From: Escherichia phage vB_Eco_F31 | Direction: 5' to 3' (one strand) | Sequence record: OP870147.1 | Length of the DNA stretch: 64,000 nt | Shown: positions 1 to 64,000 of the stretch, in pieces | How positions within the stretch are numbered: position 1 is the first letter of the stretch | How the letters are laid out: every line of letters begins with the position of its first letter | The notes under the pieces: generated by a model | What the model saw: the letters and a program-made list of their open reading frames with translations, nothing else | What the model was told of the DNA's origin: nothing | Database searches by the model: none | Made by a program: the position numbers and the translations under genes

Positions 1-7
1 TGTTTCC

Positions 8-2221
8 TTATTTGGCCGCTTCCACGGCCTTCATGAATTTAACGATTTGAGCGACCTGTTCTTTAGAAAGAGTACCACGTCGTCCCATGTATTCTGACAC
101 AATATGATAATTGGTTTCAAATTCAATAACCATTTTATCATCATTATCGTAAGCATTATCTTTAAGCTTATCGAAAATTTTAGCACACAATTCTAACTTC
201 TTATTCAGGTCTGTATTAGTAGCACCTGCGAATCGATTCCATCCCCAGCGATTATTTACTGTTGAGAGTTTTGCAAAGTCTTTACTGATTTCTTTGTTCT
301 TAGAGCTAAAATACTTACTAAGGAAGTTAAGCTCTTCGTTACGAGTAATATGATTCAAATAAGGCTGTGCTCTACGACTTGGTGATACATACTCATCATA
401 ATCCACTTTATCAATTAGCGTAATATAGTCGTTAATTGATTTTTCGAACAAGCATTCTACTTCACCAAGTTTACGAACTTTCTTAGCAATCTGTGGACGG
501 ACTACAGTGAACTCTTTAATACCTGACAAATCAGCAATACGGGTCAAGAAATTGGAGTCATAGTTCAACCAACCTTTATCTGCGTCAAGACATTCAGCAT
601 TAGAACGATTACGAACTATAGCATAACCTTGGATTTCATCAGCTTCACTCGCTGGAATAAAGAGATCTTCCGATACCCAAACATCGTTTTCATTCTTAAA
701 GAACCGATGAGCACTTGGGGATTTAGGACGAGGCCCATTAGAACGAGTCTTGACTTCAATCCACGGCTTAACGATTTGTAAAAGCTCTGAAGTCTTGTAC
801 ATGTTAATATTGTCGCCATCAAAGATAGCTTTAAGGCGTTCCAGAAGTTTCATTGCATCTTCGTCTGTAGGGTCAACGAATAGTACGCTTTTACCAAAAC
901 CGCGTGGAACTTTACCGGTTAATTTAACCTCGTCTTTAGACATTTCAATTGAATTAAGAGCTCGCATTAATGGAACACGTCCCTTAACATCGTCAATAAC
1001 AATTTCAACGTTTTTAATGTTAATGCCAATCAGGCTGTTAATTGAAATGGTTGTTGATGAGCTACCACTTTCACGAATACGACGAAGACGAGGGGATTCA
1101 ACGATATCGTATACGACGCCAAGATTACACCATTCAGGCCCCATTTTAAAACGTTTGTACAACTCGGAATAAGTTAGTTGTTCTTTAGAGTATTTCAGTG
1201 ATTCAATATTAGACCCAGCCTTTTCCATGTATTTACGAGCTGTATAGCCAAGAGAATCAATTTCACGGAACACATGACGTGGGTATTTACAATCAATCCA
1301 TTTCTTAGAATCTTCAGCAAACAATTTAGCATCGATTTCTGCAACGCGTTTATGGATATTTGCTACTGTACGTTTATCAAATGACAATGCTTCACGAGAC
1401 GGGGCTACATCTAGTTCACCCATAGGGAATTTAATATAAGCTGTAGTGCATCGCGTCATCATCCATGTTTGTTCTTTAATAACACTTCCGATTGGATATA
1501 CAATACCACCATATACAGCCATGATATTACCACGTTCACCCCATGGAGCTTCCTTGGCCAAATATACATCGTCAAATTCAGGAAAGTATTTAATATCTTT
1601 AACACCGCGAACTTCTGCAATATCACCTAGAGGACGCATAACATATGCAATTTCAGATGCGAACTTTTCAAAATCTTCTGGGTTAACCGGTACAACTACT
1701 TCTACACCCGTACGGTCATCAGGGCCCATCTTATCTACGAAGGTTGGCTTAATCTGTGGACCACTGTCATCTTGATAGATTACGTAACCGCGAACTTCAC
1801 CGTTGTGATAAGACGTAAGGTTAAACGTATCGGTATATGCTAGTGGAGCTTTAGAGCCGAGTCCGAATCCACCAATGAAATCGTTACTCGATGTTTTAGT
1901 TGAAGCAAAATATGAGTTATAGATTCCTGGCTCTTCGTCATTACCTCTAATGGTGAAATCGCTCATACCAGGACCAAAGTCTCGAACTACAAAACGTGGG
2001 TCCAAACGACCTGGAGCCTGAACAATAAACTTATCAGTGCAACCATTAAGAATTTGCCCATCGATACAGTTTGTGATTAATTCACGTACACAAGCCAATT
2101 CTTTGTTTGTATAAAGGTCATTAGACAAAATCTTATAAACTTTGCTATTGCCTTGAATAGTAAATGCTGTGCTCTTACCGCCAGAACCAATAATCGTTTC
2201 TTTAGCCGTTTCAATAATCAT
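8..2221 (-). CDS. rIIA: rIIA membrane-associated protein
   Basis: 737-aa ORF with N-terminal GHKL-type ATPase motif (LITNCIDGQ); size and position at the start of a T4-like early region match rIIA. Confidence 0.8.
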   Translation of the reverse strand: MIIETAKETIIGSGGKSTAFTIQGNSKVYKILSNDLYTNKELACVRELITNCIDGQILNGCTDKFIVQAPGRLDPRFVVRDFGPGMSDFTIRGNDEEPGIYNSYFASTKTSSNDFIGGFGLGSKAPLAYTDTFNLTSYHNGEVRGYVIYQDDSGPQIKPTFVDKMGPDDRTGVEVVVPVNPEDFEKFASEIAYVMRPLGDIAEVRGVKDIKYFPEFDDVYLAKEAPWGERGNIMAVYGGIVYPIGSVIKEQTWMMTRCTTAYIKFPMGELDVAPSREALSFDKRTVANIHKRVAEIDAKLFAEDSKKWIDCKYPRHVFREIDSLGYTARKYMEKAGSNIESLKYSKEQLTYSELYKRFKMGPEWCNLGVVYDIVESPRLRRIRESGSSSTTISINSLIGINIKNVEIVIDDVKGRVPLMRALNSIEMSKDEVKLTGKVPRGFGKSVLFVDPTDEDAMKLLERLKAIFDGDNINMYKTSELLQIVKPWIEVKTRSNGPRPKSPSAHRFFKNENDVWVSEDLFIPASEADEIQGYAIVRNRSNAECLDADKGWLNYDSNFLTRIADLSGIKEFTVVRPQIAKKVRKLGEVECLFEKSINDYITLIDKVDYDEYVSPSRRAQPYLNHITRNEELNFLSKYFSSKNKEISKDFAKLSTVNNRWGWNRFAGATNTDLNKKLELCAKIFDKLKDNAYDNDDKMVIEFETNYHIVSEYMGRRGTLSKEQVAQIVKFMKAVEAAK

Positions 2222-2233
2222 ATTTTTCTCTCA

Positions 2234-2434
2234 TCACAAGTTACGTTTAAAAATTTCTGCCACTTCGAGAAGTTCTTCTTTAGTAGCTGTATCGGTTTGT
2301 ATTTTATATCGAATTTCTTTAAAGCGTTCTTTAAAGGACTCTGCTGACTCGATATCAAAAAATCTTTGGATAAGCCGGAATTCCCGGAGCACTGCTTTAT
2401 CAAAAAGTTCCAAGTCCACGTTATATGTTCTCAT
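2234..2434 (-). CDS. small hypothetical protein (rIIA.1 position)
   Basis: 66-aa ORF immediately upstream of rIIA, tightly packed. Confidence 0.45.
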   Translation of the reverse strand: MRTYNVDLELFDKAVLREFRLIQRFFDIESAESFKERFKEIRYKIQTDTATKEELLEVAEIFKRNL

Positions 2435-2526
2435 AATATTCTCTTCAGTAGATTCCTAGGGCACTATTACTAAAGACCATATAATTTATCATCTTATGTG
2501 TAATAGTGCCTCAGGCTATTCAGGAT

Positions 2527-3627
2527 TTACGCTGTGAAGATTTTATCCCACATCGCAACAACTGCATCTCGATTATACTTCTTCCATACTGCTTCAGCAC
2601 GTTTAACTCGAGCTTCGTATGTGTCAGTGAATTCTAATACAGCTTTTGTGTAAAGCGCAACTACTTCTTTCTTAGGAGTAGAGGAATCAATTTCTACACG
2701 CACAGTATCTGGGTCGTATTCGAATGTCGCATGAGGATAATCCTTAAAAACTAACTGGATTACAGGGACACCTTTAGAGATGGCTTCAATAGAACTATTC
2801 TCTACCGTACCTGTGTCAGGACACGTATTAATAAGTGCTTTAGCTGTTTTAAGACATTCCATAATTTCACTGTGTGGAGCATCAATAATAACAGGATATT
2901 TAGCTGGTGGTGCCCATTTGCTTGGACAATAACCAATACCATTTTCGCCTAGTGCTTTAATCGCTTCAAGAGCAACATCAGTACGACGCATTTTAGTGTC
3001 ATAACGTTGTGCACTAATAATCAGATCAGTCGCCGGAAGAACTTCAGGTTTCTCATTCAAACAAATAACCGGATAATCTTCGGCTTCAAACAACGGATTT
3101 GCTCGCCAATAATCATAATCGATTTTGTCAGTCAGACCTGAAGTCATATAACAATATTTGCGTTCAAATTCACGGAAGGCTTTAGTAGGAGCATAACTCT
3201 TACCGCCATTCTTATGAATTTGAATAGTTTGGTCCCAAATTTGAACAATACCACGAGATACCGGTTCAAATGGTGTTGCCATAAAATTCTTGTGAACTTT
3301 AGAGAGACCTGCGTCTTTAATTGCCTGAACGGTTAGTTTAGTCGGTTCCATAGTAACAACAAAATCATATTCATGGATGCCGGCTAGTTCAACAATCTTA
3401 CGAGCCATAGTATAACTCATACCTAGACTGAATTTAGTCAGATGACCAACAGGATGATGATTAACTTTCCAATCACCAAATGTGTCATTATCAAAACCGA
3501 TATAATCAATATCGGCACCAATAGAAACTAAATATTTCAACACATTTAAATGTACTGCTTCAAGACCACCTTGTACACGTTCAGGATTAAATGGGACTGC
3601 ACGAGATGGGATAAACATAACTTTCAT
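2527..3627 (-). CDS. GT-B fold glycosyltransferase, candidate hmC pentosyl(arabinosyl)transferase
   Basis: 366-aa ORF; N-terminal MKVMFIPS...GGLE and C-terminal G-x-VENSSIEAISKGVPVI resemble the GT1/GT4 E-x7-E donor-binding region; lies between rIIA and topoisomerase where T4 has no such gene. Confidence 0.55.
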   Translation of the reverse strand: MKVMFIPSRAVPFNPERVQGGLEAVHLNVLKYLVSIGADIDYIGFDNDTFGDWKVNHHPVGHLTKFSLGMSYTMARKIVELAGIHEYDFVVTMEPTKLTVQAIKDAGLSKVHKNFMATPFEPVSRGIVQIWDQTIQIHKNGGKSYAPTKAFREFERKYCYMTSGLTDKIDYDYWRANPLFEAEDYPVICLNEKPEVLPATDLIISAQRYDTKMRRTDVALEAIKALGENGIGYCPSKWAPPAKYPVIIDAPHSEIMECLKTAKALINTCPDTGTVENSSIEAISKGVPVIQLVFKDYPHATFEYDPDTVRVEIDSSTPKKEVVALYTKAVLEFTDTYEARVKRAEAVWKKYNRDAVVAMWDKIFTA

Positions 3628-3640
3628 AATTAAGCCTTAT

Positions 3641-3671
3641 TAAAATTAAAATGAAGCTCCCGAAGGAGCTT
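3641..3671 (-). terminator. hairpin terminator with UUCG loop downstream of gene 39
   Basis: AAGCTCC-TTCG-GGAGCTT on the minus strand followed by T-rich tract; overlaps the gene 39 stop. Confidence 0.5.
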
Positions 3672-5487
3672 AGGACATCCATTCTTTACGAAGTTCTGAA
3701 TCATCACCCATCAACATTTCAAAGAGTTCTTTCCAATTTTCAGGAAGTTTAACTACGTCGTACACAGGGTTCTGAATCATTTCACGATATTCTGACTTTT
3801 CAAGGGAGCCTAATCCCTTGATGTATCGAATACTATGCTTAGGCAGTGTATCTTTAACTTCTTCATACTCAGCTACAGTATAAAACCATTTTTGAGTTTT
3901 GCCAATTTGTGCAATAATTACAGGCGTTTTAACAAAGCGAATACGTCCTTGTTCAAACAATTCAGGCCAATTACTAAAGAAAGCAAGCAAAGCCGGATAG
4001 ATACTTCCAAGACCGTCATGATCGGCATCGGTCATAATTGCAATATTACGATAGTTCGTATTCTCTGCCTTTTCACCAAGAATAAGACCTGTGATAGCAC
4101 AGATATCAAAGAGCTCTTTGTTCTTCATCATATCAGCATATGACATACCCCAGCTATTCATCACCTTACCACGTAATGGGAATCCGCCGTGTAGTTCACG
4201 GTCACGAACATCAATGAGATAACCAATTGCCGAATCACCTTCTGTTAAGAACAATGTCGTATCTGCATCTTTACCACATTGGTTAGCTTTAATATGCTTA
4301 TGAACCTTAGCTTTAGTTGCCTTTTTAGCTGCTTTAGTTTCTGCAGCCTTTTCTGCTGCCAATTTACGAGCTAATGCTGCTTCAACAATAGGCATAATCA
4401 AGGCTTCGTTTTTAAGAAGTGCCTGAGCAATTTTCTTAGCATCCAATTGGATATGATTACGAATATCACCATACGTTGACGTTAAACGTTCTTTAGTCTG
4501 AGAATCAAAACGCATGTTGCTCATGTCTCTAATAAACATCAACATTGTGAGACATTCTTTAACACGAGCTTTAGTGACTTCAATACCCTTATATTTCTTT
4601 TTAATACCCGGCAAAAGATGTTCGCAGATATCATCCATTACACATTCAACATGATGACCACCATTTTTAGTATGGATATTATTCACATAAGTTAAATGAC
4701 GGAAGCCATCTGGTGATGTTGTGAATGCTATAGAGACTTTATCATTTTCTTGAATGATGTTATCTTCACCAAATTGTTTAGCAAATCGTTTAAAATTACC
4801 ATCAACCTTTTTACCATTAAATGTGAACTTGATATCAGGATAAACGACTGCCAATGTTTGAAGTCTGTCTAAAGTAATATCTAAATAAATTTGAGATAAA
4901 TTATGCTCTTCAAATGAAGAGAAATCAGGAGTGAAGATTACTTTAGTGCCTTTACCTTTAGATTTCTTAGAAGACCATGATTTGTTTTCCATTCCGTTTG
5001 AACAGTTAACAGTGATTTCATTTTCGCCATCTGACGTTATGCCTGTAAACAACGTAGAGAAGATATTAGTTAAACTACTCCCGACGCCGTTCATACCACC
5101 AGTCTTGCGTTCAGAGTCATCACCAAAGTTACCACCGGCCTTTGGAATAGTCCAGGCTGCTACAGGCCCAGGAATTTGTTCACCCGTTTGGTCGGTAACT
5201 AAACCTTGAGGAATACCACGTCCGTTATCTTCCACCGAAACTTGATTATTTTTAATTTGCACATCAATTTTATTTGCAAACTTAAATGATGTACGAATAG
5301 CTTCATCAACCGAGTTGTCAATAATCTCATCGATTAATTTAACCAGACCAGGAACATATTCAACTTGTTGATATTTACCAAACAAAAAACGCTCATGTGC
5401 TTCTTTAGCAGAAGAACCAATATACATACCACTACGTTTCTTAATATGTTCTACATCTGACAATACCTTAATTTCATTTTTAATCAT
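3670..5487 (-). CDS. 39: DNA topoisomerase II large subunit (GyrB-like ATPase + Toprim), single uninterrupted ORF
   Basis: 605-aa ORF with GHKL ATPase and Toprim-like motifs (GGxxGxG-like NGVGSS, DADxDG = TDADHDG); equals T4 gp39+gp60 fused as in several T4 relatives. Confidence 0.85.
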   Translation of the reverse strand: MIKNEIKVLSDVEHIKKRSGMYIGSSAKEAHERFLFGKYQQVEYVPGLVKLIDEIIDNSVDEAIRTSFKFANKIDVQIKNNQVSVEDNGRGIPQGLVTDQTGEQIPGPVAAWTIPKAGGNFGDDSERKTGGMNGVGSSLTNIFSTLFTGITSDGENEITVNCSNGMENKSWSSKKSKGKGTKVIFTPDFSSFEEHNLSQIYLDITLDRLQTLAVVYPDIKFTFNGKKVDGNFKRFAKQFGEDNIIQENDKVSIAFTTSPDGFRHLTYVNNIHTKNGGHHVECVMDDICEHLLPGIKKKYKGIEVTKARVKECLTMLMFIRDMSNMRFDSQTKERLTSTYGDIRNHIQLDAKKIAQALLKNEALIMPIVEAALARKLAAEKAAETKAAKKATKAKVHKHIKANQCGKDADTTLFLTEGDSAIGYLIDVRDRELHGGFPLRGKVMNSWGMSYADMMKNKELFDICAITGLILGEKAENTNYRNIAIMTDADHDGLGSIYPALLAFFSNWPELFEQGRIRFVKTPVIIAQIGKTQKWFYTVAEYEEVKDTLPKHSIRYIKGLGSLEKSEYREMIQNPVYDVVKLPENWKELFEMLMGDDSELRKEWMS

Positions 5488-5499
5488 GTTGTCTCCTCG

Positions 5500-5535
5500 T
5501 TATGAAGGTATTCTATCATCCGAAATCTAAAGCAA
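5500..5535 (-). promoter_or_regulatory. MotA-box middle-type promoter upstream of gene 39
   Basis: Minus strand TTGCTTTAG - 11 nt - TAGAAT directly after the terminator hairpin. Confidence 0.45.
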
Positions 5536-5551
5536 AAAGGGCCGAAGCCCT
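5526..5551 (-). terminator. hairpin terminator with UUCG loop
   Basis: AAGGGC-TTCG-GCCCTT followed by TTTTTGC on the minus strand; directly followed by a MotA-box-like promoter for gene 39. Confidence 0.55.
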
Positions 5552-5976
5552 TATTTAAATTTAATTTTCTGAAGTGTATCAATTGCAGCCAAACGCCCTT
5601 GTTCACTTTTAACTGTAATGACCACATCGCCTGATACGATCACCGAACCATCAACAAATTCTATAGAGCCTTTTTTGAAATCGACAGCTGTATCTGGTTC
5701 CTGAACTTCTTCAAAGAATTTAAATTCTGCACCATAAAGCAGAATATCACCTTGCATACTATGAATAGTTCGGCCATAATCGCCTACGGCTTCTACAGCA
5801 ATAACCGAAACACCGTAACCAATCATCTCTTCCACAATAAAATCTTTGGACAATAAAGTAGTATGCAGATTAGTATTAAGACGTTTACCAGTCGTATTAA
5901 GAATTCTCAAGAAATTATCTTCCTGTCCTTTGATAATACGATATTTCTTACCAACTTCAAAACCTTTAAAAGCCAT
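5551..5976 (-). CDS. hypothetical protein (goF position by synteny)
   Basis: 141-aa ORF downstream of gene 39; same size as T4 goF, not otherwise verified. Confidence 0.45.
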   Translation of the reverse strand: MAFKGFEVGKKYRIIKGQEDNFLRILNTTGKRLNTNLHTTLLSKDFIVEEMIGYGVSVIAVEAVGDYGRTIHSMQGDILLYGAEFKFFEEVQEPDTAVDFKKGSIEFVDGSVIVSGDVVITVKSEQGRLAAIDTLQKIKFK

Positions 5977-5978
5977 AA

Positions 5979-6158
5979 TTAACCCTTCTTAAGTAAGTCG
6001 TAAAAACCACCGTTCACATGTTTAGGAGCAGAAACCCGACGAGTAGACAGACGATGACATTCAGGGCAAACATCGTTTTCTCGTTCAGAAATTCTTTTAA
6101 TTTTTTCATATTCATGACCACAATCTTCAGATTGGCATTTATAGTCATATAACGGCAT
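5979..6158 (-). CDS. small zinc-ribbon protein (CxxC...CxxC)
   Basis: 59-aa ORF (MPLYDYKCQSEDCGHEY...CPECHRL) found by manual translation; start overlaps the upstream stop (TAATAATG); below the ORF-track size cutoff. Confidence 0.4.
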   Translation of the reverse strand: MPLYDYKCQSEDCGHEYEKIKRISERENDVCPECHRLSTRRVSAPKHVNGGFYDLLKKG

Positions 6159-6160
6159 TA

Positions 6161-6571
6161 TTATTCCTTAAAATGTGCTTTCAACATTTGATACAAAGAC
6201 CATGCCTGGTCGTTATTTTCGATAGTAATCGTCATCACCGGAAATTCAGACAATTCATCAAGTTCACCAGAATCTTGCTCTTCGGACGCTTGATACGGAT
6301 TTCCAACTTCGTCAAAGAACTCTGCTTCATTCGTGGAAAGCCAGATAAAGTTTTCATCAAGAATATCACCGCCTGTTGCGTATCCAACCGTGCCAGTAGA
6401 TGTCACAATTTTAGTAGGACGACCAAGATGGTCAACATCTAATACTTTAAACGGTTCCATGCCAAGGCGTCGTGCATAAATCCCATTATCAGTGTGGTCT
6501 TTAATAAACTCTTCTTGGGCACGTTTATCTATGAACCGATACCATTTATTAACTTCAAATTTAATAGCCAT
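6161..6571 (-). CDS. hypothetical protein
   Basis: 136-aa ORF, acidic C-terminal region, tightly packed with neighbours. Confidence 0.5.
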
Positions 6572-6798
6572 TAGTAAGTTTCCTTCCAGTAAGTTGTACC
6601 ATTTTCAGTGATTTCACGGAAGATACCATAGATAGGCATTTCATCACCGAGTTTTTCGTAAACGTAAACCACTTCGGTGTAGCATAAAAATTCGGTCCAG
6701 CTTTTCTGTACAACAACTAAATCAGGATTAAACAGAACATCTTCAAACTCATCGATGTTTGAATCAGTAGTTACGTTTTTAATGATTTGACGTTTCAT
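6571..6798 (-). CDS. hypothetical protein
   Basis: 75-aa ORF with upstream GAGGAG RBS and early-type promoter. Confidence 0.45.
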
Positions 6799-6825
6799 AA
6801 TATTCTCCTCTTGTTTTGATAGGTC

Positions 6826-6857
6826 TATAGTATCATAGACTATAGTTGTTGTACATC
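6826..6857 (-). promoter_or_regulatory. early-type promoter (GTACA -35, TACTAT -10)
   Basis: Minus strand TGTACA-N17-TACTAT-AGACCTATC upstream of the 75-aa ORF. Confidence 0.4.
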
Positions 6858-7380
6858 ATTTTAGCAAAATAAAATCAACTTGTTCTGCCAATGAACGTCT
6901 AAACATTAATTGACAACTTCCGAGGATGAAATCAGGTGCTTCATAGACCGCGATGTAGTATCCTTTAGCTTTCAAGAGTTCAACATCCACCTGGTCATCA
7001 AACCATGCATAAACCGCGTCAACACTTTCAAATCCAAAATAGAACCCTTGAGCCCAATCTTCACTCAATTCAAATGTGTGCTCAATTCTATAGTATCTTA
7101 AGATATTTTGTTCAAGGAGTTTGTCTTCATTTACTGTAGGACGATTAGGGACATTATAGTTGTCGCCGTGATGGTAGAAGTTACCTGAGAGTATTCCATG
7201 CTTATCAAGGAACTCCCATGTTTCTTCAGAGTTGTCGGTGCCCGACCAACCGTATGGCGAACGAGGTTCTTTATTCCAAGAGGTTTCCCAAATTCTGACG
7301 GCTTTACCGTCTTCGATAGCAATTCCTGGTAATGATTCACGTTGAGTACAAAAACTACGTTCTACGCGGTAAACTAACAT
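6856..7380 (-). CDS. hypothetical protein
   Basis: 174 aa counted from the internal ATG (MLVYRVERS) that has an AGGAG RBS; the ORF-track start at 7437 is an alternative codon. Confidence 0.5.
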   Translation of the reverse strand: MLVYRVERSFCTQRESLPGIAIEDGKAVRIWETSWNKEPRSPYGWSGTDNSEETWEFLDKHGILSGNFYHHGDNYNVPNRPTVNEDKLLEQNILRYYRIEHTFELSEDWAQGFYFGFESVDAVYAWFDDQVDVELLKAKGYYIAVYEAPDFILGSCQLMFRRSLAEQVDFILLK

Positions 7381-7406
7381 ATTATTCTCCTCTGGTTGAT
7401 ATGGAT

Positions 7407-7436
7407 ATAATATCAAAACCGGAGGAGAAGTAAACA
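7407..7436 (-). promoter_or_regulatory. early promoter GTTTAC-N17-TATTAT
   Basis: Minus strand GTTTAC + 17 nt + TATTAT upstream of ORF 6856-7380. Confidence 0.5.
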
Positions 7437-7439
7437 ACT

Positions 7440-7859
7440 TTATGCGAAAGCAGCTGGGCTATATTTTTTAATTTGGAATTCAGGAACTACCATGAACTGA
7501 CCAGCGAAAACGATGTTATAAAGCTTAACACCATCTTCTACCCAACGGTCGCTAATAAATCCGGCGATTTGCTTAGTTTTCCACGGTGTTCCATCAGTTG
7601 CCGCAGCAATAGTGAATTCATGGTCTTTTTCAACAGAAACTGATCTGCATAGTCCCCATTTGAACGCTTTTTCTTCTGGCTCAATGAACTGGCTTGAGAC
7701 GTAGCCAATATTACCATTAGCATCACGAACTTTAACTTGGTTACGACCAAAAACCGGATCACTCACAGAAAGAACTTCAACCAACTTCCCGGCAACTTTA
7801 GAGCGAGAAGCAACAGATACATATACGTAATCACCTGTAGAGAGATTTACAATATTCAT
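7440..7859 (-). CDS. hypothetical protein, member 1 of a tandem paralogue trio
   Basis: 139 aa; shares C-terminal motif GFISDRWVEDGVKLYNIVFAGQF with the two upstream ORFs. Confidence 0.55.
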   Translation of the reverse strand: MNIVNLSTGDYVYVSVASRSKVAGKLVEVLSVSDPVFGRNQVKVRDANGNIGYVSSQFIEPEEKAFKWGLCRSVSVEKDHEFTIAAATDGTPWKTKQIAGFISDRWVEDGVKLYNIVFAGQFMVVPEFQIKKYSPAAFA

Positions 7860-7868
7860 AATAATTCC

Positions 7869-8354
7869 TTAAGCTTTACGAGGAGACACATAACGAGTGA
7901 TTTCAGATTCTTTAACAACTCGGAAGTCACCTAAGAATACGATATTGTATAACTTTTCACCATCTTCTACCCATTGGTCACTAATGAAGCCACACATGGT
8001 ATCAGTTGTGCTTGGATAACCATATTCATCGATGAAGTCAAATTCTTTATCAGTCTGGAATTCAACACCTTTACACAAGGCCCATTTGAACTGTACATTA
8101 GGCTCTGTGGATTCAACTTTTTCTCTTGAAGCAAAAGCACTACTCGCAGGAGTTTCCAAGAACTTTGCACGAACATAAGCGAACTGAGTTTCCCTCGACC
8201 CAAGACTAGGAATAATACGAACTTTTACCTCAGAATCTTCATCTTTAACGCCTTCTTTAAGTTGAATACTTACAACTTCGACCAATTTTCCTGCTGCTTT
8301 AGAACGAGATTTTTTAGATACGCGAACGATTTCACCAATAATACCAAGATTCAT
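7869..8354 (-). CDS. hypothetical protein, member 2 of a tandem paralogue trio
   Basis: 161 aa; C-terminal GFISDQWVEDGEKLYNIVFLGDF; own early promoter. Confidence 0.55.
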   Translation of the reverse strand: MNLGIIGEIVRVSKKSRSKAAGKLVEVVSIQLKEGVKDEDSEVKVRIIPSLGSRETQFAYVRAKFLETPASSAFASREKVESTEPNVQFKWALCKGVEFQTDKEFDFIDEYGYPSTTDTMCGFISDQWVEDGEKLYNIVFLGDFRVVKESEITRYVSPRKA

Positions 8355-8383
8355 AATTTTCTCTCTTTGTTTAAGTTGAATTC

Positions 8384-8413
8384 ATTATACTCCATCCGTC
8401 CTTGGATGTACAA
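8384..8413 (-). promoter_or_regulatory. early promoter cassette (variant of the repeated cassette)
   Basis: Minus strand TGTACA-N17-GTATAAT with CCAAGGACGGATGG in the spacer. Confidence 0.45.
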
Positions 8414-8415
8414 CA

Positions 8416-8910
8416 TTAATTAAGGATATTAACCACAGCACTACGTGGAACTACACTAAAATCACCTGCATGAACAACGTTCAGAAGTTCAACACCGTCT
8501 TCAATCCACTGATCAGTCACCCATCCATTTACTGGACCAGCGAATGGGCGTCGAATTGAAACATATTTACACAACAAATCAGTAGGCTCAATAGGCTTAA
8601 TCAGAGTACCGTACATACAAGCGATATCCATATCAATACAGATATCTTTAACGGGTTCTACTTCTTCAATCAACAGTTCAAAGTCGGTGCTTGGAAGGGC
8701 GGTGGTAGAAATTGTACCATATGAATTTTTAATTTCTAAGAATAACCAAGGGCCTTCAACTTGTTTGATGAAGTTAACAATAGTGAAACTATTACCTTGA
8801 GTGGCACCTAAAATTTCACAAAACTTTTCATAAGCTCGCACTGAAGCACCGTACCAGTTGATTTGTTTTTCGTCTTTCAGGATGTAAGTAGCCGTAGTAT
8901 TGATATTCAT
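8416..8910 (-). CDS. hypothetical protein, member 3 of a tandem paralogue trio
   Basis: 164 aa; C-terminal GWVTDQWIEDGVELLNVVHAGDF; own early promoter. Confidence 0.55.
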   Translation of the reverse strand: MNINTTATYILKDEKQINWYGASVRAYEKFCEILGATQGNSFTIVNFIKQVEGPWLFLEIKNSYGTISTTALPSTDFELLIEEVEPVKDICIDMDIACMYGTLIKPIEPTDLLCKYVSIRRPFAGPVNGWVTDQWIEDGVELLNVVHAGDFSVVPRSAVVNILN

Positions 8911-8942
8911 AATGTTTTTTCCTGTTTGGTTAAGATAGAAAG

Positions 8943-8973
8943 ATTATACTCCAACCATCCTTGGTTGTAAACT
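8943..8973 (-). repeat. repeated early promoter cassette (copy 1), PeSL-like
   Basis: attatactccaaccatccttggttgta identical to copies near 50750 and 51770; GTTTAC-N17-GTATAAT on the minus strand. Confidence 0.55.
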
Positions 8974-8977
8974 GATT

Positions 8978-9655
8978 TTATCGCTGTTTTACACTTAACG
9001 GGTCAGGATTCTCAGGGACATCTTCAAGGCCAAGCGCATAACGCTGAGCATATTTTAACATCAAAATATCTTTAGCACAATCATGAATACTATCATGGGC
9101 AACGAATCCTTTTAGCGTACCCATCGGTAATGGACACATACTTAATCCTCGTGTCAACGAGTAAGCTTCGATTGCCGTACGAATATCGCGTTGAGCCCAG
9201 AATTTAACCGGTTCTAATTTATCAGTATCAATATCTGGTTCAAGAACACCTTCATCACGATAGAGGTCACGAATCAAATCGACCAAGATCGGGAAGTCAA
9301 AACTCATACCACGGCACCACATCTGTGATTTCCATTGGTCAACTTTATTAGCTCGACAATAATCTAAAAAGATTTTAATGCCTTCAAGCGTAGTGACATC
9401 GTCTTCAGACGGAGCCAAGTTTTTACGCGCTTCAGCCGATTGTTCTTTCCACCATTTCATAGTGGATTTAGCGAAAACTCGCTTCCCTTTCTGAGAAGCT
9501 AAATTAAATTTAATTCGCTTACCTCGTTGAACAAGTTCTTCAAATGATTCAACAACTTCAGGGTCGGAATTATATGCAATAACCGCAAGGTCAATAACAG
9601 CCGCTTTTGATGTATTGCCGAATGTTTCAAAATCTATAATAACATCAGTGCTCAT
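8978..9655 (-). CDS. dexA: exonuclease A (DEDD-type 3'-5' exonuclease)
   Basis: 225 aa; N-terminal IIDFETFG exonuclease motif; syntenic with T4 dexA next to dda. Confidence 0.75.
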   Translation of the reverse strand: MSTDVIIDFETFGNTSKAAVIDLAVIAYNSDPEVVESFEELVQRGKRIKFNLASQKGKRVFAKSTMKWWKEQSAEARKNLAPSEDDVTTLEGIKIFLDYCRANKVDQWKSQMWCRGMSFDFPILVDLIRDLYRDEGVLEPDIDTDKLEPVKFWAQRDIRTAIEAYSLTRGLSMCPLPMGTLKGFVAHDSIHDCAKDILMLKYAQRYALGLEDVPENPDPLSVKQR

Positions 9656-9664
9656 AATTTTCTC

Positions 9665-10978
9665 TCAAATAAAATGGACGTCAAAACGACCGCGAGTCGT
9701 GCCGACATACAATAACTGTTTAGCTAATTCTGAATCGGCATAATGGATACACGGTGTATAAACAAAGGCCGTGTCAACAGACATACCCTGGGCCTTATGG
9801 AAGGTTGATACAGGTAGTGCCTTCACCTTAGTGAACATACGTTTAGCATCCCAGAACTCGCTCCATGGAGCTTTACCACCTTTATTCCAGAATTTGTATG
9901 TTTCTGCGGTCTTAGCCAAAAACAAATTGAATTTATAAAGCTCTTCTTCAGAAGAAATAACCTTTATATCTTCGCGGATGTATTCTTCATCATCCCCATA
10001 TGTTTCTACTGTAAGATTCCAGTATCGTATCATATATTCGCCTGAAACACCGCGTGCTTTAACGAATGTAGACGTTTCTACAGCATCTCGAATACGAACG
10101 AATTGCCCGTTATTGAAAAGCATTTCGGTCATATTTTTACCATCTAACTTATATGTCTTAGTAAATGGCTCTTGTAGAACAATGACTTCGTCTTTAATAA
10201 ATGGTTTTTCTGTTTCAAGAAGTTTTCGGCGAATAATTGAATTTAACTTGTCCACCGACTTATTTGTGAATGCCATCATTCGATTTTCGAAAAGGTCTTC
10301 AGGAGTTTTAACGACGTTAAAATAGTTCATCATATACGATTTAAGGTCTGTATATCCATGAACACCGTGTCCATCAACTACTTTATCGTAAATCCATTTG
10401 CCATTACGAATATCAGTCGCAACATCAATAATTGGTGCATTGCTACGTTTAACTTCTGTAAGGTTGCATTGCACGAAGTCTTTGTGAGTGAAGAAAGGAC
10501 TTAGATACGCAGTTGATTCGCCTGGGTCTACCGGACGAATCTGGCATCGGTCGCCGATTCCAATTACTGTACACCATTTAGGGATACTAGCTAACATTAT
10601 TTTAAACAGAGAACGGTCGCACATTGACGCTTCATCAAATAACAGTACACGACACAAGGCTAAGTCGGGAACCTTTTTCTGTTCAAACAATACGTTTTCT
10701 TCGTATGTAGTTGGGTTGATTTTAAGAATGCTATGAATAGTCGATGCTTCTTGACCCGCAAGTTTGCTTAGAACTTTTTTAGCAGCATGTGTAGGAGCTG
10801 CTAAAATAATACCTGATTCTCCAGAAGAAATAAGGGCTTCAACGATGAATCTAGTAAGGGTTGTTTTACCTGTACCAGCAGGTCCATTAATAGTTACATG
10901 ATGTTTCTTTTCTTTAATAGCTTCCATAACAACGTTGAAGGCATTTTTCTGGCCTTCAGTCAAATCATCAAATGTCAT
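9665..10978 (-). CDS. dda: Dda DNA helicase (SF1B)
   Basis: 437 aa; Walker A GPAGTGKTT; near-colinear with the T4 Dda sequence as I recall it. Confidence 0.9.
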   Translation of the reverse strand: MTFDDLTEGQKNAFNVVMEAIKEKKHHVTINGPAGTGKTTLTRFIVEALISSGESGIILAAPTHAAKKVLSKLAGQEASTIHSILKINPTTYEENVLFEQKKVPDLALCRVLLFDEASMCDRSLFKIMLASIPKWCTVIGIGDRCQIRPVDPGESTAYLSPFFTHKDFVQCNLTEVKRSNAPIIDVATDIRNGKWIYDKVVDGHGVHGYTDLKSYMMNYFNVVKTPEDLFENRMMAFTNKSVDKLNSIIRRKLLETEKPFIKDEVIVLQEPFTKTYKLDGKNMTEMLFNNGQFVRIRDAVETSTFVKARGVSGEYMIRYWNLTVETYGDDEEYIREDIKVISSEEELYKFNLFLAKTAETYKFWNKGGKAPWSEFWDAKRMFTKVKALPVSTFHKAQGMSVDTAFVYTPCIHYADSELAKQLLYVGTTRGRFDVHFI

Positions 10979-11286
10979 CGTAAAGTCCCTGCAATTGGAA
11001 TACTAACAATACGGCCTGTGTCCAGGATTCGTTGATACAATCTTTGCGTCTCCGCATCTAGTTTAACGTGTTTCATTTCAAGCTTATTAAACCAGAACTT
11101 ACGCGGAGTTTCGACCATTCTTAGAACTCCCATTTTTAAATCTGTTTTATACTGTGTTTTCAAAGTATCGAAAACTTTATCTGCAATATCCTTTCTAAAA
11201 AATACTGCAGGACGATGCTCATCAAGTGGAACCGGGACAGTAAATCCTTCCATATCTCGATAAACTATTGCATATACATAAACCAT
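10975..11286 (-). CDS. hypothetical protein (dda.1 position)
   Basis: 103-aa ORF overlapping the dda start by 4 nt. Confidence 0.5.
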   Translation of the reverse strand: MVYVYAIVYRDMEGFTVPVPLDEHRPAVFFRKDIADKVFDTLKTQYKTDLKMGVLRMVETPRKFWFNKLEMKHVKLDAETQRLYQRILDTGRIVSIPIAGTLR

Positions 11287-11288
11287 AA

Positions 11289-12035
11289 TTAACCTTTAAT
11301 CAGTTGGAATAATGATGCGCTAAGTGGTAAGCCACGTTTCAATTTTAATTTACCAATGAAACCAATCTTTTCAAAACGTTGCAGACCTTGGATAACTTTA
11401 TCATATGTGTCGAAAAGCGATTCAGCATCAGTTAATTTAGTTTTAGTTTTCCAGTCAGAGCCTTTAAGAAGAACATTGAGTTTAGTAAGTTCATGGCCTT
11501 CTGCTTGATGTGAGCCATTAATGCGTGCTTTCAAAGCAACAATTCTAAGTTTAGATTCGTTAGATAAAGGTTGATTTTTCATCATGTTCGCCATATGCTT
11601 AACACGATTTTCACGTTTTGCTCGGATTTTTAAAATAGTACAATAAACCTTTTTAATTTGGGCCCATTTCTTCTCGTCGAGATTAAGTTTCTCTACTTTA
11701 CGGGCAGAAGGATTAGCGATACGTCTTGCAATGGCATCACGTTTCTCAATAAGTTCTTCTAATGTCAAATCAGAACGAGCCGTGTTATATTTTTTCTTAA
11801 CTGGGATAACATTACCTTTAATGTAGCCGATATCATTATTAAAACGTTCTAAGGATAATTTCTCACCTTCAACAGAGTTATTGAAAGATTCGCCTGAGTA
11901 AGCGCAGACCTTTTGATCAAGAATGTTTTTAAGGTAATTAAAGTCTAAGTTAAAATCCTTAGAGCGTCTCTTCGCAGAAGCTCTGGTGTGGTCAAGACGA
12001 CGATTGATTTTGTTAATTTTATTATTTGATAACAT
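11289..12035 (-). CDS. srd: Srd-like protein (sigma-70-related, syntenic)
   Basis: 248 aa, basic; between dda.1 and modA as in T4 (T4 Srd 251 aa). Confidence 0.5.
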   Translation of the reverse strand: MLSNNKINKINRRLDHTRASAKRRSKDFNLDFNYLKNILDQKVCAYSGESFNNSVEGEKLSLERFNNDIGYIKGNVIPVKKKYNTARSDLTLEELIEKRDAIARRIANPSARKVEKLNLDEKKWAQIKKVYCTILKIRAKRENRVKHMANMMKNQPLSNESKLRIVALKARINGSHQAEGHELTKLNVLLKGSDWKTKTKLTDAESLFDTYDKVIQGLQRFEKIGFIGKLKLKRGLPLSASLFQLIKG

Positions 12036-12084
12036 AATATTTTCCTCTGTCTTACGGACGTTAAGGTCATTTAGCTGATAAGTC

Positions 12085-12114
12085 TATAATATCATGCCCT
12101 CAGGTAGTGTACAC
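12085..12114 (-). promoter_or_regulatory. early promoter upstream of srd
   Basis: Minus strand GTGTAC-N17-ATTATA-GAC. Confidence 0.4.
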
Positions 12115-12188
12115 TCTTTTTTCGTAAAATGCTTTAATTTTTTATGTGTTATAATGGTTCTGAGTTCCATCCGGTTATTCCAATTCAG

Positions 12189-12797
12189 TCAGTAACTGAC
12201 AATAGACAGATTCCAGATTGTATAACGTCTATCTTGAATAATAGAATCTACACGCAGTGTAGTCCCTATAGGGAGCATAAATTCACATTCGTCGGATATA
12301 AGTCTAGCATTAGACCGTCTTGTCGCTTCAGGGAAAGCTCCATTGAACTCACAAGATGGCGCAGCCAGAATCATGTTAAGCATATGTTCACGGAAGTTGA
12401 AAGCAAATGGTGCATCTTTGATGCAGAACATATTAAATGTTCCGTAAAAATTATACGAAGCAAAGTTACGTGCTACACCGAACACTGGGCTGAAGCTCAT
12501 TACTCTGTCAAATTTAATAATACTACCAATGCCTTTATCATCAAGTGCGGCCATAGTTTTCTTAGAGATTCCACGATACATTGTCTCAGGAACAGAAGAC
12601 GTCCAATTTCTACGAACGATTGAACTTAACTCCTGTTGAATACAGTCTGGCTTGTTTTCCATACACTGCCAAAGGATGCTTTGTTCATTATCGTTGAATT
12701 GACTATCAATTTCGTACTGCAATACATCTTGATATTCGGGGTTTTGAGCACGACGAACCATTTCTTCAATTTCACACTCGTTATACGGCATAAACAT
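12189..12797 (-). CDS. modA: ADP-ribosyltransferase ModA-like
   Basis: 202 aa; paralogous to the next ORF (shared NILWxC, TSxVP..YRG motifs); order srd-modA-modB as in T4. Confidence 0.6.
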   Translation of the reverse strand: MFMPYNECEIEEMVRRAQNPEYQDVLQYEIDSQFNDNEQSILWQCMENKPDCIQQELSSIVRRNWTSSVPETMYRGISKKTMAALDDKGIGSIIKFDRVMSFSPVFGVARNFASYNFYGTFNMFCIKDAPFAFNFREHMLNMILAAPSCEFNGAFPEATRRSNARLISDECEFMLPIGTTLRVDSIIQDRRYTIWNLSIVSY

Positions 12798-12823
12798 TTA
12801 GGTTTCTCCTGTGGTTGATAAAG

Positions 12824-12853
12824 GTATAGTATCATCGGAAGAGTTTGTACACT
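12824..12853 (-). promoter_or_regulatory. early promoter upstream of modA
   Basis: Minus strand TGTACA-N17-ACTATA. Confidence 0.4.
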
Positions 12854-13433
12854 AAAAATTCAACATTTTCAAATGAATGATTTTGTATAACCGAGATAAA
12901 GGGTCATATTCTAAGTCTTCAATTTCCACAATCTCAAATCTAGAGATACCTGAGACCATGTACTCTTGTTCAGATTCAATCATATCTAGGACGTCAACAC
13001 GCTTTTCTTCCATAACATGCTTAGGGTTCTTTCCGGCGAGTACAATGTTAATCATGTTTTGGTAGTAATCAAAAATGAATGGAGCATTCCTGAGACTAAG
13101 AATAGTGTACGTCTGATATTCCCATCTCCCAGAGAATTGACGAGCTGTACTGAAATCAGTTGTGAATGATGTTACTCGTCCAGGAGACCAATGGCATCCA
13201 ACAGAAAGAAGTGAAAGACGTTCTACTTCTTCTGGAGTTACACCACGGTAGAGTTCTACTGGTACTGTAGAAGTCATATGCTTACGAACAAGATGGTCTA
13301 ATTCATAGTGGAAATCCGGGTCTTCCTTAGAATCGGTGCAAGCCCAGAGAATGTTTTGTTCTTGGCGGGTGAATTTGCTATCAATCAGATTTGTTAGGTA
13401 TTCACGTTCTTGAAGTTCAGATTGACATGTCAT
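12852..13433 (-). CDS. modB: ADP-ribosyltransferase ModB-like
   Basis: 193 aa; paralogue of the preceding ORF; GGAGG RBS and early promoter upstream. Confidence 0.6.
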   Translation of the reverse strand: MTCQSELQEREYLTNLIDSKFTRQEQNILWACTDSKEDPDFHYELDHLVRKHMTSTVPVELYRGVTPEEVERLSLLSVGCHWSPGRVTSFTTDFSTARQFSGRWEYQTYTILSLRNAPFIFDYYQNMINIVLAGKNPKHVMEEKRVDVLDMIESEQEYMVSGISRFEIVEIEDLEYDPLSRLYKIIHLKMLNF

Positions 13434-13460
13434 GATAGACCTCCATTTAAAGATAAGCCT

Positions 13461-13490
13461 ATCATAACACGAGAGGAGGGAATGTAAACT
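13461..13490 (-). promoter_or_regulatory. early promoter upstream of modB
   Basis: Minus strand GTTTAC-N17-TATGAT, then GGAGG RBS. Confidence 0.5.
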
Positions 13491-13653
13491 ACTTTTTAAG
13501 CTTTCCTACTAAAGGACCATCAGGACCAGGTTGTTCTAACATGAATAAGGATGCTTTAAAAAGCAATGTCAACCCTTTCACCATTCGATACCATGTCTCA
13601 AAGTCTTTTTCCTTGATTTCTAGTAAGAATTTCTCTTTCAATTTCTCTTTCAT
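13489..13653 (-). CDS. small hypothetical protein
   Basis: 54-aa ORF by manual translation; its ATG overlaps the upstream stop (ATGA coupling). Confidence 0.3.
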   Translation of the reverse strand: MKEKLKEKFLLEIKEKDFETWYRMVKGLTLLFKASLFMLEQPGPDGPLVGKLKK

Positions 13654-13838
13654 TTCCAAGGACTCCACGGTGGAGGGTCGTCATAATAAGACGCTAGGTC
13701 TTTCAGGACTTCTAACGGTAAACTAAACCCATGACGTTGTATAATATTACCAATTTCATTGACAAGTTCACCACGTTGTTCTTTAGGAGCCTCAACTTCA
13801 GGCTCGTCAAACATACTCATAAGGTCCATATTATTCAC
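13650..13838 (-). CDS. hypothetical protein
   Basis: 62-aa acidic ORF. Confidence 0.4.
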   Translation of the reverse strand: MNNMDLMSMFDEPEVEAPKEQRGELVNEIGNIIQRHGFSLPLEVLKDLASYYDDPPPWSPWK

Positions 13839-14295
13839 CGAGATAAAAACTAGCCGGTTCAGAGAATGTTTCTAGTGCTACACCTTTTGTCTTAAAAAAT
13901 TTCCAAATAGCTCGTTGCAAATGGATTAAATCTGCTAATGATGTAATAAAGTATTTTTTGGCAAAATACTTATGGTCTCGCTTTTCAAACAAGTCTAAAC
14001 GCTTTTCAGGATTCACATAAACTGCATTTTCCGTAGATTCATAACCTAAGTCCTTTATGCCTTCTTCAAGACTAAACGGAGAATTTTTAGAACGAGTAAT
14101 AGCTCCAACTCGCTCTACACGAATTTTGTAACCTTTAGGAATCTGCAATTTGCAGAATTCTTCTACGATATATTGCGGATTATTTAGACTTTTGTTAATG
14201 AGAATAGCTATTTCTAGTGGAGTCTTATCTTCTACTGGTATATGTTTAAACGACTTGGCTTCAAGCAAGTACATTTTAAATAACATAGCATCCAT
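13831..14295 (-). CDS. hypothetical protein (mrh position)
   Basis: 154-aa ORF between modB and soc as T4 mrh; assignment by position only. Confidence 0.4.
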   Translation of the reverse strand: MDAMLFKMYLLEAKSFKHIPVEDKTPLEIAILINKSLNNPQYIVEEFCKLQIPKGYKIRVERVGAITRSKNSPFSLEEGIKDLGYESTENAVYVNPEKRLDLFEKRDHKYFAKKYFITSLADLIHLQRAIWKFFKTKGVALETFSEPASFYLGE

Positions 14296-14474
14296 TATAA
14301 TTTCCTCGATGGTTCACCCATATAAAGTTTTACAATACGTTCGCCTTCATCTTCGACGAGCTTTTCTTCATGTTTCTGGAATTCTTTAGCCATATTCTCT
14401 TCAAGAACATCCAGCCAATCTTCTGGACCGACACCATCGTCACAGCTTTTAAACCATTTAACTATCTTGTTCAT
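14295..14474 (-). CDS. small hypothetical protein
   Basis: 59 aa counted from MNKIVKWF; ATGA overlap with the upstream ORF. Confidence 0.4.
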   Translation of the reverse strand: MNKIVKWFKSCDDGVGPEDWLDVLEENMAKEFQKHEEKLVEDEGERIVKLYMGEPSRKL

Positions 14475-14671
14475 TCGCAGCTCCCTGAGCTTGAACCACA
14501 ATCAGAATAACTTGACCCAGAATCACCAGGCCAAGACGATACGTATGAATGATTATAACTTGAAGAGCTTGAAGCATTAACCTGTTTTGTTTTTGGACGA
14601 ACAACTTCTTCCATCATTCCGTCACCGATATATTCCCAACTTTTTTCGTGTGTATCAGGAATAGGCATCAT
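14471..14671 (-). CDS. small Ser-rich hypothetical protein
   Basis: about 66 aa from MMPIPD...; C-terminal SSSSSYNHSYVSSWPGDSGSSYSDCGSSSGSCE; start chosen to avoid overlap with the upstream ORF. Confidence 0.3.
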   Translation of the reverse strand: MMPIPDTHEKSWEYIGDGMMEEVVRPKTKQVNASSSSSYNHSYVSSWPGDSGSSYSDCGSSSGSCE

Positions 14672-14684
14672 ACCTTCGCCTGGT

Positions 14685-14912
14685 TTAACAGCAAACAACT
14701 TCTTCAGCATCGTAAGCATTAATTGTTCCTCGAACAAAACGAACACCGCCGTCATCCCAACGGATTTCGGCATTAAATTTGACGTCTTCACCATCCATCA
14801 TGAATGAGTGTACGACTACATCATCGTAATATCCAAGACCGTACTTTAATGAAACTTCTTGAGCAATCAAAGCACCTAATGTGTTATTAGGTTTAATCCA
14901 ACGATTTAACAT
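14685..14912 (-). CDS. small hypothetical protein
   Basis: 75 aa from the ATG (MLNRWIKP) preceded by AGGAG; early-type promoter upstream. Confidence 0.4.
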   Translation of the reverse strand: MLNRWIKPNNTLGALIAQEVSLKYGLGYYDDVVVHSFMMDGEDVKFNAEIRWDDGGVRFVRGTINAYDAEEVVCC

Positions 14913-14941
14913 ATTGTTCTCCTCTTGAGTAAGTAAGAATA

Positions 14942-14971
14942 TCTTAACACAGTTTTTAGCGGTTGTAAACT
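14942..14971 (-). promoter_or_regulatory. early promoter (GTTTAC-N17-TAAGAT)
   Basis: Minus strand GTTTAC + 17 + TTAAGAT upstream of ORF 14685-14912. Confidence 0.4.
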
Positions 14972-14978
14972 GTAGAAA

Positions 14979-15006
14979 CAAAAAAAAAGGAATCCCGAAG
15001 GATTCC
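14979..15006 (-). terminator. rho-independent terminator downstream of soc
   Basis: GGAATCC-TTCG-GGATTCC followed by a T9 run on the minus strand. Confidence 0.75.
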
Positions 15007-15015
15007 TTAAATTAT

Positions 15016-15252
15016 TTAACCACTTACTGGTGTAGGGGTAAACATTGCAGCGTTCTTAGTTTTCCAAGTTGCTGCATCAGAAACGACATCAGAATAAGCT
15101 GCCTTTTCTGATGGAAAGATTTGGTAATGAGAATCTGCAATCCGATGTTCGTTTGAATAAATCTCAAACGGCACAGAAACTTCCATACCTTTAACTTCTT
15201 TACCTTCACCAGCAGGATGCGTAAAGGTTTTGATGTTTACATAACCACCCAT
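15016..15252 (-). CDS. soc: small outer capsid protein Soc
   Basis: 78 aa; GYVNIKTF...HYQIFPSEKAAYS matches T4 Soc as recalled; exact late-promoter box TATAAATA upstream; terminator downstream. Confidence 0.8.
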   Translation of the reverse strand: MGGYVNIKTFTHPAGEGKEVKGMEVSVPFEIYSNEHRIADSHYQIFPSEKAAYSDVVSDAATWKTKNAAMFTPTPVSG

Positions 15253-15283
15253 AATTAACTCCTTTGTTGTTTAATTACAGGTG

Positions 15284-15291
15284 TATTTATA
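15284..15291 (-). promoter_or_regulatory. late promoter box TATAAATA upstream of soc
   Basis: Exact TATAAATA on the minus strand about 30 nt upstream of the soc ATG. Confidence 0.65.
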
Positions 15292-15297
15292 ACTTAA

Positions 15298-15819
15298 TCA
15301 GTAACCATTATCCTGGCGTTCAAAGTTGTGTTGGTTTTTCAGGTAGTAAAGTTTAAAGATTTCTTCAGCGGAAAGACCCAGACCTTGGAACATATTCAGA
15401 ACAAAGTGGAGGATATCAATCATCTCAAATTTAATTTCAAGCTGGTCTTCAGGAGACAGTTCATCGATACGACGATTTCGATATTCAGCATGTTGTGCTT
15501 TCCATGGCTTCCATACACTGCTGGCAGCTTTTTCGCCATTGGACATACCACCAAGTGAAGTCAGCAGTTCACGGAATTCATCATCAATATAATCTTTCTG
15601 ATTACGCAGCCAATCAACAACATCGCCAGCAGTGGCCAATTCATCAGGATGTTTGTTATGTTCAGGCTTGTCATTTGCCAGACGAACCTGTAAAGATTTC
15701 TGCATATCAAGCATTACCTGCAATGGGTCTTTATCTTCGTGAATCAGAGCATTAAAATAAGCTTCTTCTGCTTTATCAACACCAGAAATAAGCTGTGAAC
15801 ATTCGTTAAAGTGTGCCAT
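15298..15819 (-). CDS. 56: dCTP pyrophosphatase (MazG-like), gp56
   Basis: 173 aa; size and synteny next to soc and the primase. Confidence 0.65.
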   Translation of the reverse strand: MAHFNECSQLISGVDKAEEAYFNALIHEDKDPLQVMLDMQKSLQVRLANDKPEHNKHPDELATAGDVVDWLRNQKDYIDDEFRELLTSLGGMSNGEKAASSVWKPWKAQHAEYRNRRIDELSPEDQLEIKFEMIDILHFVLNMFQGLGLSAEEIFKLYYLKNQHNFERQDNGY

Positions 15820-15909
15820 TATTTTTTCCTTTCAATTCAGTATAAGAGAGTTAATTCTAACATTAATTTTATAAAGCGTAATAAATAATAAGGTAACTAA
15901 GGAGATATT

Positions 15910-16107
15910 ATGTTTAAACTTCCATCGTTAATCAACGCTATTAAAGGCAATAAAAAGAAAACTGCTATCGCTGCAATAGTTGTAGGTGGCATTATTTCAT
16001 GGAACTTCGGGATTGCACCATTGTTAGTTGCCCATGGTGTTATAGTTCCTTCTGTTCCGTTGGATACTGTGGTTGATTTGGCCTTTGCTATTGTAGGACT
16101 GGTTTAA
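15910..16107 (+). CDS. small hydrophobic membrane protein (plus strand)
   Basis: 65-aa ORF with strong RBS (AAGGAG-N7-ATG); two predicted TM segments; the only convincing plus-strand ORF in the window. Confidence 0.45.
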   Translation: MFKLPSLINAIKGNKKKTAIAAIVVGGIISWNFGIAPLLVAHGVIVPSVPLDTVVDLAFAIVGLV

Positions 16108-17126
16108 ATCTTCGAATAACGAGATAATCTCATTTTAGCATGCAACCCACTTGAAATATTCTGTTTCATATATTCTAAAATTTCTTGTGGTGTTGCATTT
16201 TCTTTCATTACCATATCATTCACATCCTTTGAACTCCATGGAGCTCGGTCCCAGAACATGACACGTTCGCCTGCATCAACTAATCGCTTCATGCGAGCTA
16301 TAGTATCCGGATGCCTAGGTTCATTATCCATTACCCATACCCGACGTTCTTTAAATGGTACCACATCTAAATCTATTGAGCCGCCTGTAATAGCGATTGC
16401 ATTGGGTATGAATAAACTATCAATAGGGCCTTCCATTACCCAGACGTCTCCTTCCTTAACACGTTCAACACCATAAATTTTTGTTGCAGACTCAAACGCT
16501 TTAATAGTGATATATTTCTGAGGAGCATCTTTACGAAGTGCACGTCCTTGGAATGACTCGGCCTTCCCATCTTTATTAAAAATAGGAATAACTAAACGTG
16601 GTTCGGGAATCTCTTTCTTATACGTACCAGGTTGAATCTTGTTGACCAATTTGGGCCATTCTAATGTGAACCATAATCTGTTCCACGATTCTTTAGGAAT
16701 ACACCGAGACTTAACATATTTCACAATAGGATGCTCTTCAGGCAACTTGTCCAGACGAGAACAAGACGGCAAAGAATTTATAGTCTTTTTCTCTGGCTCC
16801 GGCTTAGCTTCAGGAACCTTTTCAATCTTTGGTTCCATTCTAGCTTTTTCTTTACGAACTTCCATTAGATATTCGCGATAAAGCTCTTCATCATACTCTT
16901 TTAAGTATCCTGAAATTGTATTGTGGTATTGACAGTTATAGCAATGTACATTACCAGGAGTACCACCATAATACCATCCGCGAGCTTTCATTGCATCTGT
17001 CTGGGAGTCGCCACAAACTGGACATCGAAATGTTAATTTAAATGTGCTTGAATTATTGATTTGTCTAAAACGAGGTAGGTGAGAAAACGCACGATAAGCA
17101 AATTCATTATCTATCCATTCAGCCAT
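16104..17126 (-). CDS. 61: DNA primase gp61 (zinc ribbon + Toprim)
   Basis: 340 aa; CPVCGDS...CYNC zinc ribbon; T4 gp61 is 342 aa; syntenic. Confidence 0.8.
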   Translation of the reverse strand: MAEWIDNEFAYRAFSHLPRFRQINNSSTFKLTFRCPVCGDSQTDAMKARGWYYGGTPGNVHCYNCQYHNTISGYLKEYDEELYREYLMEVRKEKARMEPKIEKVPEAKPEPEKKTINSLPSCSRLDKLPEEHPIVKYVKSRCIPKESWNRLWFTLEWPKLVNKIQPGTYKKEIPEPRLVIPIFNKDGKAESFQGRALRKDAPQKYITIKAFESATKIYGVERVKEGDVWVMEGPIDSLFIPNAIAITGGSIDLDVVPFKERRVWVMDNEPRHPDTIARMKRLVDAGERVMFWDRAPWSSKDVNDMVMKENATPQEILEYMKQNISSGLHAKMRLSRYSKI

Positions 17127-17165
17127 AGTATTCTCCAGAGGCCTTAAATTAATAAGGCCATCATA

Positions 17166-17633
17166 TCACAACTTATTAATATTTACTTTAATTCGCTTTC
17201 TTTTCTTGGAAGGAATTTGTTCTGGACCTTTATTTACGACTGCACCTGTAGTAGTTCCTGATGCAATAGCTTGAGGACTGCCACCTGAATCACCAGCAAC
17301 CATATCCTCAAATAAAGGGAGTTCTTTAAATATTTCTTTCTGCTGTTCTTCAGTAATGTTATAGCGTGAAGCTACAGCACTCCAAGCAGACATCATTGAG
17401 GCCATTCCATTAAGACCTGGAACAGTGCTCATCATTCGCTTCATTGAACGAACTGAAGCATGAAAAGGTGTATAAGCCGCTTTCTCTTCAGGAGTAGAAG
17501 GACGTTTAAGAACACTTCCACGTTCATCGATGATTTTGGCTTCGTATGCTTTCCATTCGGTAAAAGGTTTTTGCATTAGTCGAATAAACTTATATGCGTA
17601 AACAGAATCTATTGCAGTGTTAATAATACCCAT
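17166..17633 (-). CDS. hypothetical protein (61.1 position)
   Basis: about 155 aa from MGIINTAIDS, which has an AGGAGG RBS. Confidence 0.45.
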   Translation of the reverse strand: MGIINTAIDSVYAYKFIRLMQKPFTEWKAYEAKIIDERGSVLKRPSTPEEKAAYTPFHASVRSMKRMMSTVPGLNGMASMMSAWSAVASRYNITEEQQKEIFKELPLFEDMVAGDSGGSPQAIASGTTTGAVVNKGPEQIPSKKRKRIKVNINKL

Positions 17634-17652
17634 AGGTACCTCCTGAGTATAT

Positions 17653-17850
17653 TTAATCAATTACAAAGATTGCTTTGTCACCATTTATATCTGTGACTTC
17701 ATATGTAGTGCCTTCATACTGTGGAATATTCCAAATTACACCATCATTAGCTTTTACGCTAATATGGCATTGGTGTTTTGAAACAACTTCATAATCTTCA
17801 AAACTTGTAAAAACACTAATTTTAGAACCAGTGCAAATTGCAGTAGTCAT
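17653..17850 (-). CDS. small hypothetical protein
   Basis: 65-aa ORF, tightly packed. Confidence 0.35.
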   Translation of the reverse strand: MTTAICTGSKISVFTSFEDYEVVSKHQCHISVKANDGVIWNIPQYEGTTYEVTDINGDKAIFVID

Positions 17851-17851
17851 T

Positions 17852-18511
17852 TTAACCTCGATTCATAAATGCATTAAATATTTGGTCATCAACAGAAATT
17901 TCTAATTCGACTTCAATTGCTTCAGCCTTTTCTTCAGGTGGTAATTCGTATCCACACACTACAATTTTTTCATCGATATCAAAATATACAGAAGCAATAC
18001 GATTAATGTTATTTTCAGTTAAGTCTAAATCAACATCAACATCTTTTTGACCTACACTTAAAGGATAACTAATACGGGTTATTTTATTATCTTTAACAAA
18101 GAGTCCACCAACATACTCTGTACTACGTTTGAAGTTTACACGTTTCCGAAATGAAAGATATGATGCATCTTTACCATGAGCTCGGCTCATAGGACATAAT
18201 GAATAGCTAGAATAAGAGATGTCAAATCCTACACCTTCAATATGAGCCAACGTGTCATGATTAAACCAATTATAATCATACGCCAAATCCATTATATTGT
18301 AATATGTGAAAGGCACAGGATTAACATCATATGTTGTACCTTTAAAATCTGCCCAGGCAACGATTTCGTTATCTTTAACAATTACAAAAATTACACCAAT
18401 ATGGTATCCGTTATTATTTTCATTCGGCGTTATATTATAACATTGTGCATTAGGAAATTTACCATATTTAAATGGTGCGTTTTTGTGCATATAATAAATC
18501 ATATTATTCAC
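17852..18511 (-). CDS. hypothetical protein (61.2 position)
   Basis: 219-aa ORF. Confidence 0.5.
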   Translation of the reverse strand: MNNMIYYMHKNAPFKYGKFPNAQCYNITPNENNNGYHIGVIFVIVKDNEIVAWADFKGTTYDVNPVPFTYYNIMDLAYDYNWFNHDTLAHIEGVGFDISYSSYSLCPMSRAHGKDASYLSFRKRVNFKRSTEYVGGLFVKDNKITRISYPLSVGQKDVDVDLDLTENNINRIASVYFDIDEKIVVCGYELPPEEKAEAIEVELEISVDDQIFNAFMNRG

Positions 18512-18797
18512 CTGTGATTTCGGTTACGATATCTTTGTTATCGAAATTAGGGTCACAATACAAAACATAGTTGTACTGCATGATACCGCCAGACTTAAGT
18601 TGTTCAACAACTTTATTAACCATATTAGGACGGTCTCGTTTAGTGATGTTCATAATATCAGAGAAGATTTGTTGTTCAACATCTTCTTGATTTGCAGTCA
18701 TTGACCACTCACAGAGGTCTTTATCATAACCTGCCGTAACTGGAGCCGGTGCACATGATACTGCAAGTAAGATTGCTGCCAATGATAACTTTTTCAT
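18504..18797 (-). CDS. sp: periplasmic protein with signal peptide, Sp (spackle)-like
   Basis: 97 aa; N-terminal signal peptide (MKKLSLAAILLAVSCAPA); size and position match T4 sp. Confidence 0.5.
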   Translation of the reverse strand: MKKLSLAAILLAVSCAPAPVTAGYDKDLCEWSMTANQEDVEQQIFSDIMNITKRDRPNMVNKVVEQLKSGGIMQYNYVLYCDPNFDNKDIVTEITGE

Positions 18798-18827
18798 TTT
18801 AACTCCTTAGTTGATTTGATAGGACTA

Positions 18828-18857
18828 CTATACTATAGTCCATCTATAATGTAAACA
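18828..18857 (-). promoter_or_regulatory. early promoter upstream of sp
   Basis: Minus strand GTTTAC-N17-TATAGT-AGTCCTATC. Confidence 0.5.
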
Positions 18858-18860
18858 AGT

Positions 18861-19109
18861 TTATTCTTTTTCGCGAATAATAATTACTTGTTGAGGCTGC
18901 TGAGCCGATTTCTTTTCGGCAACGATAGACCAAATTAAAGTTCCAATCCAACCAACCATCGTCCAGTTAAAGAGTAAAGATACAAAGAAGATTGCTGTTG
19001 TGCTTTTTGTGCCACGAATAAGTGCGATTACCCAAGGCAACATGTAAATGATGATTGAACCAATACCTGCGATTAAAACTGCTACTGAACTAGCTACGAA
19101 TAATTCCAT
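18861..19109 (-). CDS. small membrane protein (2 TM)
   Basis: 82 aa, two hydrophobic helices; 61.4 position. Confidence 0.45.
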   Translation of the reverse strand: MELFVASSVAVLIAGIGSIIIYMLPWVIALIRGTKSTTAIFFVSLLFNWTMVGWIGTLIWSIVAEKKSAQQPQQVIIIREKE

Positions 19110-19170
19110 GTTAATTTCCTCTTGATTTGTTATGTTTATAGTATCTTATTTTAACTTTGGTGTAAACCAA

Positions 19171-19539
19171 TTAATTAAATTTGTTTAAACGTTCAATACA
19201 CTGGACGTAGTTATTCGCGATTTGTTTCTGGGTAGGCTCTTTACCAGTTGTTTCAACATAGCGAATGAATGCAATTTCAGTAGCCTGTAGACAATGTTCT
19301 TTAACGCGTTGTTCTTTTGACAATGCTACAGTATCAGAATCACGATAACGTTGAGCATGAGCATCAGCTTGAATCATTCGATTACCTACAGTAACCGGGT
19401 CTTCCACTTCAACTTTAGGTTGGTCGTACTGTTTAACATTCGGATTGTAAATCAGTTGGCCAACGTTATTAGGGATAAAGCCATGGGCACCACATCCGGT
19501 TAATCCAAATACCATTGCTAAAGCGATTAATTTTTTCAT
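19171..19539 (-). CDS. putative lipoprotein
   Basis: 122 aa; signal peptide with lipobox LTGC; no T4 counterpart that I recall. Confidence 0.5.
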   Translation of the reverse strand: MKKLIALAMVFGLTGCGAHGFIPNNVGQLIYNPNVKQYDQPKVEVEDPVTVGNRMIQADAHAQRYRDSDTVALSKEQRVKEHCLQATEIAFIRYVETTGKEPTQKQIANNYVQCIERLNKFN

Positions 19540-19568
19540 TTCAATTTCCTCTGTAGTTGATAGAAAGA

Positions 19569-19598
19569 TAGTAACACAGTATGTGGTGCTTGTAAACA
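19569..19598 (-). promoter_or_regulatory. early promoter upstream of the lipoprotein gene
   Basis: Minus strand GTTTAC-N17-TTACTA. Confidence 0.4.
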
Positions 19599-19610
19599 GT
19601 TATTTTAAAA

Positions 19611-19799
19611 TTATCGAAAATCTGCTTCAAAAACTTTCTCGTCATTAACAAATGCTTTAACTAATGCGTTGTTCACTTCAGCAAGTTGTACCGCAACCCA
19701 CTCGATTTCTTCACGGTCACCTGATAACATGATATCTTTAGTGAACATATTATCATTTTTAAACCAGCCAATAAAAGTAACTTTAGTTAATTTGCTCAT
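19611..19799 (-). CDS. dmd: Dmd antitoxin (discriminator of mRNA degradation)
   Basis: about 62 aa from MSKLTKVTFIGWFKNDNMFTK, matching T4 Dmd as recalled; ATGA-coupled to the upstream ORF. Confidence 0.7.
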   Translation of the reverse strand: MSKLTKVTFIGWFKNDNMFTKDIMLSGDREEIEWVAVQLAEVNNALVKAFVNDEKVFEADFR

Positions 19800-20113
19800 A
19801 TTTCCTCGCAAAATGCCCATTCAGCATGATATACTGTAGCACCTTTAGTATCATTCATTTGAACTACATCTACCGGAGAAATTACTCGATAGAGACGTGG
19901 TTCACCTCCATAAGAGCGTGCTGCTCGTCCTGCATAAATCTTTGCTAAACCGATATCTTCAGTAAAGAATACACGATCCAAGTTTTTCTTACGTCCTGTT
20001 TCAGACAGAACTCCTGTTTCCTCAGGAGGACAAAGCATGTTTTCGATGTTAGCTGAACTACTTGAACCGTGATAAAAAATCTTAAATTCTGCTTTACAAT
20101 CGATGGTTTTCAT
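19796..20113 (-). CDS. hypothetical protein (HGS...Y...Y...E arrangement)
   Basis: 105-aa ORF translationally coupled to dmd; own early promoter. Confidence 0.5.
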   Translation of the reverse strand: MKTIDCKAEFKIFYHGSSSSANIENMLCPPEETGVLSETGRKKNLDRVFFTEDIGLAKIYAGRAARSYGGEPRLYRVISPVDVVQMNDTKGATVYHAEWAFCEEI

Positions 20114-20139
20114 TTTGTTCTCCAGTAGTTGATAGGTCT

Positions 20140-20169
20140 ATAATAACACAACTACTGGAGAAGTAAACT
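20140..20169 (-). promoter_or_regulatory. early promoter upstream of the 105-aa ORF and dmd
   Basis: Minus strand GTTTAC-N17-TATTAT-AGACCTATCAAC; inverted repeat CCAGTAGTT/AACTACTGG around the -10. Confidence 0.55.
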
Positions 20170-20543
20170 TAAAAATGTAATTTAGATACATCTGCGTTGA
20201 TTTCGGTTTGGTTTGCGTCATATGCAATTAAACGAACCGCTTTAGATGGGTCATTCAATGCATAGAAATGATGGAACATTGCTCGAACGATATCACCATT
20301 TACGAGTTCTACCTGGATAGGAGAACCTTTTTCGAGTTGGAAATGTTCATAAGCTTTGATGGTTCGTAGATAATCAAGTTTTTGATTTCCAGCTCCAACA
20401 ATTTGTACGATACGTTTGCCCATGTTTTCCATACGAGATACAATAGTTTTAGGAGCAAGAATAACGTAGGTTGCCAGCGGAGAAACTACTTCAACAGTTG
20501 TGTTTTCGGTGATTGCAGTAAAAATTGCTTGAGACATATTCAT
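20169..20543 (-). CDS. hypothetical protein
   Basis: 124-aa ORF between gene 41 and dmd. Confidence 0.5.
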   Translation of the reverse strand: MNMSQAIFTAITENTTVEVVSPLATYVILAPKTIVSRMENMGKRIVQIVGAGNQKLDYLRTIKAYEHFQLEKGSPIQVELVNGDIVRAMFHHFYALNDPSKAVRLIAYDANQTEINADVSKLHF

Positions 20544-20573
20544 AATGTTTTCCTCTTGGTTGGTGTAAGTACA

Positions 20574-20603
20574 TCATATCATGCCTAGAGGAAGATGTAA
20601 ACC
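20574..20603 (-). promoter_or_regulatory. early promoter downstream of gene 41
   Basis: Minus strand GTTTAC-N17-ATATGA immediately after the UUCG hairpin. Confidence 0.35.
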
Positions 20604-20606
20604 CCT

Positions 20607-20628
20607 AAAGGAGACCGAAGTCTCCTTT
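20607..20628 (-). terminator. stable UUCG hairpin downstream of gene 41 (terminator or RNA stability element)
   Basis: AAAGGAGAC-TTCG-GTCTCCTTT; no U-run on the minus strand, so function uncertain. Confidence 0.35.
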
Positions 20629-20630
20629 CA

Positions 20631-22073
20631 TTAAAATTTTAACTCGTTGGCTAAGCTATCTAGGTCAGCACGTGTTGCTTTGGCTTTACCTACGCGTTCC
20701 GTACGATTCACCTCTGCCTGACGCATCTGAGCACCTGCGTTTTCATTTACTGTGTTAGGTGTGTTCATGCCTTCTTGCTCAATCTCAATCCATTTCTGGT
20801 TGCCTTTACGTACACCCATCAGGAATTTATTCCACTTATTCTTATCACCATATCGTGATTTGATTTGTTTGATAAGTTGTTGTTCAGCTTGTGCAAGTTC
20901 TTCGGTTTCAATTACAGCCAACATGAAATCTGCCGTTGCTGGTAAACCTGCTGATTCTGCAATATCGCTCATGTTCATATCCGAAGCATCCCATGCTGCA
21001 CGTCCTACTTGAGCTGCAGTCCATAGAACTGTTTCAGATTCTACTGCTAATGCACGAAGTTCTTCTGCGATAGCTTTAACTAATGTGTAGCTATTTTCAG
21101 TGTAAACTCTGATACGACAAGACCCACAAATACCTAAGTAATCAACCATGATTACAGATGGAACAAAGTTCTTCTTAAGTTTTAACTCATTAAGCAATGC
21201 ACGGAATGTATTAGCATTAGCTCCGCCAGTAGGATACTGCTTAACTACTAAACGTCCTAATGTTGTTTTTGAACGCCATTTTTCCATCTTGGCTTTATAT
21301 TCAGCATAAGATACGTTACCATCATCAATATCATCGAGTGATACGTCAAGCATGTTTGCATCTATACGCTTAGCACAAACTTCTTCAGCCATTTCCATGG
21401 AAATATAAAGAACATTATGACCTGTTTGAAGATAATCTGCAGCAAGTGAACAAAGGCCTAAAGATTTACCGACGTTAACACCAGCCATTAAAACGTTTAG
21501 TGTACCTGTTTCAGCACCACCTTTAGTGATTTTATTCAAAATGTTTAATTTGAACGGGACCTTACGTGCTTTATTTAGATAAGAAAGCCAGCGTGCTTCG
21601 TAGTCTTCCATCCAGTCATGTCCAACATAACTATCGAACGAAATTGAAAGTGCTTGACGCATAATATCAGGAATAGCTCCTACGTCAGGCATTTTCTTGT
21701 TACGTTGTTCTGGAGGTAGTTCAGCATTAGACTGAATCTCAATGATTTTGGACGTAGCATTATACATCGCTTTTTGCTGGACATATTTCTCAGTTTCTTT
21801 AACCAACCATTCGTGGTCTTCAGGAGTATCAGCCAATTTTTCAATTAGGTCTGAAGTTCCTTTATATTCGGCTTCAGTTAAAGAACTGTTATCTAAAGCC
21901 ACCTTTAACGCATTGATAGATGGCATTGCATTATATTCGTTAACGTGGCTCTTTATAATTTTAAAGACATTTTTTGCCGGTCCACGCTCAAAATACTCAG
22001 AATCCATATAAGGCCAGACCTTAGAAAAATAAGCCTGGTCATATACTAGATGAGACAAAATAATTTCTACCAC
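20631..22073 (-). CDS. 41: replicative DNA helicase gp41 (DnaB-like)
   Basis: 480 aa; Walker A GVNVGKS; near-colinear with T4 gp41 as recalled. Confidence 0.9.
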   Translation of the reverse strand: MVEIILSHLVYDQAYFSKVWPYMDSEYFERGPAKNVFKIIKSHVNEYNAMPSINALKVALDNSSLTEAEYKGTSDLIEKLADTPEDHEWLVKETEKYVQQKAMYNATSKIIEIQSNAELPPEQRNKKMPDVGAIPDIMRQALSISFDSYVGHDWMEDYEARWLSYLNKARKVPFKLNILNKITKGGAETGTLNVLMAGVNVGKSLGLCSLAADYLQTGHNVLYISMEMAEEVCAKRIDANMLDVSLDDIDDGNVSYAEYKAKMEKWRSKTTLGRLVVKQYPTGGANANTFRALLNELKLKKNFVPSVIMVDYLGICGSCRIRVYTENSYTLVKAIAEELRALAVESETVLWTAAQVGRAAWDASDMNMSDIAESAGLPATADFMLAVIETEELAQAEQQLIKQIKSRYGDKNKWNKFLMGVRKGNQKWIEIEQEGMNTPNTVNENAGAQMRQAEVNRTERVGKAKATRADLDSLANELKF

Positions 22074-22082
22074 GATAACTCC

Positions 22083-22424
22083 TTAAAAGAATTTAAATTT
22101 TTTCTTGGTCCGTTCATTAAAAGCTTGTTGTACTTGCATTGTAACACATTTTTCAACATGTGGTGCAAGTTCTGCTTTTCTGTCCTGGTCAAGAACTGCA
22201 AAGTCCATTACGATTTTACCATCAACCCAGTCTAGTTTTGTAATATAGACTATATGATGGGAACCGTCTTCAAGTGTAATCAGAATCTCTTGAATGACAT
22301 TTTCCATTGCTGAACGGACAATTTTAAGAGATTCATTAAACACTCGTTCTTTGCGAATGTCTTCCCCTTCCGAAGAAGGGGATTCATCAACGATTTCTAG
22401 ATTTAAATCATCGAGATTATTCAT
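22083..22424 (-). CDS. 40: gp40-like head assembly protein
   Basis: about 113 aa from MNNLDDLNLEIV; between 41 and uvsX as in T4. Confidence 0.5.
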   Translation of the reverse strand: MNNLDDLNLEIVDESPSSEGEDIRKERVFNESLKIVRSAMENVIQEILITLEDGSHHIVYITKLDWVDGKIVMDFAVLDQDRKAELAPHVEKCVTMQVQQAFNERTKKKFKFF

Positions 22425-23589
22425 CGAAATCTTCCATTTCGTCAAGGTCGTTTTCTATATCTGCTGCAGACGGAGCATCAGAAGTTTTAACCGGAACTTT
22501 AGTTGTTGCTTTGCAATTAATAAGGTCGTTAACAGCGTCATCAACTTCTTTAATAGAAGAGATAGCACCTAGTTTATATTTAGTTTCAATTGCATCTCGG
22601 AAAGGTTTGTGTTTAAACAACGGTCCCCAGAATTCTACACAATCAGTAGCTTTAGCACGCCATGATTTTTCTTCACGAATCATTTCGCCTGTTTCTTCGT
22701 CAAGGAATTCGCGAGCATACCACCCGGCTTTAGGCTTAACTACAAAACCAATTTCAGTTGCCATTTCTAACAAGCCACTGAACGGGTCGATACCACCATC
22801 GAAATTAACCGTGATCGGGAAAGTAGATTTCTCTTTAACCGTGCGAGATTTTTCTGCTTTCAACGTGAAGTCATAACCGGTCAATTCTGTACCTTCTTTA
22901 ACCTGACGTTTAGAGATAAAGAATACAGTGTTAGCAGAGTAAAGAATACCTGTACCACCACCCATAATCTCTTTAGGATATAGTCCGCCGATTTCCATTG
23001 CTGTATGGTTGATTGCAACACACGGAATATCTTTAATAGTCAGATAAGGAGTCACAATACGGAACAGAGATTTAAGTGCCTTAGCACGAGACATATCACC
23101 TACGACTTTCTCGTTCAATGCATCTTCGGTTTCTTTCTTAGATGCAGTATTACCGATTGAATCGATAAAGATAATAACTTTATCACCCCGTTCAATCGCG
23201 TCAAGCTGATTAGTCATATCAACTTTAAGTTGTTCGACGGATTGAATCGGAGTATGAACTACACGGTCTAAATCAACACCCATTGAACGAAAATAAGATT
23301 CTGAAGCACCGAATTCCGAATCATAGAACAAACAGATTGCATCTTTATATTTCTTCATATATGCTGCAACCATGGTCAGTCCAAACAATGTTTTAAAATG
23401 TTTAGAAGGTGCAGCAAAAATAGTCAAGCCTGATTGCAATCCTGCATTCAGAGCACCACCTAGTGCGATATTCAACATCGGAATACGAGTAGGGACTTCA
23501 TCACGATTATTAAACAGCTTAGACTTAGTCAAGTCTGCAGTCATTTTAGAAGTAGAAGCTTTAATCAGACGAGATTTTAAATCAGACAT
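22417..23589 (-). CDS. uvsX: UvsX recombinase (RecA-like)
   Basis: 390 aa; RecA fold motifs; acidic C-terminus; T4 UvsX is 391 aa. Confidence 0.85.
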   Translation of the reverse strand: MSDLKSRLIKASTSKMTADLTKSKLFNNRDEVPTRIPMLNIALGGALNAGLQSGLTIFAAPSKHFKTLFGLTMVAAYMKKYKDAICLFYDSEFGASESYFRSMGVDLDRVVHTPIQSVEQLKVDMTNQLDAIERGDKVIIFIDSIGNTASKKETEDALNEKVVGDMSRAKALKSLFRIVTPYLTIKDIPCVAINHTAMEIGGLYPKEIMGGGTGILYSANTVFFISKRQVKEGTELTGYDFTLKAEKSRTVKEKSTFPITVNFDGGIDPFSGLLEMATEIGFVVKPKAGWYAREFLDEETGEMIREEKSWRAKATDCVEFWGPLFKHKPFRDAIETKYKLGAISSIKEVDDAVNDLINCKATTKVPVKTSDAPSAADIENDLDEMEDFDE

Positions 23590-23599
23590 TGTATTTTTC

Positions 23600-23650
23600 C
23601 ATAGGCATCATTATATTTTACTCATGTTTAAAAGATAAGACGATTATATA
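23600..23650 (-). promoter_or_regulatory. putative middle promoter upstream of uvsX
   Basis: ATGCTGTAT (MotA-box-like) about 11 nt upstream of TATATAAT on the minus strand. Confidence 0.3.
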
Positions 23651-23687
23651 CTAAGGGTTATACAGCATTTAAAACTTTAAATGGCTC

Positions 23688-24236
23688 TTAACGAGCCCAT
23701 TTGATGATTTCTGTAATCAAACCATTACGTTCGCTTGCATTAAATCCTATAACTTTGTTAGCACCATCATGATTAAGTAATTGATACGTTTGGATTTTGT
23801 TATGAATTGCAAACTCTTCAAAATGTGAAATGACTGTATTAAAACCGAATGAAGACAAAGTAATAAGGTCGTCTTCAAAACTTTCAGTCATTTCGTTACG
23901 TGTTAAAATAATTGTGAACACATCATGGTTTTGGCAAAGACGAACATAATCCTGCTCATAAACATCAAGAACAGAGGCCGCATCTTGTCGAATACGTCCA
24001 TAAACCCAGTTACTAATATATCCACGGTCTAACAGATAAATCTTAGTAGGGTCTAAATAATTCAACATCGTTTCGAAACAACCAACTTCATTTCGAGACT
24101 TAACATCGAAACGTCCATCAACTGTTCGTTTAGGGAAATCAATCTTTACATATCTTTCACTAATTTCCATTATGTCATTAATGAAAGTTGTTTTACCGGC
24201 ATTATCCGGGCCATCTACTAAAATAATTTTAGCCAT
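23688..24236 (-). CDS. P-loop kinase (NMP-kinase-like fold), substrate unknown
   Basis: 182 aa; N-terminal Walker A ILVDGPDNAGKTT; occupies the T4 beta-gt locus. Confidence 0.55.
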   Translation of the reverse strand: MAKIILVDGPDNAGKTTFINDIMEISERYVKIDFPKRTVDGRFDVKSRNEVGCFETMLNYLDPTKIYLLDRGYISNWVYGRIRQDAASVLDVYEQDYVRLCQNHDVFTIILTRNEMTESFEDDLITLSSFGFNTVISHFEEFAIHNKIQTYQLLNHDGANKVIGFNASERNGLITEIIKWAR

Positions 24237-24237
24237 T

Positions 24238-25137
24238 TTATTCCTCGATTACGACATCTTCGTATTTAGGTATATTATACGGCGAAGAAATTAAAGCATT
24301 AAAGTAGATGAACTCACCAAGACCTGGATGGAATACTTCTTCAGGATTTTCGAAATATTGAATCTTCGGACGTCCTTTAAGAATTTGATAGTACTCAGTT
24401 TTAGTTGGTTTAAAAATTCTAATCAACGCTTCTTCAGGATACTTATTTCTGTCAAAGCTACTATTTGGATCAGTTATATAAAGCGGTTGACCTAATTGAA
24501 TTGCACATTCAACCACTTGTTCAAAACGATAGCACGGGTCACTAATTCGAAATGGATGAAAAATACCATCTAGATGAATAGGAGCCAAATCACCTACAAG
24601 ACGCTGCATGATGGAAGGACGTATAACTTTCTGAGTTACGATAATCTTATTACCATCTGCACCTGCGTTAACCAGCACTTCTTTTTGACGTTCATTCAAC
24701 ACAGTAGTTTGAAGTGAACGATTAACTGACAACATATCGGTTTTTAAGAATTCGTCAATATAAAAACGTGGTTTATTAGGGTCTGCCGTGATATTGAAAT
24801 TGAATTCTACATCAAAAGCGCCGTCATATCCAGTGATATCTGTTATTAGAAAATCACAATCATAATAAGCAATTAATGAATCAACCACAAATTCATTTTC
24901 AGACCAGAAATATTTACGAGTGTTATACGCGTTATCTTTATACCATAATGGAACAAACTTAAATTCCGGGAAAAGACGTTCACATTCTTTAATATCAGAT
25001 GCATTACGTGGATATGTAATCACATCACCTGGATTAGCACGGTGCAAATGAAGTTGGAAGTTGCCATCCTTAAGGATAGCATACTGTCCAGTTTCATAAG
25101 ACCGCATACTCAAAATAGGTACGCGGAAAATAGCCAT
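24238..25137 (-). CDS. hypothetical protein at the beta-glucosyltransferase syntenic position
   Basis: 299 aa; no motif I can assign; 1-nt gap to the kinase and 1-nt overlap with gene 42. Confidence 0.5.
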   Translation of the reverse strand: MAIFRVPILSMRSYETGQYAILKDGNFQLHLHRANPGDVITYPRNASDIKECERLFPEFKFVPLWYKDNAYNTRKYFWSENEFVVDSLIAYYDCDFLITDITGYDGAFDVEFNFNITADPNKPRFYIDEFLKTDMLSVNRSLQTTVLNERQKEVLVNAGADGNKIIVTQKVIRPSIMQRLVGDLAPIHLDGIFHPFRISDPCYRFEQVVECAIQLGQPLYITDPNSSFDRNKYPEEALIRIFKPTKTEYYQILKGRPKIQYFENPEEVFHPGLGEFIYFNALISSPYNIPKYEDVVIEE

Positions 25138-25853
25138 TAGTCAAGGAATCCTTTAACATAATCAAAATCACGTTCAAACACATGGGCACTTACCATGGTA
25201 TGAGTATAATCACCAACTTCTACACCGCATTCGTTAGCGATATAATGAAGTAATTTTCCTTGGAGATAAAAATCCAACTGCATAACAACAGCACAGTTCT
25301 GAGAACGCATATGACAGTGGGTATAAAGCTTACCATCACGAATATAATAAGTCACTGAGTCAGTACATGGATATTCAAGCGTTTCGTCTGAATCAAGCAA
25401 AGCCTGATCAGAACTTTCTAGAATTTGGAACACAACTCTTCGGGAGTTAGGCTTCTCTTTAAGTTCTTTTAGAAGAGCTGGTAATTGGGCCACAATGCGA
25501 GGACCGTAGAAAGTGTTGAAGTTTGCAGGCAAAGCGTCTGATTTAGGTTTAGAAATAAATTTAGCGACATTAGGATATGCCTTAAACGCTTCTTCTGCAT
25601 CAGTACCACCAGAAATCATAAACTTCCAGAAGTCTTCGGCATATTCATAAGAGATGCGGTTAATACGTGGGTCGGTCATTTTGAATGTTGACGGAGTGTC
25701 AACAACTACTGTCATAGACCCAATTTCATTACAACGTCCAATACGAGAATCAGTTACGAATTCCGGGTTTTCTAAAATTTCACGATTGACTGCTTTAAAT
25801 GCGGCTTGAAAATCTGCGGCTTTGATATATTTCATTGTGTTATGTTTTCCCAT
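25137..25853 (-). CDS. 42: dCMP hydroxymethylase (thymidylate-synthase fold), gp42-like
   Basis: 238 aa; YPCTDSVTYYI (catalytic Cys) and RSQN motifs parallel T4 gp42. Confidence 0.65.
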   Translation of the reverse strand: MGKHNTMKYIKAADFQAAFKAVNREILENPEFVTDSRIGRCNEIGSMTVVVDTPSTFKMTDPRINRISYEYAEDFWKFMISGGTDAEEAFKAYPNVAKFISKPKSDALPANFNTFYGPRIVAQLPALLKELKEKPNSRRVVFQILESSDQALLDSDETLEYPCTDSVTYYIRDGKLYTHCHMRSQNCAVVMQLDFYLQGKLLHYIANECGVEVGDYTHTMVSAHVFERDFDYVKGFLD

Positions 25854-25895
25854 GTTTACCTCAATACAATTTATTATATACTCGATTCGTAAAGC

Positions 25896-26135
25896 TTATT
25901 TGAATTTCTTGGCAGTGTTGATATACCGTAAAGCTTCAGCATCGATACTTCCAAGAACACTATGAAGAAATGCATCAGCGTAGTATTCCAATTGAACAGG
26001 TTCTTTAATCACTTTAGCCGCTTTGGTTTCAAACAGGCCCATAAGGGCCTTTTTAAGAATTTGTTCGTTAGTGTTCAGTTTAATAGTCAAAATCTCTTCG
26101 TTAAGTTTATAATTAAAACTTTTTCTAGAAATCAT
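25896..26135 (-). CDS. hypothetical protein
   Basis: 79-aa ORF. Confidence 0.4.
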   Translation of the reverse strand: MISRKSFNYKLNEEILTIKLNTNEQILKKALMGLFETKAAKVIKEPVQLEYYADAFLHSVLGSIDAEALRYINTAKKFK

Positions 26136-27292
26136 TCCGGGTACCTCAAAGCGTCATCAGAGTTAGTTATATCAATAATAGATATAGAGTTTTCTGCTAA
26201 CCCGTTTTTAGATAATTGACGTTTATAATACCTTTCACAATATGTACACGTTGACCCACAGATTTCATTAGCACAATCAAAATCTGGATGTCTGAACCAC
26301 CTTTTTTCTAAAAAGCCATCTAACAAAGAGGTTTCAATATTTACTGTATGTGAAAACTCAGTTTCATTTTCAAGAGTGAAAATAGTCTCTAAAGGCTTCC
26401 ACAGTTCTAACAAATTACCTTCAAACTTTTCAGAAGCGTATGCTTCAAGAACTTTCAAAATGTAGTCTGTGCTACCTGTACGTCCTGAAACTTTGAATTG
26501 AGTGATACCGATATCATTATAAAGTTTCAAATCTTGAGGACGAACAAAACGAGTTCTCAACCAGTTAAATGGGTCTGTATCACGAGCTTTAATGCAGTGT
26601 TGCATTGGATACCCGTTTAAGGATTTAGCATCATCAGCTGTAACATCAGTACTATGGAAAATATAGCAAGAGTCACGATAGCTACAATGTGTTGTATACC
26701 CTTTACCAGCATTAGAACAGAACTCATTTACAAGAACTTCAAATATTATATTGTTCTTATTGCAAAACTCTGCTGCACGCTTCAGGAAAGAAACTGAACG
26801 GTTCTTATGAATTCCACAGCAGACCTTTTTGATATTGTATTGGTCATGTAAGTATTTGATTTGAGTTACAGCATCGACATGTAGAATTGTTGAAACTTCA
26901 ATCTCAATGTCTTTATTGACTTCACGAACAATTTCCATAACAACAGGGTTAGCGATAGTAATACGCCATACGCCTATTGACCAAAGATACTGAACATAAT
27001 CCTGAATAGCTTTCTTCTTCCACTCGACTAGTTCTCTTTTTGAACCAGGATTTATCGTGTTGAGTGTATAGTTAAAGCAAATACCTAATTCGTTACAACG
27101 TTTAACGTAATCTTCTAACATCTTTTTGTCAACGTCAGGAAGCCTAAAATCAGGTCTGGCTGCTACAAAAGCCATTTCTCTTGTAGAGCCGTATACTTCG
27201 TTTATCAAGCTATTAGGATAAGTTTTATTGAGCTCTACGATTTTATCAAGAAGAGCTAAATCAAAATTCGTTCCGATTTTAAAAGTATTCAT
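26132..27292 (-). CDS. Cys-rich putative Fe-S enzyme (possible U32-peptidase-like TIM-barrel family)
   Basis: 386 aa; central NEFCSNAGKGYTTHCSY and C-terminal CANEICGSTCTYC (CX3CX3CX2C) clusters. Confidence 0.4.
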   Translation of the reverse strand: MNTFKIGTNFDLALLDKIVELNKTYPNSLINEVYGSTREMAFVAARPDFRLPDVDKKMLEDYVKRCNELGICFNYTLNTINPGSKRELVEWKKKAIQDYVQYLWSIGVWRITIANPVVMEIVREVNKDIEIEVSTILHVDAVTQIKYLHDQYNIKKVCCGIHKNRSVSFLKRAAEFCNKNNIIFEVLVNEFCSNAGKGYTTHCSYRDSCYIFHSTDVTADDAKSLNGYPMQHCIKARDTDPFNWLRTRFVRPQDLKLYNDIGITQFKVSGRTGSTDYILKVLEAYASEKFEGNLLELWKPLETIFTLENETEFSHTVNIETSLLDGFLEKRWFRHPDFDCANEICGSTCTYCERYYKRQLSKNGLAENSISIIDITNSDDALRYPE

Positions 27293-27351
27293 TTTTTTTG
27301 CATCTCGCGTTAATTGATGCGATGGTTTTTTTGCAGGTCTTACTTAAATTA

Positions 27352-27738
27352 TTATAGGTTCGGTTTATATGATTTAAATGTTTCGAATTCGCCTTTATTC
27401 ATAAGAGCTTTGAATTCGTCAGGACGCATAGCTTTGTCGTCGATAATCCAATCATATACTGGTTTATGTGTTAGCAAATTATGGTACTTCAAGCCAATGT
27501 TTGCCAAGTTCTGAATCAGACTTGGGAGAATGTCAATTGCTATACGACCAGGACCTACTGACTTCATACCGCGCGCAGTGTAAAGCGTTATGGTATGCCC
27601 TGCATCATACAGGGCATTAATGGCAGACACCATTTCGACGTCCGGTTTGAAGTTCACGTAATCACGATTGTTATTCCACTCTGTTATACAATCATCGACA
27701 TCAAAACAAAGATTAAGCATGTTTTCTACACGATGCAT
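27352..27738 (-). CDS. HAD-superfamily phosphatase
   Basis: about 128 aa; HAD motif I FDVDDCIT near the N-terminus; start overlaps the upstream stop (TAATG). Confidence 0.55.
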   Translation of the reverse strand: MHRVENMLNLCFDVDDCITEWNNNRDYVNFKPDVEMVSAINALYDAGHTITLYTARGMKSVGPGRIAIDILPSLIQNLANIGLKYHNLLTHKPVYDWIIDDKAMRPDEFKALMNKGEFETFKSYKPNL

Positions 27739-29423
27739 TAGATTCGTTCCCATTGATGAGTGATATCGCCACCGATTGGACGATAGGAAACACCAGTTTC
27801 TTTATCAGTTAGTACCCATTTACCAGGATTTTTTGTAATCAGAGTAGCCGTTACAGGTTCTGCTACGTCATAACTAATAGAGCCGTCTTGAAGTACACGG
27901 CCCATGTTACGTAATTGCTTAGTCAGAAGTTCCATACCTTTATAATATGCGGCTACCGCTTTAAGTGGATTATTCTTGAAATAACCACCTAATGCAATCC
28001 AGATAATTGCCACTGCCAAATGATGATACTCGTTAAACGAACTCATCTTTCCATATTTGTAAACTAATGGATTGATGTTAATAGTCACATTACAAGTTGT
28101 TTCATCAATAGTAAACTGTCCCCAGGTCGGATTAGCGTTGAATTCATCATAACCTGAAACAGCGTAAAGCACTTTAGCTTCATCGTACAATTTTGGCCCG
28201 TAAATCTTAGTTTCACCAAAATATCCACGAGGGTCGATAAACTTGACTTCGCCATTATCAGTAATCATAGTATTACTGAAGTTCGGGTCACCATGAATAA
28301 CAGAGTACTGTCCCTGAGAACGGTTATGATAACGAATAAGGTGTTCTAAAGCTTGTTTCAGCATTGGCTTCAGACGTCCAATCTTAGTGTAGTTCACGTG
28401 TGTGATTTTACCAAATGAATCAATCAATGGTTGAATGCTTTCACAACGATCAATAACTTTCGTATAGAATTCTTTAGTGAAATCACGACGGACAGTTTCA
28501 GGACTTACAAAATAAGTGTCTGTGCTGAATTTCAGTGCATCTAAAATTGCATCAACAATTTGTGGACGAGCAAGACTTGATTTGGATTTAATATATTCAA
28601 ATGCCGGCTTACCTTTAATGCGTTCCATTTCAAAGTTATTTTCATTAACAGAAACTAACTGAGGAACTGAATCTGATTTCACTTTAAGATACCATGAAAT
28701 CTCATCTTTCTGAAGAGCTCGACCCTGTTCGGTTAATGCGAATTTAGTTACAGTTTCTTCACCAATTTCAACTGCATTAAAACTACGATTAAGTTCACGA
28801 ACTTCATGAGCTTTTTCAAGTTTAGGCATATCACCTAAATCAATTAGATTCATAAGCTCTGATTTATTGAATGCGCTGCCGTAAAGGAATTCTACGAAAT
28901 CACGTCCTTTGCAGTATTCATGAATTTCCTCATCAGTAGAACCCATGTAGAATTCCCAGTCTTTAAACTGATAAATTCCTACAACATTACCGCCTGTTTC
29001 ACCTACATTAGTGATATTTTCACCATCGAAATTATACCGACATTCATCACCCTTAACATAGATTGCGTTAACATTCCAAGACCATGAACCAAAATCGGGA
29101 ATAATATCACACCAGTTAACAATTACGTTATGGCCGTCTAAATCTTTGTGTAATTTAGCAAGAGCATAAGCAGAACCATACGCTTCATCAACTGTACGAA
29201 TAGTCACATTGAACCCTTCTTGCTCACAATAAGCTCGAACAGTTTCAGCAAATTTTGAATGAACTACTACAATAATTTCATCTGCGCCAAGGTCAGAATA
29301 AATTGTATACAAATTGCTCAGAATAGTGTCTTGTTTATAGTTAACAAGCACCTTAGGAATATGATGCGTTATTGGATACAAACGAGTTGCCAGTCCAGCA
29401 CCAAGAATAACAGCTTTTTTCAT
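27738..29423 (-). CDS. bifunctional sugar-1-phosphate nucleotidyltransferase (RmlA-like, N-terminal) / anomeric sugar kinase (ChoK/APH-like, C-terminal)
   Basis: 561 aa; N-terminal MKKAVILGAGLATRLYPIT (G-x-G-x-R, cf. RmlA ILAGGSGTRLYP); C-terminal VIHGDPNFSNTMI (Brenner HGDxxxxN) and FIDPRG. Confidence 0.6.
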   Translation of the reverse strand: MKKAVILGAGLATRLYPITHHIPKVLVNYKQDTILSNLYTIYSDLGADEIIVVVHSKFAETVRAYCEQEGFNVTIRTVDEAYGSAYALAKLHKDLDGHNVIVNWCDIIPDFGSWSWNVNAIYVKGDECRYNFDGENITNVGETGGNVVGIYQFKDWEFYMGSTDEEIHEYCKGRDFVEFLYGSAFNKSELMNLIDLGDMPKLEKAHEVRELNRSFNAVEIGEETVTKFALTEQGRALQKDEISWYLKVKSDSVPQLVSVNENNFEMERIKGKPAFEYIKSKSSLARPQIVDAILDALKFSTDTYFVSPETVRRDFTKEFYTKVIDRCESIQPLIDSFGKITHVNYTKIGRLKPMLKQALEHLIRYHNRSQGQYSVIHGDPNFSNTMITDNGEVKFIDPRGYFGETKIYGPKLYDEAKVLYAVSGYDEFNANPTWGQFTIDETTCNVTININPLVYKYGKMSSFNEYHHLAVAIIWIALGGYFKNNPLKAVAAYYKGMELLTKQLRNMGRVLQDGSISYDVAEPVTATLITKNPGKWVLTDKETGVSYRPIGGDITHQWERI

Positions 29424-29464
29424 GTTGAAGTCCTCATTGGTAAGTAGGAGTATTGTACACTATT

Positions 29465-29608
29465 CTAGTTAAAGCATTCATACTTTGCTTGTAGTCCAAT
29501 CATAATCCATCCAATTACAAGTGTTGGAATCATTACTGGAGCCGTTAAGCTCCAGTAGATAGTCATGACAAGCATCAATAGTAAAAGTCCTATTGTTATT
29601 GCTTTCAT
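29465..29608 (-). CDS. small hydrophobic peptide
   Basis: 47-aa ORF (MKAITIGLLLLMLVMTIYW...), ATGA-coupled to the SIS gene stop. Confidence 0.3.
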   Translation of the reverse strand: MKAITIGLLLLMLVMTIYWSLTAPVMIPTLVIGWIMIGLQAKYECFN

Positions 29609-30240
29609 TGTTCGCCTCGTAACATGGCACCTAGTGCACCGCCTGGATGGAACTTAAGGAAATCATTAGAGGTAAATCCACGTTCAGACGAAAGGTTGAT
29701 AGCGAACGTATCGATAAGCGCTAACAACAATGTAGTAGACATTGTCGGAGCTAAAGAGTTCTCGTCAACTTCTACCGCGATACCGGTACAGAACGTATAA
29801 TCAAAAAGAGCTTCGTATTCTTGTGGAATGTCAGGGTTACAATGTAACAGAATCTGTTTAACCTGAGGACGAATCATACGAAGATGTTTAGCAACACCTA
29901 TCATTTCTTCAGTCTTACCAGAACGACTGATGTGAACTAATACATCATTAGGTGCAATAAATCCTGCGTCACCATGAGAATAATGCCCAGTGTTCAAATA
30001 CATGCTAGGAATACCTAGTGAAGCAAAAGTCTCGGAAGCTTTAGTTGCGATATTAGCATTCTTACCAACACCTGTAATAATTACCCGGCTTTCATAATTA
30101 CTAAGTCCAGGGCGTCGAAGAGTTTCTAGAATAGCATTATATCGGGCAGGGTTTTGACTAATTACTTTAGCCATAGTGGCAAGAGATGAAGCTTGTTTTA
30201 CGATTGCGTCAATAGCGATAGTAATAGGAGTAGTTTTCAT
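29605..30240 (-). CDS. SIS-domain sugar-phosphate isomerase, KdsD/GutQ (arabinose-5-phosphate isomerase)-like
   Basis: 211 aa; ITGVGKNANIATKASETFASLGIPSMYLNTGHYSHGDAGF parallels the KdsD SIS motif [38 protein letters not shown]; no CBS domains. Confidence 0.65.
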   Translation of the reverse strand: MKTTPITIAIDAIVKQASSLATMAKVISQNPARYNAILETLRRPGLSNYESRVIITGVGKNANIATKASETFASLGIPSMYLNTGHYSHGDAGFIAPNDVLVHISRSGKTEEMIGVAKHLRMIRPQVKQILLHCNPDIPQEYEALFDYTFCTGIAVEVDENSLAPTMSTTLLLALIDTFAINLSSERGFTSNDFLKFHPGGALGAMLRGEQ

Positions 30241-30280
30241 ATTTCTCTCATTTAATTAGTTGGCCATCCTTGGCATTATA

Positions 30281-32992
30281 TCAAAAATCAAACATATCGA
30301 ACAGAGATGCTTTCTTCTCGTAATCGAGTTTAGCTGCTGATGTGAATCCTTCAAGTGGTTTAATAAATGTCTTCTCAAGGAGAACAGTGTAGTCCATCCA
30401 ATGAAGTACATCATCTTTGATTAAATCAGTGATTTCCGTACCAGAAGGCCATGCGATACATTTATCACCGAACGGGTTTCCATCACGTAAAGGCAGAACG
30501 TATACCTTTTCGCCTTCTACAACTTGTGGAGCATCAATATTACCTTTGATAGCTCGGTTATATGTCAGAATTCCACGAATATGGAACGGGCATTTAGGTC
30601 CTGGATATCCACCTACATCATATTTAGCAATGTTATTCGCAGAAGATACCGACGCGATGCTAATATAATTCAATTGACGGAATTCTTTTTCAAACTCTTT
30701 AAAATATTCTTGTAATGATTCTTCACCTTCTTGAAGCATACGACGAATACATTCTTTAAGAGCTTTCTGTACTGCTTTAGGGGTCGAAGATTTCTGAGTT
30801 TCTAGACCCATGATTTTGAGTTTAGGCTCAGCGTAACGAGTACCTTCCATATCCCACACGTTTAATGCATAACGTTTCTTACCAGTCCAGAATCCACCAA
30901 TACCTTTAGAACCGAGCGGAGGACCCGCGATAGCTTCTCGGTCCATGAACATTAAGTGTTGTTTATTGTTCATGTATTCACACATTTCACGGAAACCTTT
31001 ATCAATAGCTGGTTCCATACGTTCACGTGCAAACTTATCTAAGAAGTCTACCCAATGGTTGGTATCACGGAATTTAGATTCACCAACCTTATCAATAATT
31101 TTATCTGCAGATACGTAAATGGAGTCTGTATCACCATATAGAACGAAAGCTTCACCTTCTGTACCACAAACTTCATTCAGATATTCATTAACTTTACGTT
31201 CAATCCACTGTAAAGCCATTTGCCCGAATGTTGTGATTGCAGTAGCATTACGCAAATCATAATAACGGAACCAAACGTTGCCAAGTGCACCATAAAGTGA
31301 GTTGATGAGCAATTTACGGTTAATTTGTGCAGTCATACCTGCAACTTCAGTACGTTGAGCTCTAAACAACATTTCGTTAAGAGATTTAGCAGACAACTTT
31401 TTAATCTTTTCTTTAATCTCATCACTGAAGTCGAAACGATAATCAACATCTAATGGTTCGTCAACAGAAAGATTAGGATTATGCAATGCCTCTTTAATTA
31501 TTTCACCATTACGTTGAGCTGCAAGCATGTAACCTTTATGTTCTTTACGTTGATTAAAGACTTTAGTGATTTCAGTTGGAACTACACCATCACGGTCTTT
31601 ATAATACATCATGCCGTTAGGAGAACAACTGTACACATCTGAAGGACGTTCAGCGATTGCGTTAATATAATCATGCAATGGAGCTACTTTAAACGTTCCT
31701 GCTATTGTTTCTGGGCTAATATTCACTTGGCGAATAATACTTGGATACAGAGATGTAAGGTCGAAACTCATTACATATTTGTATCGATTTGGAATAGGTT
31801 CCTTAACAAAAGCGCCAGGATAAGGTTGAACCGGGTGAGAACGACCTTGTGGAATCACCTTGTTCTGCTCTTTAAGGCTATTAAAAATAATAGCATCCCA
31901 TGTTTTAATTGGGCTAAACACAGATTGAATCTGTATCTTAGCATAATAACCCATGTCCAAACTCAAGTTGATGAACTGACGCTTAGCATCAATTTGCAAT
32001 ACACGATACACGTCGATAATGTTATAAGAAATATATCGTTGGTGATTGCTTTCACGAAGCTTAGAAATAGGGCCGTCATATTTCAGTTTACCAACGTTCA
32101 ATTCAAATTCTGAAATGTAATCCAGAGAATACGACGGTTGATTGGTAAAAGAGAATTTTTTGTAAAGGTCAATGTAATCAAGAACAGAGATACCGAACAA
32201 TGTAATGATTTCACGAGAACCATACATGTTTTCGATAACTTTAACACGAGTTTTACGATGTGGTGATAAACGTTTCGCAGTAGATTCGCCAAAAATATTC
32301 TTGATTCGGTTATACACATACGGAATATCAAATGACTCAACGTTCCATCCAGTCAAAATGACAGGAGTTTTCTGTTGCCAGAAGTTGAGATATTCCATCA
32401 ATAATTCTTTTTCATTATCAAACGGCATATAAACGATTTTGTCGATAATTTCGGATGGAACTTCATCACCACCTTGTTCTTGAAGCTTAGCAGCGATTTC
32501 AATAGACCATTCTTCCACATTACCATATGGAGAATTCAATAGATCAAATACGTAGAACCTGTCGTCAATTGAGTCATAATGGGTGATAGCATCAATCGGA
32601 TGTTTTGCTTGTGACGGCTCAGGGAACCCGTCCGGAGATGTTACTTCGATGTCGAAGTTAGCCACACGAATTTTTGTATGGTCGTATTTGATTTCATAGT
32701 TATAAGTGTCAGACAAATACGCCAATTTGAAATCGTCCATGCCAAGTGCTTCAAGCCCGATATCTTCCATGCGTTTAATCCATTGGGAGGCATCACGCAT
32801 ATTAGCGAACAACTTACGAGTACACGGTTTACCGTAGATATCGAAATATTTCGTAGCCTGACTTTCTGGACAATGAGCAAACAGTGATGGTTTATATTCT
32901 ACTTCACGAGTACGTTCACGGCCATTAGAATCGATGTAACGTTCAAAAATTGAATCACCAATCTGTTCAACCGTTAAGTAAAATTCTTTCAT
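30281..32992 (-). CDS. 43: DNA polymerase (family B), gp43
   Basis: 903 aa; exonuclease and polymerase motifs (FDIE, YGDTDS); N-terminus matches the RB69 gp43 sequence as I remember it. Confidence 0.95.
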   Translation of the reverse strand: MKEFYLTVEQIGDSIFERYIDSNGRERTREVEYKPSLFAHCPESQATKYFDIYGKPCTRKLFANMRDASQWIKRMEDIGLEALGMDDFKLAYLSDTYNYEIKYDHTKIRVANFDIEVTSPDGFPEPSQAKHPIDAITHYDSIDDRFYVFDLLNSPYGNVEEWSIEIAAKLQEQGGDEVPSEIIDKIVYMPFDNEKELLMEYLNFWQQKTPVILTGWNVESFDIPYVYNRIKNIFGESTAKRLSPHRKTRVKVIENMYGSREIITLFGISVLDYIDLYKKFSFTNQPSYSLDYISEFELNVGKLKYDGPISKLRESNHQRYISYNIIDVYRVLQIDAKRQFINLSLDMGYYAKIQIQSVFSPIKTWDAIIFNSLKEQNKVIPQGRSHPVQPYPGAFVKEPIPNRYKYVMSFDLTSLYPSIIRQVNISPETIAGTFKVAPLHDYINAIAERPSDVYSCSPNGMMYYKDRDGVVPTEITKVFNQRKEHKGYMLAAQRNGEIIKEALHNPNLSVDEPLDVDYRFDFSDEIKEKIKKLSAKSLNEMLFRAQRTEVAGMTAQINRKLLINSLYGALGNVWFRYYDLRNATAITTFGQMALQWIERKVNEYLNEVCGTEGEAFVLYGDTDSIYVSADKIIDKVGESKFRDTNHWVDFLDKFARERMEPAIDKGFREMCEYMNNKQHLMFMDREAIAGPPLGSKGIGGFWTGKKRYALNVWDMEGTRYAEPKLKIMGLETQKSSTPKAVQKALKECIRRMLQEGEESLQEYFKEFEKEFRQLNYISIASVSSANNIAKYDVGGYPGPKCPFHIRGILTYNRAIKGNIDAPQVVEGEKVYVLPLRDGNPFGDKCIAWPSGTEITDLIKDDVLHWMDYTVLLEKTFIKPLEGFTSAAKLDYEKKASLFDMFDF

Positions 32993-33051
32993 TTAATTTC
33001 CTTTAGACGAGTTATTGTCTTTTGTTTGTTGATGAACTTATTATACTCCAA

Positions 33052-33069
33052 ATGGGACCGAAGTCCCAT
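33052..33069 (-). terminator. UUCG hairpin downstream of regA, upstream of gene 43
   Basis: ATGGGAC-TTCG-GTCCCAT immediately after the regA stop, followed by TTTGGAGTATAAT. Confidence 0.4.
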
Positions 33070-33073
33070 TGCT

Positions 33074-33442
33074 TTAATTACCAATTGTATATTTTGCTTT
33101 CAAAGTCCAGTCATCTTTCTGTTTAAAAGAGATAACACGGAAGTTATTAGTCAGGCCAAACAGATCTTCACGAGCAGAGTCTTCAATAACAATCAATCCC
33201 CAGTCTTCAAGCAACTGAGCAATCGAATCACGTCGTTGATAGTCTTCACCATCAATATCAACTTGACGCCCGTCCATACGCAACATTTCTTTAAAGTGGA
33301 CGATGTAATATTTACCTTGCTTTTGGAGGATATGACAGGACTGATAAAGAACTTTATCCTTGTTATTAGCGATGCCCATACGGGTCAGAGTCTCTTTGAC
33401 TTTAAGAAAATCTTCAGGGTTCTTCAATTTAATTTCGATCAT
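33074..33442 (-). CDS. regA: translational repressor RegA
   Basis: 122 aa from MIEIKLKNPEDFLKVKETLTRMGIANNKDKVLYQSCHILQK, nearly colinear with T4 RegA. Confidence 0.85.
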   Translation of the reverse strand: MIEIKLKNPEDFLKVKETLTRMGIANNKDKVLYQSCHILQKQGKYYIVHFKEMLRMDGRQVDIDGEDYQRRDSIAQLLEDWGLIVIEDSAREDLFGLTNNFRVISFKQKDDWTLKAKYTIGN

Positions 33443-33444
33443 TT

Positions 33445-34008
33445 TTACCATTCCAATGCTAATTTTTTAAATTGTTTTTGTTCTTTCACATTTTTTGTAA
33501 CTTCTTTGAGAAACTCATCAGTGACCATGGCCTTCAGTTCTTTAAGGACTATTGGCAGCTTGTTATTTTTTTCAAGGAGCCGCTTATACTCGGTAGCATC
33601 ATTCATGTTGATTGTGTAATGTTTCATCAACAATTTGATAACTAGTAACTCTGAAGTGTCTTCAACCAGTTTAGCCCATTTAGAGAATCGTCGGCCACGC
33701 GGAATGGCGGCCATCATGTAGTTGAAGTGTGCTTCATCACTTAATTCAGAACCGACTAAGTTCATCATGTAAACAGCTGGCATACATTCCGGGAACTGTG
33801 ATAATGAGTTCTCAACCATAAATTTTGAGTAGTCAACCTGAGCAATTGACATAGATTTCTTTTCATTAATAGCATTAATGATTTTAAAGAATTCATTCTC
33901 AGGTTTTTCTTTAAACATGTCAGCACATTTTTGAATCGCATCAGCGTCGTTAGACTTCCATGCAATTTGGTGCTCGTTAAGTTGGACGTCATCATCAAAT
34001 AAGTTCAT
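33445..34008 (-). CDS. 62: clamp loader small subunit gp62
   Basis: 187 aa; synteny regA-62-44-45. Confidence 0.75.
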
Positions 34009-34009
34009 A

Positions 34010-34972
34010 TTATTTCCAAGTCAGTTCGCAGGTCAGTTGAAGAAGCATATACATAACATGTAATTCAATATTACTTGCTAATCCATGAAACTTATTATTT
34101 TCGCCTGCAATTTCATAAAGCGAAATAATACTTTTACCAGGTGCAACTTGGTCATAACATTCTGAAACTAATTTATCGATGAACCATGAATAATCTGCGG
34201 CATATTTTGGAGCTAATGCACGAAGCTGTTTGATATCTTTGTTCTTCATTGCTTCGATAACATCAGAGACTGTGCCACGGTCATTAGTTACGATAGACAG
34301 AATACCTGCATCAAGAACACCTTTAGACGAGTACTGGTCTAATTGGCCAATTGTACGACGAAAGTCCGGGAAGTTCTTTTTAACCAGAGCTGCAACAACT
34401 TTCATATCAGCGATTTCGATATTTTCATTCTTACAGATTTCAACCATACGATGAATCATTTTCTTCATCATCGAGATTTTATCTTCTTCGGTTGGACGTC
34501 CGAATTCGATAACTCGACAACGACTACGTAACGGTTCGATAATTCCATCGATGTTGTTAGCAGTAATAACAATAGAGCAGTTACTAGAGAATTCTTCCAT
34601 AAACGTACGAAGGTGACGTTGTGATTCGGCGAGGCCACTACGGTCAAATTCATCAATAACAATAACTTTCGGCTTGCCTTCCATTGAGACTGAACGAGCA
34701 AATGCAGTTAACGGACCGCGTACAAAATCAATTTTACAATCAGAACCGTTGACGAACATCATTTCGGCGTTGATATCGTTACATAATGCTTTTGCCACGG
34801 TTGTTTTACCGGTGCCAGGAGAAGGAGAGTGCAAAATAATATGAGGAAGTTTTCCTTTAGATACTAAAGACTTGAATGTTTCATGGTCATACGCAGGCAG
34901 AATACATTCGTCAATGGAAGAAGGACGATATTTCTGTTCTAGAATGTGTTCTTTGGAATTGATAGTAATCAT
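34010..34972 (-). CDS. 44: clamp loader large subunit gp44 (AAA+)
   Basis: 320 aa; Walker [11 protein letters not shown]; Walker B VIVIDEFD. Confidence 0.85.
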
Positions 34973-35047
34973 GTAATTTTCCTCATTATCATTAAACTGG
35001 AGGATTTCTCCTCCATAATCGTACTACATTAAACGTAAAGCTTTGAC

Positions 35048-35734
35048 TTAGAAGTCGTGAGTAGAATCGGCTTCCATCGCAATAACATAACTTACTTGAG
35101 AGCTTTCAAACTTAGCTGCAACTTTATCACCAGCTCCCCACAACATTACTTTATAGTTACCTGGCTGAATTTTCATATTAGCCATATTGATTACGAAGTT
35201 AAAGTTGTTAGAACCATCATAATCGGTAAGAGTCAAAGAATACTTAGGACGAGTCAAGCCAGAATCTTCAACTTTATTGTAACCGTTGATAACAATTTTA
35301 CCATCTTTATTTGTAATAGCAATTGTATCAATCTGAAGACCACGTGAAACTCGAAGCAATTGTTGAAGGTCTTCAGCTTTAATTTCAGTAATCACAGAAG
35401 CCACTGGGAATTGAATTGGCTTATTAGGAAAAACAATGGTGCTCTTGTCAGCGGCAGGCCAATAAACTGTGGAACGTGTATCTGCAATTTTAATGTTGCC
35501 ATCAGTGTGCATTGAAATTTCAGCATCATCAGACACTAGACTCAAAATGCTTAAGAAGCTATTCAAATCATAAAGTGCTACGTCAAAATCAATTTCATCA
35601 GAGATATTTGCTTCCGCATAAGTGGTGCCATTAACTGCACGAGTCATAATAAATTTACCTTGACTCAGCAGAATGCCGGAGTTAATAGAGGCAAAGTTTT
35701 TCAGAATAGCGATAGTATCTTTAGACAGTTTCAT
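35048..35734 (-). CDS. 45: sliding clamp gp45
   Basis: 228 aa from MKLSKDTIAILKNF, colinear with T4 gp45. Confidence 0.85.
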   Translation of the reverse strand: MKLSKDTIAILKNFASINSGILLSQGKFIMTRAVNGTTYAEANISDEIDFDVALYDLNSFLSILSLVSDDAEISMHTDGNIKIADTRSTVYWPAADKSTIVFPNKPIQFPVASVITEIKAEDLQQLLRVSRGLQIDTIAITNKDGKIVINGYNKVEDSGLTRPKYSLTLTDYDGSNNFNFVINMANMKIQPGNYKVMLWGAGDKVAAKFESSQVSYVIAMEADSTHDF

Positions 35735-35776
35735 TTTATTTCCTTTCAAGACAATTCAAAGTTTATAACAAATTTA

Positions 35777-36193
35777 TTATGCAGCAACCATCTGCTTTTT
35801 AATAGCTTCAGGCAGTGATTCAATATATTCTGGAATTTTAGAAGCAACAATTTCACCAGCTGCAATTAGTTGTTCGTCGGCATCAACACAGTAGAAATCT
35901 TCCAGACGCTCAGAACCGTCTTTATCAAGAACGATTTTTCCGCCAGCTTCAATAGAATCTTTATAGTGCTTACGCATCAGATGAATCCACATATCAGATA
36001 CATCGTTATCAATAAAACCATAAATCATAAAACGAGTTTCTTGTGGAAGAGATTGAAGCTTTTTAGCACTTGCGTCATCACAATGCAGGACCCATGCTTT
36101 ACGAACACGATTATGGTTATGTGGGTTAGCGTCAGTACGGATAGAAGTAACTTTCAGATCAGCAGCAGTGAAACCTTTAGCAGTAGTAAACAT
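35777..36193 (-). CDS. rpbA: RNA polymerase-binding protein RpbA-like
   Basis: 138-aa ORF between 45 and 46 as in T4. Confidence 0.45.
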   Translation of the reverse strand: MFTTAKGFTAADLKVTSIRTDANPHNHNRVRKAWVLHCDDASAKKLQSLPQETRFMIYGFIDNDVSDMWIHLMRKHYKDSIEAGGKIVLDKDGSERLEDFYCVDADEQLIAAGEIVASKIPEYIESLPEAIKKQMVAA

Positions 36194-36205
36194 ATTATTT
36201 CTCTC

Positions 36206-36406
36206 TTATTCGTAGAAGTCGGTAACTGTCCATGCGGAATTGCGATTAGACATTATTTTATTATACTCATCTTTAAAAGCAGATTTGAGCATTTGTTCAG
36301 TAACAATATGTTCTTCACCTGAAAACGTATTGGTCAAAACATATTTTTTAATTTCAGGGACAACGAGAAGATGTTGACCAGTTGAATACTCCATGTTGTT
36401 CTCCAT
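36206..36406 (-). CDS. small hypothetical protein
   Basis: 66-aa ORF. Confidence 0.4.
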   Translation of the reverse strand: MENNMEYSTGQHLLVVPEIKKYVLTNTFSGEEHIVTEQMLKSAFKDEYNKIMSNRNSAWTVTDFYE

Positions 36407-36448
36407 TTAATTTGATGTGGTCATTATAACCACATCGTGTTAAAGCGT

Positions 36449-38137
36449 TTATGAAACAGTCATTACCGTAAATCGTCCAACTTTGCTCATCTGAAGATGT
36501 TGTCCATAACGTTGAGGGTCATGGTCTCGATGAGAGATAATGAACACATTAGTATTTTGTAAACTTCCAAGAATGGTATCTATAGCCTTAACAGCTTCAG
36601 AATCTACAGCGCCGTCAAAAACCTCATCAAGAATCAGAGTGTTGATTTTAACACCAGAGACCTTTTCAGCAATATCTCGCCATGTAAACAACAATGCGAT
36701 ATCGATACGTGCCTTTTCACCTTGACTAAATGAAGCATAACTAAAATCTTCACGACCACGTGATTTTATAGATTCATTGAATTCTTCATCAATAGAAAAC
36801 ACGTAATCAGCTTCCATGATTTTAAGATAATGGTTAATCTGCTTATTGAACAAAGGCACGTATTTTTTAATGATAGCACCTTTAATACCAGAATCTTTTA
36901 ACATATCTGTGATAATACCACGATGGTATTTTTCAAGAACGATATCCGATTTTGTTTTAATGATTTTATCAAGTTCTTTTTGAAGCAAAGCTATCTCATC
37001 GGCATGGTCGATAAATTCCGCCGAGGCTTGTTCTATTGCAGCTTTAACTTTCTTAGCTTTATCAATAGTGGCAATCATTGCTTGTTTCTTGGTACGAATA
37101 TCAGATGCAAGGTCCTGTTTAGTCTTAACATTAGCTCTATATTCGTCCACTAGGACACTCAGATTATCTCTGTGACAGGTAAGTTGCTCGAATGAGTGAT
37201 TACATTCATGAAGCTTATCGGTAATCTTAGAGACAATAGGATCACCCTGGTGCAACTGTGATGCACAAGTAGGACATGTACCACCATCATGATACATCTT
37301 AATAACTTTGTTATATGAGTCGATTTTAGATTTAATCAAGAATGCTTCTTGTCCGATCTTGTTGAATGCCTCAGTAGGGTCTTCATCAAGAACGATATTA
37401 AGTAGTCGCTCATTAGCTTCTTCGATTTCTGCTTTTAATGAACGAGCTTCTTTGGCTAGGTCGTCATACATATTCTGTAGACGCGCTACATTATCACCAG
37501 ATAATTTCTTTTGACGTTCGATATTCTCGTTATAAATCTTAATTTGTTGGATAACACCATCTTTCTTGGCATCGAGAACTTGTCCCTGGGAATTAAGTTC
37601 TCGAACTTGAGACTTATTGATTTTATCCATTTCGGCGAGTGTGCCGACTTCTAAAAGGTCTTCGACAAGTTTTCTACGAGCAGGGGTGCTAAGAGCCATG
37701 AAAGGGGTATACCCTGCCGTCCCAAGCACAACGATTTGTTTAAAAGACGCGTATGACATTCCGATGCTACGTTCAAATTCTTCTTGGAAGTCACGACTGC
37801 TGGCAGATTCATCGAGACGAACACCGTCAACGGAGATTTCGAAAATATTGGGCTTTTGGCCGCGTCTAATGAAGTATTTTTTATCATCGAATTCCATCCA
37901 AAGCTCAACTAAGAGCTCTTTCTTGTTCGTGCTATTAATGATTTGTCCTTTCTTAACATCACGAAATGGTTTACCGAAAAGTCCGAAAGTAATGGCTTCT
38001 AACATCGTAGATTTACCACCACCATTTTTACCAGTGATTAATGTCTTTTGGACTTTATCTAATTGGATATCAATAGGATTCCCACCTACCGACATGATGT
38101 TTTGATAACGAACACGATTTAATTTAAATGATTTCAT
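36449..38137 (-). CDS. 46: recombination endonuclease subunit gp46 (Rad50/SbcC-like ATPase)
   Basis: 562 aa; Walker A GKNGGGKST; coiled-coil middle; Walker B LILDEVFDG. Confidence 0.85.
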   Translation of the reverse strand: MKSFKLNRVRYQNIMSVGGNPIDIQLDKVQKTLITGKNGGGKSTMLEAITFGLFGKPFRDVKKGQIINSTNKKELLVELWMEFDDKKYFIRRGQKPNIFEISVDGVRLDESASSRDFQEEFERSIGMSYASFKQIVVLGTAGYTPFMALSTPARRKLVEDLLEVGTLAEMDKINKSQVRELNSQGQVLDAKKDGVIQQIKIYNENIERQKKLSGDNVARLQNMYDDLAKEARSLKAEIEEANERLLNIVLDEDPTEAFNKIGQEAFLIKSKIDSYNKVIKMYHDGGTCPTCASQLHQGDPIVSKITDKLHECNHSFEQLTCHRDNLSVLVDEYRANVKTKQDLASDIRTKKQAMIATIDKAKKVKAAIEQASAEFIDHADEIALLQKELDKIIKTKSDIVLEKYHRGIITDMLKDSGIKGAIIKKYVPLFNKQINHYLKIMEADYVFSIDEEFNESIKSRGREDFSYASFSQGEKARIDIALLFTWRDIAEKVSGVKINTLILDEVFDGAVDSEAVKAIDTILGSLQNTNVFIISHRDHDPQRYGQHLQMSKVGRFTVMTVS

Positions 38138-38382
38138 ATGTATTCTCTTCGAATGAAGTCCTCTACATATTTTAACATGTCATCCCTATCAGCAAAATAT
38201 TCATCTAGTTCTGCATACATAACAACACCTGGCGCGTACTCACAGGTAACATACATTGTTCCAAAGAAACGAGGAGTTGATTCCTCGTAATTCTCAGTCC
38301 ATTCAACGATACCAATATAACCGTCACCAATACTAAATTCATGACGATGGATTTCATAATCAGTCTTCGTCATTATACGCAT
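38134..38382 (-). CDS. small hypothetical protein
   Basis: 82-aa ORF between 46 and 47. Confidence 0.4.
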   Translation of the reverse strand: MRIMTKTDYEIHRHEFSIGDGYIGIVEWTENYEESTPRFFGTMYVTCEYAPGVVMYAELDEYFADRDDMLKYVEDFIRREYI

Positions 38383-38617
38383 CCTTGATACATGCTTCAG
38401 CCATTTTAAGAATAGAACCAGGAGTATCGTTGTCCATTATATTAAAGCTAAATTCAATAGCCCAGTCAGTGCAGACATGAACTGCTTTAACTTCATTGCC
38501 TTCAACGCGTAATGGCTCAATCCAATACTTGATAGTGTTCTCGAATCCATCGTCATCTTTAACGTCCATTTCAACTTCAAGCCTGAGACCAGCATTGTTA
38601 AATTCATCTAAAGTCAT
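38360..38617 (-). CDS. small hypothetical protein
   Basis: 85-aa acidic ORF. Confidence 0.4.
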   Translation of the reverse strand: MTLDEFNNAGLRLEVEMDVKDDDGFENTIKYWIEPLRVEGNEVKAVHVCTDWAIEFSFNIMDNDTPGSILKMAEACIKDAYNDED

Positions 38618-39633
38618 TGTGTTGCCTCAATATAAAGTTCGTTGGAATATTTGACCAGCGCTTCTCTGTCTTCGTCTGAGATATCTGGAATAGCGTCAAT
38701 ATATTCTTTAATGATATCTTGAAGTGATTTAATCTCGATTTCCTGGTCGTCATCAGATTCAACACTGTTATCAACTTTAGAAACCATACGAAGAGAGTGA
38801 ACTACTTTTTCAAGTTCAGATTCAAACTTAGTCAACTCAGAATCGATTTCTGATACTATAACACGTACGGCTAGATTAGTATAATCAGAATAATTGATTT
38901 TGCCTTTAAACGGATAAGTGATTCGTCGATGCCATGTTGTTTCATTAGGAATAAATTCCATACGTTCAACATCAGTGTCAAATACCCAGAATCCTCGAGG
39001 GTCGTTCTCATCGCCTGCAGTAAGGGTCCATGGTGTCCCAATATATTTGACGTTAGCAGCTTCAGAGATTGTGTGGAAGTGGCCGGACCAGACTTGTTTA
39101 TAAGTCTTTAAGAAATCAGGTTCAAGCCCATGAGACTTCATTCCTTTATAGAAATAAAAGCCGTTCAGTTCCCAGTGCCCAACACAATACGCTGCAGAAG
39201 AAGTCTTGATGTGCTCTAAGATTTCACCTGTATTTTCTTCACACATCCATGGAACGATATCAATCAGACATCCGTCAAAATCTACAGTAGTCGGATGCTC
39301 GTAAATAGTAAAGTTTTCAAATTGAGTTAACAATTCAGAAACAGTGTTAGGTGTTATTGTATTCTTAAACGCCATGTCATGGTTTCCTATCGTGACATGA
39401 ACGTGAATACCTGCTTTAGAAATCATATCAACGATTTCACGATTGAATTCCATTGTACGATGTGTTATTGCTTTACGAACGTCGAACCAATCACCGTACT
39501 GAATCCAAGTTTTAATCCCGTGTTTCTTAGAGTATTCAATTGCTTGTTGAATACCATCACGTTGAATATCTTGAACCCATGGGTCGTCTTGTTTGACTCC
39601 GATATGGAAGTCGCCTAAGTGCAAAATTTTCAT
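38614..39633 (-). CDS. 47: recombination endonuclease subunit gp47 (Mre11/SbcD-like phosphoesterase)
   Basis: 339 aa; N-terminal MKILHLGDFHIG metallophosphatase motif. Confidence 0.85.
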   Translation of the reverse strand: MKILHLGDFHIGVKQDDPWVQDIQRDGIQQAIEYSKKHGIKTWIQYGDWFDVRKAITHRTMEFNREIVDMISKAGIHVHVTIGNHDMAFKNTITPNTVSELLTQFENFTIYEHPTTVDFDGCLIDIVPWMCEENTGEILEHIKTSSAAYCVGHWELNGFYFYKGMKSHGLEPDFLKTYKQVWSGHFHTISEAANVKYIGTPWTLTAGDENDPRGFWVFDTDVERMEFIPNETTWHRRITYPFKGKINYSDYTNLAVRVIVSEIDSELTKFESELEKVVHSLRMVSKVDNSVESDDDQEIEIKSLQDIIKEYIDAIPDISDEDREALVKYSNELYIEATQ

Positions 39634-39649
39634 ATTATTTCCTCATTAG

Positions 39650-39682
39650 TTAATTCATTCTATCATCCGTTTATAAAGCAAA
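39650..39682 (-). promoter_or_regulatory. MotA-box middle-type promoter upstream of gene 47
   Basis: Minus strand TTGCTTTAT - 11 nt - TAGAAT; shares CGGATGATAGAAT with the gene 39 promoter. Confidence 0.45.
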
Positions 39683-39704
39683 AAAGGAACTCCGAAGAGT
39701 TCCT
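39675..39704 (-). terminator. rho-independent terminator with UUCG loop upstream of gene 47
   Basis: AGGAACTC-TTCG-GAGTTCCT followed by TTTTTTGCTTT on the minus strand. Confidence 0.65.
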
Positions 39705-39876
39705 ATCCACATAGTACACCGTACAGAGGCTCATTTGAACTTTTAAATCGAATGGGCTTGTACGTAATAGTTCCTTCGGCTTTAGCTTTATCATAAGACT
39801 CTTTAAAACGTCTCATTCTTTCTGCTTTGCCTTTACGGATTTTATCGAAATTTTCAGAAGTCGGGATGTTCGTCAT
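39703..39876 (-). CDS. small basic hypothetical protein
   Basis: 57-aa ORF by manual translation with GAGGTG RBS; lies where T4 has alpha-gt. Confidence 0.3.
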   Translation of the reverse strand: MTNIPTSENFDKIRKGKAERMRRFKESYDKAKAEGTITYKPIRFKSSNEPLYGVLCG

Positions 39877-39915
39877 GCATAAGCACCTCTCAGAAAATAC
39901 CTAAATCGATTTCTC

Positions 39916-40137
39916 TCATCGTTTCCACCATTTCTTAACTTGAAATGAATCGACCCACACGAGTTGTTTTGGGTCTGCCTTTACAATAGGCGGACAAATT
40001 TCTGTAATAGAACCGTCGTGATATTCCTTTTCAGAAATTTTAACACAAAGAGGACCTCCCAATTTAAGGGTGAACCCTGCGTTCAGCTTCAGACGTTTAA
40101 ACTTTGTTTGAACTAGCGCCATTAATGATGTCCTCAA
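39916..40137 (-). CDS. small hypothetical protein
   Basis: 73-aa ORF. Confidence 0.35.
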   Translation of the reverse strand: MRTSLMALVQTKFKRLKLNAGFTLKLGGPLCVKISEKEYHDGSITEICPPIVKADPKQLVWVDSFQVKKWWKR

Positions 40138-40420
40138 TAGCCTGACGAGTAGTAACCCACTGGATTTTAATTAACTTGTCATTGTATGGTTGTCGTAGAA
40201 TATCCCGAGATTTCTTAATAGCATATTCGTAAGCTTCGAAGTTGTTTTGAATTGCTGCTTCTTGAGCATGAGCATAAAGACGGTTTAGTTCAAAACGATT
40301 CTTTTTAAGAATCTTTTCGGATTTTTTACGTGCTTCAGCTTCATTTTTCTTTTGGATTTCTTGTAGCATTTTAGCTACTGCATCTTCTGCTTCTTTATTT
40401 TCAATAATCTCGGTAGTCAT
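40097..40420 (-). CDS. hypothetical protein
   Basis: 107-aa ORF, helical/charged. Confidence 0.4.
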   Translation of the reverse strand: MTTEIIENKEAEDAVAKMLQEIQKKNEAEARKKSEKILKKNRFELNRLYAHAQEAAIQNNFEAYEYAIKKSRDILRQPYNDKLIKIQWVTTRQAIEDIINGASSNKV

Positions 40421-40421
40421 A

Positions 40422-40631
40422 TTATCTCATTAAATTAAAATAAAAACGTCCATCCTCTTCAATACAGAACTCATATTCAACTGGAGTCCCGTTTATCGAA
40501 AATGACACGTCATGTGGGTTCAAAGGGTCGATGTCAAAATTAATTTTAAATTCACGACCCAACAGTTTTACCAAATAAGGGATTGCTTCGTCAAAAGGTT
40601 CTTCTAAGTAGTTAGAGATGTCAATTGTCAT
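40422..40631 (-). CDS. small hypothetical protein
   Basis: about 69 aa from MTIDISNY; start chosen just downstream of the gp55 stop. Confidence 0.35.
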
Positions 40632-41178
40632 CCTCATATAAAAAATCCAAACTAGGCGAATCGCTAACAACTTCCTTCTTTTCAGCCCCAGGAGCTTTAT
40701 AAGCGGATTCTTCATAATGCGTCATTTTATCGTAGATGTCTTGAATAAACGTTTCATCTACCAACGCTACCATATCATCGTCATGACTGTCGTAGACATT
40801 ATGAACGAAGTAACTATATTTCTTTGCAACTTCCTTACGTTCTTTTTTGATACGTTGGACAAAAGCATTAAAACAAGCTCGAGTTATGTATGCATGTGGG
40901 TTATTGTACTTAGTTTCGTCGAAATTATGAAGTCCCTTAATAGAGGCTTCAATCCCATCTGCAATCATCTCCTGCTTCCAAGACTGGGTATATCCTGAAA
41001 AGTTGAAACGTTTGGACAGGCCTTCGGCGATAAGCATAATTGCTAAACCGATGGTATCATTCTGACGAATAATTTTGTTTGGGTCTTTATTATTTAAGAG
41101 CTCCTTTTTCCACTCGATTATAGCAGCGAGAAGCTCTTTGTTATTCACATAGTTATTTTTAGGTTTTTGTTCAGTCAT
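40621..41178 (-). CDS. 55: late-transcription sigma factor gp55
   Basis: 185 aa from [17 protein letters not shown], near-colinear with T4 gp55 as recalled. Confidence 0.85.
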
Positions 41179-41204
41179 AAGTACCTCTTGGCTCAATTCA
41201 TAGG

Positions 41205-41245
41205 TCTATTATATCATAATATTTAGAGACCTATCTTAAAGCACG
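41205..41245 (-). promoter_or_regulatory. promoter upstream of gene 55 (MotA-box-like TGCTTTAAG plus TATTAT/TATAAT)
   Basis: Minus strand cgTGCTTTAAG - 13 nt - TATTAT, then TATAATAGACCTAT; inverted repeat TAGGTCT/AGACCTA. Confidence 0.4.
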
Positions 41246-41250
41246 AGATA

Positions 41251-41520
41251 CTATCGGAGCAAACAATAAGCCTGAAACACTTTTTCCATTAAACGTTTGA
41301 ACTCATGGATATCGATATAAAGCTCAGTAAGACCGGCATTATAAAGAAAATCTAAAAAGTTCTCATGTGTTTCGTTATAGTCGCCTTCGTTTAATTGAGA
41401 TACATGAGTTTCCCAAAAACCAACACCTTTAACGAATGGAAAATACGTGACTTTCATGTATTCGTCAACATAAAATTCGCCCAGCTTTTCTTCAGTTATA
41501 CTGATTCGAGTTAATTTCAT
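41251..41520 (-). CDS. hypothetical protein
   Basis: 89-aa ORF. Confidence 0.4.
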   Translation of the reverse strand: MKLTRISITEEKLGEFYVDEYMKVTYFPFVKGVGFWETHVSQLNEGDYNETHENFLDFLYNAGLTELYIDIHEFKRLMEKVFQAYCLLR

Positions 41521-41744
41521 TCTAGTTCCTTTGCTGCTTCAAGAGCAGCATCCAACGAATCAAATTGGTCAACGAAATCAATATTCAACGCATCGTCAAC
41601 CGTAGCATATAACCACCATTGTTTGAATTCGTATTCTAGGATAAATCCAGGCCCTTCAATCTGAGGAAGACCTAGACTATTTGTACCAACTTCGTAACCA
41701 GCTAGACGCAGGTCATTAATCAAAGTTTCTGTTAATACGCTCAT
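41517..41744 (-). CDS. small acidic hypothetical protein
   Basis: 75-aa ORF. Confidence 0.4.
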   Translation of the reverse strand: MSVLTETLINDLRLAGYEVGTNSLGLPQIEGPGFILEYEFKQWWLYATVDDALNIDFVDQFDSLDAALEAAKELE

Positions 41745-42073
41745 TTTACCGCCTTAACAATTTTAAGGTCAACGAATTTTTTCTTACGTTGATTTTTCAT
41801 ACGACGGATAGTCTTTTCAGAGATTTCATGTTTCTGATAAGCTTTAGATTCAACACCAAATGCAGCAACGTCAAATTCAGAAAGAATATATTGTACTAGA
41901 ATTTCACGAATAGAATTACGTCCAATTTTCTGGTCGTGTTTTTGCATGATTTCATAAAGACGGAATTCCCACGCATCAAGAACTTGAGGAGTAACAATAT
42001 TGCCAGATTCCAGAAGAGCAACAACTTTATCGAAAGCGAAAGAATTAACTACGTTTTTGATTTTAGTAGACAT
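41741..42073 (-). CDS. hypothetical protein
   Basis: about 110 aa from MSTKIKNV with GAGGAAA RBS. Confidence 0.4.
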   Translation of the reverse strand: MSTKIKNVVNSFAFDKVVALLESGNIVTPQVLDAWEFRLYEIMQKHDQKIGRNSIREILVQYILSEFDVAAFGVESKAYQKHEISEKTIRRMKNQRKKKFVDLKIVKAVK

Positions 42074-42139
42074 ATTATTTTCCTCGGTTATTTTATTATC
42101 CAACGAGAGAATTATACTCATCTCTCAAGAGTTTGTATA

Positions 42140-42379
42140 CTATTTTTTAAGCATGAAAAGTAAGTAATTTGTATCACGTGGAGTAATATCAACACCCATA
42201 TCAAAGATGCCTTTATAGATTGGGTATTTGTTTTCGGTTGTATCGAAGCTGAAACTATTTCCATCACAACTAACAGTAATAGCATCTGTTAAAATGTCAT
42301 ACTCAATCCTAACAATTGAATCCCCAATTTTAACGTCGAGGTGTTTTTTGAATTTGATAAAATCTAATTCTTGGGCCAT
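42140..42379 (-). CDS. small hypothetical protein
   Basis: 79-aa ORF. Confidence 0.4.
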   Translation of the reverse strand: MAQELDFIKFKKHLDVKIGDSIVRIEYDILTDAITVSCDGNSFSFDTTENKYPIYKGIFDMGVDITPRDTNYLLFMLKK

Positions 42380-42442
42380 GATATTTTCCTCATTTTAAGA
42401 CGATAGGAAGATAATAACATGTCTTCCTATCGTTGTACATTA

Positions 42443-42655
42443 TTAACCGAACTTTTTAGCGCCTTTCCAGCCTTCGTACATAACTGCACAAGTCAGTAGT
42501 ACAGCGTGCTGGCATTCTTTGTATTTGTAAATCCAGAACCAGCGTAAAAAGTCTTCATCCTCGACACCATTGAGTTTCATGTTGGCAAAGAATTCGGCCC
42601 GTTCTTCACGAAGCTTTTGCGATAACATAGATTCAGGATTCATTTTATATTCCAT
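42443..42655 (-). CDS. small hypothetical protein
   Basis: 70-aa ORF. Confidence 0.35.
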   Translation of the reverse strand: MEYKMNPESMLSQKLREERAEFFANMKLNGVEDEDFLRWFWIYKYKECQHAVLLTCAVMYEGWKGAKKFG

Positions 42656-42867
42656 GCCCCATTTTCATCGATGAACTTAATCCAGTCATTTACAGACCAT
42701 TTAGTTGTATCACCCTTTGGATTAACATTTAAAGTATATAATCCCTGCTTAAAAAGCATTCGTTTGATATTCATAATTTCCTCAACTGTAACGATAACAT
42801 TCGTTAGCTTTACGTTTGGCTTCAGTATGAGAAGTATTATAATCATACTCTTCTTTACTGTAAACAT
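42640..42867 (-). CDS. small hypothetical protein
   Basis: 75-aa ORF. Confidence 0.35.
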   Translation of the reverse strand: MFTVKKSMIIILLILKPNVKLTNVIVTVEEIMNIKRMLFKQGLYTLNVNPKGDTTKWSVNDWIKFIDENGAWNIK

Positions 42868-43075
42868 CTTTTTTCAACTTACGAACTTCTTTGCGGAGTT
42901 GTCGATTCATTTCGTTCTTGACTTCAGAATCAACGCCTTTCATACGTTTCCATTTATCTGAGCGGAAGATGTTTTCAACCATGTCTTTGTGGCTAACACC
43001 GTCAGGAGCTTTACGCTTACCAAAATAGTCGTAATCGCGAACTTTCAAATCTTTACGACGATATGTTTTACCCAT
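42782..43075 (-). CDS. small basic hypothetical protein
   Basis: about 97 aa from MGKTYRRKDLK with GAGGT RBS. Confidence 0.4.
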   Translation of the reverse strand: MGKTYRRKDLKVRDYDYFGKRKAPDGVSHKDMVENIFRSDKWKRMKGVDSEVKNEMNRQLRKEVRKLKKDVYSKEEYDYNTSHTEAKRKANECYRYS

Positions 43076-43082
43076 AAGTACC

Positions 43083-43331
43083 TCAGAGGTTGATTGATAC
43101 AACGCGTTTGATAAAATTCACTTCACTTACTGAAAGGTCTTTAAGACCGATTGATTCTAAACGCTGATTAAGCGTCAACATCGGGATATAATCCCAATGA
43201 GTTTTATTTGCTTGATAAGTACGAACGCCATTAGCAATTTCAACATGCAAATCGGAAATGGTAACGAATACCGGTCGCTCGTCATTAACTTTAAGGGTTA
43301 GAACAACTTTCTTTGAATCTAAACTAATCAT
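43083..43331 (-). CDS. small hypothetical protein
   Basis: 82-aa ORF. Confidence 0.4.
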   Translation of the reverse strand: MISLDSKKVVLTLKVNDERPVFVTISDLHVEIANGVRTYQANKTHWDYIPMLTLNQRLESIGLKDLSVSEVNFIKRVVSINL

Positions 43332-43510
43332 GGCTTAATTTCCTTCGCAATTGAACAGAAGATACTACGGTCACAAAGCATTTCACCAATTTCTGGATAT
43401 TTGATTGAACGGTACCAAACATCCAGGCTTGAAACTCTGGTTATCTGTACGGCATTACCATTGACAGAATAGTACTGGTCAACCTTAATTTCTTTATCTT
43501 CAATTGTCAT
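43328..43510 (-). CDS. small hypothetical protein
   Basis: 60 aa from MTIEDKEIK with AGAGGAAAAC RBS; early-type promoter upstream. Confidence 0.4.
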   Translation of the reverse strand: MTIEDKEIKVDQYYSVNGNAVQITRVSSLDVWYRSIKYPEIGEMLCDRSIFCSIAKEIKP

Positions 43511-43538
43511 TTTGTTTTCCTCTATAGCAGATGGTTTA

Positions 43539-43567
43539 ATCTTAACATATCTATCGAGGATGTAAAC
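43539..43567 (-). promoter_or_regulatory. early promoter (GTTTAC-N17-TAAGAT)
   Basis: Minus strand GTTTAC + 17 + TAAGAT upstream of ORF 43328-43510. Confidence 0.4.
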
Positions 43568-43654
43568 TGTTTTATGAAAAATATTTTTGATTTGAGAGGG
43601 GCACAAGGAGATAGTGAAGTGAAGATTCCAATGGATTATATTAGAAATGAGATA

Positions 43655-43679
43655 AAGAAGACCAGGCGGCACCTGGTCA
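43655..43679 (-). terminator. rho-independent terminator downstream of nrdH-like gene
   Basis: GACCAGG-TGCCG-CCTGGTC followed by TCTTCTTTATCTCATTT on the minus strand. Confidence 0.55.
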
Positions 43680-44000
43680 ATCTTCTATGATATCAGAGTC
43701 ATATCCTAATGAAATCAAGGACTTTTTAAACTCTGCAATATTCTTTTGTTTCTTATCATTTAAAAATATGACAGGATAACGAATATTAAGTGAAGTGAAT
43801 CCTGCACGTTTAGCAAGAGATACGATTAAAGGACGGTCATATTCAATCTTACCATTATTAGTGAGGACTTTATAAAATGTATAAGGAGCATTGAGCTCCT
43901 TTAAAAGTTTTGTAACAGCATAACATCCTGGACAACGTCCTACTTCTTCAGGGATGCCATAGATTTCAATCTTGTTCTTTAAGTTCGAGTTTTGTTCCAC
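43677..44000 (-). CDS. nrdH: glutaredoxin-like protein NrdH
   Basis: CPGC redox motif in a thioredoxin-fold-sized ORF; probable GTG start with AAGGA RBS; terminator hairpin downstream. Confidence 0.5.
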   Translation of the reverse strand: MEQNSNLKNKIEIYGIPEEVGRCPGCYAVTKLLKELNAPYTFYKVLTNNGKIEYDRPLIVSLAKRAGFTSLNIRYPVIFLNDKKQKNIAEFKKSLISLGYDSDIIED

Positions 44001-44283
44001 GAGAAATAATTCCTTGGTAAGCCCAATAAGGAGGATTAACAGAATCCTCACCAGAGTTTTCTTCAGGAAAATAAACCTGGATAACAAATCCAGACTCATC
44101 AAAGGTAAAATAAACCGTAGGCAGTTCACCTAACAAATCGGCACGAGCGTTGATTTCTTCGAGGTCTTGTTCACGTCCAGCCCAAAAACTAGGATTTAGA
44201 TTACATTCGTAAAAATAATAGTCATTACCGAACATATCAAACCCCTTCCAACTCTCTACCACATACCGCTCAAAACTAATCAT
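43966..44283 (-). CDS. hypothetical protein
   Basis: 105-aa ORF. Confidence 0.4.
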   Translation of the reverse strand: MISFERYVVESWKGFDMFGNDYYFYECNLNPSFWAGREQDLEEINARADLLGELPTVYFTFDESGFVIQVYFPEENSGEDSVNPPYWAYQGIISRGTKLELKEQD

Positions 44284-44285
44284 AA

Positions 44286-44501
44286 TTAAGCCTTTTTATC
44301 AAGAACAGAATTCAGTTTATTAGTAATTTTGTCCAAACGTTCATTGAATTCGCTGGAGGATAAACCCTTTTCTGGAGAAATTAAACTAATCACGAAAAAT
44401 ACACCAGTAAAAGGAATAAGAAAAATAGCTCCAACTGCCATAAACAAAAAGAACGTTACAGTTGTAAGAAAATCAGCTAAACCTTTACGAAATTTGTACA
44501 T
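44286..44501 (-). CDS. small membrane protein
   Basis: 71 aa with one long hydrophobic segment. Confidence 0.4.
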   Translation of the reverse strand: MYKFRKGLADFLTTVTFFLFMAVGAIFLIPFTGVFFVISLISPEKGLSSSEFNERLDKITNKLNSVLDKKA

Positions 44502-44611
44502 ATTTACCCTTAATTAACTAAGCATTGATAATCATTAAACTATATTGCGAATAAAATTCTGGACCAAAACGAAAAATCATATCATTTATAGTATCCATAA
44601 TGTAATTCAAT

Positions 44612-45082
44612 TTAATCATGTTTCCACACCCCATCGGTATTTGACCAAAGTCGCTGATTATCTGATCCTCGCCACAGCTTTTTAGTCGGAAGATTTTTCT
44701 CATACTTCCCATCAATAATAACATCAACATATTTAAGCATTTCTAGTTGTTTAATATCTTCAAACTTATATCCTGTCCACAACCAAATGCTTTTATTGGG
44801 ATAAAGATTTTTTACTGTTTGAGCAATGCAATGAATAACATCTCGGTTATCAGGATAGAGAGGGTCACCTCCGGTTATAGTTAATCCTTCTATATAATCA
44901 TTATTCAAACATTCAATTAATTGTTCTAGTGTTTCACCAGTGAATGGAACACCATTTCTAGCATTCCATGTTGATTTATTATAACACCCTTCGCATTTAT
45001 GCAAACAACCCGTAACGAAAAGAACGACCCTGCATCCGGGGCCGTTCACAAAATCGCAAGGATAAAATCTATCATAATTCAT
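44612..45082 (-). CDS. nrdG: anaerobic ribonucleotide reductase activating protein NrdG (radical SAM)
   Basis: 156 aa; CLHKCEGC radical-SAM cluster motif; adjacent to nrdD. Confidence 0.85.
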   Translation of the reverse strand: MNYDRFYPCDFVNGPGCRVVLFVTGCLHKCEGCYNKSTWNARNGVPFTGETLEQLIECLNNDYIEGLTITGGDPLYPDNRDVIHCIAQTVKNLYPNKSIWLWTGYKFEDIKQLEMLKYVDVIIDGKYEKNLPTKKLWRGSDNQRLWSNTDGVWKHD

Positions 45083-46896
45083 TGGTGTTTAACCCTATGC
45101 ATGATTTCTTTATTTTTACCGAGATTAAATCCGCGTTCGTTCGGATTTCCCAAATAACCGCATGTTCTTCTTATGGTGTTCATCTTTTTAGGATCAGTTT
45201 CTCCGCAAACTGAACAAACAAATCCGTTTTCAGTAGGAGTCATTTCATGGGTACTTCCACATGTAAAACATTTATCTACTGGCATATTAACACCAAAATA
45301 ATCTAAATGTTGTGCAGCATAATCCCAGACGGCCTCAAGTCCCTTTAAATTGTTTTTCATATCTGGAAGTTCAACATAAGAAATGTGACCACCTGTCGCA
45401 ATGAAATGATATGGCGCTTCACGAGAAATCTTTTCAAACGGAGTAATATTTTCTTCTACTGAAACGTGGAAACTGTTAGTGTACCAGCCTTTATCGGTAA
45501 CATCCTTTACACTTCCATATTTTTCTGTATCGAGTTTACAGAAGCGATAACAAAGGTTTTCAGCAGGAGTCGAATATAAACTAAAAGCAAATCCAGTTCT
45601 TTCAGACCACTGTTTAAGATGAGCATTCATTTTAGTTAAAATTTCTTGCCCAATATCACGACCAACAAGAATATTCAATTCGTGAATACCAATGTATCCT
45701 AAAGACACTGAACTTCTACCGTTTTTAAATAACTCAATTATGTCGTCATCAGGTTTAAGACGAACCCCGAATGCACCTTCTTGGTAAAGAATAGGAGCAA
45801 CAGTCGCTTTAACTCCTTTTAAGGAACTAATTCTACACATCAAAGCTTCAAAACACAGGTCCATTCGTTCGTTAAATAGCTCAACAAATTTCTGTTCATT
45901 GAACTGTGTTCCAATATAAGAATCTAACGCAATACGAGGAAGATTCAGTGTTACAACACCAAGATTATTACGTCCATCAAGAATTTCATTACCAGTCGAA
46001 TCTTTCCATACGCTCAAGAAACTACGGCAACCCATTGGAGAAACTGGAACTGAAGAACCGGTAATAGCTTTATTATTCTTAACCGAAATAATGTCAGGAT
46101 ACATTCTTTTGCTTGCACATTCTAACGCAAGTTGTTTAATATCATAGTTTGGATCATCTTTATAAAGATTAACACCTTCTTCAACAAACATAACAAGTTT
46201 AGGAAAAATAGGAGTTATTCCATCACGACCAAGACCTTTAATGCGGTTTTTAAGAATTGCCTTCTGAATCATTCGTTCAGTCCAGTCAGTTCCCGTACCA
46301 AATGTAATTGTTACAAAAGGCGTTTGTCCGTTTGAACTAAAGAGAGTATTTACTTCGTATTCATAAGCTTGGAATGCGTCATAGACATCTTTTTCTGTTT
46401 TAGATTGAGCATAATTCAACGCATCAGCGATTTGCCATTTTTCTGCATCTTCAACATGTTTAGCGTATGTGCGTTTAACATAAGGAGAAAGAACTTTATC
46501 TACATTCGCAAATGTAGTTCCGCCATACTGGTGTGAAGCAACTTGTGCGGTAATTTGTGCCATAATTGCAGTAGCAACACCAATAGATTTAGGCGTTTCA
46601 ATTTGAGCATTGCCTAATTTAAATCCATTCTCAAGCATCCCCTTTAAATCGACTAAACAGCAATTGGTAAACGGAAGAGCAGGAGAATAATCAATATCAT
46701 GCATGTGAATGATTCCGCTTTCATGCGCATTCATAATAAAAGACGGGACCATATTTTTGGCAATGTGCTTAGACACAATACCAGCCATAAGGTCCCGTTG
46801 AGTTGGAAAAACACGAGAATCTTTATTAGCATTCTCGTTCAAAAGATCTTTATTAGTTTTATAAATTAATCCTTCAATTTCTTTTTCAATTTTCAT
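45079..46896 (-). CDS. nrdD: anaerobic ribonucleoside-triphosphate reductase NrdD
   Basis: 605 aa; C-terminal glycyl-radical motif RRTCGYLG; zinc-ribbon cysteines; no intron interruption. Confidence 0.9.
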   Translation of the reverse strand: MKIEKEIEGLIYKTNKDLLNENANKDSRVFPTQRDLMAGIVSKHIAKNMVPSFIMNAHESGIIHMHDIDYSPALPFTNCCLVDLKGMLENGFKLGNAQIETPKSIGVATAIMAQITAQVASHQYGGTTFANVDKVLSPYVKRTYAKHVEDAEKWQIADALNYAQSKTEKDVYDAFQAYEYEVNTLFSSNGQTPFVTITFGTGTDWTERMIQKAILKNRIKGLGRDGITPIFPKLVMFVEEGVNLYKDDPNYDIKQLALECASKRMYPDIISVKNNKAITGSSVPVSPMGCRSFLSVWKDSTGNEILDGRNNLGVVTLNLPRIALDSYIGTQFNEQKFVELFNERMDLCFEALMCRISSLKGVKATVAPILYQEGAFGVRLKPDDDIIELFKNGRSSVSLGYIGIHELNILVGRDIGQEILTKMNAHLKQWSERTGFAFSLYSTPAENLCYRFCKLDTEKYGSVKDVTDKGWYTNSFHVSVEENITPFEKISREAPYHFIATGGHISYVELPDMKNNLKGLEAVWDYAAQHLDYFGVNMPVDKCFTCGSTHEMTPTENGFVCSVCGETDPKKMNTIRRTCGYLGNPNERGFNLGKNKEIMHRVKHQ

Positions 46897-47366
46897 TTTA
46901 AACTCTTTCTAAGCTGCTTTTTGAATGAAGCTATTAATTGTGTTTTAGTATCAGATTCATTATATTCAAATCCTCTTTGAAGCATCTCGGACATCATTTC
47001 CTCTTTACCTAGTCTTGAGAACTCTTTAGTTTTGTCTGGAACAAAATTAGGATGGATATTATTATCAGAATAATCTTGTTTCAAATAAGCAAGAAGAGAT
47101 TCAAGCCATTCGAGGTAATCAACGTTTTGACCTTTAAGACCAGAACGGTTGAACTTATGCTTCATTTGGCCTTCTGCTGCGTTGCACAGATTACAGAGTA
47201 ACCCACGAACTTTACCGGCTTTTGGCCCGCTTAATTCGTGGTCGTGGTCAAGATGGTTACCTTGAACATCAGGGTCTAATTCACGGTGGCAAATTGGACA
47301 CTTACCATTCTGTGCATCATAAAATTTTTGTTTTTCTTCTTTATATTTTGCGCCTGATAATAACAT
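46893..47366 (-). CDS. 49: endonuclease VII (Holliday junction resolvase), gp49
   Basis: 157 aa; CPICHREL...HLDHDH motif; near-identical to T4 endo VII as recalled. Confidence 0.85.
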   Translation of the reverse strand: MLLSGAKYKEEKQKFYDAQNGKCPICHRELDPDVQGNHLDHDHELSGPKAGKVRGLLCNLCNAAEGQMKHKFNRSGLKGQNVDYLEWLESLLAYLKQDYSDNNIHPNFVPDKTKEFSRLGKEEMMSEMLQRGFEYNESDTKTQLIASFKKQLRKSLK

Positions 47367-47401
47367 GATAAACCCTTACCTTAAATAGATAAGGGTATTT
47401 A

Positions 47402-47827
47402 TTAACTTAAACGTCTTTCTAAATATTCAATGTATTCTGCGGCTGCTTGCATCAGGTTACCTTCATAGCCGTCGTTATTTTCTTGTCCGGCTAATTTAGC
47501 TAATGCATAAGAAATTCGTTCACCTTCGAATTCACCAAGTTTACTACCTAGCACATCTGCAATATCAGCCGAATCAATTTCTTCGAGTTCATCTATTGAA
47601 TGTGATTCCCAGAAGCACCAAAGAGAAGTATCACGGTCATAGATGCAAAGTTTCTCACCAGTGTTCAACATCACTTCAATAATGCCATGGTCGCCATAAC
47701 CATCTTCGGTCGTAGTACCAATTACCTTGATGATTGTATCTTTCTTTAATTCAGGAAACTTAACTTGCAGTTCTTCGTCGTCTTTAACAATCTTGAACCA
47801 CTTACCACGTGTGTCGGAAATATTCAT
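47402..47827 (-). CDS. hypothetical protein (pin position)
   Basis: about 141 aa from MNISDTRGKWF; syntenic with T4 pin, unverified. Confidence 0.4.
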   Translation of the reverse strand: MNISDTRGKWFKIVKDDEELQVKFPELKKDTIIKVIGTTTEDGYGDHGIIEVMLNTGEKLCIYDRDTSLWCFWESHSIDELEEIDSADIADVLGSKLGEFEGERISYALAKLAGQENNDGYEGNLMQAAAEYIEYLERRLS

Positions 47828-47828
47828 A

Positions 47829-47999
47829 TCAATATTCTCTATAAAAGTTACGATGAGAACGTTTAGCTTTGCGAAGCTGACGTTTAGTAGGACGAACTGT
47901 AAATGGTTGTCCAGAGAAAAAAATCGGATCGGTTTTAATAAGCAAATACCAATCATGCTTGCCATTTTTTAATAAACGGTACAATAATTTAACTTGCAT
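47829..47999 (-). CDS. small basic hypothetical protein
   Basis: 56 aa from MQVKLLYRLL with GGGAAGAGA RBS. Confidence 0.35.
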   Translation of the reverse strand: MQVKLLYRLLKNGKHDWYLLIKTDPIFFSGQPFTVRPTKRQLRKAKRSHRNFYREY

Positions 48000-48127
48000 A
48001 ATAATCTCTTCCCATCTCCATATCAATTAATTCATTTATTGAAGGTTCATCATAACACGTTTCTTCGTCGTTGTAAACTGTTTCGACGTCTGGCTCGACT
48101 GTCTCCCATCGAGCCGAATACCATGGC

Positions 48128-48484
48128 TTAACCCCGGAGTTTATTGAGCTCTTCATAATCAATCCAGGATTCTAGCCCTGACGGCAGGTCACATTCAATG
48201 TTCCACAGAAGCTCTTCAATGGCTTGCAGGCGATTATATTCTTCAACGGTAATGGTAACCATTGGTGCAACCGGTTCTGCCTTTTTAACCATCATGTCGT
48301 TCATCAGGACGTAAAGGTCATCACGAACGACAGTGTCGTTCCATCCCCATGATTTGGCTTCGTAAGCTAATGATGAAGGGAGCACATTTAAAACTTCAAT
48401 AATAGTTGGAGCATCAGGACCAAGTTCATTGGCACAAACTTCGTATACATCTTGGAAATCTTTAAGATTTAATGAATATGTCAT
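48128..48484 (-). CDS. hypothetical protein
   Basis: 118-aa acidic ORF. Confidence 0.45.
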   Translation of the reverse strand: MTYSLNLKDFQDVYEVCANELGPDAPTIIEVLNVLPSSLAYEAKSWGWNDTVVRDDLYVLMNDMMVKKAEPVAPMVTITVEEYNRLQAIEELLWNIECDLPSGLESWIDYEELNKLRG

Positions 48485-48502
48485 TTAAAATTTTCTCGCA
48501 GG

Positions 48503-48799
48503 TTATTGTTCTACCCATGAACAAGAGACTTCAAAATCAGGACCACCGTATTCCCAGTGATATTCACCAACAGGAATCCAGTCACCGTGCTCGTTTTCTT
48601 CATAGTCCTCAGGCTCAAGGCCAACGAATCGCCATTGGACACCGATGATTCGATTACCCATCATTACTCGAAATTCGCCCCATGGATTATCGATAGCATA
48701 CTGAATATCGTTCTTGGCACGAGAGCACATTTCTTGATATAATAAAGCTTCTAATTCACCCTGGTCATAAGGGCCAGGGAAAGTTAAATCAATACTCAT
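48503..48799 (-). CDS. hypothetical protein
   Basis: 98-aa acidic, Trp-rich ORF. Confidence 0.45.
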   Translation of the reverse strand: MSIDLTFPGPYDQGELEALLYQEMCSRAKNDIQYAIDNPWGEFRVMMGNRIIGVQWRFVGLEPEDYEENEHGDWIPVGEYHWEYGGPDFEVSCSWVEQ

Positions 48800-49059
48800 T
48801 TAAAATATTCTCGTAGTTGGTCAAATCCACCAATGTGACTTCCGTCAGGAGCAAACACCTGAGGCATAGTCAATCCAACTTGTGATTCACGTCCAAGCTT
48901 AACCAGAAGCTCAGCAATTTTCTCATCATCAAAAACACCTTTTTCTGGCATAACGTTAATGAATTCGAATGGTTGTTTCTTAACAGTCAGCAATCGTTTC
49001 GCATTATCACAATAAATGCATTTATGAATAGTAGAGTCATACCCGTACACTTTAAACAT
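48796..49059 (-). CDS. nrdC: thioredoxin/glutaredoxin NrdC
   Basis: 87 aa from MFKVYGYDSTIHKCIYCDNAKRLL; CxYC redox motif; near-colinear with T4 NrdC. Confidence 0.85.
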   Translation of the reverse strand: MFKVYGYDSTIHKCIYCDNAKRLLTVKKQPFEFINVMPEKGVFDDEKIAELLVKLGRESQVGLTMPQVFAPDGSHIGGFDQLREYFK

Positions 49060-49465
49060 TATTTTTCCTTTCATCGATTAAATATGCAATGCCAAATACA
49101 ATACATGTAATAAAACCTGTGATACAGATAGAAACCAACAATACTGTACCAAAGAACCAAATCAAGTTATCTTTGGTAGTTTGTTTGATATCCATCTCAC
49201 GAATTTCTATAGCTATCGTATCACCTTTATTCAGAAGCGTATAAAACGATGGCGATACACGCCTGTCAAAAACTCGTCCTTGCTCATCTTTATAGACTGC
49301 AATAAATTCTAATTTAGAATATTTTCCTGTAGATTGGCCTGAGATTAATTCCACTACCTCCACAGGAATTACTTTAGTTTCCATGTAAGTATTCTGGCTG
49401 TTCCAAATGAATGGAATAATAGCAAAAACTAAAGCTGTGATAAAACAACGAAGGCTATATCTCAT
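49052..49465 (-). CDS. membrane protein
   Basis: 137 aa with N- and C-terminal hydrophobic helices. Confidence 0.45.
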   Translation of the reverse strand: MRYSLRCFITALVFAIIPFIWNSQNTYMETKVIPVEVVELISGQSTGKYSKLEFIAVYKDEQGRVFDRRVSPSFYTLLNKGDTIAIEIREMDIKQTTKDNLIWFFGTVLLVSICITGFITCIVFGIAYLIDERKNNV

Positions 49466-49770
49466 TATAATGTTCTCTCAAATTTGTGGAAGCATTTACG
49501 GCATTTCAATTTCAAGTTATCAGTTGTCCAGTTAACCAGTTGGACTTGGATAGTTCCACATTCCGGGCATGGATGTTTTGCTGCCGATTTGGCAGCATTT
49601 TCACGTCGTTCAACCATTTTCATTATTTCGTTCCATGCCGGAGGAACAAACTCTTCTTCACCGTGGATTTTATCTCGCTGAACAAATTCAATCTTTGAAC
49701 TATCGTCAATAAACTTAACCAAGCCATGATTAGTGCTCATATCAATATCCTCTAAAAGACGTAGTTTCAT
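49465..49770 (-). CDS. zinc-ribbon protein
   Basis: 101 aa; CPECG...CRKC. Confidence 0.45.
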   Translation of the reverse strand: MKLRLLEDIDMSTNHGLVKFIDDSSKIEFVQRDKIHGEEEFVPPAWNEIMKMVERRENAAKSAAKHPCPECGTIQVQLVNWTTDNLKLKCRKCFHKFERTL

Positions 49771-50720
49771 TATAACACCTCAATGGCATTTCGTAAACCA
49801 TCCGCTTTCGCATTCAGAGCTTTTAACGATTTAGTTTGTTCTGCAATCTGGGCTTCGACTTCTTTCAGACGAGATTTGAGATATTCGCGTTCTTCTCTTA
49901 AGTTATCAACCTTTTCTGCTTTAGGCTCTTTAATAGGCTTAGGCTTATACTCGTTAGGGTTCTTCAACTTAATTTGAATGCGAGAACTGTATAACATTGA
50001 ACCATTATCTTCGGTTTCATCATACATTTCTACCACGTCCATGATTCTTAACATCATGCGAAGTTTATAAGACAGCGAACGAATGGTTTTATTGTGCTTC
50101 TTAATTTCTTCAGCTTTCATGGTGCCGAGATTACGTGAGTAATAATAAGGAACCTGAATATCAATTGATAATGATGCGGTACCATTACCGGTTGGTTTGA
50201 ACACTGCAGTAACCCAATCTTTAGCATGAACTGTATTTGTACGATCATCGCCGCCTGTGAATAATTTACGAGAATGTTTAAAAAGCATATTCACTTGGTT
50301 ATTGAATTCACAAGCAAATTTATCAGCAAATTTAGTTTCAGGAATGGTAGTTAACCAATCAGCCAAATGAGTCTTTTTAACATCATTAACAATAGTGAAT
50401 TCAACCAAATCGGTTTTAGATGTCACAGTTTTAATAAAGCTCGGCTTCATAAAGTTTTTAATGTTATCGCGAGCTACAGTAGAAGATAATAAACGAGAAC
50501 GTTTGAACCATTGAAGCAGTGTCCCTAATGAATGAGAATATGCATTTTGAGTATCTTTACAGATATGATTTTCTTGGCCTATGTATGTACCAAAATCTCG
50601 AAGAATACCACTTACTACATCTCGGTGTGGAACATCAAATCCTAGTGCACCAGAAGCACGTTGGGCATGAACGTTAGCGATAAGACCTGCAAAGTATTCA
50701 ATGTAATGTGAACGTGTCAT
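49770..50720 (-). CDS. hypothetical protein with C-terminal coiled coil
   Basis: 316 aa; preceded by a repeated promoter cassette. Confidence 0.5.
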   Translation of the reverse strand: MTRSHYIEYFAGLIANVHAQRASGALGFDVPHRDVVSGILRDFGTYIGQENHICKDTQNAYSHSLGTLLQWFKRSRLLSSTVARDNIKNFMKPSFIKTVTSKTDLVEFTIVNDVKKTHLADWLTTIPETKFADKFACEFNNQVNMLFKHSRKLFTGGDDRTNTVHAKDWVTAVFKPTGNGTASLSIDIQVPYYYSRNLGTMKAEEIKKHNKTIRSLSYKLRMMLRIMDVVEMYDETEDNGSMLYSSRIQIKLKNPNEYKPKPIKEPKAEKVDNLREEREYLKSRLKEVEAQIAEQTKSLKALNAKADGLRNAIEVL

Positions 50721-50749
50721 AATATTTTCCTCTCGTTAAGATAAATTCA

Positions 50750-50778
50750 TTATACTCCAACCATCCTTGGTTGTAAAC
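50750..50778 (-). repeat. repeated early promoter cassette (copy 2), PeSL-like
   Basis: attatactccaaccatccttggttgtaaac; GTTTAC-N17-GTATAAT on the minus strand upstream of ORF 49770-50720. Confidence 0.55.
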
Positions 50779-50782
50779 TATT

Positions 50783-51742
50783 TTATGATTTTAATGCATT
50801 CATTGCGTTAAAAAGTTTAGAATACTGCAACTGGAGATTCGTTACAACACTTTGAGCATCACGAAGCTTAGCTTGTGCTTTGTCAAGTTCAACAGACAGT
50901 TGGTCCATAGTGGCCTTGATTTGATTGTAATGGTAATCTTCGGCCGGAAGAAGGTCATTAGAAACATTTAGTTTTACTGCAGACAGTTTGCACACATTTG
51001 GCAAACCTTTAAACATTGATTTAGCCGAAGTAGAATAAGCACTTAGGACTTCGGCTTGTTCAATTGGGGTCCCAGTAAGCGATGCTTCAAACAATGCATT
51101 TTCCTTTTTAAGATTTTGATAGTATTCAGAGTCTTTGTGCCACCATGGCGCAGGAACCTTTTTACCAATAGATACACGAGCCTGGATAGCGATATTGCCC
51201 TTATTCTTGATAGGGTCGATAATATTAAGCTCACGAGAATAAATTGCTTTAATCTGGTGAATATTATCACCTAACACTTCCAACGCTTGGTGGAATACAC
51301 GAGCAACGTTATCATTCTTAGGTTTATACGTGAGAGTGAACTCGTTCTCACTGATAACCATGATTTCCAACTTATCGTAAGTATATTTCAAATGTTTCAT
51401 GTTAATTGCTTGAGGACGAATACGAGAAGCAATGGCCATCAGATTGTTAAGGTTATTCCGGAACTGCTTAGCGAAATATTGTCCTTCACCGCCAATACAA
51501 AAATTACGAAGTTTCTGTTTGGCCAATAAACGGCTGAACTCACCATTTTTAATGAACTCTTTAACGGGTGTGTTAGTAACGCATTCAAATTTAGTAAACT
51601 TACGAGAATTAATCCCATAATACGAACAGATTTCCTCAATCTCTTCAGGAGTCTTTACAGGCATACGGATAGGATTAGGTCCTGGAGTATATGCGTTCGA
51701 GGTAAATTCTTTGATAAGTTCTTTACGTGTAATAAAAGCCAT
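50783..51742 (-). CDS. hypothetical protein with C-terminal coiled coil
   Basis: 319 aa; preceded by an identical promoter cassette. Confidence 0.5.
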   Translation of the reverse strand: MAFITRKELIKEFTSNAYTPGPNPIRMPVKTPEEIEEICSYYGINSRKFTKFECVTNTPVKEFIKNGEFSRLLAKQKLRNFCIGGEGQYFAKQFRNNLNNLMAIASRIRPQAINMKHLKYTYDKLEIMVISENEFTLTYKPKNDNVARVFHQALEVLGDNIHQIKAIYSRELNIIDPIKNKGNIAIQARVSIGKKVPAPWWHKDSEYYQNLKKENALFEASLTGTPIEQAEVLSAYSTSAKSMFKGLPNVCKLSAVKLNVSNDLLPAEDYHYNQIKATMDQLSVELDKAQAKLRDAQSVVTNLQLQYSKLFNAMNALKS

Positions 51743-51769
51743 TTTATATTCCTCATGTTGAAAAATTTA

Positions 51770-51797
51770 TTATACTCCAACCATCCTTGGTTGTACA
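51770..51797 (-). repeat. repeated early promoter cassette (copy 3), PeSL-like
   Basis: attatactccaaccatccttggttgtaca upstream of ORF 50783-51742. Confidence 0.55.
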
Positions 51798-52793
51798 TCA
51801 TTCCTTAAGAAGTTTTACTACCTGAATAAGATTAGCTCGTTCTGTTTTATTTTTACCGTTTAAGCCTGCTAATCGTGAGATTTCATCGTCAGTCTGTTGA
51901 ATAGTTACATTAAGTTCGTTAATCAAAGCTTCAAAGTATTTGATTTGCTCAGCATGTTTTGATTCAAATTTCTGAACCGGAATAACGTCTTGGTTTAGTT
52001 CATCAATAAGGTCTTTAAGAGCATCTTCTTGGTTGATATCATATTCAACTTCTTTTATTTCTTCAATGAGCTCGTCTTTATATCTAACGTCTTTTAGTCC
52101 TGGTGCTGGTCCTGAAATCTCTTCTTTAAGAGTACAAACATATCCAATACGGTATCCAATGCCGTCTCGCTTGATATCAACTTCGTCGATAAATCCACAA
52201 TGTTTAAGCCCGGAGCCGATTATGTCAAAATATCCTTGACGTCGTCCTTCAAACGTTACACGAACTACTAAGACAGTTTTACCTGCAACCTTTTGAAGCT
52301 CACATTTATAAAAGTCAGTTGAACCTGAATAACGTGGATGAGTTTTAAAGTTCATCTGACGATCTAGGCCCATTTGTAAGCGTGCTGTTACGGCCATAAA
52401 ACGTGTTTGGTTCTCGTTAAGATGAGCAACAATCCATTTCAAAGGCATTTTACACTGTTCACGACCGAACAAATCAGTACGTCCTAGATTACGCAGGATG
52501 TTGTTAGAGTTAATCATCGACAGAACGTTAAGTTTATTCAGCGCGCTGAAGATTCCATCAGCCATTGATTTTCCATAACCTTTACACGCTTTAATAAGTG
52601 CTCGCGGCAGATTAGTATAGATTTCAGACGGCATATGAAAATCAAATTTACTAGTCAGTAATTGATGAACTTGGATAGCAATTTGCTCATAATTAAGTGC
52701 TCTGCGATCGTTATGGTCTTTAAACCACACTTTAATCTGTGAAGCACATAAACCGTTAATTTCATGTTTTACCGCATCAGATGTAATGCTCAT
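51798..52793 (-). CDS. hypothetical protein with C-terminal coiled coil
   Basis: 331-aa ORF. Confidence 0.5.
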   Translation of the reverse strand: MSITSDAVKHEINGLCASQIKVWFKDHNDRRALNYEQIAIQVHQLLTSKFDFHMPSEIYTNLPRALIKACKGYGKSMADGIFSALNKLNVLSMINSNNILRNLGRTDLFGREQCKMPLKWIVAHLNENQTRFMAVTARLQMGLDRQMNFKTHPRYSGSTDFYKCELQKVAGKTVLVVRVTFEGRRQGYFDIIGSGLKHCGFIDEVDIKRDGIGYRIGYVCTLKEEISGPAPGLKDVRYKDELIEEIKEVEYDINQEDALKDLIDELNQDVIPVQKFESKHAEQIKYFEALINELNVTIQQTDDEISRLAGLNGKNKTERANLIQVVKLLKE

Positions 52794-52855
52794 AACTATT
52801 TCCTCAGATTGAATTGGAACTCAAAACCATTATAACCCGTCCTTGGGTAAAGCGT

Positions 52856-53383
52856 TTATGCGTGAACCGTCTTTAAACGTTCTTCAAATTTCCGAAGAGT
52901 ACTAATACGTTCTGCTTTCTGTTTTGTATAGTTTGCAATACGTTCTGAAGTGAGAGCGTATCGTTCGTTTACTGTTTCTTTCATGAAGTCAGGGATTTCA
53001 CGAGAAGCTTTAATTTCATCAAACTTATCGAGTACTGCCTGGTCTTCAGCAATTAAATTTTCGTACATCTCGATATCTTTCTTGATGAAGTCGATATCTT
53101 CCTGGGTTACTTTGGATAAACGAGATGCTTTATCCTTTTTGTACTGCTCGTTAGTTTCACGAGACCAGAATAATGTACGTTTTTTGTTAGTGTTTTTGTA
53201 GACTTCCACAATTCCAACTGAATCGATGATAACAATCCAATTCCAGCGAGATTTGAAAATCTGACCTCCGTCCACGGTAATCTCGTTACCATAAGCAACG
53301 TCATTAAAGAACTTGCTTTGTGCTTCAGATTTAAATTTACCGTCGTTATAATTTACCAGGTTGAAAATATCTTTAGCGTTCAT
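52856..53383 (-). CDS. hypothetical protein
   Basis: 175-aa ORF with early promoter upstream. Confidence 0.45.
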   Translation of the reverse strand: MNAKDIFNLVNYNDGKFKSEAQSKFFNDVAYGNEITVDGGQIFKSRWNWIVIIDSVGIVEVYKNTNKKRTLFWSRETNEQYKKDKASRLSKVTQEDIDFIKKDIEMYENLIAEDQAVLDKFDEIKASREIPDFMKETVNERYALTSERIANYTKQKAERISTLRKFEERLKTVHA

Positions 53384-53410
53384 GTTTTACCTCCAGTAGT
53401 TGATAGGTCT

Positions 53411-53439
53411 ATAATAACATAACCATAGACCTTGTAAAC
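53411..53439 (-). promoter_or_regulatory. early promoter GTTTAC-N17-TATTAT-AGACCTATC
   Basis: Inverted repeat AGGTCTAT/ATAGACCT flanks the -10; upstream of ORF 52856-53383. Confidence 0.55.
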
Positions 53440-53441
53440 AA

Positions 53442-53729
53442 CTAAAAGAAACTTTTTTCGGTATTTTTTCCACTGAACCAAACAGACTTCGGGATTTTTT
53501 GTAATTTTTCAGATTTAAGTTTCTCTTCTTGTTCTTTCTTATATACACCCTTGTCGTACTGGAGCATCTCTATGGCATTCTTTTGCAAACGATCTAAGGT
53601 AATTAAGGCTTTAGTTTTTCCTTTCAAGGAAGAGTCCTGGCGAACCTCCTCACTATATTGCATCGTAGAACTAACCATACGATGAGCATACAGTTCGACT
53701 GCGGCTTTAATTTTTTGCATAAAATCCAT
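53442..53729 (-). CDS. small hypothetical protein
   Basis: 95-aa ORF. Confidence 0.4.
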   Translation of the reverse strand: MDFMQKIKAAVELYAHRMVSSTMQYSEEVRQDSSLKGKTKALITLDRLQKNAIEMLQYDKGVYKKEQEEKLKSEKLQKIPKSVWFSGKNTEKSFF

Positions 53730-53866
53730 AACATATCCTCTTTGATTTGTACATCATTATTTTAAATATTTCTATGCCCTCAGTAGGTTCCTGGTGTCCT
53801 TCTTTGAGTTAAGCCATATGATTATTCATCTTTATGGCTTTTGTTACCTCAGAACTTCCTATAAGC

Positions 53867-54868
53867 TTATTTCAGTAAAGTTACTTCAGAGATTTCTTCC
53901 CAACCATCTTTATCAGTTGAAATAAAATCTGCTACATAAAGAGCCGTACGTAATGATACATTGCGAAGACGAGATACATTAGCCTTCATCCAGGACAATG
54001 CTTTGTACGTTTCTGCATCCGTCAGGCCACGTTTCTGCATCATGTCAGTAGATAATATTACATCTTCAACTCGAACCATAATCTCTTCATTAGAGTGTAC
54101 TCCAAGGTCGAGATACACTGAACGAGATACTAAAGCTTGAAGGTGTGGAGCAAGTTTCGAACCCCGTTCTAACTCTTTATCGATATCAACGTTTGTAATG
54201 AAAACGATAGTACCTTCAAACTCAAATTCTTTATCAATACCCTTATCCTCGAGATAAGATGACGCAGTGCTCCAACAAACTTTGCGTTTATCGCCGGTAT
54301 CTAATGCTGCTTTAAGAAGGTTCAAGATGTCCATATCTGAGAATACGTCAACGTCGTCGATTAAGAGAACGCTGTCTGCGTCACGGTTGAGCCAAAGTTG
54401 TTCGTAAAGGCCAATACCAGAGATTTTACCATTAATGCTTTTGTATTTGATGAAACCATTATCATTAGCGTTATTAAGTGCTTTATCCAGAGAATACGTC
54501 TTACCAATACCGGCTGCACCTGAAATAATGAGTGAACGAATTTTGCCATCGATAATGCCATTCGTCATCATGTTCATTACTTTAAAGCGTTTGTTGATAC
54601 GAGTTTTCATATTTTCAGTGCTTTCAACAACTGCAACTGGCGATGTCTCAACTCCTTCCATTACGATGTCTGATTTGAAGACCCATACTCCACGTTCAGA
54701 GCCATCAATCATAACGAAAATTTTACCATCACCTAAGTGGGAACATTCAGGATTAAGCTTTGCCGGGAACCAGGTCTTTGTGGCAACATAAGAACCAGAG
54801 ATTTCGTTATTACGATAGATACCTTTTTTGATTTGAACGTTGAACATTTTATTCTCCAATTTACTCAT
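53867..54868 (-). CDS. P-loop ATPase (AAA-like)
   Basis: 333 aa; Walker A ISGAAGIGKTY; Walker B VLLIDDVD. Confidence 0.5.
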   Translation of the reverse strand: MSKLENKMFNVQIKKGIYRNNEISGSYVATKTWFPAKLNPECSHLGDGKIFVMIDGSERGVWVFKSDIVMEGVETSPVAVVESTENMKTRINKRFKVMNMMTNGIIDGKIRSLIISGAAGIGKTYSLDKALNNANDNGFIKYKSINGKISGIGLYEQLWLNRDADSVLLIDDVDVFSDMDILNLLKAALDTGDKRKVCWSTASSYLEDKGIDKEFEFEGTIVFITNVDIDKELERGSKLAPHLQALVSRSVYLDLGVHSNEEIMVRVEDVILSTDMMQKRGLTDAETYKALSWMKANVSRLRNVSLRTALYVADFISTDKDGWEEISEVTLLK

Positions 54869-54885
54869 TTCGTTTCGATAGGTCT

Positions 54886-54914
54886 ATAATAACATATCCT
54901 AAAAGCATGTACAC
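54886..54914 (-). promoter_or_regulatory. early promoter GTGTAC-N17-TATTAT-AGACCTATC
   Basis: Upstream of the P-loop ATPase gene. Confidence 0.5.
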
Positions 54915-54945
54915 TACTTTTTTAAAAATATTTTAACCCCCTAAA

Positions 54946-54961
54946 GGGACCCGAAGGTCCC
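54946..54961 (-). terminator. UUCG hairpin downstream of the secreted-protein gene
   Basis: GGGACC-TTCG-GGTCCC; weak U tract. Confidence 0.35.
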
Positions 54962-54966
54962 CGCAT

Positions 54967-55233
54967 TTACTTATCGCACTTAGCAACATAATTAGGCATA
55001 TCACAGAATACAGAGCGAGTAACTACTCGTCCCTTTGACCATGCTTCAGTTGCTTGTCCGGCCGTGCTATTAATATAGCTTGATTTGATATTCTCAATAC
55101 CCTGAGAATGCGATGCATTTACCGAACCGTTGGAAGGTGCAGAAGACTGGTTACCACCAGCTCCTGCACCTGTGGTAGCACCAACAGAGAATGCCATCAT
55201 TACTGCGAATAAACCAATTACTAATTTTTTCAT
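54967..55233 (-). CDS. small secreted protein
   Basis: 88 aa; signal peptide; Gly/Ser/Asn-rich. Confidence 0.45.
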   Translation of the reverse strand: MKKLVIGLFAVMMAFSVGATTGAGAGGNQSSAPSNGSVNASHSQGIENIKSSYINSTAGQATEAWSKGRVVTRSVFCDMPNYVAKCDK

Positions 55234-55264
55234 ATTTACCTCAAGTTAAGAGTTATTTATCTAC

Positions 55265-56254
55265 TTATTTATAGTAAGAATTATGATTTTCGAGATAGAC
55301 TTGCTCAAGGAAATCATCCCAGAAACTCATATCTACTTTTTGTTGCATACCGTTCTTAGCGGCTTGTTCTGATGCTTGTTCTACCTGGTCAACAATGTCT
55401 TCCAGGAATTCTTGTACAGTTTTAAACGTATGTTTACCAAGCTTAACATCGAGAATAAATGGAGCATCCTGAAGTGGGTAAACCAGGTCGCCGGTTTTGT
55501 AAATTTCCAATAATTGAAGTCCACCGCGACATGCATGACTCAATGCTTTCCAGTCAATACCTTCGTTAGCTTCTGCCTTACGAGCACGTTCGCCATAGTT
55601 CTCTTCCAGTTTAACCAGGATGGCATTGAACTCTTTATTGGTTAACGTATCTTGGAATTTACGGTCTAACAGATTATAGAATGTTTGCTTACCTGTTTTC
55701 TCGTTTTCGGTTTCAACCCACGAAGCAAATTCACCTACAGGCAGAACATTCTTCATATGTGATAAACGAATTACTGCACCATTATCAAAGTATTGTCCCC
55801 ATTCATTAGAACGTTTAAGGGCTTGACGAAGAACAGCCAGTCGAGAACCCTTGACACCGTATTTAGAAGCTTGCTTACGGACATACCCCAAATAAGATTT
55901 CATGTTAGTGGTATAGAAACGAGACCTGTTATCTTGAATATACTTCCACACGTCAGGCAAATCAGATTTAACCACTAGACTTGGTGGAGTGTGAAGCATA
56001 TCTAATGCGACAGTTTCACCATCCGCAGCTAGTTTAAAGAAATATTTGAGACTGTACAACTCATGATCCACATCGTCTTTTGTGTTCTTAGAAGATGTGT
56101 TATTCGTGTTCTTGCTCATGTGTTCTTTAACGTTACCGGTCAAGATATCACGAGCATGAGGGACATAAATTTCTTTAAAATCGACGTCAGATTCAGGAGT
56201 AGACGTTCCATAAAGGTGGCTACCAAAGTAGCCTTTCATAATTGTTTTCATCAT
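55265..56254 (-). CDS. Pol-beta superfamily nucleotidyltransferase (NTP_transf_2-like)
   Basis: 329 aa; N-terminal GSHLYGTSTPESDVDF fits GS-x9-13-[DE]h[DE]h; C-terminal helical region. Confidence 0.5.
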   Translation of the reverse strand: MMKTIMKGYFGSHLYGTSTPESDVDFKEIYVPHARDILTGNVKEHMSKNTNNTSSKNTKDDVDHELYSLKYFFKLAADGETVALDMLHTPPSLVVKSDLPDVWKYIQDNRSRFYTTNMKSYLGYVRKQASKYGVKGSRLAVLRQALKRSNEWGQYFDNGAVIRLSHMKNVLPVGEFASWVETENEKTGKQTFYNLLDRKFQDTLTNKEFNAILVKLEENYGERARKAEANEGIDWKALSHACRGGLQLLEIYKTGDLVYPLQDAPFILDVKLGKHTFKTVQEFLEDIVDQVEQASEQAAKNGMQQKVDMSFWDDFLEQVYLENHNSYYK

Positions 56255-56724
56255 TTAGCCTTATATTCAAGAGTAGGACAGATTTTTTCTTTACGAGCTT
56301 TAAGGTATTCGCCTATTAATGATTTCTTACGTTCAATAGGCTCAAGTCCATTTTTAATTCGTTCTTGGTTTTGCGCAATGAGCTCAATTTCTTTATAATA
56401 TTTTCTGTCGTTATATTTGTCTAACAACCAAGACGGACCAATTACCAACCCGGTAGCAATAAAAGCCATGACTGCTACAATTAAAATGCCTACACCAATT
56501 GAGGCCGGAACTAATGTCCATAGACTGTTAAAAACAAAGAATTTAGTTAAAATTTCCTGGCCAATGATTGTGACTGCTGCTAAAATCGCAAATCCAATAA
56601 TTGAAACAGCCAATACCGGGATTAACGTTTTCCAAAAATAAGCACACAACGTTTTCGGACGATTCCATGTACTATTGAACGCGGCATAAATTTTAAAGTG
56701 CCAAGAGTTTTCATTGATAATCAT
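56251..56724 (-). CDS. membrane protein
   Basis: 157 aa with two long TM segments. Confidence 0.45.
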   Translation of the reverse strand: MIINENSWHFKIYAAFNSTWNRPKTLCAYFWKTLIPVLAVSIIGFAILAAVTIIGQEILTKFFVFNSLWTLVPASIGVGILIVAVMAFIATGLVIGPSWLLDKYNDRKYYKEIELIAQNQERIKNGLEPIERKKSLIGEYLKARKEKICPTLEYKAK

Positions 56725-56733
56725 AATAATTCC

Positions 56734-57264
56734 TTATTTCAAAGTTGGGATAATAGAATCGAGATAAGCTTTAAGAGCAACTGTTTCATCTTTGTCTAAT
56801 GTAATGATATGTTGACGAAGGTCATCAATTTGGCGAATAACTACGACATCACCGTCTTCATAAGAAGGATTAACGCCTAGGACTGTTGTATAGTCAGGGC
56901 GGTCCTGATTTGTAATAAAAGCATTACGGCATTTAGCCCATTGAAGTTTGGCCTTTTTGGCAGTTTCAGATTCTATGAATTCTTTCACCTTAGTGACGAA
57001 TGTTTTCCAATTATTGATAGAAAGGCATTCATCTTCTGTTTCGATATTAACCCCACTATAAAGACCGTGATAAAAACGAACTTGAAGGTCTTCATCAATG
57101 TTAATTACAGATGCATGGCCGGGCGGATTGAGTTTCAAAATCTTGTCCAGTTCCATAGGAAGAATAGTAACAGCATCATCTTCTTGTGTCAGAACGTAAG
57201 CATAACCACGTTTTTCGATACATAAATCGCCAAACAACTCGGTTGTTTCAATTACAGTTTTCAT
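56734..57264 (-). CDS. hypothetical protein
   Basis: 176 aa from the ATG MKTVIETT; the ORF-track start at 57276 is a TTG. Confidence 0.45.
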   Translation of the reverse strand: MKTVIETTELFGDLCIEKRGYAYVLTQEDDAVTILPMELDKILKLNPPGHASVINIDEDLQVRFYHGLYSGVNIETEDECLSINNWKTFVTKVKEFIESETAKKAKLQWAKCRNAFITNQDRPDYTTVLGVNPSYEDGDVVVIRQIDDLRQHIITLDKDETVALKAYLDSIIPTLK

Positions 57265-57265
57265 A

Positions 57266-57445
57266 TTATTCACCAATTAAAGTTTCAACAAAATTCACCA
57301 AATCATTCAGACAAGCATCAACCTGATTTTCATAAAAGTCTTCGTTATCATTTACTGCATGATAAGCTACATCATTCAAATCTGAATCGGCTTCACGTAA
57401 GTTACGGATAAGTTCCATCAATTTATTAGCTTGTTCACGGGTCAT
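57266..57445 (-). CDS. small acidic hypothetical protein
   Basis: 59-aa ORF by careful reverse-complement translation (MTREQANKLMELIRNL...); stop adjoins the next ATG. Confidence 0.35.
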   Translation of the reverse strand: MTREQANKLMELIRNLREADSDLNDVAYHAVNDNEDFYENQVDACLNDLVNFVETLIGE

Positions 57446-57581
57446 TTTACCATACTCGTTTCAATAAGATTCACTATGCCGTTTACCATGTTATAAGTAA
57501 ACATCGGATAATTGTATTGTACTACAACATAAGCGATAAGCAAAAGTTTCATTTTGTTCTCCGTTTGTTTTGATAGGACTA

Positions 57582-57610
57582 CTATAACATAGTCCTACCA
57601 AGATGTAAAC
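57582..57610 (-). promoter_or_regulatory. early promoter GTTTAC-N17-TTATAG-AGTCCTATC
   Basis: Perfect 8-bp inverted repeat TAGGACTA/TAGTCCTA around the -10. Confidence 0.5.
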
Positions 57611-57816
57611 TACCGATTGTGTTTTAAATGTTGATAAAGTTCTTCAACTTGTTTTGGGTCCAAAACAATTAAGTCATTTTCTTGACGAAGATAAATCCAT
57701 CCCTTATCCCCAGGGCCATTTTTACAAAACATCACCACCGTATCATCATCTTCAGCGCTTTCAGGTAAAAGTTCAAGTACACCGTCTTCAGATTTTCCAG
57801 TATAATCGTAAAGCAT
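57610..57816 (-). CDS. small hypothetical protein
   Basis: 68 aa from MLYDYTGKSEDG with GAGGA RBS. Confidence 0.4.
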   Translation of the reverse strand: MLYDYTGKSEDGVLELLPESAEDDDTVVMFCKNGPGDKGWIYLRQENDLIVLDPKQVEELYQHLKHNR

Positions 57817-57823
57817 AATATCC

Positions 57824-58003
57824 TCACATAATCTCGTTAACATACATTTGCAATTCGGTGTGGGCTTCGGCCATCTTTTTCATAGCTCTGTTAATGTCGA
57901 TGTCTCCATCTTCGCAACCATGAGCATTTTCCCAATCAGATACCGCATTAGCGTACTCTTCAATCAAAAACATTAACTTAGAAATTTTTTCTTTACGTGT
58001 CAT
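57824..58003 (-). CDS. small hypothetical protein
   Basis: 59 aa from MTRKEKISKL with AGGAG RBS. Confidence 0.4.
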   Translation of the reverse strand: MTRKEKISKLMFLIEEYANAVSDWENAHGCEDGDIDINRAMKKMAEAHTELQMYVNEIM

Positions 58004-58030
58004 AACGTTCTCCTCTAGTAAGTAAGGACT

Positions 58031-58059
58031 ACTATAACACAACCTGAGGAGAAGTAAAC
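58031..58059 (-). promoter_or_regulatory. early promoter GTTTAC-N17-TATAGT
   Basis: Upstream of ORF 57824-58003; followed by AGGAG RBS. Confidence 0.5.
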
Positions 58060-58065
58060 TGATAG

Positions 58066-58100
58066 ATGCCAAAAAAAGCCCCAACCATAAGGAAGGGGCT
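58066..58100 (-). terminator. rho-independent terminator downstream of rI
   Basis: AGCCCC-(12-nt loop)-GGGGCT followed by a T7 run on the minus strand. Confidence 0.6.
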
Positions 58101-58106
58101 AGTAAA

Positions 58107-58409
58107 TTAGATAGATGTAGGCTCTAATTTTATTTTCATGAACTCGGCAAATTGTCTGGCAGTTTTTATGCCTTGTTCATGACATTCAAATGCATCATCA
58201 CAGGGGCTATTTTTGTAATGCTTTGCCATATACTTATAGAATTTTTCAGAATTCTCGACATTTTGAATTTCAAACAAAGTATATACATTTTTAATCCCTG
58301 ATTCCATAAAGTTATCAAAATATGGGTCGATATATGCAGTGCCAACAATAGGAGTTGTTACTGCAAAAAACCCCAGCATCACCATGACGGCTATCGCTCT
58401 TAAGGCCAT
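58107..58409 (-). CDS. rI: lysis-inhibition regulator RI-like membrane protein
   Basis: 100 aa; N-terminal signal anchor; DPYFDNFMESGIKNVYTLFE...CDDAFEC resembles T4 RI as recalled; adjacent to tk. Confidence 0.55.
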   Translation of the reverse strand: MALRAIAVMVMLGFFAVTTPIVGTAYIDPYFDNFMESGIKNVYTLFEIQNVENSEKFYKYMAKHYKNSPCDDAFECHEQGIKTARQFAEFMKIKLEPTSI

Positions 58410-58421
58410 ATAGGCCTCCTG

Positions 58422-58634
58422 TTAATTTTGGCCAGTATTTATTTTTCGCCTTTGGACGGCCTTAACATCTGCGAGGTATTTTTCCAGCTTGCGCTTGCGT
58501 GTATAATCAGCTTTAGAACCAGTTTGACGGATATCCTCGTTTAAATGAGAAATAGAATGTCCTAATTCTCTTCGGATTTCATCCAATTGGGTTACAGTAA
58601 GATTACGAAGTTGTCTTTCGTTTAATTGCTGCAT
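58422..58634 (-). CDS. small basic hypothetical protein
   Basis: 70-aa ORF between rI and tk. Confidence 0.4.
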
Positions 58635-58661
58635 ATATACCTCTTGGTTAGATATTAGTAT

Positions 58662-59243
58662 TTATAACAACCCTGTCAAATCGTTCCAATGCTTCCGGCA
58701 TAATGACACATATCTATCGGTATCACCAATTTCAATTTGACTGCCATCTGTAATTGGAAGTCCGTCTTCCGTGACTCTAGCTACCATTGTGGCCTTTTTA
58801 CCACAATGACAGACACCTTTAAGTTCAACAAGCTTATCGGCAATAGCCATTAATGCTTGAGAACCTTCAAATAGATTACCTTTAAAATCTGTTCGTAGTC
58901 CATATGCCATTACCGGCACATTGTATACGTCAACAATACGACTAAGTTGATACACCTTTTCAGTAGTTAAGAACTGAGCTTCATCAACAAATACACAGTG
59001 AATATCCTTTTGTGCTGCAGCCCATTTATAGAATTCAAAGATATCCATGTCTTTTGTAATTATATTGGCGTCCTGTCGAATACCAATACGAGAGACTATT
59101 TCACCTTTTGAATCGCGAGTATCAATAGCCGGTTTAAGAACTAATACACCCATGCCACGTTCTTTATAGTTATGTGCGGCAGTAAGTAATGAAGCAGACT
59201 TACCAGCGTTCATAGCGGCATAGGTAAAAATTAAACTAGCCAT
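58662..59243 (-). CDS. tk: thymidine kinase
   Basis: 193 aa; Walker A AAMNAGKS; C-terminal zinc-site cysteines (CHCGKKA...CRKH); T4 tk is 193 aa. Confidence 0.85.
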   Translation of the reverse strand: MASLIFTYAAMNAGKSASLLTAAHNYKERGMGVLVLKPAIDTRDSKGEIVSRIGIRQDANIITKDMDIFEFYKWAAAQKDIHCVFVDEAQFLTTEKVYQLSRIVDVYNVPVMAYGLRTDFKGNLFEGSQALMAIADKLVELKGVCHCGKKATMVARVTEDGLPITDGSQIEIGDTDRYVSLCRKHWNDLTGLL

Positions 59244-59252
59244 AAGAGTCCC

Positions 59253-59435
59253 TTATAGTGAATTCACGTAGTCAATGAGTTCTTGTTCTTTCCTGTCAAA
59301 TGATTCCAACAATGCTTGATATTCTTCGTCCGTCAAAGGAGCATATTCATCATACGCATTGGTGGCTGCTTGCTCATCCAATAGGTCATGGATAAGTTCA
59401 AACAGTTTAGTTTTCTCTTCTTTAGTCAATTTCAT
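59253..59435 (-). CDS. small acidic hypothetical protein
   Basis: 60-aa ORF. Confidence 0.4.
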   Translation of the reverse strand: MKLTKEEKTKLFELIHDLLDEQAATNAYDEYAPLTDEEYQALLESFDRKEQELIDYVNSL

Positions 59436-59659
59436 TTAGGTTCACCTTCTTTAACGAAATCTGGGTAAGGGTAAAATCCTGAGTAAAACCCTTCACCTTT
59501 ATGATTGCTACAACCTTTGTTCGAACAGTAACACCAATAATCAAAATCACAAGCCATTTCGTCATTGCATAAAGCAAAAACTACAGGCCATTCGCATTTT
59601 TCGCATTTAGCACCTGTAAGAATTTTTGTTTGACTCATAGCCATGTCACCTTTAAGCAA
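59432..59659 (-). CDS. small Cys-rich hypothetical protein
   Basis: 75 aa, multiple Cys pairs (CEKCEW...CYCSNKGC). Confidence 0.4.
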   Translation of the reverse strand: MLKGDMAMSQTKILTGAKCEKCEWPVVFALCNDEMACDFDYWCYCSNKGCSNHKGEGFYSGFYPYPDFVKEGEPK

Positions 59660-59862
59660 TATTCTTCTACATGTTGTTTACGGCCTTTCTTATCAATAAA
59701 GGTATATTCAACGAATGTTCCGATGTAGTCTTTATCTACATCATGTGGACTATTAATTGGACATTTAGTACGACAAATGCGTTCCCATTGACGAATAATT
59801 ACTGCCTTATTCTTTGGATCGTATGGATGTGGATAATGTGTATTCATAATAACGGTTCCCAA
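59635..59862 (-). CDS. small hypothetical protein
   Basis: 75-aa ORF. Confidence 0.4.
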   Translation of the reverse strand: MGTVIMNTHYPHPYDPKNKAVIIRQWERICRTKCPINSPHDVDKDYIGTFVEYTFIDKKGRKQHVEEYCLKVTWL

Positions 59863-60341
59863 TCAACAATCACAATTTCTAGTTTAGTAGAATACGTATC
59901 TAAAATCTCTTCGATGACATCCCAGTTTCCACCACCAATACCTGCACCAATTCTTGGCATATAAATTACAGGCTTTATTATCTTATTCTTTCCGAATTCA
60001 TTTAATTCTATTATACAATTCATTAAAGCAGAGTACTCAAAATTAGGTCCCGGCTCAAACTGTGTATAAAGATTAAAGCAATAAGCTTTATGGGTCTTAA
60101 AATATTTTTCATAAACCGAATAAGTCCCGAGTTTAGACTTGTCTCCGAATTCGGTTTGAAGTTTATCGGCTTCTAAAATTTTTGGATAAGCCTTTGCTAA
60201 TTGGCCTGCTACACCGGCGCCCATTGTATGAAAACAATTACACCCATGAGCAATATTATTACCTTTAGAAAACAGGGCGACAATATCGCCCTTGATATAG
60301 TTTTTAATCACTTGCTGCAAGTCCTCTATTATAAGAGTCAA
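59844..60341 (-). CDS. macro-domain protein (ADP-ribose binding/hydrolase fold)
   Basis: 165 aa; GNNIAHGCNCFHTMGAGVAGQL and IGAGIGGG match macro-domain signature regions. Confidence 0.55.
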   Translation of the reverse strand: MTLIIEDLQQVIKNYIKGDIVALFSKGNNIAHGCNCFHTMGAGVAGQLAKAYPKILEADKLQTEFGDKSKLGTYSVYEKYFKTHKAYCFNLYTQFEPGPNFEYSALMNCIIELNEFGKNKIIKPVIYMPRIGAGIGGGNWDVIEEILDTYSTKLEIVIVDWEPLL

Positions 60342-60651
60342 CTAGACGGTCTACCATAGAATTGCATGCTGCCTTATCTTTAGGTTCCGCCACCGAGCAT
60401 TCTAATATTTGCCATTTTTTATAGTATCTTTTAATTAAGGTAGACGCCTTGAACCTACTAGACGCCCCATCTTTTTCTCCGTCTTTATACGCATATAACA
60501 ATTTTTGTGAAAAATCTACTTTACACTCTTGACTTTTACCACAGTAATCAGACGCCGTTCTGTTTGTATACTCCGTTACATCAGTATATGTAGTATTAGC
60601 AAGAGCGTTAAATGAAACCAAGCTAACTATTAAAGCCAACATTTTGGTCAT
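60304..60651 (-). CDS. small secreted protein
   Basis: 115 aa with signal peptide; several Cys. Confidence 0.45.
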   Translation of the reverse strand: MTKMLALIVSLVSFNALANTTYTDVTEYTNRTASDYCGKSQECKVDFSQKLLYAYKDGEKDGASSRFKASTLIKRYYKKWQILECSVAEPKDKAACNSMVDRLVDSYNRGLAASD

Positions 60652-61190
60652 TCTTTTATTTCCAGTAGTTTATTTGATTTAAGGTAATTAGCCTTTTCTA
60701 GGACTTCAGAAGCATATTTACTTCCAGCACTTGTCTTCCATCCCGCATTATATGAGGATATAGCTTTTCTTATATCCCCGTTATGTATATTTAACCAATA
60801 AGAAAATTCGATATAAGCCCATCTGGCTGAATTAGACCGCTTAGATAGCATTTTCTTAATTTGGGCATCAGTCATATTATAACCAAGCTGGTTAATTCTT
60901 GCCCTCATTGTTGGTAGATAATTTTGGAACATTCCATACGCATGGTGACCTTTCTTATCTTTAAGATTAATACCGGCAGATGATTCCTGCCATAGTATTG
61001 CGGCCATTATGTATCCAAGTCCTTTCTTATGCATATTTTCATGCGTTTTAAATTTTCCGTCCTTAGAAAACTGTTCCCCAAACTGATAAGCATAATTCAA
61101 GTTATCGAGTTGGACATTACTAAAAGTATGCTCGGAGCTATGTGCTGATAACGAAAGAGCAAATAGACCAGCGAGTAGTGCTTTTCTCAT
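60648..61190 (-). CDS. secreted lytic transglycosylase (SLT domain)
   Basis: 180 aa; signal peptide; SLT motifs ILWQESSAG, AYGMFQ, YNAG. Confidence 0.6.
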   Translation of the reverse strand: MRKALLAGLFALSLSAHSSEHTFSNVQLDNLNYAYQFGEQFSKDGKFKTHENMHKKGLGYIMAAILWQESSAGINLKDKKGHHAYGMFQNYLPTMRARINQLGYNMTDAQIKKMLSKRSNSARWAYIEFSYWLNIHNGDIRKAISSYNAGWKTSAGSKYASEVLEKANYLKSNKLLEIKE

Positions 61191-61198
61191 GTTTACCT

Positions 61199-61657
61199 CT
61201 AGATTTTAATCACTGCTTTAGAAGCTTTTCCTGGTAGTCGTTTACTGTTAATAATAGCCATTCTACATTGAAGAGTCTTCATTTTGAATGCCGGATTTTC
61301 GCGACAAACTGTAAGTCCTAACCAAAGATTTCCGTCAGTTATTTCTAAACGGCCTGGACGATACTCGACACCTTCGACAAAATCTTCATCAACATCTGGA
61401 CGTGCCGGCATTGATAAAAATTCTGCAACTTCTTTAACGTGATTTTTTACTTTATGAAATAATTCAAAAACGTAATTCTCATCTATTTCTCTCTGGATGG
61501 CACGATCTAAGAGATGTTGAGAATACTTGATATGAAAGCCTGGTAGTCCAAGAGACTTTGCAGCATCTTTTATACCGGCATTTATTTTGCGGAACTCCGT
61601 TTCAAAGATTCGACGGAGTTTATTACGGCGGATAAAAACTTCCGAATTGATAGTCAT
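61199..61657 (-). CDS. regB: RegB site-specific endoribonuclease
   Basis: 152 aa; MTINSEVFIRRNKLRR...QCRMAIINSKRLPGKASKAVIKI near-colinear with T4 RegB as recalled. Confidence 0.85.
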   Translation of the reverse strand: MTINSEVFIRRNKLRRIFETEFRKINAGIKDAAKSLGLPGFHIKYSQHLLDRAIQREIDENYVFELFHKVKNHVKEVAEFLSMPARPDVDEDFVEGVEYRPGRLEITDGNLWLGLTVCRENPAFKMKTLQCRMAIINSKRLPGKASKAVIKI

Positions 61658-61685
61658 TTTGATTTCTCCTCTAGTTGACAGGTCT

Positions 61686-61714
61686 ATAGTAACACAACTA
61701 GAGGAGAAGTAAAC
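61686..61714 (-). promoter_or_regulatory. early promoter upstream of regB
   Basis: Minus strand GTTTAC-N17-TACTAT-AGACCTGTCAACTAGAGGAG; inverted repeat CTCTAGTTG/CAACTAGAG. Confidence 0.55.
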
Positions 61715-61718
61715 TACT

Positions 61719-61934
61719 TTATTGATAAAATGGAGTTAAAGCCCAAGATTCTTTAGATACCATATTGGCGAAATGCCTCATCTCTTCGATTTGGCGACGA
61801 CGCTGGTCAGCATAGTCTTCTTCGCCTTCTTCCTTACAATCTTCAAGGTCTTCTTCAAGATACTTTAAGTATTCACTACAAATTTTGTTGACCTTTTCTT
61901 GAAAGTCCAATAACCCAGTAATAGTAGAAGCCAT
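61719..61934 (-). CDS. small acidic hypothetical protein
   Basis: 71-aa ORF. Confidence 0.4.
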   Translation of the reverse strand: MASTITGLLDFQEKVNKICSEYLKYLEEDLEDCKEEGEEDYADQRRRQIEEMRHFANMVSKESWALTPFYQ

Positions 61935-62200
61935 TAGTATTTTTCCTCAGGTCGAAATACTGCACGACATGCCCACATGCTGGCTTCTTTTAGATGTTGC
62001 TTAGCATACTTAAGAGCCTGTACTGCATCCATATCTTCTTTGGTTTGTTGCTCTGTTTCATTTTCTTTCAAGATATATGCTTCTTCAATCAGAGCATCAA
62101 ACAACAATCCAAGACGGACTTCTGCATCTTTAATAGCGTTCACTTTACCGATTTTATCGTCGGTATGTGGCTTGTAGCCTTTGATGTCTTCAATCGACAT
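61934..62200 (-). CDS. hypothetical protein
   Basis: 88 aa from MSIEDIKGYK with GAGGAAA RBS. Confidence 0.4.
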   Translation of the reverse strand: MSIEDIKGYKPHTDDKIGKVNAIKDAEVRLGLLFDALIEEAYILKENETEQQTKEDMDAVQALKYAKQHLKEASMWACRAVFRPEEKY

Positions 62201-62414
62201 AAGGAATTTCCTCATCGGTGGCAAGGTCATATTCGACCAATTGGATAGGCTCATTAATACCATATCCACGTACAGTGATATCAGTTGTCGGATAGTTTCC
62301 AGTAATATCACCCATTCTAAATGCTTCAGTGAATGATTGCTCGCCTGAGCAACTAAACCAGGCGGCAAAACATTTTAAAACACCTTCAGACCCTTCTATA
62401 ATCAATTTAGCCAT
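62190..62414 (-). CDS. small hypothetical protein
   Basis: 74-aa ORF, TAATG-coupled to the grcA-like ORF. Confidence 0.4.
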   Translation of the reverse strand: MAKLIIEGSEGVLKCFAAWFSCSGEQSFTEAFRMGDITGNYPTTDITVRGYGINEPIQLVEYDLATDEEIPYVD

Positions 62415-62641
62415 TATAGACTCTCAGTAAAGGTACGAGCGATAACGTCGCGCTGCTGTTCCGGAGTCAGAGAGTTAAAGCGAACTGCATAACCGGATAC
62501 ACGGATGGTCAACTGCGGATATTTTTCTGGATGCTTAACTGCATCTTCCAGAGTTTCACGACGCAGAACATTAACGTTCAGGTGTTGACCACCTTCAATT
62601 TTAACTTTAGGGTTGATGTTCAATTTCAATTTCACGGGCAT
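62414..62641 (-). CDS. grcA: GrcA/YfiD-like autonomous glycyl-radical cofactor, C-terminal domain only
   Basis: 75 aa; glycyl-radical motif RVSGYAVRF; residues from [11 protein letters not shown] to the C-terminus match enterobacterial GrcA as I recall it; higher GC and host-like codons. Confidence 0.6.
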
Positions 62642-62777
62642 TCAAACCGTAGAAAATTTCCGGGTCTACAATAGCGTCTTCTTTAAAAGTCTTAGAGACA
62701 ATAATCCGGGCTTGAGTACCGTCTTCAAAATAAATAGTGCCTTTGTGTGTGCCTTCAAGAATTTGATATGCTTTCAT
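62607..62777 (-). CDS. GrcA-like N-terminal fragment (different frame from the C-terminal domain)
   Basis: 56-aa ORF by manual translation; [18 protein letters not shown] resembles GrcA GEARCIVAKAGYAEDEVV; overlaps the C-domain ORF by 35 nt. Confidence 0.4.
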
Positions 62778-62783
62778 ATAACC

Positions 62784-63092
62784 TCAATTAGAAAATAAAT
62801 TTATCCAAGTTTTTTCTTTAATCAAAAATGGGTCGGAATTAAACGCCATTAAACTTTGAGTGATTAATCCCTTAAATGGCCCATCAATAAATTCCATTTT
62901 GAAATGTGGAATACTAGTCATCAACCGTGCATTAGGAGCAGTACAAAGAACCTGCTGCCCTGCGAACGGACCTTTAGTCAAACGGTATCGTTTAGGTTTA
63001 AAATGGTAAATCTCGTAATTTTCTACAAGGGCCCTTTTATTGCATACTAGGCTGTTATAACAATATTCAAAAACTTCAATATTGGTCATCAT
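62784..63092 (-). CDS. hypothetical protein
   Basis: 102-aa ORF. Confidence 0.4.
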   Translation of the reverse strand: MMTNIEVFEYCYNSLVCNKRALVENYEIYHFKPKRYRLTKGPFAGQQVLCTAPNARLMTSIPHFKMEFIDGPFKGLITQSLMAFNSDPFLIKEKTWINLFSN

Positions 63093-63627
63093 TGCATTCC
63101 AATCACAAAAAATTGAGGACGAGCATTACCGCCAATGCAATATTTGCTTTTGCAACAGTGTTGGACTGTTTTAATATGTACATTGTAAATCTTATCCATA
63201 TCAGGAGCTTTAATAGGCTCGTCAATTATATACAGAATACGAGAAAGCGTTAATCCACGGAATTTAGAACCTTCATTGCCAATAAAACTACGAACAGAAT
63301 CAGTAAATAAACGGAATCGAATATCGTCGCTAGAATAACGAGAAAATTCTTTTTCAATGTTGCCAGCAGAAATTTTAGCATAAGCTGAAGTATTAGAAAG
63401 AACAATAACCGTTCCACCATCATACAGCCAATTAGCAGCAAAGTTAGTCACAGCAATTGATTTACCTGATTGTCGGCCACCGTCTAAACGAAGTGTACAG
63501 TACTGCTTGAGTACGTCTTCAAATGGTGGGACATAACCGTTCTTACAAATTTCTTCTACTCTAGCATCAGAATGGTGTGTAAAAGCATTCATCAGGGATA
63601 GATAAGGTCCAGTTAAAAATGTTCTCA
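63089..63627 (-). CDS. small P-loop NTPase
   Basis: about 179 aa from MRTFLTGP; Walker A GGRQSGKS; Walker B ILYIIDEP. Confidence 0.45.
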
Positions 63628-63801
63628 TATTATTTCTCTTAAGGTTTGGGCCATTCCGTGGCACATGTTAGGTCCTTCGACTCGCTATGTAAACCCATTA
63701 CCGCACTTGGGCTCGACCTTATTACAGGTTGGAAAAGGTACATCACTCAGAGGACTCGACGTTCATGAGGAGAGGTTGCGTTTCCCTTTATTAGGCAAGA
63801 A

Positions 63802-64000
63802 TTATACTCTAGGCTTTTGAGCTTGTTTGGTATTGGATTCCCATGCGGCTTTGGTAATTTTGTTAGCGGCATAACCAAAGGCATTAGATAGAACACCTTT
63901 AGAGTTGAATACATCCAATCCAATAAGTACACCGGCTGTGTTAAATTTAGGAGCAAAGTACGCATTAGTTTTAGAAAGAGCTTTTTTCAATTCAGGGTCT
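63802..64000 (-). CDS. C-terminal end of a gene continuing beyond the window
   Basis: ORF runs off the 3' edge of the window; only the last ~62 codons are visible. Confidence 0.35.
   Translation of the reverse strand, partial: DPELKKALSKTNAYFAPKFNTAGVLIGLDVFNSKGVLSNAFGYAANKITKAAWESNTKQAQKPRV

What the first reader, a model, noticed from the sequence alone, without database searches (positions are those of the whole stretch)
26132..27292. Cys-rich putative Fe-S enzyme embedded in the modification island
The 386-aa ORF has a central cysteine series (VCCG, EFCN, NEFCSNAGKGYTTHCSY, DSCY) and a C-terminal CX3CX3CX2C cluster. The pattern is reminiscent of U32-peptidase-family Fe-S enzymes, which catalyse O2-independent hydroxylations, but the match is loose. 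An Fe-S enzyme co-located with hmC and sugar-nucleotide genes could act on the sugar donor or on the modified base.
Basis: inference. Interest (0 to 1): 0.6.

Follow-up and report, generated by a model that had tools for sequence, protein, structure and literature searches.

The report
Phage anaerobic cytosine hydroxylase candidate
This phage gene, labelled a "peptidase", most likely encodes an iron-sulfur enzyme that adds a hydroxyl group to the DNA building block dCMP without oxygen, taking the oxygen atom from the metabolite prephenate, so the phage could still make its modified DNA in the oxygen-free gut where its known oxygen-dependent enzyme cannot work.

Summary

A 2026 paper shows that these phages make arabosylated 5-hydroxycytosine, and that the neighbouring ThyA homologue makes 5-hydroxy-dCMP using flavin and O2. 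That paper gives the U32 gene no tested function.

New evidence here:
- In nearly every other phage genus the U32 gene is translationally coupled to a chorismate mutase. In unrelated metagenomic phages it sits beside DAHP synthase–chorismate mutase fusions. These enzymes make prephenate, the oxygen donor of known U32 hydroxylases.
- Phages of strict aerobes (Acinetobacter, Rhizobium) have the ThyA-type enzyme only. Phages of facultative anaerobes have both. Relatives linked to obligate anaerobes had U32 only within the ±6–10 kb examined.
- U32 is the most conserved protein in the cluster.

Best explanation: an O2-independent, prephenate-dependent dCMP C5-hydroxylase that backs up the O2-dependent enzyme. 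This is inferred, not shown. Two key papers could not be read.

The parts
26132..27292 (-). U32-family protein, 386 aa (orthologue of RB69 ORF050c / NP_861740.1): the candidate prephenate-dependent, O2-independent pyrimidine C5-hydroxylase
26594..26821 (-). Central cysteine region, residues 158-233 (C158, C177, C192, C203, C209, C233), with E185 and E190. Putative [4Fe-4S] site and U32 catalytic motif.
   Evidence: Translation. Invariance across 121 sequences. FE185VLVNEFC192 aligns with RlhA IE161FFIHGALC169, and GYPMQHC233 aligns with UbiU GYPTLC232. E161/C169/C176 are essential in RlhA and E162/C170/C177 in TrhP (PMC5727448; PMC6599085).
26237..26275 (-). C-terminal Cys4 motif C340-X4-C345-X3-C349-X2-C352. 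A second metal site, either Fe-S or Zn; which one is undetermined.
   Evidence: Translation CANEICGSTCTYC. 100% conserved. No Pfam family. RlhA also needs C-terminal cysteines C580 and C611.
25896..26135 (-). ORF X, 79 aa (RB69 ORF049c), translationally coupled to U32 through an ATGA overlap. Small helical protein of unknown role. It occupies the slot that holds a chorismate mutase in other genera, but it is not one.
   Evidence: Junction sequence. PHROG 8601. No CM_2 hit. hhalign against phage CMs gives probability 0.14%. Distribution. Low-confidence four-helix model.
25137..25853 (-). ThyA-homologue 5-hydroxy-dCMP synthase (RB69 gp48 orthologue). This is the flavin- and O2-dependent route to the same product.
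   Evidence: Pfam Thymidylat_synt at 57.8 bits. Orthology. Function, FMN binding and 18O2 incorporation shown for RB69 gp48 in PMC13326640.
24238..25137 (-). DNA arabinosyltransferase 1 (RB69 gp46:47 orthologue)
   Evidence: PHROG 3891. Assignment from PMC13326640 Table 1. Homologues accompany U32 in distant phages.
23688..24236 (-). Tmk-like P-loop nucleotide kinase (RB69 gp45 orthologue)
   Evidence: PHROG 761. PMC13326640 Table 1.
27352..27753 (-). HAD-family phosphatase (RB69 gp51 / AfhF type), arabinose-1,5-bisphosphate 5-phosphatase
   Evidence: PHROG 1238 and TIGR01689. PMC13326640.
27738..29423 (-). Bifunctional sugar kinase / nucleotidyltransferase (RB69 gp52:53 / AfhE type) that makes UDP-arabinofuranose
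   Evidence: NTP_transferase plus kinase-like hits. PMC13326640.
29605..30240 (-). SIS-domain arabinose-5-phosphate isomerase (RB69 gp55 orthologue)
   Evidence: Pfam SIS, TIGR00393 and PHROG 5670.
15301..15819 (-). Context: gp56-type dCTPase. It removes dCTP, so replication depends on a supply of 5-hydroxy-dCTP.
   Evidence: tblastn mapping, 100% identity to the PhAPEC2 gp56 homologue. RB69p028 is listed as a dCTPase in PMC13326640 Table 1.
44615..46896 (-). Context: anaerobic ribonucleotide reductase NrdG (44615-45082) and NrdD (45082-46896). These show the phage is equipped to replicate without oxygen.
   Evidence: tblastn mapping at 99.4-99.5% identity. Distribution.
2530..3627 (-). Context: second DNA arabinosyltransferase (RB69 gp3 orthologue)
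   Evidence: PMC13326640 Table 1.

Best explanation
The gene encodes an iron-sulfur enzyme of the U32 family that hydroxylates C5 of a deoxypyrimidine nucleotide, most likely converting dCMP to 5-hydroxy-dCMP, without molecular oxygen. The oxygen atom would come from prephenate, as in the characterised U32 systems UbiU/V, TrhP and RlhA. Proposed mechanism, by analogy and not shown here: the TIM-barrel U32 domain binds the nucleotide and prephenate next to a [4Fe-4S] cluster held by four of the invariant central cysteines (best candidates C192, C203, C209, C233). The pyrimidine is oxidised by two electrons, which leave through the cluster and possibly through the C-terminal Cys4 site. Decarboxylation of prephenate delivers hydroxide to C5 and releases phenylpyruvate and CO2. 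The product enters the known pathway: dNMP kinase, incorporation by the DNA polymerase, then arabinosylation on the DNA. Physiologically this would be the anaerobic counterpart of the neighbouring flavin- and O2-dependent ThyA-type 5hodCMP synthase. The phage destroys dCTP with its dCTPase, so it cannot replicate without 5-hydroxy-dCTP. In the anoxic gut the O2-dependent enzyme is useless and the U32 enzyme would take over, in the same way that these phages carry NrdDG alongside aerobic NrdAB. In most related genera the phage brings its own chorismate mutase to raise the prephenate supply. In this window's lineage (Mosigvirus) that gene has been lost, and host PheA/TyrA would have to supply prephenate. 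Shown here: family membership, cysteine conservation, gene linkage, and the distribution across phages. Inferred: Fe-S binding, prephenate use, the substrate, and the anaerobic role.
For: (2) Prephenate link. In LC53 and Entb_45 the gene overlapping the U32 stop codon is a genuine AroQ chorismate mutase (CM_2 44.6 and 40.9 bits, GA 27). This CM occurs in 56 phage records, essentially all the non-Mosigvirus U32 phages, and almost nowhere else among 50,697 records. In Thanatos-1 the U32-CM pair has moved elsewhere in the cluster but stays overlapped. In unrelated metagenomic phages and anaerobe MAG contigs the U32 homologue sits beside DAHP synthase-CM fusions (L045: 125 + 65 bits), a DAHP synthase overlapping its stop codon (L031: 142 bits), or standalone CMs (L088: 54.9 bits; L096; L100). 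Prephenate is the demonstrated O donor or requirement for UbiU/V, TrhP and RlhA, and the PheA CM domain alone restores those pathways (PMC10990095; PMC5727448; PMC6599085).
(3) Nucleotide or base substrate rather than sugar. Phages without the gene still have the complete sugar pathway. Homologues sit next to dCMP deaminase, thymidylate kinase, UDG, dNK, NT5C and nucleoside deoxyribosyltransferase genes.
(4) Oxygen logic. The ThyA-type enzyme uses FMN and O2 (18O2 labelling). The ThyA-type gene occurs in 373 phage records, including 57 Acinetobacter and 20 Rhizobium phages. U32 occurs in 221 records, all at 80% identity or more, and the listed and sampled ones are all Enterobacterales or Shewanella phages, never Acinetobacter or Rhizobium. 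In 28 distant metagenome-derived loci and 12 genome loci the U32 homologue sits in GT + isomerase + kinase/NTP-transferase clusters with no ThyA-type hydroxylase within +/-6-10 kb, whereas the same profile finds one in 15 of 15 Straboviridae loci. The named organisms for the genome loci are almost all obligate anaerobes. The window also encodes a dCTPase and NrdDG.
(5) Selection. U32 is the most conserved protein of the cluster across six genera, with aa identity 0.84 against 0.76 for the proven synthase.
Against: No biochemical or genetic test of this protein exists in anything I could read. No U32 protein has yet been shown to hydroxylate in vitro. Expression of gp48 plus a kinase is enough to put 5hodC into E. 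coli DNA aerobically, so U32 is not needed under laboratory conditions. Dhakavirus phages infect E. coli yet lack U32, so the host-lifestyle correlation is not absolute. That correlation also rests on few independent lineages: one Acinetobacter-phage clade and one Rhizobium-phage clade. The window's own lineage has lost the chorismate mutase. The canonical CX6CX15CX3-4C spacing is not kept, and the two alignment methods map the cysteines differently, so the ligand assignment is tentative. I could not obtain model coordinates to measure Cys-Cys distances. Absence of a ThyA-type gene in the distant phages was checked only within +/-6-10 kb. Co-location with sugar genes in those clusters is also compatible with a sugar-related role. 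Two key papers (He et al. 2026, Nat Chem Biol; Mahler et al. 2025, Cell Host Microbe) could not be read and may contain relevant data on this gene.
Confidence: 0.5

Rival explanations
1. The enzyme is a prephenate-dependent hydroxylase but acts on a polymer rather than on the free nucleotide. It would either hydroxylate cytosine already in phage DNA, or hydroxylate RNA (tRNA wobble U34 or rRNA C2501, like TrhP and RlhA) to tune translation during infection.
For: Its closest characterised relatives, RlhA and TrhP, act on RNA. T-even phages encode their own tRNAs (own knowledge). The chorismate mutase linkage fits any prephenate-dependent hydroxylation.
Against: It lacks RlhA's DUF3656 and any recognisable TrhP C-terminal domain, since PF01136 is the only hit. 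It is always embedded in DNA-modification or deoxynucleotide clusters in very different phages. The phage dCTPase should leave no unmodified C in the DNA to hydroxylate afterwards. Host TrhP and RlhA already exist in E. coli.
Confidence: 0.13
2. The enzyme hydroxylates a different nucleotide or position. One option is dUMP to 5-hydroxy-dUMP. Another is further oxidation of 5hoC or of a pathway intermediate. In that case it would diversify the modification rather than duplicate gp48.
For: In several distant phages a dCMP deaminase gene lies immediately upstream of or overlaps the U32 gene (L007, L010, L052). TrhP acts on uracil.
Against: RB69 and DLP3 DNA carry the same arabinosyl-5hoC chemistry with or without U32, and no additional modified base was reported in RB69 (abstract). 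The Straboviridae clusters pair U32 with a dCMP-specific synthase.
Confidence: 0.12
3. The enzyme works on the sugar side of the pathway. This is the published placeholder 'sugar or heterocycle reductase': for example, redox tailoring of the arabinose donor.
For: PMC13326640 Table 1 lists it that way, from fold matches only. The Bas46 record calls it a 'putative enzyme involved in UDP-arabinose biosynthesis'. It co-occurs with the isomerase, kinase/NTP-transferase and GT genes in most lineages.
Against: UDP-arabinofuranose synthesis is fully accounted for by isomerase, AfhE-type and AfhF-type enzymes. Acinetobacter phages make tri-arabinosyl-5hoC without U32. No known U32 enzyme acts on a sugar. 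The conserved partnership with chorismate mutase and DAHP synthase has no rationale in sugar chemistry. Some contexts contain no sugar genes at all (L008).
Confidence: 0.08
4. It is a real peptidase or collagenase, as most genome records annotate it, unrelated to DNA modification.
For: The historical family name. A few U32 proteins (PrtC, HP0169) were reported as collagenolytic. Many GenBank records say 'peptidase'.
Against: No catalytic mechanism for U32 proteolysis is known. The invariant residues are cysteines and the Glu of the hydroxylase motif. The position in the cluster, the coupling to chorismate mutase and the association with nucleotide enzymes are all unexplained by proteolysis.
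Confidence: 0.03

Closest known systems
RlhA (YdcP), E. coli 23S rRNA 5-hydroxycytidine C2501 synthase (U32 family)
   Same: Best profile match (probability 79%, E 1.6e-5). It makes the same chemical change, C5 hydroxylation of cytosine. It has a U32 motif with essential Glu and Cys residues plus an essential C-terminal cysteine cluster, and it requires prephenate and Fe-S biogenesis.
   Different: RlhA is 653 aa with a DUF3656 domain and binds pre-50S particles. The phage protein is 386 aa with no DUF3656, has different Cys spacing, sits in a DNA-modification cluster, and is proposed to act on a free deoxynucleotide.
TrhP / TrhO dual pathway for tRNA 5-hydroxyuridine
   Same: The same logic is proposed here: a prephenate-dependent U32 enzyme (TrhP) and an unrelated O2-dependent enzyme (TrhO) make the same C5-hydroxypyrimidine. 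Organisms living with and without oxygen carry both, and anaerobes need the U32 route.
   Different: The substrate is tRNA U34. The O2-dependent partner is a rhodanese-family protein, not a flavin-binding ThyA homologue. The two genes are not clustered and have no dedicated chorismate mutase.
UbiU/UbiV (with UbiT), O2-independent ubiquinone hydroxylases, paired with flavin monooxygenases UbiI/H/F
   Same: U32 Fe-S proteins that replace flavin/O2 hydroxylases under anoxia. Prephenate has been proven to be the O donor. The phage GYPxxC233 motif matches UbiU's cluster cysteine C232 (ligand list from own knowledge).
   Different: UbiU/V is a heterodimer acting on a lipid with help from UbiT. The phage has a single U32 gene, scores 18.5 bits against the 440-bit cutoff of the UbiU model, and has no UbiT.
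RB69 gp48-type 5-hydroxy-dCMP synthase (ThyA superfamily)
   Same: It makes the proposed product, lies two genes away in the same cluster, and feeds the same downstream pathway.
   Different: Unrelated fold and chemistry: FMN and O2 (18O2 incorporated). It is present in phages of strict aerobes, which lack U32.
Phage NrdDG alongside NrdAB (anaerobic and aerobic ribonucleotide reductases of T-even phages)
   Same: A precedent for T-even phages carrying an oxygen-sensitive Fe-S/radical enzyme as the anaerobic twin of an oxygen-requiring nucleotide enzyme. Both are encoded in this window's genome.
   Different: Different reaction and protein families. This is an analogy of strategy only.

Membership tests
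Peptidase_U32 superfamily (Pfam PF01136) | Significant match to the family profile above the curated gathering score | tested here: met
   E 7.3e-11, 42.2 bits against GA 22.4, residues 94-286. All listed homologues but three carry PF01136.
Peptidase_U32 superfamily (Pfam PF01136) | TIM-barrel-like fold of the only solved U32 structure (5d88, Mk0906) | tested here: met
U32 Fe-S hydroxylases (UbiU/V, TrhP, RlhA) | Conserved Glu and Cys residues of the U32 motif (RlhA E161/C169/C176; TrhP E162/C170/C177) and four cluster-ligating cysteines | tested here: inconclusive
   E185...C192 aligns with E161...C169, and C233 aligns with UbiU C232. Six central cysteines are invariant. The canonical CX6C spacing is absent, and hhalign and MAFFT map C203 and C209 differently.
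U32 Fe-S hydroxylases (UbiU/V, TrhP, RlhA) | Binds a [4Fe-4S] cluster | not testable with these tools
   Needs anaerobic purification with UV-vis, EPR and Fe/S analysis.
U32 Fe-S hydroxylases (UbiU/V, TrhP, RlhA) | Activity depends on prephenate and not on O2 | not testable with these tools
   Only indirect evidence: conserved gene coupling to chorismate mutase and DAHP synthase in several independent phage lineages.
RlhA subfamily | Co-occurrence of the U32 motif with DUF3656 (unique to RlhA) | tested here: not met
   Pfam finds PF01136 only. The protein is 386 aa against 653 aa.
UbiU / UbiV equivalogs | Score above the NCBIfam equivalog cutoff; paired U and V genes with UbiT | tested here: not met
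   NF047963 UbiU scores 18.5 bits against a cutoff of 440. There is a single U32 gene and no UbiT-like neighbour.
TrhP subfamily | Close similarity to TrhP, including its characteristic C-terminal motif | tested here: not met
   hhalign probability 10% and only over the N-terminal barrel. No additional Pfam domain.
Radical SAM enzymes | Radical_SAM domain with the CX3CX2C motif near the N-terminus of a partial TIM barrel | tested here: not met
   There is no Radical_SAM hit at E <= 0.1. C345-X3-C349-X2-C352 fits the pattern literally, but it lies at the extreme C-terminus with a fourth invariant Cys (C340), after a complete U32 barrel.
AroQ chorismate mutase (for the coupled ORF X, 25896..26135) | Match to CM_2 and the catalytic Arg/Lys residues | tested here: not met
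   No CM_2 hit at E <= 10. hhalign against phage CMs gives probability 0.14%. The syntenic genes of other genera do meet this test (44.6 and 40.9 bits).

The most novel reading that the evidence does not exclude
This would be the first viral U32 hydroxylase, and the first one directed at a DNA precursor: an oxygen-independent, prephenate-consuming dCMP (or dUMP) C5-hydroxylase. Facultative-anaerobe phages would keep it as the anoxic twin of their flavin/O2 enzyme. In phages of strict anaerobes (gut Clostridia, Bacteroidales, megaphage-like contigs) it would be the only route, which implies that glycosylated 5-hydroxypyrimidine DNA is widespread in uncultured gut phages. Some of these phages go as far as importing DAHP synthase and chorismate mutase to divert host aromatic metabolism toward an oxygen donor for DNA modification. 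Because the substrate would be a small soluble nucleotide, this enzyme could also give the first in vitro reconstitution of U32 hydroxylase chemistry.
Probability: 0.45. Interest if true: 0.85.

Novelty: new variant of a known kind. Interest (0 to 1): 0.72.

Why it matters
(1) It would explain how phages with 5-hydroxycytosine DNA replicate in the anoxic gut. Their only characterised hydroxylase needs O2, and they destroy dCTP. This gap is not raised in the 2026 paper I could read, which lists this gene only as a possible reductase.

(2) It would extend prephenate-dependent hydroxylation from RNA and quinones to DNA precursors, and from cells to viruses. U32 proteins are described as almost exclusively bacterial or archaeal, and most of the 12 subfamilies are uncharacterised.

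(3) No U32 hydroxylase has been reconstituted in vitro. A soluble enzyme with a commercial substrate (dCMP) and co-substrate (prephenate) would be the most tractable test case.

(4) It predicts oxygen-dependent differences in phage fitness and DNA modification. These matter for phage therapy with Mosigvirus, Slopekvirus-type and related phages, and for the defence systems that sense these modifications.

(5) U32 together with chorismate mutase or DAHP synthase could serve as a genomic marker for 5-hydroxypyrimidine DNA modification in uncultured phages of anaerobes.

Tried and rejected
- **ORF X as a diverged chorismate mutase.** Rejected: no CM_2 hit and hhalign probability 0.14%. X is a separate small protein that coexists with CM in Yersinia TG1 and Serratia 92A1.
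- **Structure of X.** The AF2 model was too poor (pLDDT 61), so no fold search was run.
- **Radical SAM.** No domain hit.
- **Direct sequence search of solved structures.** Only chance hits, E about 1.
- **AFDB50 fold search.** The library was unavailable, so subfamily placement by structure could not be done.
- **Regulatory signals.** Sigma-70-like promoter matches are no more frequent than in shuffles (20 against 25 +/- 5.9). The hairpin upstream of the U32 start is not significant (z = -0.61). No claims are made.
- **The Dhakavirus ORF in the U32 slot as an alternative hydroxylase.** It is a P-loop kinase.
- **Do Acinetobacter phages also lack NrdDG?** Only suggestive. Acinetobacter is not among the top-10 organisms for NrdD, and nrdG is among the genes not shared by all five Acinetobacter T4-like phages.
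- **dN/dS.** dS is saturated in most genus pairs, so only dN and identity are used.
- **Literature.** No paper in the searchable library links U32, phages and hydroxycytosine or phage chorismate mutase and hydroxylation. The Thanatos, RB69-2018 and Durham papers do not discuss the gene. He et al. 2026 and Mahler et al. 2025 are not held. No supplements are held for the NAR paper.
- **Cys-Cys distances in the model.** Coordinates are not exposed by the tools.
Full report
**1. The observation**

All the quoted cysteine strings are present. The C-terminal motif reads CANEICGSTCTYC, which is CX4CX3CX2C rather than CX3CX3CX2C.

The cysteines are conserved, not a chance pattern. In an alignment of 121 homologues down to 46% identity, C158, C192, C203, C209, C233, C340, C345, C349 and C352 are invariant and C177 is 98% conserved. 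C66, C72 and C159 are only 17-40% conserved.

**2. What the window is**

The region matches Mosigvirus (RB69-like T-even) phages at about 98% DNA identity. The window is collinear with the first 64 kb of such a genome, starting at rIIA. The ThyA-like to U32 stretch is 97.6% identical to RB69 itself over its full length. The three genes are therefore orthologues of RB69 ORF048c, 049c and 050c.

**3. The context has changed since "hmC"**

A 2026 paper (PMC13326640) shows that RB69 DNA carries mono- and di-arabinosylated 5-hydroxycytosine, with the sugar ether-linked directly to C5. The ThyA homologue gp48 (window 25137..25853) makes 5-hydroxy-dCMP. It binds FMN, and 18O from 18O2 is incorporated into the product.

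The paper assigns the neighbouring genes to UDP-arabinofuranose synthesis (isomerase, bifunctional kinase/nucleotidyltransferase, HAD phosphatase) and to arabinosyl transfer. The U32 gene (RB69p050) appears only in Table 1, as "Sugar or heterocycle reductase", on the basis of fold hits to 5d88. It is not discussed or tested.

No paper in the searchable library links U32 with phage hydroxycytosine. Two relevant papers (He et al. 2026; Mahler et al. 2025) are not held. This is the main caveat on novelty.

**4. The protein itself**

- **Family match.** Pfam PF01136 (Peptidase_U32) matches at E 7.3e-11, 42.2 bits against a gathering score of 22.4. PHROG 5757 covers the full length. NCBIfam gives only a far-sub-threshold UbiU hit.
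- **Closest characterised relative.** Profile comparison with the four E. coli U32 enzymes ranks RlhA, the 23S rRNA 5-hydroxycytidine synthase, first: probability 79%, E 1.6e-5, 193 columns. TrhP scores 10%, UbiU 4% and UbiV 0.5%.
- **Motif residues.** RlhA needs E161, C169 and C176 in the U32 motif, plus C-terminal cysteines C580 and C611. TrhP needs E162, C170 and C177. The phage family keeps FE185VLVNEFC192, which aligns with IE161FFIHGALC169. It also keeps GYPMQHC233, which aligns with UbiU GYPTLC232. C232 is one of UbiU's four cluster cysteines; that list is from my own knowledge of Pelosi et al. 2019, and the paper read here documents only C176. The phage family also has its own invariant C-terminal Cys4.
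- **Unresolved points.** The canonical CX6CX15CX3-4C spacing is not preserved, and the two alignment methods place C203 and C209 differently. Which four cysteines hold a cluster is therefore unresolved.
- **Subfamily.** The protein lacks DUF3656 and any other domain. It belongs to none of the four characterised subfamilies.

**5. The main new finding: a conserved partnership with prephenate-forming enzymes**

In Serratia phage LC53 and Enterobacter phage Entb_45, the small gene that overlaps the U32 stop codon by 4 nt is a genuine AroQ chorismate mutase (CM). It lies between U32 and the ThyA homologue, and it scores 44.6 and 40.9 bits on CM_2 against a cutoff of 27. The phage CMs keep the AroQ catalytic Arg, Arg, Lys, Ser and Gln positions, judged by eye from the alignment against the E. 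coli CM residues as I recall them.

This CM is found in 56 of 50,697 phage records. Those 56 are essentially all the U32-carrying phages outside Mosigvirus: Klebsiella, Serratia, Yersinia, Enterobacter, Edwardsiella, Erwinia, Proteus, Pectobacterium, Providencia, Morganella, Kosakonia, EcS1 and Shewanella.

In Shewanella phage Thanatos-1 the U32-CM pair has moved downstream of the ThyA-like, GT and kinase genes, yet it remains an overlapped pair. The two genes therefore behave as a module.

The link recurs in lineages that share only 40-55% U32 identity and range from 22 to 59% GC:
- L045, L081, L085 and L100 have a DAHP synthase-CM fusion just upstream of U32 (L045: 125 + 65 bits).
- L031 has a DAHP synthase overlapping the U32 stop codon (142 bits).
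- L088 and L096 have standalone CMs next to U32 (L088: 54.9 bits).
- L107 has a DAHP synthase nearby.

Prephenate is the proven O donor for UbiU/V and is genetically required for TrhP and RlhA. The PheA CM domain alone restores those pathways. A phage-borne CM welded to a U32 gene is hard to explain except as a supply of co-substrate.

**6. In the window itself the CM is missing**

The coupled 79-aa ORF X (25896..26135; ATGA overlap) is not a CM. X is largely confined to Mosigvirus, where it is often truncated. It coexists with CM in Tegunavirus TG1 and Serratia 92A1. Its function is unknown. Mosigvirus, and a Klebsiella-phage lineage in which U32 directly abuts the ThyA-like gene (L059), would have to rely on host PheA/TyrA for prephenate.

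**7. Substrate: nucleotide or base rather than sugar**

Acinetobacter phages (Maestro, DLP3) and E. coli Dhakavirus lack U32 but keep the sugar-activation genes. In Maestro the phosphatase gene directly abuts the ThyA-like gene. DLP3 makes tri-arabosyl-5hoC.

Elsewhere the homologue sits beside:
- dCMP deaminase, thymidylate kinase, UDG and a DnaE-type polymerase, in a 466-kb contig and its relatives;
- NT5C, deoxynucleoside kinase, nucleoside deoxyribosyltransferase, a radical SAM/SPASM protein and a second divergent U32.

**8. The oxygen pattern**

- **ThyA-type synthase.** It is present in 373 phage records, including 57 Acinetobacter and 20 Rhizobium phages.
- **U32.** It is present in 221 records, all at 80% identity or more. 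Every listed or sampled record is from a phage of Enterobacterales or Shewanella. Combining accounts for all 221 by host genus; that step is an inference.
- **Distant relatives.** A profile of the ThyA-type synthase finds the gene in 15 of 15 Straboviridae loci (437-492 bits) and in 0 of 28 distant metagenome-derived loci within +/-6-10 kb (25 from the viral collection, 3 found through encoding contigs). The one exception is a canonical thymidylate synthase. It also finds none in the 12 loci from cellular genomes.
- **Cluster content.** Most of the distant viral loci, and three of the cellular-genome loci, nevertheless contain the AraT1-type GT, SIS isomerase and kinase/NTP-transferase genes. 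They look like base-glycosylation clusters in which U32 is the only candidate hydroxylase.
- **Host names.** The organism names attached to the genome loci are Erysipelotrichales, Bacillota, Oscillospiraceae, Gastranaerophilaceae, Romboutsia (two), Angelakisella, Clostridium, Phocaeicola faecalis, and uncultured Planctomycetota, Woesearchaeota and BRC1. These are overwhelmingly obligate anaerobes.

The result is a three-tier pattern. Aerobe phages have the ThyA-type enzyme only. Facultative-anaerobe phages have both. Anaerobe-associated elements have U32 only, within the flanks examined. This mirrors what was described for TrhO and TrhP and for UbiI/H/F and UbiU/V.

The window also encodes the gp56-type dCTPase (15301..15819), which makes 5-hydroxy-dCTP indispensable. 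It also encodes NrdG/NrdD (44615..46896), the established anaerobic twin of an O2-requiring nucleotide enzyme in T-even phages.

**9. Selection**

Across six genera U32 is the most conserved protein of the cluster, with mean identity 0.84 and dN 0.135. The comparable figures are 0.76 and 0.192 for the proven synthase, 0.54 for the arabinosyltransferase, 0.43 for CM and 0.38 for X (dS is mostly saturated). A gene that is dispensable for aerobic laboratory reconstitution but more constrained than the "essential" enzyme fits a function needed in a condition the laboratory does not impose.

**10. Caveats**

- Everything about activity is inference. No U32 enzyme has been reconstituted in vitro.
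- Dhakavirus shows that E. coli phages can do without U32.
- The aerobe/anaerobe contrast rests on few independent clades.
- Distant loci were examined only to +/-6-10 kb.
- MAG host assignments can be wrong.
- The cysteine-ligand mapping is tentative.
- Two key papers were unreadable.

**11. Verdict**

The interpretation can be made much more specific: an O2-independent, prephenate-dependent route to 5-hydroxy-dCMP. I put about 0.9 on "Fe-S U32-family enzyme", about 0.7 on "prephenate-dependent hydroxylase", and about 0.5 on the full statement (dCMP substrate and anaerobic backup role).

This is a new variant of a known kind of enzyme. It has a new substrate class, it is the first case in viruses, and it has dedicated prephenate-supply genes. 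It is directly testable with simple experiments.

Noticed in passing
window 25896..26135 (-): ORF X (RB69 ORF049c), 79 aa, is coupled to U32 by an ATGA overlap and carries the conserved motif EYYxDAF(L/V/I)HS. It is not a chorismate mutase. It is often truncated or frameshifted among Mosigvirus genomes (47-58-aa versions). It coexists in tandem with a true CM in Yersinia phage TG1 and Serratia phage 92A1, and its N-terminus survives fused to the CM ORF of Serratia phage LC53. Function unknown.
   Followed up: partly
L002:5658-6002, L003:5658-5897, L016:4983-5240; absent from the window: Phage-encoded AroQ chorismate mutase overlaps the U32 stop codon in about 56 phage genomes from at least 12 genera. 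It has been lost in Mosigvirus (this window) and in a Klebsiella-phage lineage where U32 directly abuts the ThyA-like gene (L059).
   Followed up: yes
L045:4321-5376, L031:7080-7826, L100, L081, L085: Uncultured phages and anaerobe MAG contigs carry DAHP synthase, or DAHP synthase-chorismate mutase fusions, next to the U32 homologue. These are viral auxiliary genes for the entry and branch points of the shikimate pathway.
   Followed up: partly
L008 / L097 (Bacillota MAG), about 8001-15428: A cluster of U32, NT5C, NMN transporter, deoxynucleoside kinase, AlaRS-like protein, radical SAM/SPASM protein, a second very divergent U32 (377 aa) and a nucleoside 2-deoxyribosyltransferase. It may be an uncharacterised nucleoside or nucleotide modification pathway.
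   Followed up: no
L007:7447-8004, L010:7504-7929, L052:5540-6004: A dCMP deaminase gene lies immediately upstream of, or overlaps, the U32 homologue in phages with a DnaE-type polymerase, including a 466-kb contig. This hints at a 5-hydroxy-dUMP rather than a 5-hydroxy-dCMP route there.
   Followed up: no
L012 (Escherichia phage dhabil, Dhakavirus): This E. coli phage has the ThyA-type synthase, GT, phosphatase and bifunctional enzyme, but has no U32, no CM and no SIS isomerase. The slot holds a P-loop kinase. It is a counter-example to a strict link between host lifestyle and U32.
   Followed up: partly
L041:4689-5951: An IS605-family OrfB/TnpB (Cas12f-like) gene is inserted directly upstream of the U32 homologue in one viral contig.
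   Followed up: no
window 25137..25853 (-) and public annotations: Many GenBank records still label the gp48-type gene 'dCMP hydroxymethylase' or 'thymidylate synthase' and the U32 gene 'peptidase' or 'collagenase'. Both labels are probably misleading.
   Followed up: yes
window 27293..27351: The 59-nt gap upstream of the U32 start is A-rich with no obvious Shine-Dalgarno sequence. It contains a weak hairpin (27305-27322) that is not more stable than shuffled sequence (z = -0.61).
   Followed up: yes

What the first reader, a model, noticed from the sequence alone, without database searches (positions are those of the whole stretch)
27738..29423. Unusual nucleotidyltransferase-kinase fusion that could make an NDP-sugar directly from a free sugar
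The N-terminal 250 aa carry the RmlA-type G-x-G-x-R motif (AVILGAGLATRLYPIT). The C-terminal half carries the ChoK/APH Brenner motif (HGDPNFSN) and a downstream FIDPRG. A kinase plus pyrophosphorylase in one chain is the logic of salvage-type bifunctional enzymes such as fucokinase/GDP-fucose pyrophosphorylase, but here with a different kinase fold. It is translationally coupled to the HAD phosphatase.
Basis: partly seen in the sequence, partly recalled or inferred. Interest (0 to 1): 0.7.

Follow-up and report, generated by a model that had tools for sequence, protein, structure and literature searches.

The report
Known phage UDP-arabinose kinase–pyrophosphorylase fusion
This gene is a real two-enzyme fusion that helps an RB69-like phage make UDP-arabinose to decorate its DNA, but a 97%-identical copy has already been characterised, and it starts from arabinose 5-phosphate rather than free sugar.

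Summary
A 561-aa ORF lies at 27738-29423 on the minus strand. Its N-terminal domain is an RmlA/MurU/LicC-like nucleotidyltransferase. Its C-terminal domain is an APH/choline-kinase-fold kinase. All the quoted motifs are present and invariant in homologues down to 28% identity. The gene overlaps the start of the downstream HAD phosphatase gene.

The fusion is not new. The window is a Mosigvirus (RB69-like T-even phage). The gene is 98.2% nt identical to RB69 ORF53_52c (described 2018) and is annotated in phage Bas46 as a UDP-arabinose biosynthesis enzyme. Its product is 97% identical to the corresponding protein of phage HY126.

Lee et al. (NAR 2026), citing He et al. [quoted passage not shown] They report the HAD protein AfhF, 100% identical here and solved as PDB 9iqw, as removing one phosphate between the two steps.

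The "directly from free sugar, FKP-like salvage" reading is probably wrong. The route copies the ADP-heptose pathway (GmhA/HldE/GmhB) using different folds.

Verdict: already known, low interest.

Side observation: single-chain HAD-SIS-NT-kinase versions occur in contigs that look like giant viruses.

The parts
27738..29423 (-). Whole fusion gene (561 aa plus stop). Orthologue of RB69 ORF53_52c (gp52:53), Bas46 bas46_0146 and HY126 XAN60479.1, which I infer to be AfhE. A GAGGA Shine-Dalgarno motif lies 7 nt upstream of the ATG.
28794..29423 (-). N-terminal sugar-1-phosphate nucleotidyltransferase domain (residues ~1-210). Invariant residues: G10, R14 (GxGxR loop), K24, D106, D195-x-G197-D198, K201.
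27903..28793 (-). APH/choline-kinase-fold small-molecule kinase domain (residues ~211-507). Invariant residues: K227 (beta-3 Lys), E241, Brenner motif H377-G-D379-x4-N384, and metal-binding D397 in IDPRG. Further invariant charged residues are D314, E318, R326 and K417. K322 and K483 are conserved in at least 90% of sequences, and K488 is invariant.
27741..27902 (-). C-terminal tail of about 55 residues (508-561) with short predicted beta-strands and lower confidence (pLDDT 75-87). It is present in the phage members down to about 36% identity and absent from the shorter, more distant homologues. Function unknown.
27352..27738 (-). HAD-superfamily phosphatase (128 aa from the TAATG start; an upstream ATG at 27753 would give 133 aa). 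It is 100% identical to HY126 XAN60478.1 and to PDB 9iqw. AfhF is reported to convert arabinose 1,5-bisphosphate to arabinose 1-phosphate.
   Evidence: (TIGR01689, E 4e-13); PMC13326640
29605..30240 (-). SIS-domain arabinose-5-phosphate isomerase (KpsF/GutQ type, 211 aa). It supplies D-arabinose 5-phosphate from ribulose 5-phosphate.
   Evidence: Pfam SIS; TIGR00393 kpsF E 9e-32 and KdsD E 4e-30; PDB 3etn, 5uqi, 2xhz
25137..25853 (-). Thymidylate-synthase homologue. In RB69 and HY126 this is the flavin- and O2-dependent 5-hydroxy-dCMP synthase, not a dCMP hydroxymethylase. It makes the base that receives the arabinose.
   Evidence: (PDB 9iqc/9ir2/9iqu, ~98% identical); PMC13326640
24238..25137 (-). 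Putative DNA arabinosyltransferase (RB69 gp46:47 homologue), the consumer of the UDP-arabinose.
   Evidence: PMC13326640
23688..24236 (-). P-loop nucleotide kinase-like protein (RB69 gp45, annotated 'thymidylate kinase'). It is the last gene of the conserved module.

Best explanation
The gene encodes the Mosigvirus orthologue of phage HY126 AfhE. This is a bifunctional enzyme that carries out the second and fourth steps of a four-step de novo route to UDP-D-arabinofuranose.

1. The phage SIS isomerase (29605-30240) converts ribulose 5-phosphate to D-arabinose 5-phosphate.
2. The C-terminal APH/ChoK-fold kinase domain uses ATP to phosphorylate C1, giving arabinose 1,5-bisphosphate.
3. The overlapping downstream HAD phosphatase (27352-27738) removes the 5-phosphate.
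4. The N-terminal RmlA/MurU-like domain joins arabinose 1-phosphate to UTP, giving UDP-arabinose plus pyrophosphate.

Phage glycosyltransferases then transfer the arabinose to 5-hydroxycytosine in phage DNA, which protects it from host nucleases.

What was shown here: domain folds, catalytic-residue conservation, gene neighbourhood, and 97-100% identity to the HY126 proteins.

What comes from the literature at second hand: the substrates and the order of steps.

My own inference: phosphorylating C1 while C5 is still phosphorylated locks the sugar in the furanose ring. This would explain how an NDP-furanose is made without a mutase, and why a phosphatase is always present.
For: Identity:
- 98.9% nt to Bas46 bas46_0146, annotated 'putative enzyme involved in UDP-arabinose biosynthesis'.
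- 98.2% nt to RB69 ORF053c+052c, with one 1-nt gap that matches the known RB69 sequencing error (PMC6024577).
- 97% aa (544/562) to HY126 XAN60479.1. None of the differences falls on an invariant column.

Neighbours:
- The HAD protein is 100% identical to HY126's and to PDB 9iqw.
- The SIS protein is 98% identical to HY126's.
- The ThyA homologue is ~98% identical to PDB 9iqc, and the 9iqc sequence is 100% identical to HY126 PP658200.1.

Folds and catalytic residues.

Functional linkage:
- The gene order SIS > fusion > HAD > ThyA-like > GT > P-loop kinase is kept down to 35% identity.
- A different HAD family fills the same slot in a 350-kb phage contig.
- HAD, SIS, NT and kinase are fused into one 919-955-aa chain in other viruses.

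Reported biochemistry: PMC13326640 (section 'Computational characterization ... [quoted passage not shown]
Against: [quoted passage not shown] The activities are known to me only through Lee et al.
- I infer from position and architecture, not from the paper, that XAN60479.1 is the protein named AfhE.
- No assay exists for this exact allele.
- Table 1 of PMC13326640 lists the alternative order (phosphatase first, then kinase on free arabinose) for the RB69 proteins.
I could not check whether the invariant basic residues form a pocket for the 5-phosphate.
- Nucleotide specificity (UTP) cannot be read from the sequence.
Confidence: 0.85

Rival explanations
1. One reading: a salvage-type enzyme. 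The HAD phosphatase first strips arabinose 5-phosphate to free D-arabinose, or free sugar is taken from the cell. The kinase domain then phosphorylates free arabinose at C1 and the nucleotidyltransferase domain makes the NDP-sugar, as FKP does for fucose.
For: - Table 1 of PMC13326640 annotates RB69 gp51 as 'dephosphorylates Araf5p to Ara' and the gp52:53 C-terminal domain as 'Phosphorylates Ara to Araf1p'.
Against: - The text of the same paper, citing in vitro work on the 97%-identical HY126 enzyme, gives arabinose 5-phosphate as the kinase substrate and the bisphosphate as the phosphatase substrate.
- Free D-arabinose is mostly pyranose in solution (established sugar chemistry), whereas the DNA carries the furanose form (PMC13326640). 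A free-sugar route would need an extra way to fix the ring.
- A dedicated arabinose-5-phosphate isomerase is conserved or fused with the enzyme. That points to de novo supply rather than salvage.
Confidence: 0.1
2. The fusion activates a different substrate or uses a different nucleotide. Examples would be a LicC/LicA-like choline kinase plus cytidylyltransferase, a MurU/AmgK-like amino-sugar recycling enzyme, or a GDP/CDP-sugar enzyme.
For: - Several database records call the protein GlmU or mannose-1-phosphate guanylyltransferase.
Against: - All NCBIfam equivalog scores are far below their cut-offs, for example MurU 24.8 against 250 bits and GlmU 22 against 367 bits.
- The gene context is an arabinose-5-phosphate isomerase plus DNA-modification genes.
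- RB69 and Mosigvirus DNA carry arabinose (PMC6024577, PMC13326640, PMC13390438).
- UDP-D-arabinose is the reported product for HY126.
Confidence: 0.03
3. The C-terminal domain is a protein, lipid or antibiotic kinase, or an inactive pseudokinase, and is unrelated to the nucleotidyltransferase reaction.
For: - Weak Pfam hits to RIO1 and Seadorna_VP7.
- APH antibiotic kinases are the top Foldseek matches.
Against: - All kinase catalytic residues are invariant across the family.
- The two domains stay fused in 363 of 373 phage records and down to 28% identity.
- The structural neighbours are small-molecule kinases.
- Kinase activity on arabinose 5-phosphate is reported for the orthologue.
Confidence: 0.02

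Closest known systems
AfhE of Escherichia phage HY126, with AfhF (He et al., Nat Chem Biol 2026, as described in PMC13326640). Also known as RB69 ORF53_52c / gp52:53 (PMC6024577) and Acinetobacter phage DLP3 gp82.
   Same: - 97% aa identity to the HY126 protein and 98.2% nt identity to the RB69 gene.
- Same two-domain architecture.
- Same neighbours, with the HAD protein 100% identical.
- Same gene order.
   Different: Only 18 residue differences, including one 1-residue indel. They lie mostly in residues 228-265 of the kinase N-lobe, and none falls at an invariant position. This is simply another allele.
ADP-heptose pathway: GmhA (SIS isomerase), HldE (bifunctional heptose-7-phosphate 1-kinase and heptose-1-phosphate adenylyltransferase), GmhB (HAD 1,7-bisphosphate 7-phosphatase). 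The pathway description is established knowledge.
   Same: Identical logic, step for step:
- a SIS isomerase makes a sugar omega-phosphate;
- an anomeric kinase makes a bisphosphate;
- a HAD phosphatase removes the distal phosphate;
- a nucleotidyltransferase fused to the kinase makes the NDP-sugar.

PMC13326640 also reports GmhB-type structural hits for the phage HAD.
   Different: - Neither catalytic domain of the fusion is homologous to HldE. There is no PfkB or CTP_transf_like Pfam hit.
- The folds here are APH/ChoK and RmlA-like.
- Domain order, sugar (pentofuranose rather than heptose) and nucleotide (UDP rather than ADP) all differ.
- This is analogy, probably convergence, not family membership.
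Trypanosomatid arabinokinase/pyrophosphorylase relatives are recalled from my own knowledge.
   Same: One chain carrying a pyrophosphorylase and an anomeric sugar kinase, with the nucleotidyltransferase at the N-terminus.
   Different: - FKP uses a GHMP kinase and a Fucokinase-type nucleotidyltransferase domain. Neither is detected here.
- FKP acts on free sugar and needs no phosphatase.
- The present pathway starts from a sugar phosphate and needs one.
LicC/LicA (CTP:phosphocholine cytidylyltransferase plus choline kinase) and MurU/AmgK (MurNAc-1-phosphate uridylyltransferase plus an APH-family anomeric kinase)
   Different: - Sequence similarity is marginal, with scores far below the family cut-offs.
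- Their substrates are unphosphorylated (choline, MurNAc).
- Those pathways include no isomerase or phosphatase.

Membership tests
[quoted passage not shown] | Full-length sequence similarity to the characterised HY126 protein and to RB69 ORF53_52c | tested here: met
   544/562 identical to HY126 XAN60479.1. 98.2% nt to RB69 with the single known frameshift error. Same 90% cluster as RB69ORF053c.
[quoted passage not shown] | N-terminal RmlA/MurU-like nucleotidyltransferase domain with an intact GxGxR loop, a catalytic Lys and metal-binding Asp residues | tested here: met
[quoted passage not shown] | C-terminal APH/ChoK-fold kinase with the Brenner motif and a DFG-equivalent Asp | tested here: met
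[quoted passage not shown] | Neighbourhood with the AfhF-type HAD phosphatase, an arabinose-5-phosphate isomerase, a 5-hydroxy-dCMP synthase and a DNA glycosyltransferase | tested here: met
[quoted passage not shown] | Enzyme activities: arabinose 5-phosphate to the 1,5-bisphosphate, and arabinose 1-phosphate plus UTP to UDP-arabinose | not testable with these tools
   Known only from PMC13326640's account of He et al. 2026. The primary paper is not held.
FKP (fucokinase/GDP-fucose pyrophosphorylase) | GHMP-family kinase domain and Fucokinase-type nucleotidyltransferase domain | tested here: not met
   No GHMP or Fucokinase Pfam family at E <= 0.01. The kinase fold is APH/ChoK.
FKP (fucokinase/GDP-fucose pyrophosphorylase) | Free sugar as the kinase substrate, with no phosphatase step | not testable with these tools
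   The literature on the orthologue indicates a sugar 5-phosphate substrate and an intervening phosphatase.
HldE (ADP-heptose bifunctional kinase/adenylyltransferase) | PfkB/ribokinase-fold kinase domain and cytidylyltransferase-fold adenylyltransferase domain | tested here: not met
   No PfkB or CTP_transf_like Pfam hit. The folds found are different.
HldE (ADP-heptose bifunctional kinase/adenylyltransferase) | Pathway partners: a SIS isomerase and a HAD bisphosphate phosphatase | tested here: met
   SIS at 29605-30240 and HAD at 27352-27738. These are analogous partners only, not orthologues.
MurU / LicC equivalogs (NCBIfam) | Score above the curated equivalog cut-off | tested here: not met
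   MurU NF045761 scores 24.8 bits against a cut-off of 250. No LicC-type model is listed. All 18 listed families score far below their cut-offs.
Pfam APH (PF01636) phosphotransferase family | Score above the Pfam gathering threshold | tested here: inconclusive
   This protein gives no APH hit at E <= 0.01. Homologues P0056 (25.6 bits) and P0082 (28.6 bits) pass the 23.2-bit cut-off, and the fold match is clear.

The most novel reading that the evidence does not exclude
The AfhE-type module may be one instance of a general, mainly viral, mutase-free way of making NDP-sugars: isomerase, then an anomeric kinase acting on a sugar phosphate, then a HAD phosphatase, then a nucleotidyltransferase. 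It would reach well beyond DNA modification.

Two kinds of relative support this possibility. Single chains of 919-955 aa carry HAD, SIS, NT and kinase domains. Versions of 786-790 aa carry a cupin-type isomerase-like region after the NT-kinase core. Both lie in contigs that look like giant viruses and have no thymidylate-synthase homologue nearby. There they could supply D-arabinofuranose or other unusual sugars for virion or host glycans.

For the window gene itself, the only novel reading left is that the enzyme also accepts free D-arabinose in vivo.
Probability: 0.3. Interest if true: 0.5.

Novelty: already known. Interest (0 to 1): 0.15.

Why it matters
The pathway is interesting biology. 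A phage builds its own nucleotide-sugar, UDP-D-arabinofuranose, which E. coli does not make, in order to coat its 5-hydroxycytosine DNA with arabinose and escape restriction and CRISPR nucleases. Its logic parallels ADP-heptose synthesis but uses unrelated folds.

That story has already been published:
- Viruses 2018: the gene and the hypothesis.
- Cell Host Microbe 2025 and Nat Chem Biol 2026: the modification and the enzymology.
- NAR 2026: RB69 and DLP3.

For this window the value is correct annotation. Many GenBank records still call the protein 'hypothetical', 'GlmU' or 'mannose-1-phosphate guanyltransferase'. The HAD protein is often called 'phosphoheptose isomerase' and the ThyA homologue 'dCMP hydroxymethylase'.

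What may still be open is the use of the same module, as four-domain single chains, in contigs that look like giant viruses.

Tried and rejected
- Plus-strand translation of the given coordinates is full of stops. The gene is on the minus strand.
- The primary paper (He et al. 2026) could not be fetched. Searches for AfhE/HY126, for Mahler et al. 2025, and for a preprint found only secondary citations. No supplement of PMC13326640 is held. A 2026 XNA preprint mentioning 5-arabosyl nucleotides proved irrelevant.
- PDB sequence searches with the protein and with a family profile found only distant nucleotidyltransferases. No solved structure of the fusion exists. The GT, U32 and P-loop neighbours have no PDB relatives by sequence.
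- The promoter and terminator scan of 23500-33200 gave no more sites than shuffled sequence (29 against 36.4 ± 6.4 promoter-like; 7 against 5.1 ± 2.1 terminator-like). It says nothing about operon structure.
- The scan of 185,579 bacterial and archaeal genomes found only three loci. Two carry the complete phage-type gene module, one of them on a 167-kb T4-sized contig. The third is a 5.2-kb fragment carrying only the isomerase and fusion genes. All are probably mis-binned phage DNA, so I could not document a cellular version. The pattern-based search may miss distant relatives such as the Butyrivibrio proteins reported in PMC6024577.
- I wanted to see whether the invariant basic residues surround the kinase active site as a pocket for the 5-phosphate. 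Model coordinates are not exposed to the script environment.
- Membership in FKP, HldE, MurU/LicC and GlmU was considered and rejected on domain content or curated score cut-offs.
Full report
**What is in the sequence.**
The coordinates 27738-29423 hold a 561-aa ORF on the minus strand. The plus-strand reading is full of stops. A GAGGA Shine-Dalgarno motif lies 7 nt upstream of the ATG.

The neighbouring genes are all on the minus strand:
- T4-type DNA polymerase, 30281-32992.
- SIS-domain KpsF/GutQ-type arabinose-5-phosphate isomerase, 29605-30240.
- A 47-aa hydrophobic ORF, 29465-29608.
- The fusion gene, 27738-29423.
- A small HAD phosphatase, 27352-27738 (or from 27753).
- A peptidase-U32-family protein, 26132-27292.
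- A thymidylate-synthase homologue, 25137-25853.
- A putative glycosyltransferase, 24238-25137.
- A P-loop kinase, 23688-24236.

**Domain check.**
Pfam detects the nucleotidyltransferase domain above threshold (PF00483, residues 3-99, E 8.5e-10). The kinase half gets only sub-threshold hits.

I collected 312 homologues and aligned 39 of them, spanning 72% to 28% identity. Invariant nucleotidyltransferase residues are G10, R14, K24, D106, D195, G197, D198 and K201. Invariant kinase residues are K227, E241, H377-G-D379, N384 and D397-P-R-G400. Several further charged residues are also conserved: D314, E318, R326, K417 and K488 are invariant, and K322 and K483 are kept in at least 90% of sequences.

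The nucleotidyltransferase domain is about 210 residues rather than 250. A tail of about 55 residues (508-561) is present in the phage members down to about 36% identity and missing from the shorter, more distant homologues.

**Junction with the phosphatase.**
The minus-strand sequence reads ...GAACGAATCTAATGCAT.... The stop TAA shares one base with an ATG (TAATG). That ATG is the start annotated in RB69 and HY126, and it is the first residue of the crystallised construct 9iqw. An in-frame ATG 15 nt further upstream (27753) would give a 16-nt overlap, as annotated in Bas46. A distant 350-kb phage contig shows a 4-nt overlap at the same junction. Coupled translation is plausible but untested.

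**Identity of the window and the gene.**
The gene is 98.9% nt identical to bas46_0146 of the Mosigvirus phage ChristianSchoenbein (Bas46), annotated 'putative enzyme involved in UDP-arabinose biosynthesis'. The protein is 100% identical to one in phage vB_EcoM_KAW3E185. The gene is 98.2% nt identical to RB69 ORF053c+ORF052c, with a single 1-nt gap.

That gap matches the sequencing error reported by Thomas et al. 2018 (PMC6024577). They showed that the two RB69 ORFs are really one 561-residue protein, ORF53_52c, expressed it, and proposed a role in UDP-arabinose formation.

**What the literature says it does.**
Lee et al. (NAR 2026, PMC13326640) show that RB69 DNA carries beta-D-Araf-(1-3)-alpha-D-Araf on 5-hydroxycytosine, not on hydroxymethylcytosine. 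They also show that the thymidylate-synthase homologue is a flavin- and O2-dependent 5-hydroxy-dCMP synthase. They assign gp52:53 an N-terminal NDP-sugar pyrophosphorylase domain and a C-terminal kinase domain, using the same structural neighbours I found (4y7t, 1jyk, 3ham, 6hwl).

Citing He et al. (Nat Chem Biol 2026), they state three things about phage HY126:
- It phosphorylates Araf5P to Araf1,5P.
- The HAD protein AfhF is a Mg2+-dependent phosphatase that converts the bisphosphate to Araf1P.

I could not obtain He et al. itself.

**Linking the window to HY126.**
- The window's HAD protein is 100% identical to PDB 9iqw.
- The window's thymidylate-synthase homologue is about 98% identical to PDB 9iqc, 9ir2 and 9iqu.
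- The 9iqc sequence is 100% identical to a gene of Escherichia phage HY126, PP658200.1.
- In that genome the gene order is the same as in the window.
- The 562-aa protein at the corresponding position (XAN60479.1) is 97% identical to the window protein (544/562).
- The HAD proteins are 100% identical and the SIS isomerases 98% identical.
- None of the 18 differences falls on an invariant column.

The window gene is therefore an allele of the characterised enzyme. The one inferential step is that XAN60479.1 is the protein called AfhE.

**Independent support for the pathway logic.**
The order SIS > fusion > HAD > ThyA-like > GT > P-loop kinase is conserved in phage loci down to 35% identity (L011 and L012). 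In a 350-kb phage contig, a HAD of a different family (Hydrolase_3) occupies the same slot. In other viruses the four activities are fused, in the order HAD-SIS-NT-kinase, into single chains of 919-955 aa. Together these results argue that the phosphatase is an integral step of the same pathway as the two domains of the fusion.

**Mechanism and comparison.**
The best-supported route is:
1. Ribulose 5-phosphate to arabinose 5-phosphate (SIS isomerase).
2. Arabinose 5-phosphate to arabinose 1,5-bisphosphate (C-terminal kinase domain, ATP).
3. Arabinose 1,5-bisphosphate to arabinose 1-phosphate (HAD phosphatase).
4. Arabinose 1-phosphate to UDP-arabinose (N-terminal domain, UTP).
5. Transfer onto 5-hydroxycytosine DNA by the glycosyltransferases.

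This matches the ADP-heptose pathway (GmhA, HldE, GmhB) step for step, including the fusion of kinase and nucleotidyltransferase. The folds, however, are unrelated to those of HldE. It is not FKP-like salvage: there is no GHMP kinase or Fucokinase domain, and the reported substrate is a sugar phosphate.

My own inference is that phosphorylating C1 while C5 is still blocked fixes the furanose ring. This would explain how an NDP-furanose arises without a mutase. The LicC/LicA and MurU/AmgK pairs share the two folds, but they act on unphosphorylated substrates and score far below the family cut-offs here.

**Residual uncertainty.**
Table 1 of PMC13326640 still lists the other order for RB69 (phosphatase first, then kinase on free arabinose). 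No assay exists for this allele. I could not inspect the model's substrate pocket.

**Verdict.**
- Observation: confirmed.
- Interpretation: partly supported. The folds, the NDP-sugar product, the arabinose link and the phosphatase link are right. The 'free sugar / FKP-like salvage' idea is probably wrong, and the fusion is not undescribed.
- Novelty: already known.
- Interest: low (0.15).

The only possibly open thread is the presence of four-domain and cupin-fused relatives in contigs that look like giant viruses. There the module appears detached from DNA modification.

Noticed in passing
L003:8001-10781 (P0085); L015:8001-10760 (P0088); L014:14-2854 (P0092); protein P0091: Single chains of 919-955 aa carry HAD, SIS, nucleotidyltransferase and kinase domains in that order, so the whole ribulose-5-phosphate-to-NDP-sugar route sits in one protein. 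The contigs look like giant viruses: MutS with an HNH domain, RNA polymerase Rpb2 and Rpb10, an XRN exonuclease, and many ORFs with no Pfam hit. No thymidylate-synthase homologue lies nearby, so the product is probably used for glycans rather than DNA. One copy comes from a Ceratiomyxa (slime mould) transcriptome.
   Followed up: partly
L008:8001-10361 (P0105); also P0107, P0109, P0111: Relatives of 786-790 aa carry the nucleotidyltransferase-kinase core plus a C-terminal region. In P0105 this region has a weak cupin-type mannose-6-phosphate-isomerase match. P0105 sits beside an epimerase/dehydratase-HAD fusion and other NDP-sugar-modifying genes in a giant-virus-like contig. This may be the same pathway logic applied to another sugar.
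   Followed up: partly
window 26132-27292 (-): This peptidase-U32-family protein (Pfam E 7e-11, weak UbiU hit) is present in the Mosigvirus loci but absent from the more distant phage modules. The U32 family includes O2-independent hydroxylases (UbiU/V, RlhA, TrhP; from my own knowledge). The phage's thymidylate-synthase-like hydroxylase needs O2 and flavin. The U32 protein might therefore provide an anaerobic route to 5-hydroxycytosine in the gut. PMC13326640 lists it only as 'sugar or heterocycle reductase'.
   Followed up: partly
window 25137-25853 (-) and 27352-27738 (-): Database names for these genes are out of date. The 'dCMP hydroxymethylase / thymidylate synthase' is a 5-hydroxy-dCMP synthase (PDB 9iqc, 9ir2 and 9iqu are ~98% identical). 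The 'phosphoheptose isomerase / capsule biosynthesis protein' is the AfhF-type sugar-bisphosphate phosphatase (PDB 9iqw is 100% identical). The structure construct starts at the TAATG methionine, which favours the 128-aa form over the 133-aa ORF.
   Followed up: yes
window 27741-27902 (-), residues 508-561 of the fusion: This C-terminal tail of about 55 residues (…GRVLQDGS…TATLITKNPGKWVLTDKETGVSYRPIGG…QWERI) has short predicted strands and lower confidence (pLDDT 75-87). It is conserved in the phage members down to about 36% identity and missing from the shorter, more distant homologues, including those on the 350-kb phage contig and the giant-virus-like contigs. No function has been assigned.
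   Followed up: no
window 29465-29608 (-): A 47-aa, strongly hydrophobic ORF (MKAITIGLLLLMLVMTIYWSLTAPVMIPTLVIGWIMIGLQAKYECFN) lies between the isomerase and the fusion gene and overlaps the isomerase stop by 4 nt. It is annotated as hypothetical in Bas46 and HY126. It looks like a small membrane protein of unknown role.
   Followed up: no
L006:9557-10111 and L007:6413-6967: In a 350-kb phage contig the phosphatase slot downstream of the fusion gene is filled by a different HAD family (Hydrolase_3/Cof-like), with no detectable similarity to the window's HAD. This looks like non-orthologous displacement that preserves the step.
   Followed up: partly
L011, L012, L013 (GTDB genome bins): The only three hits in 185,579 bacterial and archaeal genomes are probably phage DNA binned into MAGs. 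L011 (a 167-kb contig labelled 'bacterium') and L012 (a 120-kb contig labelled Candidatus Izemoplasma) carry the complete phage module. L013 (a 5.2-kb contig labelled Pseudobdellovibrionaceae) carries only the isomerase and the fusion gene.
   Followed up: partly
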